A stretch of 30,214 nt of DNA from Candidatus Hydrogenedentota bacterium. Its GTDB lineage: Bacteria; Hydrogenedentota; Hydrogenedentia; Hydrogenedentales; SLHB01. The stretch lies in the NCBI GenBank assembly GCA_029974275.1, contig JARKSN010000094.1:1-30214 (forward strand). Reading direction: 5' to 3'. The number at the start of each line of letters is the position of its first letter. Positions within the stretch are counted from its first letter, which is position 1. The notes under the pieces are model-generated. The model was not told the origin of the DNA. It ran no database searches and saw nothing but the letters and a program-made list of their open reading frames with translations. The position numbers and the translations under genes are program-made. Shown piece by piece: positions 1-30,214 of the stretch.

Positions 1-1921
1 CCAGCGTAATGACCGGTTTCTTGGTGTCGATGACTTTCACCGTGCGCTTTTTCTGCACGGCGGCGTTGCCGGAGGCATCGGTCACGTCGTAGGTCACGTA
101 ATACGTGCCCAACACGTACGTGTTCACGGGATTCACGACGACAATGCTGCTCGTGATGTCGCCGTCGACGTTGTCCATCGCCGTCGCGCCCGGATCAACG
201 TATGCCGCGCCCGCCTGCAACGTGATGCTCGACGACCCTATCAGCGTAATCACCGGCTTGGTCGTATCGGACGACGCGGCGACGACGTTCACCGCGCGCA
301 CGACCGGCGTCGCGGCATTGCCGGCGGCGTCGCTGACATTGTACGCCACCGTGTAGCTGCCGATTGCCGCGGTGTTCACCGTGCTGGTCACAGCGATCTG
401 AGACGTGATATCCCCATCCTTATTGTCCATCGCCGTGGCGCCCGCATCTGTATAGACCGAGTTCTGGGTCACGGTCACGGGGCTGACGCCCAGCATCGTG
501 ATCACCGGAGGCGTCGTATCGGGAGGCTCGACCACGGTCACGGTGCGCGTGACCGGCGTCGCGGCATTGCCCGCCGCATCGCTGACGTTGTACGTCAGAA
601 CCGAGGATCCGATGATGGAAGTATTGACGGATCCCGTCACGACGATTTGCGACGTGATATTGCCGTCCACGTTGTCGCTTGCCGTCGCGCCCGCGTCGAC
701 ATACGCCGTGAATTGGGTCACAAAAACAGGGTTGCTCCCCAAGAGCGTGATCACCGGGGGCGTCGTGTCGGGCGGCGCCACGACATTCACCGTGCGCGTG
801 ACTGGGACCGCCGCGTTCCCCGCCGCATCGCTAGCGTTGTATGTCACTGTATAGCTGCCGATAACGGCGGTGTTCACCGTGCTGGTCACGACGATTTGCG
901 ACGTGATATTGCCGTCCACGTTATCGCTCGCCGTGGCGCCCGCATCGACATACGCCGTGTTCTGGACCACGGAGACGGGGTTGCTGCCCAAGAGCGTGAT
1001 CACCGGAGGCGTCGTGTCGGGCGTCAGGGGGTTGTTGATCCAATCCTGGATGACCTGAAGATAGCAATTCTGCACAAGGATGTTGTATCCCGCCGGGCTC
1101 AAGTGAATGGCATCGCGATTGCTGCTGGTGCCGGCCAATGCCGACAAGGGGGTCGGCCAATCGGGAAATCCGCCGGGATAGGGGTTATAACCACTTGCGA
1201 TCGTTCCCGGGAAGGGGGCGCCCGCGGGGGTATTCTTCCACCACTGCATCAGGCCGAAGTTGGCGACATACGCCACGCGCGACGGGTTGGCTGCGGCGAT
1301 GGCCCGCAGTTCGAGCCCCATGTCCGCGAACGCAGCATTGATCTGGCCCGGATTGGGCGAACCGAGAAACTGCCAGAGCAAAAAGTCGGCGGCGTCGCCT
1401 TGAAGGACGGTGTCCCACAAATTGATATAGTCGTATCCCTGGATCAGCACGCGGATGTTAGGCCGCTGGGCCAAGCAGAAATTGATCACGGTCAGCATGT
1501 TCGCCTTGATAACGGCCTTGTGCTGGGCCCATACGGCAGGATCCATGCCGTTGGTCCAGCCTCCGTTGTCGGTGCCCCACATATCGTTGCCACTCAAGCT
1601 AATATAAACGATATCCACCGTGGGCACCCCTTGCAGGATGAGCGCCACCTTGTCCAACTGGCCAAAATTGCCCATAGGGGTGCTCCATGCAAAATTGGAG
1701 GCCCAGAGCGCCGCCGTGGTCCCTCCAATGGCGGTGTCCGCGCCTAACACCCCCACGCCAGTAACGTTCTGCATGATCTTGTTGTCCCAAATCGCCTGCG
1801 CCCAGCTATCGCCGATGATCAAGATGCGATTCACCGCGGCGAAGGCGTTGGTGGCCAACGTCAGTCCCAGTGTCAACACCAGAACGACGCAGGCCATTCG
1901 GATAAAATGATTGGCTCGCAT
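1..1921 (-). CDS. Secreted SGNH/GDSL hydrolase (esterase) followed by tandem DUF5011-type Ig-like repeats; 3' end lies beyond the left edge
   Basis: Not in the ORF track because it has no stop in the window; hand-translated from ATG 1921 (RBS AGGGAG upstream). Signal peptide MRANHFIRMACVVLVLTLGLTLATNAFA; SGNH blocks ILIIGDSW, DIVYISLSGND and DAIHLSPAGY; then repeats beginning DTTPPVITLLG in the same frame down to base 2. Confidence 0.9.
   Translation of the reverse strand, partial: MRANHFIRMACVVLVLTLGLTLATNAFAAVNRILIIGDSWAQAIWDNKIMQNVTGVGVLGADTAIGGTTAALWASNFAWSTPMGNFGQLDKVALILQGVPTVDIVYISLSGNDMWGTDNGGWTNGMDPAVWAQHKAVIKANMLTVINFCLAQRPNIRVLIQGYDYINLWDTVLQGDAADFLLWQFLGSPNPGQINAAFADMGLELRAIAAANPSRVAYVANFGLMQWWKNTPAGAPFPGTIASGYNPYPGGFPDWPTPLSALAGTSSNRDAIHLSPAGYNILVQNCYLQVIQDWINNPLTPDTTPPVITLLGSNPVSVVQNTAYVDAGATASDNVDGNITSQIVVTSTVNTAVIGSYTVTYNASDAAGNAAVPVTRTVNVVAPPDTTPPVITLLGSNPVFVTQFTAYVDAGATASDNVDGNITSQIVVTGSVNTSIIGSSVLTYNVSDAAGNAATPVTRTVTVVEPPDTTPPVITMLGVSPVTVTQNSVYTDAGATAMDNKDGDITSQIAVTSTVNTAAIGSYTVAYNVSDAAGNAATPVVRAVNVVAASSDTTKPVITLIGSSSITLQAGAAYVDPGATAMDNVDGDITSSIVVVNPVNTYVLGTYYVTYDVTDASGNAAVQKKRTVKVIDTKKPVITL
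26..1018 (-). repeat. Intragenic tandem repeat of ~80-84 aa Ig-like (DUF5011-type) domains: 4 complete units plus the start of a fifth
   Basis: D-T-x-x-P-V-I-T motif starts at 1018, 769, 520, 268 and 28 (spacing 249, 249, 252, 240 nt). Each unit has a DN(V/K)DG(N/D)IT-type motif and YxVxDAxGNAA. Confidence 0.9.
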
Positions 1922-2274
1922 GACATCTCCCTTTCTCAGTTCTTTGTTCACCACTCTACCTGCACCATGGTCTAGTCGAAAGACTAGCTGAGTGTCCCAT
2001 CCGCAACACCATTCCTTTCCCCTGTTCCGGCACGAACACGGGGACGGGAACAAAGCGCCACGCCTCGGAAATGTCACATCGCGCCGCAGGAGCATAGCCT
2101 CTAGACTTGGGATCACCCGTTCCTCATCCGTCGACATGCACTCACGAGTCCCTGCGTTCTGTATCCCAAGACGCACTCACGCGGCATTTTAGTCTTGCTA
2201 CGTTTTCATCCCGCGCTTACGGGGTGGCGCCAGCACGCCCGCACCGTTTTGGAAAACAACTTGCGCTCTTTTGT

Positions 2275-2291
2275 GTAAAGGAATCCCTTAC
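2275..2291. promoter_or_regulatory. 17-bp palindrome (candidate repressor operator) over the predicted transcription start
   Basis: GTAAAGGAATCCCTTAC: 7 of 8 arm positions are complementary; it lies immediately downstream of the -10 box of the minus-strand promoter. Confidence 0.45.
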
Positions 2292-2295
2292 CAGA

Positions 2296-2324
2296 ATTGT
2301 AAACCATGTCCTTTCCCTTGTCAA
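2296..2324 (-). promoter_or_regulatory. Sigma70-type promoter for the SGNH/Ig-repeat gene
   Basis: Minus strand reads TTGACA (2324-2319), 17 nt spacer, TACAAT (2301-2296): perfect -35, ideal spacer, 5/6 -10. Confidence 0.7.
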
Positions 2325-2485
2325 GGAAAAATTATCATCCATCACACAGAGCGCACTTGGCCGCGAGATACTTCCAAAGCGGTTTGGGGAGATCAAGACC
2401 ACCTGCGTGAGCCAATGGATCCCTTCCGGCCTGGCGATTCTGCGAAACCGGCTTCCCGTTGCGCCACGCGTGGCTCAGCGCTTGT

Positions 2486-3244
2486 TCAGGGGGATGATGA
2501 CGGCGGCGCGGCGGTCGCCTCGTCGATGCTGCCTACGCGGATATCGAGTTCTTCGCGTTTTTGGATGCGGGTGATGCGTCCGTCCGAAATCCAGATGACG
2601 CGATCGCTGGCCGCAAGCATCTTATGGTCGTGCGTGGCGGTGATGATCGTGACGCCTCGCTCTTCCTTGAGCGAGAGAAGCAATTCGATGATGAGCTGCC
2701 CCGTCTTGAGATCGAGATTTCCGGTGGGTTCGTCGGCCAGGATGATGGCGGGATCGTTGGCCAAGGCGCGAGCGATGGCGATTCGCTGTTGCTGTCCGCC
2801 TGAGAGTTCCACGGGACGGTGCGTCAAACGATCGCCAAGGCCTACCTTGTGGAGCAGTCCCGCCGCTTTCTCCCGAGCCTGATCGCTGTCAAGTCCCGCG
2901 AAAACCATCGGCAAGGAAACATTCTCCAGGGCGTTCATGACCGGAATCAGGTTGAAGGTCTGGAAGATATAGCCGATTTTTCGGCATCGCAGCCACGCCA
3001 ACTCATAGATGCCCAGTTGGGAAATGTCCACCTCGTCGATGTACACCTCGCCCGAAGTGGGTTTGTCGAGACCTCCGATCATGTTAAAGAACGTGCTTTT
3101 GCCCGACCCAGAGGGCCCCATGATGCTGACGTATTCGCCCTTGTGAATGGTCGCGGAAATGCCGCAAAGGGCATGGACCTCCTCGTTGCCCATGAGATAC
3201 GTCTTGCGCACGTCCTGCGTGTGAACAATAGCCTGTTCCGGCAT
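2486..3244 (-). CDS. ABC transporter ATP-binding protein, LolD/MacB (type VII) family
   Basis: Start reassigned to ATG 3244 (MPEQAIV, GGAGG RBS). Walker A GPSGSGKST, IGYIFQTFNLIP, signature LSGGQQQR, Walker B ILADEPTGNLD, H-loop THD. Confidence 0.93.
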   Translation of the reverse strand: MPEQAIVHTQDVRKTYLMGNEEVHALCGISATIHKGEYVSIMGPSGSGKSTFFNMIGGLDKPTSGEVYIDEVDISQLGIYELAWLRCRKIGYIFQTFNLIPVMNALENVSLPMVFAGLDSDQAREKAAGLLHKVGLGDRLTHRPVELSGGQQQRIAIARALANDPAIILADEPTGNLDLKTGQLIIELLLSLKEERGVTIITATHDHKMLAASDRVIWISDGRITRIQKREELDIRVGSIDEATAAPPSSSP

Positions 3245-3246
3245 GA

Positions 3247-3951
3247 TTACGCCTCCACGCGCATGGCATCCACCGGCTTCATTCGCGCGGCGGCCATCGC
3301 TGGGTAAACGGCCGCTGCGAGGGCAAGACACGTGCCGCCCGCAACGGCCAACGGAGCGGCCAAGCAAAAAACCTTCACAACCGTTCCCAGGGAGATCGCG
3401 GCAAAGCCCACCGTCAGCCCCATCTGCACATACGCCAACCCAAAACCAGCCGCCATTCCCGCCGCGCTGCCCATGATTCCGATAAAGGCGCTTTCCAAAA
3501 GAAATAGCCGCACGACAAAGCTGTTGAGCGCGCCCAAGCATTTCAACGTGCCGATTTCCCGGTAGCGCTCGGTCACGCTCATGAAAACGGTATTCGTCAC
3601 CCCCACAAAGCACAAAAGTCCGGACAAGACCAGAAGAAGCATCATGCGTTCGCTCTGGCGCGCTTCGCTTTGGGGATCGTTTGACGCCGCCCCAGCGTGT
3701 TCGAGCGCGGCCTGAATGCGCACGTCGTCGCTGGCGCGCAGATCGCGCAGCATGCCGTGGTGACTGAGCGTCGAGACAAAAAGGGCCACGACGACCGCGA
3801 TGCTCGCGAACACCAGCAGAAACCGGCCGCGCCGGTTCTTGACGCTACGCCAACACATCTCGACGGTGCGTCCCCACGGCAGCGAAAGCCGCCCGCGCCC
3901 CATTTCGCCAAATATCGCGCTTGGGGCCATGTCGGCTCGTGCGCGTCTCAT
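3247..3951 (-). CDS. Small FtsX/MacB-like ABC permease with almost no periplasmic domain
   Basis: AGGAGG RBS; four hydrophobic segments; SVTERYREIGTLKCLG..FLLES and YPAMAAARMKPVDAMR are FtsX-domain motifs. Confidence 0.88.
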   Translation of the reverse strand: MRRARADMAPSAIFGEMGRGRLSLPWGRTVEMCWRSVKNRRGRFLLVFASIAVVVALFVSTLSHHGMLRDLRASDDVRIQAALEHAGAASNDPQSEARQSERMMLLLVLSGLLCFVGVTNTVFMSVTERYREIGTLKCLGALNSFVVRLFLLESAFIGIMGSAAGMAAGFGLAYVQMGLTVGFAAISLGTVVKVFCLAAPLAVAGGTCLALAAAVYPAMAAARMKPVDAMRVEA

Positions 3952-3982
3952 GCGCCTGCCTCCTTGCCTCGTTCCAGCCTCC

Positions 3983-6088
3983 CTAAAACGGCAACGTTCT
4001 TGTGCATTGCGCGATCAAAGCGAGGGCGACGGCGATCATCCCGGAAAGGCCGACCCCGCATGCAAACCCCGCCGCCGCCACGGGAATATAGCGATTCCAC
4101 CGCTCCGCGCCAAACTTCCGGCTGAAATAGTAGCGGCTGGCCAAGGCCCCCAACAAGAGCGGAATGCCCGCGTGCAGGGGCTGACCAACGCCCGCCACAA
4201 GGCCATAGAAAAAAATTAGCGGCATGTTCCAATAGGCCATGCACGAGTAGATCGCGACTCCAATGGCGCCAGCTCCCGCGATGACGGCGGGGCTAATGGC
4301 TTGGAGCAACAGCGAATCGGAGGAGCTGTTGGCCGTGAAAATCAAGCAAGCTTGACGCGCCGCCACGGGCCACAACCGGGCCGCAAAGGGAAACTGATCG
4401 GAAGGTATCTGATTCAACTTCCAGAAAAACCACCAAAAGAAAAAGCTGCATACAATGACGATGGGAGTCATGAGCAGTTCGGCTTTGATCAGCGAGGTGA
4501 ATTTTGTGCGCGTCAGCTCAAGCTCCCGAAAGCGCTGCGCCACCGGCCCCATATCAAACAGAGGAATCGGCGCAAACCAGATGTCGATGCCTCGATATCC
4601 ACTCGTGATGAAAGCCGTTTCCCGGAGAAAGGGAACGGTCAGGGGCTGTCCCGTAAGCCCGATGAGCCTGGCGGAAATATACGAATTGAGGGGCGTCCAG
4701 AGAAACCCGAAAAGCACGATGATGATCCATGGAAAGCCGGGCACAAGCATCAGGGATATCGCACAGAAACCGCCAAGACCTATGATCGCCAAGGCGACGG
4801 CGACCCATAACGGCATGTCGCCTCGTTCCCGGCTCGGCCGACGCAACAAGGAGGCGTCAGCGGATCGTTCGCCCGCATCGCCGGATTCCGGCGCGGCGCG
4901 GAGAGCGCTTGAAGATCGCATACGGACGAGAAACATCCGCCCCATGCTGAACAAGCCAACCCCCGCCACGGACGCCGCCAGTCCGATGGTCACGCTCATC
5001 CAAAAATCAAAACTGAGCACCATCTGATTGACAAGCAGGCTTCTGCCCGGACTCCAGTGCTTGAAGACGCCCAAATGCAGCAAAATGGGATTCCCAAACA
5101 CACTGGTCAGCAAGATGGCCGTTACAATGCCAAGGATGAGACGGAAAGGCAGGATCATGCCGGTCATGAAAACGACGGCGTCGAAGCTTATCGAAATGAG
5201 ACTGCCCGGAAGAACCCGCTCCACGCTGCTGGTGAAGTCGATGAAGGGAATCGGCAGGAGCATGATGGGTTTACTCATGACAAGTCCCGTGGCGACCGGG
5301 ATTAAAACGTACAGCGCCCCAAAGACAATGCCGAAGGTGGCCCCCACGCTGAATACGTTCCAGCGCCACGAACGCCTGCCCGCCGCGACGCCCTTTTCAC
5401 GATCGGTCGACTCGGCAAGCGCCGTGGCGCCTTGCGCTGCGATCGCGGCAAGCGGAAACGGCAAGCGCTCGCCGTCCGAGGTGATGCGAAACATGATGTA
5501 TCCGAGTCCAAACCACGTGAAGCGACCCAGGAAATAACTGATGAGCATGATGCCCATCGGCGCGAGCGCGCCCCGCGAGGCGGACCACCACCATTGGCGA
5601 TCGAGCAAGTCGCGTCCGAGAATCGCATGCGAGTCCGCTGGCGGCGCCACCCAATCGGGTATGGAAGCGGCGATGGAGGTCGTTTGAGGCGATTGGAGAA
5701 GATACTGGTTCCAGATAGAACCAGCGACGGGGCCGCCGGCAAGAGCGAGATTGACCAATTGGACCGCGGCGATGGAGGAGGCGACATAGAACAGCACATA
5801 CACCTCCTGGCGCCGAAGGTGCGCGAAACTCCGCCGGGAGAGTTCGGCAAAGAGGATAATGGTCACCCACTCGGCGGCGGGGCCAAGCGACTGACCGGCC
5901 ACAAGCCCCAAGTACACCGACCCCGGCATCATGACCAACGCGACGAAAATCGCGCCGATGACGGTCCTCCTTGAAAAACCGTCCACATAGGGACCTTGCT
6001 CAAGCGACGGGTCCGCGAAGGCCACCGCAAAATCACGTGCGAATTGGGTCTCCTCGGTCTCGCTGCGTCTATGCGGCTTTTCGCTCAC
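3983..6088 (-). CDS. Polytopic membrane protein, OPT (oligopeptide transporter)-like, 701 aa
   Basis: Start reassigned to GTG 6088 (GTGA overlap with the upstream stop, AGGAGG RBS). Many TM helices; N-terminal FSRRTVIGAIF..YLGLVAG, central ERLPFPLAAIAA and C-terminal AAGFACG resemble OPT/YSL motifs. Confidence 0.72.
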   Translation of the reverse strand: MSEKPHRRSETEETQFARDFAVAFADPSLEQGPYVDGFSRRTVIGAIFVALVMMPGSVYLGLVAGQSLGPAAEWVTIILFAELSRRSFAHLRRQEVYVLFYVASSIAAVQLVNLALAGGPVAGSIWNQYLLQSPQTTSIAASIPDWVAPPADSHAILGRDLLDRQWWWSASRGALAPMGIMLISYFLGRFTWFGLGYIMFRITSDGERLPFPLAAIAAQGATALAESTDREKGVAAGRRSWRWNVFSVGATFGIVFGALYVLIPVATGLVMSKPIMLLPIPFIDFTSSVERVLPGSLISISFDAVVFMTGMILPFRLILGIVTAILLTSVFGNPILLHLGVFKHWSPGRSLLVNQMVLSFDFWMSVTIGLAASVAGVGLFSMGRMFLVRMRSSSALRAAPESGDAGERSADASLLRRPSRERGDMPLWVAVALAIIGLGGFCAISLMLVPGFPWIIIVLFGFLWTPLNSYISARLIGLTGQPLTVPFLRETAFITSGYRGIDIWFAPIPLFDMGPVAQRFRELELTRTKFTSLIKAELLMTPIVIVCSFFFWWFFWKLNQIPSDQFPFAARLWPVAARQACLIFTANSSSDSLLLQAISPAVIAGAGAIGVAIYSCMAYWNMPLIFFYGLVAGVGQPLHAGIPLLLGALASRYYFSRKFGAERWNRYIPVAAAGFACGVGLSGMIAVALALIAQCTRTLPF

Positions 6089-9000
6089 GACGCCTCCTCC
6101 GGATCGGCGCGCCCAAAAAGAGCCAAAGCGCGCTGACGATACTTGAGTTGCTCCTCGGGCGCCAGGATGCGCCAAAGCAATAGTTGCTTGCGGAGCGACA
6201 GCAAGAAGCGCGGCAACAGGCGACGCCAATTCTGCTGGTCTCCGCTGTTTCGCGTAGCCGTCAAATGGCATTGATACACGCCGCGATCCTCGCGGAAAAC
6301 GATCCGCAATTCGGCGTCATGGCTGATGCCCAGATCAAAGGGCGCCAGCCACGCCCGAAAATGCAGCGCCGGCGCGGCGCGTCCGGCGCAACCATCCGCC
6401 GAAACGCGCAGATCATCCACGGACAGTTGTCCCACGGAAGCCCCTTGGACGCTTTCGAGAAACTCGTGGACATATGCCTGCATGGCGAAAACAGTCGTTG
6501 GGGCCGACACAAAGGGCAAATAGAACGCGATCCGATCCGTCCCGGCCGAATCATCGGATTCGAAGCCCTCGAAGACCTTCCGGCGGCTTGGCAGGGCTGC
6601 CTGGAAGGCCAGACGGGCAGGATAGATCGCCGACGCCAACACAATGCCCATGGTCAACACGGTGACGAACACGGTGGAGCCTGCCGAATAGTTAAGGCCG
6701 ATGTGCGACAAGACACCGGTTATCTGGAGGAGCTTTGACAGGCCGTTGCCCAGCAAATAGCCCGCCGCCGCGCCCAGCGTCGCATATACAGCCGATTCGG
6801 CGAGAAACAACGAAGCCACGTGCGTGGGAGACAGCCCGACCGAGTTGTACACGAATATCTCGCGCTGGCGCTCGTACACGGATCCCAGCATTGCCCCAAG
6901 CACCATCATGAATCCGAGAAGCAGCGGCACGATCGTTTGACCCGCGCCGCTCAGGCGATTTCGGTTGAGCGAAGCATACAACGTTACATCCCGTCCGTCG
7001 CACGCCAGCAGCGTCAGATTCGAGCGGCGCACGTATGCAACCGCCTCGACATCGGGATCGAGGTCTGTCCCCGTGCGAACGGCCACGCTGCGAAGGGTAA
7101 GGCCGAGGCTGCGAATAGTTTTGAAGGGAACGATCGCCACCCGGTTTACGGGCCAATGCACATATTCCCGGATGGTTGGAACCGTCTGCTCGCCGGCTTG
7201 TTGCGCGTCGAGAAATTGCTGCTGCGCAAAATTCACCGGCGTGAGCGGCTCGCCGTCGATATCGCGCAACGCGTCGAATTTCTTTTCATCGACGATCCCG
7301 ATCAACGGCATATCCCGCCCGAACAACCGCATCGGGCGGCCCAAATCCTTCTCGCCTAGGCCAAGACTGGTCGCCACATGCCCGGGAAGGATGACGCCCG
7401 ATTCGTCGCTCTCCTCGAACCAACGCCCGGCCACAAGCGTCTGGGCCACGCCCGATATCCGCGCCTCGCTAGGCTCCATTCCCACGAGCGCCTCCGCGAC
7501 GAAAAGGGGAGGAGCTTCGCCGGGCTTGGCGGAGTCGGCGGGCGCGAGAGTGAGATCGATCTTCGAAAGCATGCCGGCGGCGTCCGAATAGTGCCAAGCC
7601 CGCCCCGCCACGACGGAATCCATGCCGGGCTTTCCATAAGCCCGCTGCAAGGATTCGTACAGGGGCGCGGGAAGGGGAGCCCATGTCCGATCCCGGCTGA
7701 GAAGACCCTTGTAAACCGGTTCGCCTTGCCTGTGGCGCAGACGCGAGATGCCAGTCTCCGGCACGATCGAGGTGAACGAGAGCAGCGTGAAGGTGACCAG
7801 CACGATGGTCAGCCCCGTGAGGAAGGCGCGTTGCGGTCGGCGGCGGATGTTGGCGATGCCAAGATCGAGGGATCGCATGGCCACGTTGCCAAGAGCTTGA
7901 ATGTCCTCGTGGGCGCCCAAGGTCGCCTGCTTGCGATCGATGAGCATGCGATCAAACTTGCTCAACACCAGCGCGCTCACGGAAACGGCAAGAGAGAGGA
8001 TGATAAAAGCGATCAACACCAGCATGGGCGTGAGGGTGAAACGAAATGCGGGATGAATGATCGCCAACAGCACGAAACTCGCGACGAAAATGCCGGTCAT
8101 GCCCCAAATCCGTCCGGATATCGTGCCTGCATTGAGAACAAGTCTTTCAAGACAATACGAGAACGGCAACAAGAGCAACAAATAGAACAGCACGCCTCGA
8201 ATCATGTTGTTGGCCATGGACAGGAGTTCGCCGTACGCCCCCGTCTCCAGGGCCCAACACCGTTCGGACGCCTGGCGATAGGCGGCGTAATCGCGGCTTT
8301 CCAGCGCGGATTCCGCCACCTCAAGATATCCGCTGGCCTCGCGATGAAGGGATTCGACGCGGGCGTTCCGGACGCCATGCCGCGCAAATTGCTGGAGGCG
8401 CTCCTCGTCGAGATGCCACATCCCGCGCGTGCTGTCGAGGGTCCACGAGGGAATCGTCTCGATCTCCTGAAGTTTGTAGCCCTTTCCGATCGGATCCTCC
8501 GGGGAATTGTTGATGAGCAACAGACGCTTCTCCTTGGCGCCAAGTCCGAGGGTCAACCGGACTCGCAGCGTCGGATCGGTCCACAGGGTGATGCAGTTTT
8601 CCTCGATATCGTCCTTGACATCATCGCTATAACTGACGCCGAATTGGAAAGGCGCGCTGTTCGTCGCCACATCGAGGATTTCGACATCTTGGAGCCCCAG
8701 AAATCCCCGCGGCTCCGTGAGTCCGTACAGGGTGATAGGCTTGCACGGAAAGACCACCGGGCTCAGGTATTGAACCGGACCGGCGATGTTGGCGCGGAAA
8801 GGCTGTTCCTGGGGGCGCGCCTGATCGATGGCAAACAAGATCGCGCCGTCTTCGGACGTTTCCGCAGGCTCGTTGCCGAGTTTTGACATGACCGCCCGGT
8901 ACTCGGCGATCGCATCCGGATTCTGCTCGAGGAAACGGCGAGTGGCCGCGCCAAAAGCATCCAGGACCACCCGGGAAAAACCGAGACCGGACGTAACGTC

Positions 9001-10749
9001 AACAAGCCCATCGAAAACATACGAACCATCCTGAGCGGTGAGCATCACCGGCGCGGCGCGCAGCCCCGCGATCTGCCGGTCGTTGCGATAGGTCTTCAGG
9101 GCGACCAGCCCTCCCGCCAAGCCCCGATTGGGCGTGTAGTCCGTCTTCGAATCCAGCCAGACGACCCGTCCTTCAACGCGGCACATCTTGTTTTCAAGCG
9201 GGGAACTGACGAAAGGCCCCTTCCAGTAGGCGAACGCCAATGCCAGGTTCGCCAAACCCGCATATTCGCCCTCGCGATACCGAATTTGCTGGGCGAGCAT
9301 GTCAAGCCGCATGCGGGACAACGTGTCGTCGGGGGTGTCGACCAAGCGCCGTCCATCGTCGATGGTTCCCAGCGTGACGCCAGGCAACCCGGCCAGTGTG
9401 GGGATTTCACTCTCGAACCCTGTGCGGAACGGAAAATACGTCCACCATGCGCGCCCCATGGTCAAATTGACGCAATCCACAAAGGAAGTTCTCGAATGAA
9501 CCGATACGCTCCCGGGATCGCTCATGTACCCCTTGGCAAAGGCGTCAATCTGCATGGCCAGCGCACTGAACTTGGGACGCAATTGCGTTTCCGCCTGCGC
9601 ACGAAAACCGCCCGCGCAAAACAGCCCTATCCTATCCGAACCGCTCGAAAGGTCCAGCCCGACGAAAAGACCGGGGCGCCCCATGCGGGCCATAAGGGAA
9701 GCGCCATCGGGACCGGTCCAACCGCGCTCGAGTCCATCGGCGAGTGTGCGGACGAAACGGGTCATGCCGGTCATGTGCTGCCCATGGGCTCCCGAAAACA
9801 ACAGATAAATAGGTCTCGGAGGCGGTTGCGGCAGGGCGCGAACATAGCGCGCCAGTTCGAGCAAAACCGCCGCGCCGCAGGCCTGCTCCGCGCCCGGAGC
9901 CAAGGTCGGCGTCACGCTGATAGCGTCGTAATAGGCATGGAATATGATCGGCGTCCGATCCTGGGCGCGCGTTTGGGATGGCGCGGATCCTTGCGTGAGC
10001 TGGGCGAAGAGGTTTCGCGAAGATACCGACTGCCAGTCCATGCGGCACGTGATGGAGACGGTCCGTCCCGTTTGCGCCCGAAGCAAAGGGGCGTCCTCGG
10101 GGCGGACATAGAACCGCGGGATGTTGGCGGGCACGGTGAGGAATTTCTTGCGGGCTTGCGCGCCGCTCGCGATCCGATCGCCGGAGAAAACAATAGCCTT
10201 GCATCCAAACTCCATGACGCCAAGCCAGTTTTCCTCTACGTCCCAGTCCATGAGCAGGATGGAATCCCGAATGGGCTGTCCGGCAATCCGCTCTTCCGAG
10301 GCGGACCCGACATCAAGCAACACGCCGGAAACCCCATCCGGCGCGGTCTGGCTGGTGCGGGCTAAATTGGGCCAAAGGGGGTGCAGTTCCAAGCGAAGAC
10401 CCGCGTCGGACGTGAGCGACGCTTCCTCGACCACGGGGACGGCAACCTCGAAAGTCTGCTCCTCGATGGCATCGACGCCAAGGCCTCGCAATTGTCCAGC
10501 GAGATATTCCGCCGCATGGCGGGCCCCCGGCGATCCCGATATCCGCGAAGGCGCGGACGCCAAGGCCTTGATATGGCCCTCGATCTGGGCGAGATCAAGG
10601 TCTTTGCTCTGATCGAATTCCTGCGTCACCACCTCGAAGGGCCGGGGAGAGCCCATCCATGCCGCCGTGAACACGGTCAATGCAATCACGGCTATGCTGG
10701 CGGCGAACCAACGCATCTTCGAGACAATTCCTCCCTTGGACGCGGTCAT
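6085..10749 (-). CDS. ~1550-aa fusion: N-terminal anchor, M28-peptidase-like (with PA-like insert) extracytoplasmic region, extra TM helices, MacB/FtsX permease, C-terminal soluble domain
   Basis: Start reassigned to ATG 10749 (ATGA overlap with the upstream stop; alternative ATG 10716). M28-fold segments SRISGSPGARHAAEYL, FHAYYD, APGAEQACGAAVLLELAR, RPIYLLFSGAH. MacB segments NIRRRPQRAFLTGLTIVLV and SVYERQREIFVYNSVGLSP..FLAES. Confidence 0.82.
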   Translation of the reverse strand: MTASKGGIVSKMRWFAASIAVIALTVFTAAWMGSPRPFEVVTQEFDQSKDLDLAQIEGHIKALASAPSRISGSPGARHAAEYLAGQLRGLGVDAIEEQTFEVAVPVVEEASLTSDAGLRLELHPLWPNLARTSQTAPDGVSGVLLDVGSASEERIAGQPIRDSILLMDWDVEENWLGVMEFGCKAIVFSGDRIASGAQARKKFLTVPANIPRFYVRPEDAPLLRAQTGRTVSITCRMDWQSVSSRNLFAQLTQGSAPSQTRAQDRTPIIFHAYYDAISVTPTLAPGAEQACGAAVLLELARYVRALPQPPPRPIYLLFSGAHGQHMTGMTRFVRTLADGLERGWTGPDGASLMARMGRPGLFVGLDLSSGSDRIGLFCAGGFRAQAETQLRPKFSALAMQIDAFAKGYMSDPGSVSVHSRTSFVDCVNLTMGRAWWTYFPFRTGFESEIPTLAGLPGVTLGTIDDGRRLVDTPDDTLSRMRLDMLAQQIRYREGEYAGLANLALAFAYWKGPFVSSPLENKMCRVEGRVVWLDSKTDYTPNRGLAGGLVALKTYRNDRQIAGLRAAPVMLTAQDGSYVFDGLVDVTSGLGFSRVVLDAFGAATRRFLEQNPDAIAEYRAVMSKLGNEPAETSEDGAILFAIDQARPQEQPFRANIAGPVQYLSPVVFPCKPITLYGLTEPRGFLGLQDVEILDVATNSAPFQFGVSYSDDVKDDIEENCITLWTDPTLRVRLTLGLGAKEKRLLLINNSPEDPIGKGYKLQEIETIPSWTLDSTRGMWHLDEERLQQFARHGVRNARVESLHREASGYLEVAESALESRDYAAYRQASERCWALETGAYGELLSMANNMIRGVLFYLLLLLPFSYCLERLVLNAGTISGRIWGMTGIFVASFVLLAIIHPAFRFTLTPMLVLIAFIILSLAVSVSALVLSKFDRMLIDRKQATLGAHEDIQALGNVAMRSLDLGIANIRRRPQRAFLTGLTIVLVTFTLLSFTSIVPETGISRLRHRQGEPVYKGLLSRDRTWAPLPAPLYESLQRAYGKPGMDSVVAGRAWHYSDAAGMLSKIDLTLAPADSAKPGEAPPLFVAEALVGMEPSEARISGVAQTLVAGRWFEESDESGVILPGHVATSLGLGEKDLGRPMRLFGRDMPLIGIVDEKKFDALRDIDGEPLTPVNFAQQQFLDAQQAGEQTVPTIREYVHWPVNRVAIVPFKTIRSLGLTLRSVAVRTGTDLDPDVEAVAYVRRSNLTLLACDGRDVTLYASLNRNRLSGAGQTIVPLLLGFMMVLGAMLGSVYERQREIFVYNSVGLSPTHVASLFLAESAVYATLGAAAGYLLGNGLSKLLQITGVLSHIGLNYSAGSTVFVTVLTMGIVLASAIYPARLAFQAALPSRRKVFEGFESDDSAGTDRIAFYLPFVSAPTTVFAMQAYVHEFLESVQGASVGQLSVDDLRVSADGCAGRAAPALHFRAWLAPFDLGISHDAELRIVFREDRGVYQCHLTATRNSGDQQNWRRLLPRFLLSLRKQLLLWRILAPEEQLKYRQRALALFGRADPEEAS

Positions 10750-12698
10750 CCCCAAAAATGATAGACCGGCGTGTTGGCGATGGATCCGAAAATCATCAGC
10801 AAACTTCCCACCGTGAATTCCCCCATCACAAGCCCCACGAAAAACGGCAACGCCTCGCGATACAGTTGGGCGCCGCCGTACCGCGCAATCAACGCCTTGG
10901 CGGCCCACCCGAGAAAAATCGGAAACCACAGCTTTTCCATCGACCATGTCGTGGCAGTGGCATATCCGACCGGGTGCCACAACCACCACGTGAAACGCAT
11001 CCGCAACGCTCCGAGCAAAAGGGAAAAAAGCAGACCGAACAGCGTGGCGAGACTTGCGCCCACGCGCGGCTTCTGGGGAAATGTGACGAGCGACGCCATC
11101 CTGTTCCACGCTTCGCTGGAAAACGCGTCGCCCGCAAGACGCCCGCTGTAGCCATGAACGTACAAGGCATGGAGCACGGCCCAGAAGGCCGCTAGCGCCC
11201 CCGCCACAATCGCGATGACGATGGCCGTCATCATCGACTTCGAGGCGATGCGGCCCACCTGAGCAAGTTTGAACGCCTCCAAGCTGTGGGCGGAAAAATG
11301 GGCGCGATAGGCCCGGTTGAACCAGAAAAGGGACGTGAACGCGGCCAAGTTTTCCTTGCCGAGCGGGGTGGCGCCCAGTGCGTTCATGATGAGAACATCG
11401 GGGCCCATGTGATGCAAATCATGGGCGGGAGGCCCCAATTCCGCACGCATGCGCGCAATCGCCAACGCATACAGGAAGAAGATGGCGAAAAACACCACCA
11501 TTATCTGCCACGAACCGCCGAGCAGCGTCCCTTGGGCGATCAACACGCCCCAGCAGATCAGGAACACAAGGCACAGCGTACGATAGCGCAACGGCTCCTG
11601 CGAATCGTCGGCCCCGTTTGGACGTCCGAGGACCGTCCGAAACACGCCTCGCAAGTGGCGCCGCGACACCCAGATGGCCAGCAGGCCTATCGCGATGTAT
11701 CCCCCGGCCGATTGTTCGCCCAGGAAGGGAACCCCGGGGAGGTCCGTCATGCCCAATAACGACGCAAGCACCAATTGCAGGCGGAAGAAGAGATAAAAAA
11801 ACCAGCAGCTGAAGGCCAGATCGGTAGGCATGAAAAAAGTCAGGCCGATGACGAACGGATAGAGATTGATTTCCGTGCCGGCGATGGCGTTCCACGGCCT
11901 TTCAAGAAGATACTCGTGGAACGTGAACGCCTTCACGATAGGGATCGTGGGAACATGCGGGTAAAAAAAGGAGATTCCGTTCAACAGATCAATGCCGCTG
12001 CCGATCCCGAAAGCAATCCAAAACAAGCGGTTTTTCAGCAGCGTTTCGAGCCCCGTCGCCAAAAGCATGGGAATCTGGATCACGGGGAAGCTCAGTTTCT
12101 CGCGCTCGGTCCATGGATGCCGGAAAAACAGATTCAGGCAGAGAAGCGATCCCATGAGCGCCATCAGAAATAGAAACCAGAACAGGAGCGGCGCGGCCCA
12201 TGCCGCCAACACATCCCACCGGTATAGCGAGGCGTTTCCAGTCGCCAAGCCGCTCATGGCGTCTGGATTGGTTGACAAATATGACCAGCCCGGCACGTAT
12301 TGCAGCAGAAGAGAGTCCCAGTTGTTCTGCGGGTTGGCGAAATATTTCGGAAATCCCAGCATGGGAATCAACACTTGAAGCAGATCGTGACTGCAAAATG
12401 TCCCCGCGATGGCCAGCATGGCGTATATGGTCATGATCTCGGCGGGGCTCAAGGCGGAGCGGGGCCAGCGGCGTTTGACGAAAAGATTCACGAGACAAAT
12501 CAAAAACACGACCGAGGTGACGTGAAAAAAGAGCGAAATCGCCGTTGAGTGGCCTGAGTACCAGATGAGTTCGGACTGGACAACCCACAACGCCAAAACG
12601 GGCATGAGCGCGCAGGCTATCGCCATGGAGCGAGGAGTCGCAAACACGCCGGCAGGCTTTTCTGGCAAGACGGCGTCTTGGCTGGCCCTAGGAATCAT
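10746..12698 (-). CDS. DUF6785/DUF6784-like polytopic membrane protein (OPT-fold related putative transporter), 650 aa
   Basis: Highly hydrophobic. LSPAEIMTIY, WTEREKLSFPVIQIP, ARMRAELG, HPVGY..W...W, PFFVGLVMGE match my recollection of this family; no search was run. Confidence 0.72.
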   Translation of the reverse strand: MIPRASQDAVLPEKPAGVFATPRSMAIACALMPVLALWVVQSELIWYSGHSTAISLFFHVTSVVFLICLVNLFVKRRWPRSALSPAEIMTIYAMLAIAGTFCSHDLLQVLIPMLGFPKYFANPQNNWDSLLLQYVPGWSYLSTNPDAMSGLATGNASLYRWDVLAAWAAPLLFWFLFLMALMGSLLCLNLFFRHPWTEREKLSFPVIQIPMLLATGLETLLKNRLFWIAFGIGSGIDLLNGISFFYPHVPTIPIVKAFTFHEYLLERPWNAIAGTEINLYPFVIGLTFFMPTDLAFSCWFFYLFFRLQLVLASLLGMTDLPGVPFLGEQSAGGYIAIGLLAIWVSRRHLRGVFRTVLGRPNGADDSQEPLRYRTLCLVFLICWGVLIAQGTLLGGSWQIMVVFFAIFFLYALAIARMRAELGPPAHDLHHMGPDVLIMNALGATPLGKENLAAFTSLFWFNRAYRAHFSAHSLEAFKLAQVGRIASKSMMTAIVIAIVAGALAAFWAVLHALYVHGYSGRLAGDAFSSEAWNRMASLVTFPQKPRVGASLATLFGLLFSLLLGALRMRFTWWLWHPVGYATATTWSMEKLWFPIFLGWAAKALIARYGGAQLYREALPFFVGLVMGEFTVGSLLMIFGSIANTPVYHFWG

Positions 12699-14151
12699 GC
12701 GCGGCCTTTCCGGAACGTCGTTGTTCCTTGCGCGTCATGCCCGGAGCGTCACGCCGGTCTTGCCATTCACGCAGCAATGCCCGAAAACCATCAAGGGCGT
12801 TGGGATCCGTCTTGAAGCCCCCCTGATTCCAGTTGTATACCCCAATAAAACGGCAATCGAGATAACCGAGCGTTTTCTCGAAGTGCTCTTTCCACTCTTG
12901 CGCCGTAGACGCGCCCCACCACCATTCCGCCGCGGCCCATGTCCGTGTCCTGCGCCGGGCGAGGGTCTCGCGCAATTCCTCCACGGCGGCGGGATCGCCC
13001 CAATAAAAGCTCCAGCCGGGAATGGAATAGCGGTTGAACGCCGGCCAGAAAGGCAAATGTTCTTCGTAGGGAGGACAATTGCCCCCTTGGTGAGTGAATA
13101 TCTTGTCGCGCGGCATGCCAGCCCGATAGGCGACACGCGCCAAGGTCTGCAAATAACGCTGCGTCGCCAAACCGATATCGTCGCGCGTCAGCGCGCCGCT
13201 GCGCCGTATGCCCGCCGACATTGCTGCGGCATGCCCCAAACCGCCGCACAAGCCAACGCCAAAGTCCACGCCAAGCCGCGGATCGTGCGAGGGATCATCC
13301 GGCCATTTTTCGGCGAATTCGTTGCCGTTGGGGAAATATTGAGCGTTATAGCCGATGCCAGCCTCCCAGCCGACCTTGATGCCGCCGCATAACCACTTCT
13401 TTTCCCTGGGGAGCGCCCGATGCCACGCAGCGACTTGGGCGGCGAGCGGCTTCAAGGCTTGTACATGTTCCGAAACGACCCGAGGGCTGGCGATGTTGGG
13501 GGCGGGCGCGACGCGCACCTGCGATCCCCAGTTGCGCCATCCGATCTTGACGGCATGCTGCGGCCCCCAGTCTGTCCACTCTACATTCCACGCATTTTTC
13601 GGATCGTAGCCGGGTTTGGCCGGGTCCCACCAGTTCCACAAATCGGGTCGTGACTCCCACCAATTCTGACCATCGAACACAAGCAAAAGAGGAACGCTCG
13701 TGTCTTCTGCCAAGGCGCACAAGCGCGCAACCGTGGCCTGGAGCGTTTCTAGGGGAGACAATAAGGTGTTGATGTGGAAAAGAAGGCCGACTCGGAGCGA
13801 AGGAGCATCGGGGATTTGCAGCGTTTCCCGAACGTCGAGAAACAATGCAGGGGTCAGGCTCTGGGGATCGTCCTGACTCCAGCCGCTGTATGGCGCTATG
13901 GAGAAGAACACGTATTGCGGCGTTTCCGTCGTCTTGAGGGGAGCGGCGACCGCCGCGGCGGAGGCGTATGCAACCAGGCATGCAAGGCACAGGAAGACTT
14001 GGAGAAAAAGCTTTGGCGACGGCCTGAAGGCAATTCCGGAAACGCTTCGAAGGTCTTTCCATGGGCGCGGCCGTCTATCGAGAACCTGATGCCCGGCGCG
14101 CCAACAAGAACGGAAAATCGCGCACGTGACCGGTTTGGCCATGCTTGTCAT
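12688..14151 (-). CDS. Secreted hypothetical protein, probable TIM-barrel glycoside-hydrolase-like
   Basis: Long ORF whose stop overlaps the next gene; signal-like KLFLQVFLCLACLVAYASAAA; Trp-rich (WWESRPDLWNWWDP, NVEWTDW, GWRNWG); candidate catalytic Glu in IKVGWE and WAAAEW. Start uncertain (14151 has a G-rich RBS; the true start may be further downstream). Confidence 0.55.
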   Translation of the reverse strand: MTSMAKPVTCAIFRSCWRAGHQVLDRRPRPWKDLRSVSGIAFRPSPKLFLQVFLCLACLVAYASAAAVAAPLKTTETPQYVFFSIAPYSGWSQDDPQSLTPALFLDVRETLQIPDAPSLRVGLLFHINTLLSPLETLQATVARLCALAEDTSVPLLLVFDGQNWWESRPDLWNWWDPAKPGYDPKNAWNVEWTDWGPQHAVKIGWRNWGSQVRVAPAPNIASPRVVSEHVQALKPLAAQVAAWHRALPREKKWLCGGIKVGWEAGIGYNAQYFPNGNEFAEKWPDDPSHDPRLGVDFGVGLCGGLGHAAAMSAGIRRSGALTRDDIGLATQRYLQTLARVAYRAGMPRDKIFTHQGGNCPPYEEHLPFWPAFNRYSIPGWSFYWGDPAAVEELRETLARRRTRTWAAAEWWWGASTAQEWKEHFEKTLGYLDCRFIGVYNWNQGGFKTDPNALDGFRALLREWQDRRDAPGMTRKEQRRSGKAAHDS

Positions 14152-14318
14152 GTTTCCCCCCCTGATGAAGCCGCGAACAGAGACAGAGCCACCTCGCGGC
14201 AGGGATGCGTCTGCATGAAGATATTTCAACGGACGATCAGACGCCGCGACCCGTATTAAACATCGCCTTCCCCGTTGCCCTCATGGTAATGATCCATACC
14301 CCCGTCGTCAATCCAGGT

Positions 14319-15116
14319 TCAACGCGTCCTCGCAAACACGAGCGCCGCGAAAAAACACGCCGCCTGCACAAGCACCATGGCCGGACCTGTCGGCATATCC
14401 CGGACATAGGAGAAAAAAAGACCCGCAACAGCGCCCCCAACGCCCAGGAACACGCTGCATACCGTCATGGCGGCAAAGGAACGCGTAAGAAGACGGGCGG
14501 TCGCGGCGGGAATCACCATGAACGCCGCCACGAGCACGATGCCGACGACTTTAACGGCCGCCACGACGGCAATGGCGATGCATATCGACAGCGCATAGTC
14601 GAGGAGCGCGACGCGCAGACGGTCTGCCTGCGCCAATTCGCGATCAAAGGTGGCGTAGGCCCACAACCCCCACAACGGCCACGTAAACAACGATAACACG
14701 ACGACCCCGCCCGTCATCCAAAGATCGGCTTGGCTGACGGACAGGATGGAGCCGAATAGATAGGAAAACGCATCGCCGGCATAGGTGCGCTTCATGGAAA
14801 GAAAGAGGATGCCAAGCGACATGGAAACGGCGAAAAATATGCCAATGGCGGAATCGCCCCGCACCTGGCCCCGGTGTTGCACCCACACAATGCCTCCAGC
14901 GGCGAGCACGGTCCAAGGCAGGGCGAGATACAGGGGGTTGGCCCCAAGCAGGATGCCGAGGGCGATTCCCCCAAACGCGGCATGGGCAAGGCCTTCGCCC
15001 ATGAACGCCAAGCCCCGCTGGGTGACGAACACCCCGTAGTAGCTCGCCAGAAACCCCACGAGCGCGCCCGCAATAAGCGCCCGCTGCATGAAGGGAAGGG
15101 TCATGGCCTCAAGCAT
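14319..15116 (-). CDS. znuB: Zn/Mn ABC transporter permease (ABC-3 family)
   Basis: Start ATG 15116 (MLEAMTLPFMQRALIAG); GLAFMGEGLAHAAFGG, YLFGSIL, KVVGIVLV..IPAATA. Confidence 0.88.
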   Translation of the reverse strand: MLEAMTLPFMQRALIAGALVGFLASYYGVFVTQRGLAFMGEGLAHAAFGGIALGILLGANPLYLALPWTVLAAGGIVWVQHRGQVRGDSAIGIFFAVSMSLGILFLSMKRTYAGDAFSYLFGSILSVSQADLWMTGGVVVLSLFTWPLWGLWAYATFDRELAQADRLRVALLDYALSICIAIAVVAAVKVVGIVLVAAFMVIPAATARLLTRSFAAMTVCSVFLGVGGAVAGLFFSYVRDMPTGPAMVLVQAACFFAALVFARTR

Positions 15117-15861
15117 GGGTATCCGCTCCCAAACGCCGGTGCCCCGGCAAGTCGTGACCATACGCCTCCCCCAGTTCGGCTTTGCGCAGGACGCTTTCCG
15201 GGGGGCCAAAGGCAATCAGCCTGCGGTGCAGCAGCAAGACATGGCTGGCATGATAGCGCGCGCCTTCCCAGTCATGCGTGACCATCAGCACGGTGGCGCC
15301 GGTCTGTTCGGGATGGGCCTCGAGAATGTGGTACATGTCCGCCTCGGCCGTGGCGTCCATTCCCGAAGCCGGCTCATCGAGTAAAATCAACTGCGGCTTG
15401 CGAACCAGGCATCGCGCCAGGTATACGCGCTGCAATTCGCCCCCGGAAAGCTGGGCAAGGGTGCGGTTCGTCAGATGTCCCGCGCCAACCAAATCGAGGG
15501 CCTCGCGGGCTTGGTCCCTCTCTTCCCCGCTGGGACGCCACGGCCATCGGCGCCGTAGCCCCGACACCACGAGATCAAGCGCGCGCGCGGGAAACGATGT
15601 GTCGAGCGTCTTGATCTGCGGCACATACCCGATGCGCATGGGGCTGATCTTTTCCGGAGCCTCTCCAAAAAGGCGCACGATCCCGCGCGAGGCCGGCACA
15701 AGCCCCAGCAAGGCCCGCAGCAGTGTGGATTTTCCGGCGCCGTTCGGCCCGATCACCGCCGTAAACGAGGCCTCCGGCACAACGACCGTGACGCCGTCGA
15801 GCGCGAGACGGTCGCGCATGCGGACAGATAGGCTGCGGGTTTCAATCGCCGGCGCGTTCAC
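15109..15861 (-). CDS. znuC: Zn/Mn ABC transporter ATP-binding protein
   Basis: GPNGAGKST, IGYVPQ, LSGGELQR, LLDEP, VTHD; GTGA overlap with the binding-protein gene. Confidence 0.9.
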   Translation of the reverse strand: MNAPAIETRSLSVRMRDRLALDGVTVVVPEASFTAVIGPNGAGKSTLLRALLGLVPASRGIVRLFGEAPEKISPMRIGYVPQIKTLDTSFPARALDLVVSGLRRRWPWRPSGEERDQAREALDLVGAGHLTNRTLAQLSGGELQRVYLARCLVRKPQLILLDEPASGMDATAEADMYHILEAHPEQTGATVLMVTHDWEGARYHASHVLLLHRRLIAFGPPESVLRKAELGEAYGHDLPGHRRLGADTHA

Positions 15862-16748
15862 TTCAACAAATCGCTCAATTGCCGGGCGTTGTGAAGAATA
15901 AGGTCGGAATATGTTTGCCGCCCCCCTGAACCGCCTTCAACGTCGATCTCGCCCAAGGCGACGCCCGCCGCCTCGGCAACAACCTGCGCCGGACGTTTCG
16001 GCAGCGTCGGCTCGGTGAACACGGCCTTGGCGCCGGTTTTGCGCACCGTTTTCACCACCGATTCGATATACCGCGGGGTGGGCTCCTTGCCGGGGGAAGG
16101 CTCTATGCTGCCCGCATGCACAAGGCCATAGCGCTTCAAAAAATACCCCATCGACGGATGAAACGAAACCACGGAAGCCCCCTTGATCGGCGCGACAATC
16201 TCCGCCGCTTCCCGGTCAAGCCGATCGAGATCAGATGCAAACCGGGCGGCATTCGCCACATATTCCGGTTTCCCCTCCGGATCAACGCCGCCCAACCATT
16301 CGACCAGCGCCGGCAACAACGCTTTTACGCAAACCGGGTCCATCCAAAAATGAGGATCGAACGAACGCGCCCCGCACTCTTCCGCCGCGTCGTCATGCCC
16401 CTGCTCGTGATCATGATCGAGGACGGGCGGCGCGAGCCGCAACGCCGCGGGCAGCGCATCCATCAACACAAACGTCTTCTTCGCGGGAAATTTCGCCGCC
16501 CATCCATCGAGTTCCGGCGACACCATCACCAAGGCCGCCGCCGACTCGACGGCGACCATGTCGGACGGTCGCGGCGAATACGTGTGCGGCGACGCGCCCG
16601 GGGCGATAAGCCGCGTCACCTCAGCGCGCGTTCCCGTCACCTCGCGCACAATCGCCGCCGCCGGATGTATCGTCGCCACATACGACGGCTTGTCCGCCGC
16701 CGCGCCCGCCAACGGCGCAAGCAGAAAAAACGCCATCCATCGCATCAT
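15858..16748 (-). CDS. znuA: Zn/Mn ABC transporter substrate-binding protein (cluster A-I)
   Basis: Signal peptide; GASPHTYSP, His/acidic loop DHDHEQGHDD (typical of Zn binders), DPHFW, HPSMGY, EPTP. Start is ATG 16748 or 16760. Confidence 0.88.
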   Translation of the reverse strand: MMRWMAFFLLAPLAGAAADKPSYVATIHPAAAIVREVTGTRAEVTRLIAPGASPHTYSPRPSDMVAVESAAALVMVSPELDGWAAKFPAKKTFVLMDALPAALRLAPPVLDHDHEQGHDDAAEECGARSFDPHFWMDPVCVKALLPALVEWLGGVDPEGKPEYVANAARFASDLDRLDREAAEIVAPIKGASVVSFHPSMGYFLKRYGLVHAGSIEPSPGKEPTPRYIESVVKTVRKTGAKAVFTEPTLPKRPAQVVAEAAGVALGEIDVEGGSGGRQTYSDLILHNARQLSDLLK

Positions 16749-16925
16749 GATGCCATCCATCTCCTGTTTTCTGCCGCGGCCTGCGCACCTGTGCGCACTT
16801 ATTCGTCGTCAGCATAGCATTTTTGCGGGAAGGTCCGCGACAGACCAAACTCCTCTCGGGAATCCGCGCGGCAGCATCGAAACGCCCATCCGCGCATAGG
16901 TCATCCCCGCCGCCCGATTCGAGGC

Positions 16926-16956
16926 TTGTCTTGACCCTCGGAAGGTGTGCTAGAAT
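16926..16956 (+). promoter_or_regulatory. Possible extended -10 promoter for motAB
   Basis: TGC-TAGAAT at 16948-16956 (TGnTAnAAT); the upstream TTGACC and TTGTCT boxes are at non-ideal spacing (14 and 19 nt). Confidence 0.35.
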
Positions 16957-17029
16957 GCCCCGCGTCGGCGGAGTCGTATTCCGTGCCCGGCCAAGCGAGT
17001 GCATCCATCACCGGGGGGGCGGTATAGCA

Positions 17030-17827
17030 GTGGACCCAATCACACTGGTCAGCATACTCTTCGGCATCGTGGCGGTGCTGTTGGGCGCAGTTCTCGAAGG
17101 CACCAGCCTTCTCTCGCTTATAAGCCCGTCGGCGTTCATGATTATCGCGGGAGGCACAACCGGCGCGACGCTCGCCTGCTTTTCCATCGAGGAAATCCTC
17201 AAACTCCCCAAGAGCACCATGATGGCCTTCCAGAAGTCGAAGGTCTCGGTCGAAGAGATCATCGACGTTTTCGTGGAACTGGCGACGGCCGCCCGGCGCG
17301 AAGGGTTGCTGGTCCTCGAAAACACGCCCATCAAAGTGGACAACCCCATTTTGAAACGCGGCATTCGCCTGATCGTGGACGCCACGGACCCGGCGCTCGT
17401 GAAGGACATGTTGGCGACGGAGGCAGCCATCACTGAGGAAGAAGCGAAAACGCAGGCGGGTATCTATCAGGCAGCGGGCGGCTTCTCTCCGACCATGGGC
17501 ATTATCGGCACGGTGATGGGCCTGATCGCCGTGTTGAGCCATCTGGCCGACACCGACAAGCTGGGCCACTCGATCGCCATGGCTTTCATCGCCACGCTCT
17601 ACGGAATCGCCTTCGCCAACCTCGTGTTCTTGCCCATGGCCAAGAAAATGACCTTCGTGGCCAAGCGGCAAACAAAATTCTCCGAAATCATCATCGAAGG
17701 CATTCTTTCGATCCAATCCGGCGACAACCCGCGGATTATTCATGAAAAACTGCTTTCCTTTGTGGACGGACCCTCGGCCGAACGCCTGCGCGCCAAGCAA
17801 GCAGCAGGCAAATCCGGCGGCAAATAA
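17030..17827 (+). CDS. motA: Flagellar motor stator protein MotA
   Basis: Start reassigned to GTG 17030 (MDPITLV). RREGLLVLE, GGFSPTMGIIGTVMGLI, AFIATLYGI..AN, EGILSIQSGDNP. Confidence 0.93.
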   Translation: MDPITLVSILFGIVAVLLGAVLEGTSLLSLISPSAFMIIAGGTTGATLACFSIEEILKLPKSTMMAFQKSKVSVEEIIDVFVELATAARREGLLVLENTPIKVDNPILKRGIRLIVDATDPALVKDMLATEAAITEEEAKTQAGIYQAAGGFSPTMGIIGTVMGLIAVLSHLADTDKLGHSIAMAFIATLYGIAFANLVFLPMAKKMTFVAKRQTKFSEIIIEGILSIQSGDNPRIIHEKLLSFVDGPSAERLRAKQAAGKSGGK

Positions 17828-17848
17828 GCGGCGGCGCAGGAGAAACGC

Positions 17849-18646
17849 ATGGAGCGCAAACGACGCCGCGAGGAAGAACACGAGAACGAGGAGCGGTGGC
17901 TCCTTACCTACGCCGACCTGATCACCCTGCTGATGGTGTTCTTCATCGTCATGTACGCCATGTCCAAGGTCGACGCATCCAAGATGCAGCAGCTCATCTT
18001 CACCATGCGGACCGCATTCAAGAACCTGCCGACCAGCCCCGTCGCGGGCAGCGGCATGGGCATCCAAACCGGCAACAGCGTCGCCGTCATGCAGCGGACC
18101 CAGCGGTCTTCTTCCCCCCCGTTGCCCCTGGAGGCCGCGCAGGCTTCGCAGAGCGCCAAAAAAAAGGCGGAGTCCCTCCACTCGCGCGGCATGACGAGCA
18201 TCAAGGAAAAGATCGAAGGACTCGTGCAAGAGAAAGGCCTGGGGCAGAACGTGGCCGTGACCGTGGGGGCGGGCGGAAACAGCCTCGTGGTCCGCTTGGC
18301 CGATTCGCTGCTTTTCGAATCGGGCAACGCATCCCTCTCGCCGCAGGCCGCTCCTCTCCTGGACAGCGTGGGCATGATATTGGCCCAAACCGGAAAATAC
18401 GTCCGCGTGGAAGGGCACACCGACGATGTGCCGGTCCGCAGCGGACGCTACGAAACGAATTGGCAGCTGTCGACCGAGCGAGCCACCAACGTGGTCATGT
18501 ACCTGATTGCGCATTACCAGATACTCCCCGAACTGCTGTCGGCCAGCGGGTATGGCGAATACCGTCCGCTTGTGCGCAACGAATCTCCCGAGACGCGCGC
18601 CCGCAACCGACGCGTCGAATTCGTAATCCTGGACCAGGCCGATTGA
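17849..18646 (+). CDS. motB: Flagellar motor stator protein MotB
   Basis: AGGAG RBS; WLLTYADLITLLMVFFIVMY TM with the essential Asp; OmpA-like peptidoglycan-binding domain EGHTD, NWQLSTERA, RARNRRVE. Confidence 0.93.
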   Translation: MERKRRREEEHENEERWLLTYADLITLLMVFFIVMYAMSKVDASKMQQLIFTMRTAFKNLPTSPVAGSGMGIQTGNSVAVMQRTQRSSSPPLPLEAAQASQSAKKKAESLHSRGMTSIKEKIEGLVQEKGLGQNVAVTVGAGGNSLVVRLADSLLFESGNASLSPQAAPLLDSVGMILAQTGKYVRVEGHTDDVPVRSGRYETNWQLSTERATNVVMYLIAHYQILPELLSASGYGEYRPLVRNESPETRARNRRVEFVILDQAD

Positions 18647-18680
18647 CGTTCCCCGCGCCCCTCAAGGAGGATTTTCGCTC

Positions 18681-19262
18681 ATGTCCCTTCCCGTGACTTT
18701 TACGGAAACCGAATTGCCCGGCGTTTTCGAGGTGTCTGCGGGCTTCGTGGCGGACGAACGCGGGTTTCTCATGGAAAACTATGTCGAGGCCGCCTGGCGA
18801 AGCGCCGGATTCGACATCGCGTTCGTCCAGGACAACGTCAGCTTGTCGGCAAAGGGCACGCTGCGGGGCATGCATTATCAGTTGGAGCCGCACGGCATGG
18901 GCAAGCTGGTTCGCGTTCTCCGCGGCCGCGCGTTCGACGTCGCCGTCGACCTGCGCCGCGGGTCGCCGACTTTCGGCCAATGGGTCGGCCGCATGCTCGA
19001 CGCGGGCAACAAAAACGCCCTGTGGATACCCGTCGGATTCGCTCACGGTTTCCTTGCGATGGAAGACGATACGATGTTGTATTATAAATGCAGCAACGTA
19101 TACGTTCCGCAGGCCGACCGCGCCCTGCTCTATTCCGACCCTGCTATCGCCATCGTCTGGCCTGCCCCGCCCGAGCGGGTCTCGCCCAAGGATCGCCAAG
19201 CGCCGCCCCTGGAACGCGCAGACATCAACTTCATCCACCACCCCGTCTCCCGAGATCAGTGA
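18681..19262 (+). CDS. rfbC: dTDP-4-dehydrorhamnose 3,5-epimerase
   Basis: DERGFLME, FVQDNVSLS..GTLRGMHYQ, KLVRV..G..FDVAVDLRRGSPTFG, GFAHGF, YKC. Confidence 0.93.
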   Translation: MSLPVTFTETELPGVFEVSAGFVADERGFLMENYVEAAWRSAGFDIAFVQDNVSLSAKGTLRGMHYQLEPHGMGKLVRVLRGRAFDVAVDLRRGSPTFGQWVGRMLDAGNKNALWIPVGFAHGFLAMEDDTMLYYKCSNVYVPQADRALLYSDPAIAIVWPAPPERVSPKDRQAPPLERADINFIHHPVSRDQ

Positions 19263-19313
19263 ACGCATGCCGCCGCGCTGGGCGCGAGGCGTGGCGCAAC
19301 AGAGGATGCAACC

Positions 19314-20366
19314 ATGAATTCCATGACACGCTATCTGCAAACGCATGACCATTTGGCGAAACGCTTCGAACAAGTCGAGCGCAAACTGCGGTTCAACGCC
19401 ACGACTCCCGACGAACTGCGTCAGTGGCGCCGCCGAACCGCGCGAAAACTCAAGGCGCTGATCGGGTACGACACCATGACGCGCACCGCGCCCAAACCCC
19501 GCATCACCGAAGAAAAGGATTGCGGCGATTACCTGCGGCAACGCATCGAACTCTTCACGGAGCCGGATGTCTTGCTGTGCGCCTATGTGCTTATCCCGAA
19601 AAATGCGGCCGGCCCACGTCCGGCAATCGTCGCCCCGCATGGACACGGCAGCGGCGGGAAATTGGCGGTGGCGGGCTGCGACAATCGCCCCGAGATAGCC
19701 GAGACGATCCGCAGACACAACTACGCGTATGGCGTGCAATTCGTGCGCAAGGGATTCGTTGTGTTCTGTCCGGATGCACGAGGCTTTGGCGAACGCCGCG
19801 AGCAGGACGCGGCGGCTAACCTCCTCGGTTCGTCGTGCTTGTGGATCAGCAACATGGCGTATCCACTGGGCCAAACCGTCACCGGCATGTGGACGTGGGA
19901 CATTCATCGCCTGATCGACTATATCCAGACGCGCGACGACTGCATGCCCGACCGCATCGGTTGCGCGGGGTTGTCGGGCGGCGGGTTGCAGACGCTGTGG
20001 GCGTCCGCCTTGGACGAACGCATTCGCGGCGCCGTTGTCAGCGGCTATCTCTACGGATACAAAGAATCCTTGCTGGACATAAACTGCTGCCAGTGCAACT
20101 ACGTGCCGCACCTGTACGAGTGGGTCGACATGGGCGATATCGCCGCCCTGATCGCCCCGCGGCCTCTGTTGGTCGAAACGGGCACGCGCGATTTCCTCAA
20201 CGGGGCAAGCGGGCTCGCAAACGTGAAGTCGCAGATCAACGTCATCAAAAAAGCCTATCGCGTGCTCGGCGCGCCCAAGGCGATCGTTCACGACATCTTT
20301 GAAGGAGAGCACCAGTGGAACGGCGTCGAAGCGATCCCCTGGATGGAAAAGCATCTGAATGCGTGA
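19314..20366 (+). CDS. Alpha/beta hydrolase (dienelactone hydrolase / acetyl-esterase-like)
   Basis: PAIVAPHGHG, PDARGFGER, nucleophile motif GLSGGG, ALIAPRPLL..G.RD, C-terminal FEGEH. Confidence 0.85.
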   Translation: MNSMTRYLQTHDHLAKRFEQVERKLRFNATTPDELRQWRRRTARKLKALIGYDTMTRTAPKPRITEEKDCGDYLRQRIELFTEPDVLLCAYVLIPKNAAGPRPAIVAPHGHGSGGKLAVAGCDNRPEIAETIRRHNYAYGVQFVRKGFVVFCPDARGFGERREQDAAANLLGSSCLWISNMAYPLGQTVTGMWTWDIHRLIDYIQTRDDCMPDRIGCAGLSGGGLQTLWASALDERIRGAVVSGYLYGYKESLLDINCCQCNYVPHLYEWVDMGDIAALIAPRPLLVETGTRDFLNGASGLANVKSQINVIKKAYRVLGAPKAIVHDIFEGEHQWNGVEAIPWMEKHLNA

Positions 20367-20490
20367 TCGGGACATATTGTCCGACTTCCGAAACTAATAC
20401 AGATCGGCTGTTGCGTCCCATGGGCGTCATCGCGCATTGTGTTCGCCGCATTGCAACGCCAACTCGATAACGGGAAAAGGGAGGAAAATC

Positions 20491-22044
20491 ATGAACGCGC
20501 CCCGCGCCAGCGCATTTGCCGCCTATGGCCAGGAAAGCTCTCCGGGCTCGCTTCGTTTCTGGGGAACGCGGACGGCGGAGTTGTTCTCGCGGGAAGTGAG
20601 CGAGTCTTTTTCCGGCGTCCTGGAACGAAACTATTATTCGCGGTTCGAAGGCGACCACGCAGGATTCGTCTCCGCTTCCATCGACGATCGCCCGTGGACC
20701 GGCGCCATGTGGACGCGCGACACCGGCGTCTTCTTGCGAGAACTGGTTCAATGGGGCTATCTCGAGCATGCCTGCCTGACGACCGAATGCTTGATCCGCC
20801 TCGTGCGCGAGAACAGCGAGGGTTTTTTCACCTTTCCCGAGTATTTTCAGGTTGGGCAGCCGGGCTCCGGGGGCGAGTTGGACGGCACGAACGCAATCCT
20901 CATCGGCATGGTGTTACTGTGGCGCCGCCTCCCCTCGAACCATCCCGTGCGCGAAGCGATTCAAGCGTTTCTGTGCGGCCCCAAGTCGCCGGTCGCCTAC
21001 ATGGAACATACACTGCGGAAGGCGCCCCTCCTGCCGGGCTCCGGCGAATTCGGCGGCGGCTGCGGCATTCCCGGCCAGCATTACAACATCGTCCAAAACT
21101 ACCTCGGCGTGTACGCGCTGACAGCCGTCGCCCACGCGCACCGCGAATCCGGCGACGCGCCAAGCGCCGAACGCGTTCTGTCTCTTGCGAACGCCATCGA
21201 GCAGGGCGTCGAAAAACATCTCGTGGCGCCCGATGGCTCGTGGCATTGGTGCGTGGACATCGCCACCTTGCAACCCGATCCCGCCATCGTCGACCACCCT
21301 ATCAACAAGGGATTCGGCGGACTCAACGGCGTCGCGGCGATGTCCTCGGACGTGCTGGGTTTCCTCCCGGAGGCACAGACGGCCCGTTGGCTCCGCCCCA
21401 GCGTCCAGACCTTCGACAAATTGGCCCGAACGCCGCTGCGAAAAGAGCTGTTTGAAAAATATGGCATCTGGACGCAATTCGACGAGCCGCCGTTGTTCCG
21501 CATGATGAGCCCGTCGTATGGGCATGGCTACGCGTTGCAGACGATGCTGCTCTTCGACCGCATGGACTGGGCCGAGCGCGCCCTGAACTATCTGGCCGAG
21601 GCGACATTCCAGCCGCCGCGCGGCTACAAGCTCGACCGCGACAACCCCTACCACTTCTACGAACGCTACGTGGCGCCGGAAACGCCCTCCCTCGAAACCT
21701 TCGATCAGGGATGCGGCGCGTTGAATCTCGTCTGCGTCGTGGAGCCCATCAAAGTGGCGCGGCTTGTAGCCGGGTGCGATGACACGCGCCCCGCGTGTCT
21801 GCGCTTCGTGCCGCGCGTCCCCGCTTCGTGGCGCGGATATGAGATGAAACGCTGGCCCGTTCACACCGTCGCTGGCGTGTCGCGGATCGACGTCCTCTAC
21901 GATCGCATTCCCGGCGGCGAACGTTTCCGCGTCGAGGTGGTGGAAGGGCCGCGCATCCCGAAGATGGAGATATTTTTCGGCGGACCTTCCGAAAAGCGGC
22001 GGGCGACAATAACCGATCTGAACGCAGCGGACCTTCGTCTGTGA
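20491..22044 (+). CDS. Hypothetical (alpha/alpha)6 six-hairpin glycosidase-like protein, 517 aa
   Basis: Start reassigned to ATG 20491 (GGAGG RBS). AMWTRDTGV followed by ELDG is typical of six-hairpin glycosidases; short C-terminal beta domain; no signal peptide. Confidence 0.6.
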   Translation: MNAPRASAFAAYGQESSPGSLRFWGTRTAELFSREVSESFSGVLERNYYSRFEGDHAGFVSASIDDRPWTGAMWTRDTGVFLRELVQWGYLEHACLTTECLIRLVRENSEGFFTFPEYFQVGQPGSGGELDGTNAILIGMVLLWRRLPSNHPVREAIQAFLCGPKSPVAYMEHTLRKAPLLPGSGEFGGGCGIPGQHYNIVQNYLGVYALTAVAHAHRESGDAPSAERVLSLANAIEQGVEKHLVAPDGSWHWCVDIATLQPDPAIVDHPINKGFGGLNGVAAMSSDVLGFLPEAQTARWLRPSVQTFDKLARTPLRKELFEKYGIWTQFDEPPLFRMMSPSYGHGYALQTMLLFDRMDWAERALNYLAEATFQPPRGYKLDRDNPYHFYERYVAPETPSLETFDQGCGALNLVCVVEPIKVARLVAGCDDTRPACLRFVPRVPASWRGYEMKRWPVHTVAGVSRIDVLYDRIPGGERFRVEVVEGPRIPKMEIFFGGPSEKRRATITDLNAADLRL

Positions 22045-22066
22045 CAGATCGCCCCTCGAGACGGGA

Positions 22067-23062
22067 TCACACGATGCTGGGTTTGAAGACGGTCGTATCG
22101 GTCCCTTCGAAAACCTCCAGCAGCCGTTGGTAGGTCTCTTCGCTGTCGTACGTGCCGACGATGGCGCCGCCCGATCCGGCGAATTTCGCGTACGCCCCCG
22201 CCGAGCGCGCCCGCATGACCATCTCCACGTTGTGGGGATCGATCGTGTAGATGGAACGGCGCCGATCGAAGTTGCGGTCCAGCCAGGGCCCTATCTCGCC
22301 GCCCCGGCCCGCCAACAACAGTCGGCGCACTTCTTCGGCGTACGAAGCGAAATCTTTCATGGCCTGAACCACCTCGGGATCGCCATCCATCCATCGCTGA
22401 CGAATCGTGTTGTGAAAAACTTCCGATCCTTCCGCCAACGATGTGCGGTAGGCGATATAAAGCGGCGGCAACAGGGCGGGATCAAGTTCTTCGTAGTGCC
22501 CATACCCGCGCGACTCAAGCAGTTCCCGATCGAAATCCATGTACACGCAGCCTTCGTACACCTGGATGACCCGGTCCTGCAATCCGGCCGAAATGCCCAG
22601 TTCGTCGCGCTCCACGCCGAGAATGAAACCCGGCTGGGCCTGTCGCGGAATATCGACGTCGTAAAACTCCATCAAACAACGCAACGTCGCCGTCACCAAC
22701 GCGCTAGACCCCGCCAGACCCACCCGCCGCGGTATCGTCGACCGGTAACGGATCGAAAATCCCTCGTCGTGCAACCCGATGCCGTGGGCGTCGCAGTATT
22801 CCACGAACTTGCGGATAGTGGCCTTCATCAGACGAATGCCGCCGTAGTACCCTTGAAGGCGCACATCGTCCACCAGATCGCGAACCGTCGGATATTTCGA
22901 TCTGTCTTGGAAACTCGGCACGATCTCGACGTCCCGCGCCTCAAACAAGGTCACCTTGGCCGAAAATTCGCGTATGACGAAACTTATCGTCTTGCCAAAA
23001 TATCCGTCCGATGGATTGCCTACCAGCCCGGCCCGTGCATAGGCGGATGCTTCGATTGCCAT
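22067..23062 (-). CDS. GHMP kinase, glucuronokinase-like
   Basis: ARAGLVGNPSDGYFGKTIS, IPRRVGLAGSSA, AGLQDRVIQVYEG, KFAGSGGAIVG. Confidence 0.85.
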   Translation of the reverse strand: MAIEASAYARAGLVGNPSDGYFGKTISFVIREFSAKVTLFEARDVEIVPSFQDRSKYPTVRDLVDDVRLQGYYGGIRLMKATIRKFVEYCDAHGIGLHDEGFSIRYRSTIPRRVGLAGSSALVTATLRCLMEFYDVDIPRQAQPGFILGVERDELGISAGLQDRVIQVYEGCVYMDFDRELLESRGYGHYEELDPALLPPLYIAYRTSLAEGSEVFHNTIRQRWMDGDPEVVQAMKDFASYAEEVRRLLLAGRGGEIGPWLDRNFDRRRSIYTIDPHNVEMVMRARSAGAYAKFAGSGGAIVGTYDSEETYQRLLEVFEGTDTTVFKPSIV

Positions 23063-23115
23063 GCTTTGTCACGCTCACGTATGGTTGGAACTTTGCCCGG
23101 AACGAAAAAAGCCCG

Positions 23116-23220
23116 CTAGAGCAGTTTAACTTTTTTGTCTACGGTCAGTCTTGCTAGAGCATTTTCGCCAAGGTTTCTTGAGCGTACATGGCGTAGACAT
23201 AATTGGTGAAAATGCTCTAG
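23116..23220. repeat. CTAG-ended palindromic element (REP/MITE-like) with nested inverted repeats
   Basis: CTAGAGCATTTTCGCCAA (23154-23171) pairs with TTGGTGAAAATGCTCTAG (23203-23220), 17/18. A second left-end copy CTAGAGCAGTTT lies at 23116, and TGTCTACG (23136-23143) pairs with CGTAGACA (23192-23199). Confidence 0.7.
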
Positions 23221-23356
23221 GACGCGTATCGGCGTCGAGCATACGCGACCGCAACCATCGCGTCAAGAGACACGCCCCTCCGCTTCAAAACCGCTCGATA
23301 TCTCGCCGAGACGCAGGGCGATCGCCCCCCCACAGGCATGGAAGCCCCCCGTTCCC

Positions 23357-23770
23357 TCAAACGCCGGCGGAATTGCGCACGTGCGCCTGCTCGGATTGAT
23401 TAGCCTCCAGCAGTTTACGGATATCGTCCGCCTCTTCCGCGGACATCGTTCCCAGCGCGAGGGCCTGCCGGAACAACTCCGCCATCGATCCACTGAAAGC
23501 GCGCTGCAGCAGATCGCGGACCATCAGTTGCTGGGTGCTCTCCTCGGGATGACGCGCCGTGTAGACATGACTCCGCCGCGATTCGTCGCGCGTCACCAAA
23601 TCCTTTTCCGTCATGATCTGAAGGAACTTGAGCACCGTGGTGTACCCTGTCGCTTTCTCACGGGACAACTCTTCGTGCACTTCCCGCACCGTGCTGGCCC
23701 CCCTGCGCCACAACACCGTCAGAATGGACAATTCCGCATCTGTAGGACGCGGCGACCTGTGCCTGCCCAT
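23357..23770 (-). CDS. BlaI/MecI/CopY family transcriptional regulator
   Basis: AAGGAGG RBS; PTDAELSILTVLW...TVREVHE...GYTTVLKFLQIMTEK..V.R....HVY; C-terminal FSGS..L dimerisation region. Confidence 0.92.
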   Translation of the reverse strand: MGRHRSPRPTDAELSILTVLWRRGASTVREVHEELSREKATGYTTVLKFLQIMTEKDLVTRDESRRSHVYTARHPEESTQQLMVRDLLQRAFSGSMAELFRQALALGTMSAEEADDIRKLLEANQSEQAHVRNSAGV

Positions 23771-24022
23771 ATCCCTCCTTTAATATTGGTTGCAATCATG
23801 CCAGACTTCCGCGCCGTGATTGAGGCAACGCCCCAAAAGCGCGAGTCCGTTGCGAACCCCCATCTATCCGGCATGTTGCGTTCTGTCCGAGGCGGAGCGG
23901 CTCCTCAAGACAATTCTTGACCTCTGGTTATGTTCGTTTCCCCCAGCAACATCGCCTCCTATTTTCACCCATGGCCGGGCCGTCGCCCCCCCTTGCCGAA
24001 ACACATGAGTAAAAATAACCGA

Positions 24023-24063
24023 CGCCTTCAGCGTACGAAAAAACCAGCGAAACGCCGAAGGCG
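24023..24063 (-). terminator. Stem-loop downstream of alaS, possible intrinsic terminator
   Basis: Minus strand CGCCUUCGGCGU pairs with ACGCUGAAGGCG (12 bp, one G-U), 17-nt loop, then UCGGUUAUUUUU; about 130 nt after the alaS stop. Confidence 0.4.
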
Positions 24064-24191
24064 CATATTATGAGGCATCCCAGGATTTATTTGCAAGTTT
24101 TTCAAGATAAAACAGAGAAAATGCAAAAATAGCACGCCTAGTTCATCTAAAAATCACGATGCGCCACTATTTGCTCAAAATCGCTGCATGC

Positions 24192-26831
24192 TTACGCCTG
24201 TGTCCCCAACAATTTCATCACGACGTCCTTCGCCGCCGCAATGGTCTCGGACAGTTTCTCCGGCGTTTTTCCGCCCGCCTGGGCCATGTCCGGACGTCCG
24301 CCTCCGCCCCCCCCCACCATGGGAGCCAGTTCCTTCACGACATCACCGGCTCGAATACGCGACGTGAGGTCCTTCGATACGCCCACGCACAACGCGACCT
24401 TGCCGTCGCACACGCTTCCCAACACCAACACCCCCGATGGCAGCTTCTCGCGCAAACTGTCCAGCGCCGCACGCAGGCCGGCCGGGTCCTGGCCGTCCAT
24501 CTCCACCGCTAAAAGCTTGACATCGCCGATATCCAGCACTTTGGACATGTAGTCGATGGCGCCGCCTGTCGCAGCGGCCTGCTTCCACTTTGCAACCTCG
24601 CGCGCAAGACGGCGGTTCTCGTCGATAAGCGCTTGAACGCGCGCCGGCACTTCGTCCAGGCCACTGTTGAGCAGTTGGGCCACAGCGTTCAGATCGCCCT
24701 CTCGCGCCTGAATGACGTTCACGCAAGGCTCGCCACAGACGGCTTCGATGCGTCGCACCCCTGCGGAAATACTGGATTCTGATAGAATCTTGAAATAGCC
24801 GATCGCCCCGGTGCGCGGAACGTGCGTGCCGCCGCACAGTTCCATGCTGATGTCGCCGACCTGAACGACGCGGACGACATCGTCGTACTTCTCGCCGAAC
24901 AGGGCCATCGCGCCGGCGGCCATGGCCTCGTTGATATCCATTTGGGAAATAGCCACCGGTTCATCCGAACGGATGTAGCGGTTGACCTCGCGCTCGATAT
25001 CGAGCAGACGTGCGCTGTCGATGCCTTCGAAATGCGTGAAATCGAACCGGAAACGCTCCGGCGCAACCAGCGAACCGGCTTGATGCACATGATCGCCCAA
25101 AACGTCTTGCAGCGCGGCCTGCAACAGGTGCGTCGCCGTATGATGCGCTTGCGTGGCGGTGCGCGACGCGACATCGACCTGTGCGTGGACGCCATCGCCC
25201 ACACGCAAGGTTCCCTGCGTGACCTTCGCCACGTGGAGGGGCAACTTGGGAAGCGGCGCTTTGGTGTCCGTCACATGGACGGTTGCGGTTGCCGCCTCTA
25301 AGATGCCCGTATCGCCGACCTGCCCGCCCGACGCGGCATAGAAGGGCGTCGTGTCCAGCAGCACTTCGCCTTCTTCATCTTCCGCCAGCGCCTCAAGCTT
25401 CTGGCCGTTACGAAGGATAGCCACCACCTTGGCCTGTGCCGCCAGCGTGTCGTACCCGACAAACGGCACCGGCGGGTTCTCGTCCTGCACGACACGATAG
25501 ACGGGGGCGAGGGCCTGTTCGCCGCTGCCTGTCCAGGCGCTACGCGCTTGCTCGCGCTGCTTGGCCATTGCCGTATCGAAGCCTTCCCGATCCACCGTAT
25601 AGCCGCGATCTTCCGAGATATCGGTTGCAAGATCCAGGGGGAATCCGTAGGTGTCGTGCAAACGGAACAATTCGGATCCCGGCACGATTTTGACCCCGGA
25701 CGATTCCATCTTGTCGTAAATCTCTTCCAGCAAATCCATGCCACGCGCCAACGTGCTCTGGAAACGCTGCTCCTCCGTCTGGATGACTTTTTCGATTTGC
25801 GTGCGGTTTTCAACCAACTCGGGGTATTGATGGCCCATGCGGTCGATTACGGTATGCACGACTTTGTACAAGAACGGCTGTTCCAGGCCTAGCTCGCGTC
25901 CGAAGCGTGCCGCGCGACGCAGCAACCGGCGTTCAACATAGCCGCGCCCCTCGTTCCCTGGCAGCACGCCGTCGGCCACGAGAAACGCCAACGCACGCAC
26001 GTGATCCGCGATGACGCGGTAGGGCACGGGGTTCTTCTTGTACGGTGTCTGCGCCAAAGCCTCTGTCGAATGAATGATCGGCGTGATGCCATCGATGTCG
26101 AAGACCGTCTCGACGCCTTGCAGCAATGCTGCGAGCCGTTCGAGGCCCATGCCTGTGTCGATGCCGCGGTTTTTCAGCGGAGGCCGCGAGCCGTCGATCT
26201 GCTGATCAAATTGCGGAAACACGAGGTTCCAGAATTCGATGAAACGCTCGCCGGGGTCGTCGCCTGGCGTGCTGTTCGGACCAAGATGCCTGCCGCGGTC
26301 GAGGTGCAGTTCCGAACAGGGGCCGCAGGCGCCCGTGTCGCCGGCCGGTCCCCAGAAATTGTCCTTCGCGCCAAGACGAATCAGGCGTCTCGTGGGGATG
26401 CCGATTTCCTTCTCCCAAATGCCGTACGCATCATCATCGTCTTCATATACCGATACCCAGATGAGTTCGGGGTCGAGCTTCGCGACCTGCGTCGAAAATT
26501 CCCACGCCCACTGGATGGCCTCGCGCTTGAAATAATCGCCGAAGGAAAAGTTTCCCAACATCTCGAAAAAGGTCATATGGCGCGTCGTTTTGCCGACCTC
26601 GTCCAGATCGTTTGCTTTGCCGCCGGCGCGCAGACATTTCTGCGCCGTTGCCGCGCGACGATACGGCACCGGAGCCTCGCCGGTATAGTACGGCTTGAAT
26701 TGGACCATCCCTGCGCTTGAGAACAACAGCGTCGGGTCATTGCTTGGAACCAGCTTATCGCTGCGTTCGATGACATGGCCCCGCTGCCGGAAAAAGTCCA
26801 AATAACGCGCACGGATTTCATCACTCTTCAC
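24192..26831 (-). CDS. alaS: Alanine--tRNA ligase
   Basis: DPTLLFSSAGMVQFK, HMTFFEMLGNFSFGDYFK, IDTGMGLER, editing HHTATHLL and ELCGGTH, C-terminal GGGGGRP; GTG start with AGGAGG. Confidence 0.98.
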   Translation of the reverse strand: MKSDEIRARYLDFFRQRGHVIERSDKLVPSNDPTLLFSSAGMVQFKPYYTGEAPVPYRRAATAQKCLRAGGKANDLDEVGKTTRHMTFFEMLGNFSFGDYFKREAIQWAWEFSTQVAKLDPELIWVSVYEDDDDAYGIWEKEIGIPTRRLIRLGAKDNFWGPAGDTGACGPCSELHLDRGRHLGPNSTPGDDPGERFIEFWNLVFPQFDQQIDGSRPPLKNRGIDTGMGLERLAALLQGVETVFDIDGITPIIHSTEALAQTPYKKNPVPYRVIADHVRALAFLVADGVLPGNEGRGYVERRLLRRAARFGRELGLEQPFLYKVVHTVIDRMGHQYPELVENRTQIEKVIQTEEQRFQSTLARGMDLLEEIYDKMESSGVKIVPGSELFRLHDTYGFPLDLATDISEDRGYTVDREGFDTAMAKQREQARSAWTGSGEQALAPVYRVVQDENPPVPFVGYDTLAAQAKVVAILRNGQKLEALAEDEEGEVLLDTTPFYAASGGQVGDTGILEAATATVHVTDTKAPLPKLPLHVAKVTQGTLRVGDGVHAQVDVASRTATQAHHTATHLLQAALQDVLGDHVHQAGSLVAPERFRFDFTHFEGIDSARLLDIEREVNRYIRSDEPVAISQMDINEAMAAGAMALFGEKYDDVVRVVQVGDISMELCGGTHVPRTGAIGYFKILSESSISAGVRRIEAVCGEPCVNVIQAREGDLNAVAQLLNSGLDEVPARVQALIDENRRLAREVAKWKQAAATGGAIDYMSKVLDIGDVKLLAVEMDGQDPAGLRAALDSLREKLPSGVLVLGSVCDGKVALCVGVSKDLTSRIRAGDVVKELAPMVGGGGGGRPDMAQAGGKTPEKLSETIAAAKDVVMKLLGTQA

Positions 26832-27013
26832 GGGAAACCTCCTGAAAAAAACAGTCCAATCTCAAGAAACCGAAGGACATACCTTAAATCTTTTCGCGCC
26901 GTCAAAACAACAGGGCTTCCCACTTGCCGCCTGCATCGCGCTCGACGTAAGATAGGGCGCGGACACGATACGGGGAATGCGAGATCGCTCCATTTTTTTT
27001 ACGAGGATGCCCA

Positions 27014-28129
27014 ATGAACGTTCCATTTGTCGATCTGCGCGCGCAACATGGACCGCTGGCGCAGGAAATTCTTTCGAGTTGGGGAAAAATCCTCGATGAC
27101 GGCGGATTCGTGGGCGGAGAACACATCGAGGGGTTCGAACGCGAGTTTGCCGCCGCTTGCGGCGCAGATCATGCGGTTTCTGTGGCCAGCGGCACCGATG
27201 CGTTGCGTTTTGCGTTTCTGGCCAAGGGCGTTGCGCCCGGCGACGAGGTCCTGGTTCCCGCAAATTCGTTCATCGCCACCGCCGAAGCAGTGACGCAGGC
27301 CGGAGCGACGCCCGTCTTCGTGGATAGCGATCCGCAAACGCACGTGATTGACCCGGCCGCCGCCGCCGCCGCCGTCACCTCCCGCACGCGAGGCATTGCC
27401 GCCGTCCATCTCTATGGCCAAACGGCGGATATGGACGCTCTAGGGAGCCTGGCGAGGGCGCACAACCTCTGGATTGTCGAAGACGCCGCCCAAGCCCACT
27501 TGGCCGAGTTCCAGGGGCGCCGGGCGGGATCGTTGGGAGATGCGGCGGCCTTTTCATTCTATCCCAGCAAAAATCTGGGGGCCTGTGGCGAAGCCGGGGC
27601 AGTGGTCACGAACGACGCCGCGGTGGCCGACCGCGTTCGCATGCTGCGCGATCACGGTCAGACGCGCAAATACCTCCATGCCGTCGAGGGCTACAATGGC
27701 CGTTGCGACGCCCTGCAAGCCGCCGCGCTGCGAATCAAACTGCGCCATCTGCCCCGATGGAACGAACAGCGCCGCGCGCTCGCCGCACGGTATGTCGAAC
27801 GCCTGCGTTCCTGCGAGGACATCACGCTACCAACGACGGCTCCAGACTGCTTGCCGGTATGGCACCTCTTTGTGGTTCAACTCGCGAGCCGGAACGTGGT
27901 TCAGGCCGCCTTGACGGAGAGAGGCGTCGCCACGGGCATCCATTACCCCGTTCCCTTGCATCTCCAGCCGGCGTACGCGCGCCTGCGCTGCCGCGAAGGA
28001 TCGCTCCCCAATGCAGAGCGATGCGCCCAACGCATTCTGTCCCTTCCCATGTACGCGGAGATGCCCCCTGGCCACGTCGATTACGTCTGTGCGACGCTTC
28101 GGGAGATCCTGTCCGCGCAGCGCGCGTAG
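27014..28129 (+). CDS. DegT/DnrJ/EryC1/StrS family PLP-dependent sugar aminotransferase
   Basis: VPFVDL, SGTDAL, VHLYG, IVEDAAQAH, SFYPSKNLG (PLP lysine), HYPVPLH, LSLPM. Confidence 0.93.
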   Translation: MNVPFVDLRAQHGPLAQEILSSWGKILDDGGFVGGEHIEGFEREFAAACGADHAVSVASGTDALRFAFLAKGVAPGDEVLVPANSFIATAEAVTQAGATPVFVDSDPQTHVIDPAAAAAAVTSRTRGIAAVHLYGQTADMDALGSLARAHNLWIVEDAAQAHLAEFQGRRAGSLGDAAAFSFYPSKNLGACGEAGAVVTNDAAVADRVRMLRDHGQTRKYLHAVEGYNGRCDALQAAALRIKLRHLPRWNEQRRALAARYVERLRSCEDITLPTTAPDCLPVWHLFVVQLASRNVVQAALTERGVATGIHYPVPLHLQPAYARLRCREGSLPNAERCAQRILSLPMYAEMPPGHVDYVCATLREILSAQRA

Positions 28130-28166
28130 ATTCCTCCGGACGGTTCACCGCAAAGGCAACGCGCCC

Positions 28167-29126
28167 TCAACCGCCTGACCGGACGAGATGCGTACGCGCC
28201 CACGCCAACATGGTCTCACGCATCAGGCCCGCCTCATGTCCGCGGAAGGGACACGGAACGATTTTCTTGTCCTTTGCGGGAACGCGATTGTACGCTGCGT
28301 AAATCGTCGACGGCAGACATAGTTCGTCCACAAGTCCGACCGACACCAACGTTGGACACGTAATGCGATCGGCTAGATTGTTGAGTTCGACATAGCTTAG
28401 CGTCCGCATAGCCCGATCGATCCGATCGGGCCATGCAGCCAAGTAGAGGTAAAGGTCGGGCCACGGATTGGCGCGGGTCATTTCCAGCGTGCGGCGGAAA
28501 TGGCAGAACCCCGGCACCTCGGCAAAACACAACGCAGGCCGCGCATCGAGACTGCACGCCGCCAGCGACAACCCCCCGCCCTGGCTGCAGCCCGTCGTGC
28601 CGATGCGCGAAGGATCGACATCCGCGCGCGTACAGGCGTAATCCAGCGCGCGGACCGTGTCGGCGTATGCGCGGGTCAGGTAATACTGTTCCGGTTCCAG
28701 AATGCCCCACGATATCCAGCCGCCCGTATGCCCCCCTGGATACTCGGCGAGATCCGTGCTGTCGCCCAACTGCCCGCGCACGTCAAACGTCAGCACCGTG
28801 ATGCCCTGCAGCGCCCACACGAGAAAATCCATGATCGAGCCCTTATGTCCGCCATAGCCATGCCAGAAGATCATCGTCGGCCGCGGTTTCGTTTCCCGTA
28901 GACTGAGACTCCACCCCGCAATACGCCCGCCGTCATATGCCGCAAACGAAACCTCCTCCACACGCACCTCCGGCGTAACATACGGAATCGTCGCAGCGCT
29001 CGCGTCCAATGGCTGCGCCTTGCTGCGATCCAAAATGCGCCGCCAGAACGCGTCAAAATCCGGCTCCTTCGTCTGCGGCAACGTAAAGTCCTGCAATTGG
29101 TCGAACGGCAGATCAAATTGAAACAT
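28167..29126 (-). CDS. Acetylxylan esterase / cephalosporin-C deacetylase (carbohydrate esterase family 7)
   Basis: Start reassigned to ATG 29126 (AAGGGAG RBS). PDFDAFW, HGYGG, CE7 signature RGQ...GxSQG (GCSQGG)...HE (GHE). Confidence 0.9.
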   Translation of the reverse strand: MFQFDLPFDQLQDFTLPQTKEPDFDAFWRRILDRSKAQPLDASAATIPYVTPEVRVEEVSFAAYDGGRIAGWSLSLRETKPRPTMIFWHGYGGHKGSIMDFLVWALQGITVLTFDVRGQLGDSTDLAEYPGGHTGGWISWGILEPEQYYLTRAYADTVRALDYACTRADVDPSRIGTTGCSQGGGLSLAACSLDARPALCFAEVPGFCHFRRTLEMTRANPWPDLYLYLAAWPDRIDRAMRTLSYVELNNLADRITCPTLVSVGLVDELCLPSTIYAAYNRVPAKDKKIVPCPFRGHEAGLMRETMLAWARTHLVRSGG

Positions 29127-29476
29127 AATCCATGCTCCCTTGAGTTGATTCGCGCCATGGTACCTGGAACGACACAAAAAAACACAGGAAACCTGCCCCC
29201 AACAGGCGAACGGGATCCCCCCCGAGCGCCACGCGCCCATCTCACGCGACCCAGTATGGCAAGCCCCTGGAATCCGGACCCGTTTTCTGCTACGCTGACG
29301 CGGTTATTTGCGCACACACGCCGCAAGAGCGAATCTCCTGCCCGCGCCAAACAGATTGCGGAATAGGGAATATCTTTCCGCCACGCCGGGGCGGGAACGC
29401 TCGCGCGCCACGAACGCAAAGGCGTGAATGCGCGTTGTCGCTCGAAAAAACGAGCATGCGGCAGGGGGAGACCATT

Positions 29477-29788
29477 ATGGCGTCATTGGTGGATGCAGTG
29501 CTTGCCCTGGAACGTCAGGCCTCGGACACGATCGATGCCGCTCATCGGCGCGCCCAAACGCTGGAAGTCCGCGCCGCAGAACAAATCGAGGCCCTACGCG
29601 CCGCGCTGGCCGAGGAAACCCAACAACGCATCGAAGCGTTTCGAGACGAGGCCCAGCGCACACACCAACAAGAACTCTCCAAACTCGAACGCGAATTCGC
29701 CGAGGCCATGACCGCGCTAGAAGCCATTCCCGACAGCGCGATCGATTCCCTGGCGAAACGCGTCGCAGTCCGAGTGCGCGAGGTCTAG
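29477..29788 (+). CDS. V/A-type ATPase peripheral stalk subunit G/H-like
   Basis: ATG 29477 with GGGGGAG RBS; 103-aa A/E/R/Q-rich coiled coil (LERQASDTIDAAHRRA) ending 2 nt before a subunit I gene, the usual first position in such operons. Confidence 0.68.
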   Translation: MASLVDAVLALERQASDTIDAAHRRAQTLEVRAAEQIEALRAALAEETQQRIEAFRDEAQRTHQQELSKLEREFAEAMTALEAIPDSAIDSLAKRVAVRVREV

Positions 29789-29790
29789 TC

Positions 29791-30214
29791 GTGGCCATTG
29801 ATCGCATGCAACGAGCCACGTTCCTATGCCCCAAGGAAGCGATAGCCCCCTTGGTGCGCGCACTGCACAAAATGGGCGCCGTCGAGTTCCACGACGTTCT
29901 CGCCCAACATGACGCCTCCGCCGGGCAGCTAACGCAACCCGAAACCTCCACGGAAGACAGCGACAGAGCCCTCAGCCGCATCCATTTCATCCTGAATCTT
30001 CTCGACCATTTCGTTCCCGAGAAAAAAACGTTTGTCGAAGGTCTCGCGCCGTTGCCGCTCGTCGTGGACGAAGCGGAACTGCGGCAAACCGTGGAACAAT
30101 TCGACTTGGAGGAGGCTTTCCACAAGGCGACGGATTTGGACGACGCCTACCGGAATGCCGAACGATTGCTCGCCGAAACCCAAGCGAAACTTGCCGAAGC
30201 GATGCCGTTTGCCG
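29791..30214 (+). CDS. V/A-type ATPase subunit I (a), N-terminal part; runs off the right edge
   Basis: Not in the ORF track; hand-translated from GTG 29791: MAIDRMQRATFLCPKEAIAPLVRALHKMGAVEFHDV..., open to the window end. Matches the MAIxxMxx...L...G.v..xD start and coiled coil of subunit I. Confidence 0.78.
   Translation, partial: MAIDRMQRATFLCPKEAIAPLVRALHKMGAVEFHDVLAQHDASAGQLTQPETSTEDSDRALSRIHFILNLLDHFVPEKKTFVEGLAPLPLVVDEAELRQTVEQFDLEEAFHKATDLDDAYRNAERLLAETQAKLAEAMPFA

Follow-up and report, generated by a model that had tools for sequence, protein, structure and literature searches.

A candidate envelope transport machine of uncultured bacteria: a type VII ABC unit with a giant receptor-like subunit and predicted OPT-fold permeases

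Five adjoining genes of a Hydrogenedentota bacterium belong to a set that is conserved across many uncultured bacterial phyla and appears to specify an undescribed envelope transport machine. We read the five as one machine, in which an ABC motor, a receptor head and OPT-fold permeases would act together in solute uptake, and put the probability of this reading at about 55%. That the five proteins function together we hold with high confidence, whichever way the solute moves; on direction taken by itself, the odds of uptake over export are even. Our best guess for the substrate is a peptide-like or chelate-like solute, taken up.

Five genes in one array

The window (the whole stretch of DNA analysed, 30,214 nucleotides) carries on its minus strand, at 2486-12698, five co-oriented open reading frames that overlap or nearly abut:

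P1, 10746-12698, minus strand: 650 aa; polytopic membrane protein (DUF6785+DUF6784 family) with a probable OPT fold
P2, 6085-10749, minus strand: 1554 aa from an ATG at 10749; giant subunit
P3, 3983-6088, minus strand: 701 aa from a GTG at 6088; permease with a predicted OPT/Yellow-Stripe fold
P4, 3247-3951, minus strand: 234 aa; minimal FtsX permease
P5, 2486-3244, minus strand: 252 aa; LolD/MacB-type ABC ATPase

Start and stop codons overlap in an ATGA at 10746-10749 (P1/P2) and a GTGA at 6085-6088 (P2/P3), and gaps of 31 nt and 2 nt separate P3 from P4 and P4 from P5; the layout, overlaps and gaps described in an earlier sequence-only reading are confirmed by these ORF coordinates. Homologues with lengths of 699-706 aa cover P3, read from its GTG start, 100%. 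The source genome has one copy each of P1, P2, P3 and P4, and the window is the complete, single-copy, all-in-cis form of the system. Pfam and NCBIfam bear out, for the five genes, the earlier remark that there is no classical solute-binding protein, membrane-fusion protein or TolC; a ZnuA-type binding protein at 15858-16760 is part of a separate ZnuABC-type operon. A scan for promoters and terminators gave counts no better than chance.

The flanks hold that operon, AlaRS, a DegT aminotransferase and a single AXE1 esterase. An upstream ORF of 513 aa (12688-14229) was rejected as a member of the system, having 0 homologues in 80 loci; it has no Pfam, NCBIfam or PDB match. Oligosaccharide or glycopeptide uptake had been proposed from flanking carbohydrate enzymes, a claim that found no support: the flanks are not conserved, for which reason we rejected any inference of substrate from them. 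Near relatives of the system, the only conserved flanking families were two in Armatimonadota, a PqqD-like gene and an uncharacterized cytoplasmic protein of ~320 aa.

P1 matched Pfam DUF6785 (E 2e-141; 472.2 bits, cut-off 25) and DUF6784 (E 5e-31; 107.3 bits, cut-off 26.4), P3 had no Pfam match, and neither reached the OPT model (PF03169) at E 0.01 or better. The AF2 model of P3 (pLDDT 73.5, pTM 0.77) matched barley YS1 (HvYS1, 7wsr_A) in Foldseek (E 1.2e-9, prob 1.00, TM 0.57/0.65) and in VIA (Z 21.1, rmsd 4.3, 545 residues aligned; next match, Z 4.0), and on this modeled structure shows P3 to have the OPT/YS1 fold. The P3 sequence is too divergent for the Pfam OPT model, which 2 of 22 relatives reach at E 1 or better. 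P1 probably shares the fold: its family aligned to that of P3 profile to profile (hhalign; prob 41.5%, E 2.7e-4, 546 collinear columns), and PF03169 occurs on 11% of members in one Atlas cluster of the P1 family. Even with a limit of E 1, none of 21 P1 relatives matched the Pfam OPT model, BLASTP of P1 against P3 was not significant (E 0.026), and the P3 and P1 family profiles found nothing meaningful among PDB sequences. Of the two OPT-fold proteins claimed at first, P3 was thereby upheld and P1 made probable only.

P3 is like the OPT/YSL family (PF03169, TC 2.A.67; HvYS1, PDB 7WSR/7WST) in fold and in that a few of its relatives reach the Pfam model, and unlike it in that neither P3 nor P1 of the window does. 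HvYS1 acts by itself, as a homodimer driven by protons (PMC9691689), whereas P3 and P1 are tied to an ABC unit and P2 is sometimes fused to DUF6785/6784.

The giant subunit and its ABC partners

Hydropathy orders P2 as an N-terminal anchor, a PA/M28-like head, three family-specific transmembrane (TM) helices, one MacB/FtsX module and a cytoplasmic C-terminal domain:

P2 head, residues 35-848, 8206..10647, minus strand: predicted PA-domain M28 aminopeptidase fold with an altered metal/catalytic site, followed by beta-rich domains and by three long helices
P2 extra TM helices, residues 849-933, 7951..8205, minus strand: three, strongly conserved, not FtsX-like (hydropathy)
P2 FtsX module, residues 974-1382, 6604..7830, minus strand: TM1, extracytoplasmic domain of ~265 aa, TM2-4
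P2 C-terminal domain, residues 1383-1554, 6088..6603, minus strand: conserved, cytoplasmic; no fold match

Pfam detected FtsX at residues 1276-1382 (E 2e-11) and a partial Peptidase_M28 at residues 263-333 (E 1.6e-5). Against the PDB, the P2 profile recovered MacB (best match, 5lil, E 8e-19), YtrF, LolF, LolC and LolE chains, and MacB_PCD was detected in two P2 relatives (P0243 and P0174). The extra helices have invariant residues (L857, P862, E868, R869, F888, F892 and H899-F902) and gave hhalign probabilities of 0.3-3.6% against FtsX TM2-4 or P4, compared with 98.7% for a control (P2 FtsX module versus P4); these values ruled out the N-terminal half of P2 as a second, degenerate FtsX unit. 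P2 therefore has one FtsX module and, with P4, makes up the usual two. Invariant columns of the C-terminal domain include W1467, P1470, D1472, G1474, W1508 and R1510; it had no PDB match, and an Atlas look-up gave no usable match.

P4 (Pfam FtsX, E 6e-15) is the presumed heterodimer partner of the P2 module. Its family alignment holds 27 invariant columns; a single run directly after TM2, at residues 128-140, accounts for 11. Its outer loop is very short (~35-45 residues), whereas ~265 residues lie between the P2 TM segments 974-998 and 1266-1292, so the FtsX pair is strongly asymmetric. P5 matched ABC_tran (E 4e-34), and its translation has intact Walker A, signature, Walker B and H-loop motifs. 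Its best NCBIfam models were LolD, MacB, YbbA, DarD and FtsE, with LolD (TIGR02211; 230.6 bits, cut-off 307.75) and MacB under their cut-offs.

Four-helix FtsX domains (P2, P4), a large domain between TM1 and TM2 (P2) and a LolD/MacB/FtsE-type ATPase (P5) place this unit among the type VII ABC systems, mechanotransducers that have no substrate channel of their own. Two different FtsX-type permease units and a LolD-type ATPase, with LolD as the best P5 model, recall LolCDE; here, however, the two partners are very unequal, P2 being a giant of 1554 aa that bears an M28-like head and three additional TM helices and P4 having almost no outer domain. The system also has OPT-fold permeases as its obligate companions, no link to LolA/LolB was seen, and all scores against the NCBIfam Lol models fell far below the cut-offs (P5 as given above; P4, 37 versus 362.45; P2, 21.6 versus 473). 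With MacB (MacAB-TolC) the unit shares the best structural match of the P2 FtsX module, the MacB-like periplasmic core of relatives and the type of ATPase; it differs in having its ATPase in a separate gene and a heterodimer in place of a homodimer, and neither the five genes nor the upstream ORF encode a MacA-type adaptor or a TolC duct domain (Pfam, NCBIfam).

The AF2 model of the head (pLDDT 88.9, pTM 0.91) matched 2ek8 in Foldseek (E 1.5e-25), followed by BSAP, PaAP, TfR1 and GCPII, and the head profile found 2ek8 among PDB sequences (E 8e-23); the predicted fold is that of M28 with an inserted PA domain. Positions were counted over 29 heads in columns aligned to 2ek8, a stretch outside which the last two M28 metal ligands lie. 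The residue that we take to be the M28 catalytic Glu is His in 29/29, the presumed first His is Tyr in 21 of 29 (His is kept in 3), the presumed bridging Asp is Glu in 25 of 29, and the presumed ligand Glu is Gly or Phe in 24 of 29. The head thus does not carry the co-catalytic metal ligands and catalytic Glu-Glu pair of M28, and the alignment indicates a site that is remodeled yet strictly conserved. Because the catalytic Glu is replaced throughout, the head is probably a ligand-binding module or receptor, not a peptidase; the receptor role given to the M28-like domain at first is in keeping with this and with the fold matches to the transferrin receptor and GCPII. A metal or metal chelate may be what the conserved Tyr-Tyr-Asp / Glu / His site binds.

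The transferrin receptor, GCPII, nicastrin and nicalin are PA/M28-fold proteins that serve as receptors. The head shares their PA and M28 fold and, like non-enzymatic PA/M28 members, has lost the canonical catalytic site; unlike those four, it is bacterial, is followed by beta-rich domains and is built into an FtsX-type membrane protein.

Another reading is FtsEX-like envelope remodeling, in which ATP would let the ABC unit switch the head or a bound partner on wall or another polymer, and the OPT-fold carriers would recycle the fragments set free. Ahead of the M28-like part, long head-family relatives carry LysM (one) or Big_5 Ig-like domains (three), which would suit such a role, and FtsEX-EnvC and YbbAP-TesA couple an ATP-driven type VII ABC unit to periplasmic hydrolases, hydrolase-fold partners or activators (PMC12646458). 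In our system, by contrast, permease and hydrolase-fold domain form one chain, the catalytic Glu is lost in every head counted, and the conserved partners are polytopic OPT-fold permeases. The neighborhood shows no conserved hydrolase gene, scores against NCBIfam FtsX models are far under the cut-offs, and the 5-7 paralogous modules per genome described below are more in line with a diversity of nutrients than with a housekeeping role at the wall. We regard remodeling as improbable and keep to the transport reading.

Conservation, fusions and unlinked motors

The gene-neighborhood comparison across phyla that had been suggested as a check was run. Of the 74 loci that offered 1 kb or more of upstream DNA, 67 carried P2 upstream of P3 in the same orientation, and in 42 of these the two genes lay within 300 nt of each other; at 7/74 there was no P2 within 10 kb of P3. 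P4 was present at 35/65 and P5 at 32/65 evaluable P3 loci. Since it recurs across phyla (locus labels: Planctomycetota, Armatimonadota, Latescibacterota, Gemmatimonadota, Abditibacteriota, Hydrogenedentota, Sumerlaeota, Lentisphaerota and Desantisbacteria), the arrangement is far beyond chance. One locus, L022, comes from a complete genome whose label is that of an Abditibacteriota isolate.

Among 135 genomes of the window's phylum, P4 occurs in 26 (one orthologue per genome in 25 of the 26), P3 in 24 and DUF6785 in 26; the three are found jointly in 24/135 and are all absent from 108/135, the 3 discordant genomes being 80-84% complete. Related genomes are not independent samples, so these counts overstate the statistical weight of the co-occurrence. 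In several of the 24 co-carriers, P4 and P3 are on different contigs.

Natural fusions join P2 to P1-type sequence. A single frame of 2111 aa (L102:1167-7502) contains M28, FtsX, DUF6785 and DUF6784, its FtsX match ending at residue 1301 and DUF6785 beginning at 1474, and P0243, a cluster representative of 2120 aa, is built alike. In the fused forms, the ~170-residue stretch between the FtsX match and DUF6785 corresponds in position to the P2 C-terminal domain. A search for longer, fused relatives of P1 scored none, which is weak evidence given the method; the fusions came from other routes. Two other very long frames in one genome (G003) are not DUF6785 fusions; the 869- and 897-aa ORFs downstream of them have no Pfam match. 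We consider a physical association of P2 with the OPT-fold proteins likely.

The five genes could instead encode two or three independent transporters that are mere neighbors, an orphan FtsX-type ABC system and, mechanistically unconnected with it, OPT carriers driven by protons. P2 is missing near P3 at the 7 loci noted above, and OPT carriers of plants and fungi act alone (PMC9691689); against this stand the single-chain P2-DUF6785/6784 fusions, a patchy co-occurrence that is near-perfect in the 135 genomes even where the genes are unlinked, and the overlapping start and stop codons of the window. We give independence very little credence. The neighborhood, co-occurrence and fusions together sustain the original proposal that the five genes form one conserved type VII ABC plus OPT-fold system, and its remark that it knew of no characterized system built this way agrees with our literature search, which found no paper describing the system.

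Five genomes had no ATPase beside P2-P3. All five carry exactly one strong P4 orthologue elsewhere (237-247 bits; next best, ≤90), adjoined by a P5 orthologue that is 66-68% identical to P5 of the window (Latescibacterota, Abditibacteriota); P4-P5 adjacency is seen both in cis and in unlinked pairs. These genomes hold 5, 1, 5, 1 and 7 P2 giants: three are Latescibacterota, expanded to 5-7 modules, and two are Abditibacteriota with one giant and a motor that is nonetheless unlinked. The motor was unlinked in 3/3 sampled genomes holding several modules, all of them Latescibacterota. One P4-P5 pair elsewhere alongside 1-7 giants per genome suggests that several P2/OPT modules can have a motor in common, an idea whose base is gene counts in three Latescibacterota genomes with 5-7 giants each. 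Group II ECF transporters, in which an energizing module is held in common, and TonB-ExbBD, with many receptors per motor, offer a working analogy (one motor pair, several substrate modules elsewhere), with no relationship in sequence or fold.

Proposed mechanism and significance

In the machine that we propose, P5, presumably in two copies, would power an FtsX heterodimer of P4 and the module within P2, laid out like LolCDE as a type VII ABC mechanotransducer. OPT-fold P3, and probably P1, would associate with P2 and provide the transmembrane path. ATP binding and hydrolysis in P5 would move the FtsX pair, and this motion, passed on to the outer domains of P2, would make them bind or let go of a solute, peptide-like or chelate-like, which would be fed to the OPT-fold carriers, or have its entry gated there, for uptake. 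The P4-P5 motor would serve several P2/OPT modules and lie in cis where there is a single module, as in the source genome.

Characterized OPT carriers are proton-driven and require no ATPase (PMC9691689); this speaks against the proposal and leaves the role of ATP unexplained.

The same parts could run outward, the OPT-fold proteins moving a cytoplasmic product such as a peptide while the type VII ABC unit and the head handle it in the periplasm through release, hand-over or expulsion, much as MacB does with periplasmic substrates. A PqqD-like protein, cytoplasmic and peptide-binding, travels with the motor: its gene lies just upstream of P4 in Armatimonadota and directly upstream of the unlinked P4-P5 pair in 2/2 Abditibacteriota genomes, and PqqD-like domains are, by NCBIfam naming, peptide chaperones of RiPP pathways. 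Given this companion, export would fit at least as well as uptake, and characterized type VII ABC systems act outward or on the envelope (PMC5985334, PMC12646458). Yet neither a precursor peptide nor a modifying enzyme is conserved near the loci, the cluster has no membrane-fusion protein or TolC, the source genome is without any PqqD match, and characterized OPT/YSL proteins are importers (PMC9691689, PMC3061005). As an account of the whole machine we consider export unlikely and retain the uptake reading.

A more specific version of that reading, which we advance tentatively, is a new hybrid class: a type VII ABC mechanotransducer that does not itself move substrate would load or gate OPT/YS1-type carriers through an M28-derived receptor head whose site may bind a metal or chelate, and as many as seven P2/OPT modules of a genome, each with its own substrate, would draw on one P4-P5 motor. 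If true, the modules would be bacterial counterparts of Yellow-Stripe chelate uptake.

Type VII ABC systems are defined by their coupling partner, be it an efflux duct, a lipoprotein chaperone or a wall hydrolase. One locked to polytopic permeases with a secondary-transporter fold would be a new use of mechanotransmission, and would offer the first way into the function of prokaryotic OPT-like proteins and of DUF6785/6784. Bacterial contigs sampled at one genome per species contain at least 586 P3 relatives, and the head family counts 1401 clusters at E 1e-30 or better; with the 5-7 Latescibacterota modules, this makes the system a common one, and it may therefore be a major nutrient-acquisition route for uncultured heterotrophs of sludge, soil and sediment.

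Co-inheritance of five adjacent genes

The cluster comprises five consecutive co-oriented genes, whose junctions, as described in the sequence-only reading, were all reproduced: the P1 stop and P2 start overlap at 10746-10749 (ATGA), the P2 stop and P3 start overlap at 6085-6088 (GTGA), and gaps of 31 nt and 2 nt separate P3 from P4 and P4 from P5, respectively.

Genes of the cluster
10746-12698, minus: P1, 650 aa, DUF6785/DUF6784 membrane protein
6085-10749, minus: P2, 1554 aa, giant M28-like/FtsX subunit
3983-6088, minus: P3, 701 aa, GTG start, OPT-fold permease
3247-3951, minus: P4, 234 aa, small FtsX permease
2486-3244, minus: P5, 252 aa, LolD/MacB-type ATPase

Against Pfam, P1 matched DUF6785 (E 2e-141) and DUF6784 (E 5e-31), P2 matched FtsX at residues 1276-1382 and, partially, Peptidase_M28 at residues 263-333, P4 matched FtsX, P5 matched ABC_tran, and P3 had no match. 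The top NCBIfam models for P5 (LolD, MacB, YbbA, and FtsE) were all under cut-off, and P4 and P2 scored far under the cut-offs of the Lol and FtsX models; the Walker A, signature, Walker B, and H-loop motifs, read in the P5 translation, are intact. The genome, listed as 100% complete, carries P1, P2, P3, and P4 as single copies, all in cis, and the window holds the complete, single-copy, all-in-cis form of the system.

Three independent lines, namely, gene neighborhood, phylogenetic profile, and fusion, say that the five genes belong together; the feature is real and conserved. P3 relatives numbered at least 586 in a one-genome-per-species scan; the best 80 loci were kept, and their ORFs were searched with HMMs derived from the proteins of the window. 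Of the 74 loci whose upstream DNA spans 1 kb or more, 67 had P2 upstream of P3 in the same orientation, 42 of them with the two genes no more than 300 nt apart (the exceptions were loci L032, L033, L046, L060, L063, L064, and L077); P4 was near P3 in 35/65 and P5 in 32/65 evaluable loci. Gene order was compared by lineage among 46 loci with full flanks. All five genes were present in Planctomycetota-type, Hydrogenedentota, and Desantisbacteria loci; Armatimonadota loci had P2-P3, a ~320-aa unknown protein, a PqqD-like protein, and P4-P5 (17/18), with P1 mostly missing (present in 1/18); P2-P1-P3 without P4 or P5 within 10 kb was found in Latescibacterota (11/12) and Gemmatimonadota (5/5); and Abditibacteriota had P2-P3 only (4/4).

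The phylogenetic profile covered 135 genomes of the window's own phylum, in which P4 orthologues (E ≤1e-30) occurred in 26, P3 in 24, and DUF6785 in 26. All three shared the same 24 genomes and were jointly absent from 108; these counts are given without a P value because related genomes are not independent samples. The three discordant genomes, 80 to 84% complete, had P1 and P4 (G125), P4 only (G047), and P1 only (G013). Distribution was patchy inside one family (16 to 17 of 53 genomes), and P4 and P3 lay on separate contigs in several carriers, which makes the profile evidence independent of adjacency.

A single 2111-aa frame on a Latescibacteria chromosome (L102:1167-7502) joins M28, FtsX, DUF6785, and DUF6784, with ~170 residues between the FtsX match and DUF6785, at the place of the P2 C-terminal domain. 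Of the 150 best representatives of the family of the P2 head (its outer PA/M28-like part), the six longest were scanned with Pfam, and one (P0243, 2120 aa) had the same build; the other five had LysM, Big_5, or WCX extras.

Oligosaccharide or glycopeptide uptake had been favored from flanking carbohydrate enzymes; this argument fell, as the flanks hold a ZnuABC-type operon, AlaRS, DegT, and one esterase, none of them conserved near relatives.

Other features of the window
2-2176, minus: large exported protein cut off by the window edge; an N-terminal domain, family unassigned, precedes at least four bacterial surface Ig-like/HYR repeats
12688-14229, minus: 513-aa ORF, one hydrophobic segment, stop overlapping the P1 start by 11 nt
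14319-16760, minus: ZnuABC-type ABC importer for metals, made up of an ABC-3 permease, an ATPase, and a ZnuA binding protein; immediately upstream in the same orientation
16901-18514, minus: 537-aa ORF without a Pfam family
18495-20375, minus: 626-aa ORF without a Pfam family
20437-22044, plus: 535-aa ORF without a Pfam family
23357-23770: BlaI/MecI-type repressor gene

The 513-aa ORF, without a match in Pfam, NCBIfam, or PDB, may be cotranscribed with the cluster here; as none of the 80 related loci has a homologue, the ORF was ruled out as part of the conserved system. Because P3 has the Yellow-Stripe (metal-chelate) fold, the ZnuABC-type neighbor is of note; the adjacency is not kept in relatives.

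The giant subunit and its probable OPT-fold partners

Segments of P2, derived from hydropathy
Residues 12-34: N-terminal anchor
Residues 35-848: outer head
Residues 849-933: three transmembrane helices
Residues 974-1382: FtsX module (TM1 974-998, outer domain 999-1265, TM2-4 1266-1382)
Residues 1383-1554: cytoplasmic C-terminal domain

A profile of the C-terminal half of P2 matched MacB (5lil, E 8e-19), followed by YtrF, LolF, and LolC. The extra helices (849-933) are conserved more strongly than most of the protein; as a second FtsX unit they were ruled out (hhalign probability, 0.3 to 3.6%, versus 98.7% between the P2 module and P4). P2 therefore contributes a single FtsX module, and the second comes from P4. 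P2, P4, and a presumed two copies of P5 make up a LolCDE-type layout.

The head was modeled confidently (pLDDT, 88.9; pTM, 0.91). Its first ~500 residues resemble PA-domain M28 aminopeptidases (Foldseek: 2ek8, E 1.5e-25, then BSAP, PaAP, and 3iib), with further matches to transferrin receptor 1 and glutamate carboxypeptidase II/III (E ~1e-18 to 1e-20); the sequence profile concurs (2ek8, E 8e-23; nicalin, nicastrin, and TfR weakly). A HMMER alignment to 2ek8, in which the last two metal ligands fall outside the aligned stretch, was compared with the residues found in each column of 29 heads, with catalytic roles assigned as in family M28. In the HxD motif, Tyr replaces His in 21/29 heads (3 retain His); Glu replaces the bridging Asp in 25/29, His replaces the catalytic Glu in 29/29, and the ligand Glu beside it is Gly or Phe in 24/29; therefore, the site is not a canonical M28 site. 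D275, S278, P281, P285, H322, and G328 are invariant. A site altered yet strictly conserved points to ligand binding, in keeping with the receptor subunit proposed from sequence. The five other very long P2 relatives (P0174, P0237, P0241, P0248, and P0266; 2312 to 3053 aa) have extra LysM or Big_5 Ig-like domains before the head or a C-terminal WCX domain, which suggests that such heads are adapted to ligands bound to polymers or to the wall.

Of the "two OPT-fold proteins" claimed earlier, P3 stood and P1 is probable. A P3 model from 22 relatives (pLDDT, 73.5; pTM, 0.77) had the barley Yellow-Stripe 1 transporter as its sole Foldseek match (E 1.2e-9; probability, 1.00; TM, 0.57/0.65; next, E >0.03), and VIA-align gave a Z of 21.1 (4.3 Å rmsd, 545 residues; next Z, 4.0). 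By sequence, the P3 family sits on the edge of OPT: PF03169 was precomputed on 7 of the 120 best relatives and matched at E ≤1 by 2 of 22 aligned family members, and the window's own P3 did not match it in the Pfam scan. P1 is probably, not demonstrably, OPT-fold, since its family profile is collinear with that of P3 over 546 columns (hhalign probability, 41.5%; E 2.7e-4) and PF03169 occurs on 11% of members of one DUF6785/6784 Atlas cluster, with 0/21 P1 relatives matching the OPT model.

Glu-Arg-Leu lies by membrane segments in P2 (868-870), P3 (~207-212), and P1 (~198-205; Glu-Lys-Leu in the window's P1), and is invariant across the P2 and P3 families. The P1 and P3 motifs align with each other, each with Phe-Pro two residues later. 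This could be either coincidence or a common contact motif.

Known systems and a possible shared motor

The fold of its permeases, the outer domain, and the type of ATPase place the system in the type VII ABC class. It shares with LolCDE two FtsX-type units and a LolD-type ATPase, and it failed the tests applied for LolCDE, MacAB-TolC, and FtsEX. The earlier claim that no characterized system is built this way held: a full-text search found no DUF6785 or DUF6784 literature, and no title or abstract start among the matches listed paired FtsX/MacB/M28 with OPT, or type VII ABC/mechanotransmission with OPT/Yellow-Stripe. A term search of the accessible text of a MacB-family review found no M28, aminopeptidase, oligopeptide, or uptake (PMC5985334); the accessible part of a 2025 YbbAP-TesA paper describes four Escherichia coli type VII systems, none resembling the present one (PMC12646458); and a 2011 survey, in its accessible part, gave prokaryotic OPT homologues as then biochemically uncharacterized (PMC3061005). 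The system is a novel variant of the type VII ABC kind, for which no published description was found. The head family has 1401 cluster representatives (E ≤1e-30), and nearly identical DNA is present in metagenomes from wastewater, activated sludge, and anaerobic digesters (at least half of sampled words in 5 runs).

Five genomes without an ATPase beside P2-P3 (three Latescibacterota, two Abditibacteriota) were surveyed for the P4-P5 motor. Each had exactly one strong P4 orthologue elsewhere (237 to 247 bits; next best FtsX match, ≤90 bits), adjoined by a P5 orthologue 66 to 68% identical to the window's P5. These genomes hold 5, 1, 5, 1, and 7 P2 giants; the motor is thus also unlinked with a single module (the P2/OPT set), in the two Abditibacteriota genomes. 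P4 is single in 25/26 carriers of the window's phylum, with 1 to 7 DUF6785 matches per genome. ECF transporters have dedicated or shared energizing modules, and one P4-P5 motor serving many modules would resemble ECF sharing, as would the cis/unlinked split, by an analogy that rests on gene counts.

Proposed mechanism, direction, and substrate

From the demonstrated parts list, folds, altered catalytic site, co-inheritance, and fusion, we infer that P5 dimers would drive the P2-P4 FtsX heterodimer, whose motion would pass on to the P2 outer domains; the head would bind ligand, and OPT-fold proteins docked to P2, perhaps at its conserved extra helices or C-terminal domain, would form the path across the membrane. 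The OPT fold is normally run on protons, according to the accessible text of PMC9691689; here it stands beside an ATPase.

In both Armatimonadota and Abditibacteriota, a PqqD-like peptide-chaperone domain accompanies the motor; in Abditibacteriota its gene immediately precedes the unlinked P4-P5 pair. PqqD had no match in the window's genome.

PqqD-like companions in surveyed loci
L043:12000-13405, L035:11962-13385, and L075:12057-13477: ~320-aa cytoplasmic and PqqD-like genes between P3 and P4 (Armatimonadota)
L082:2173-2604 and L083:946-1440: PqqD-like genes upstream of unlinked P4-P5 (Abditibacteriota)

This companion hints at a peptide substrate, and it is as compatible with export as with import. 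Uptake is favored as the direction because characterized OPT/YSL proteins, all importers in the accessible parts of two sources (PMC9691689 and PMC3061005), import, and because multiplied modules fit nutrient diversity. New in this analysis are the profile across the whole phylum and the count of one motor to many modules.
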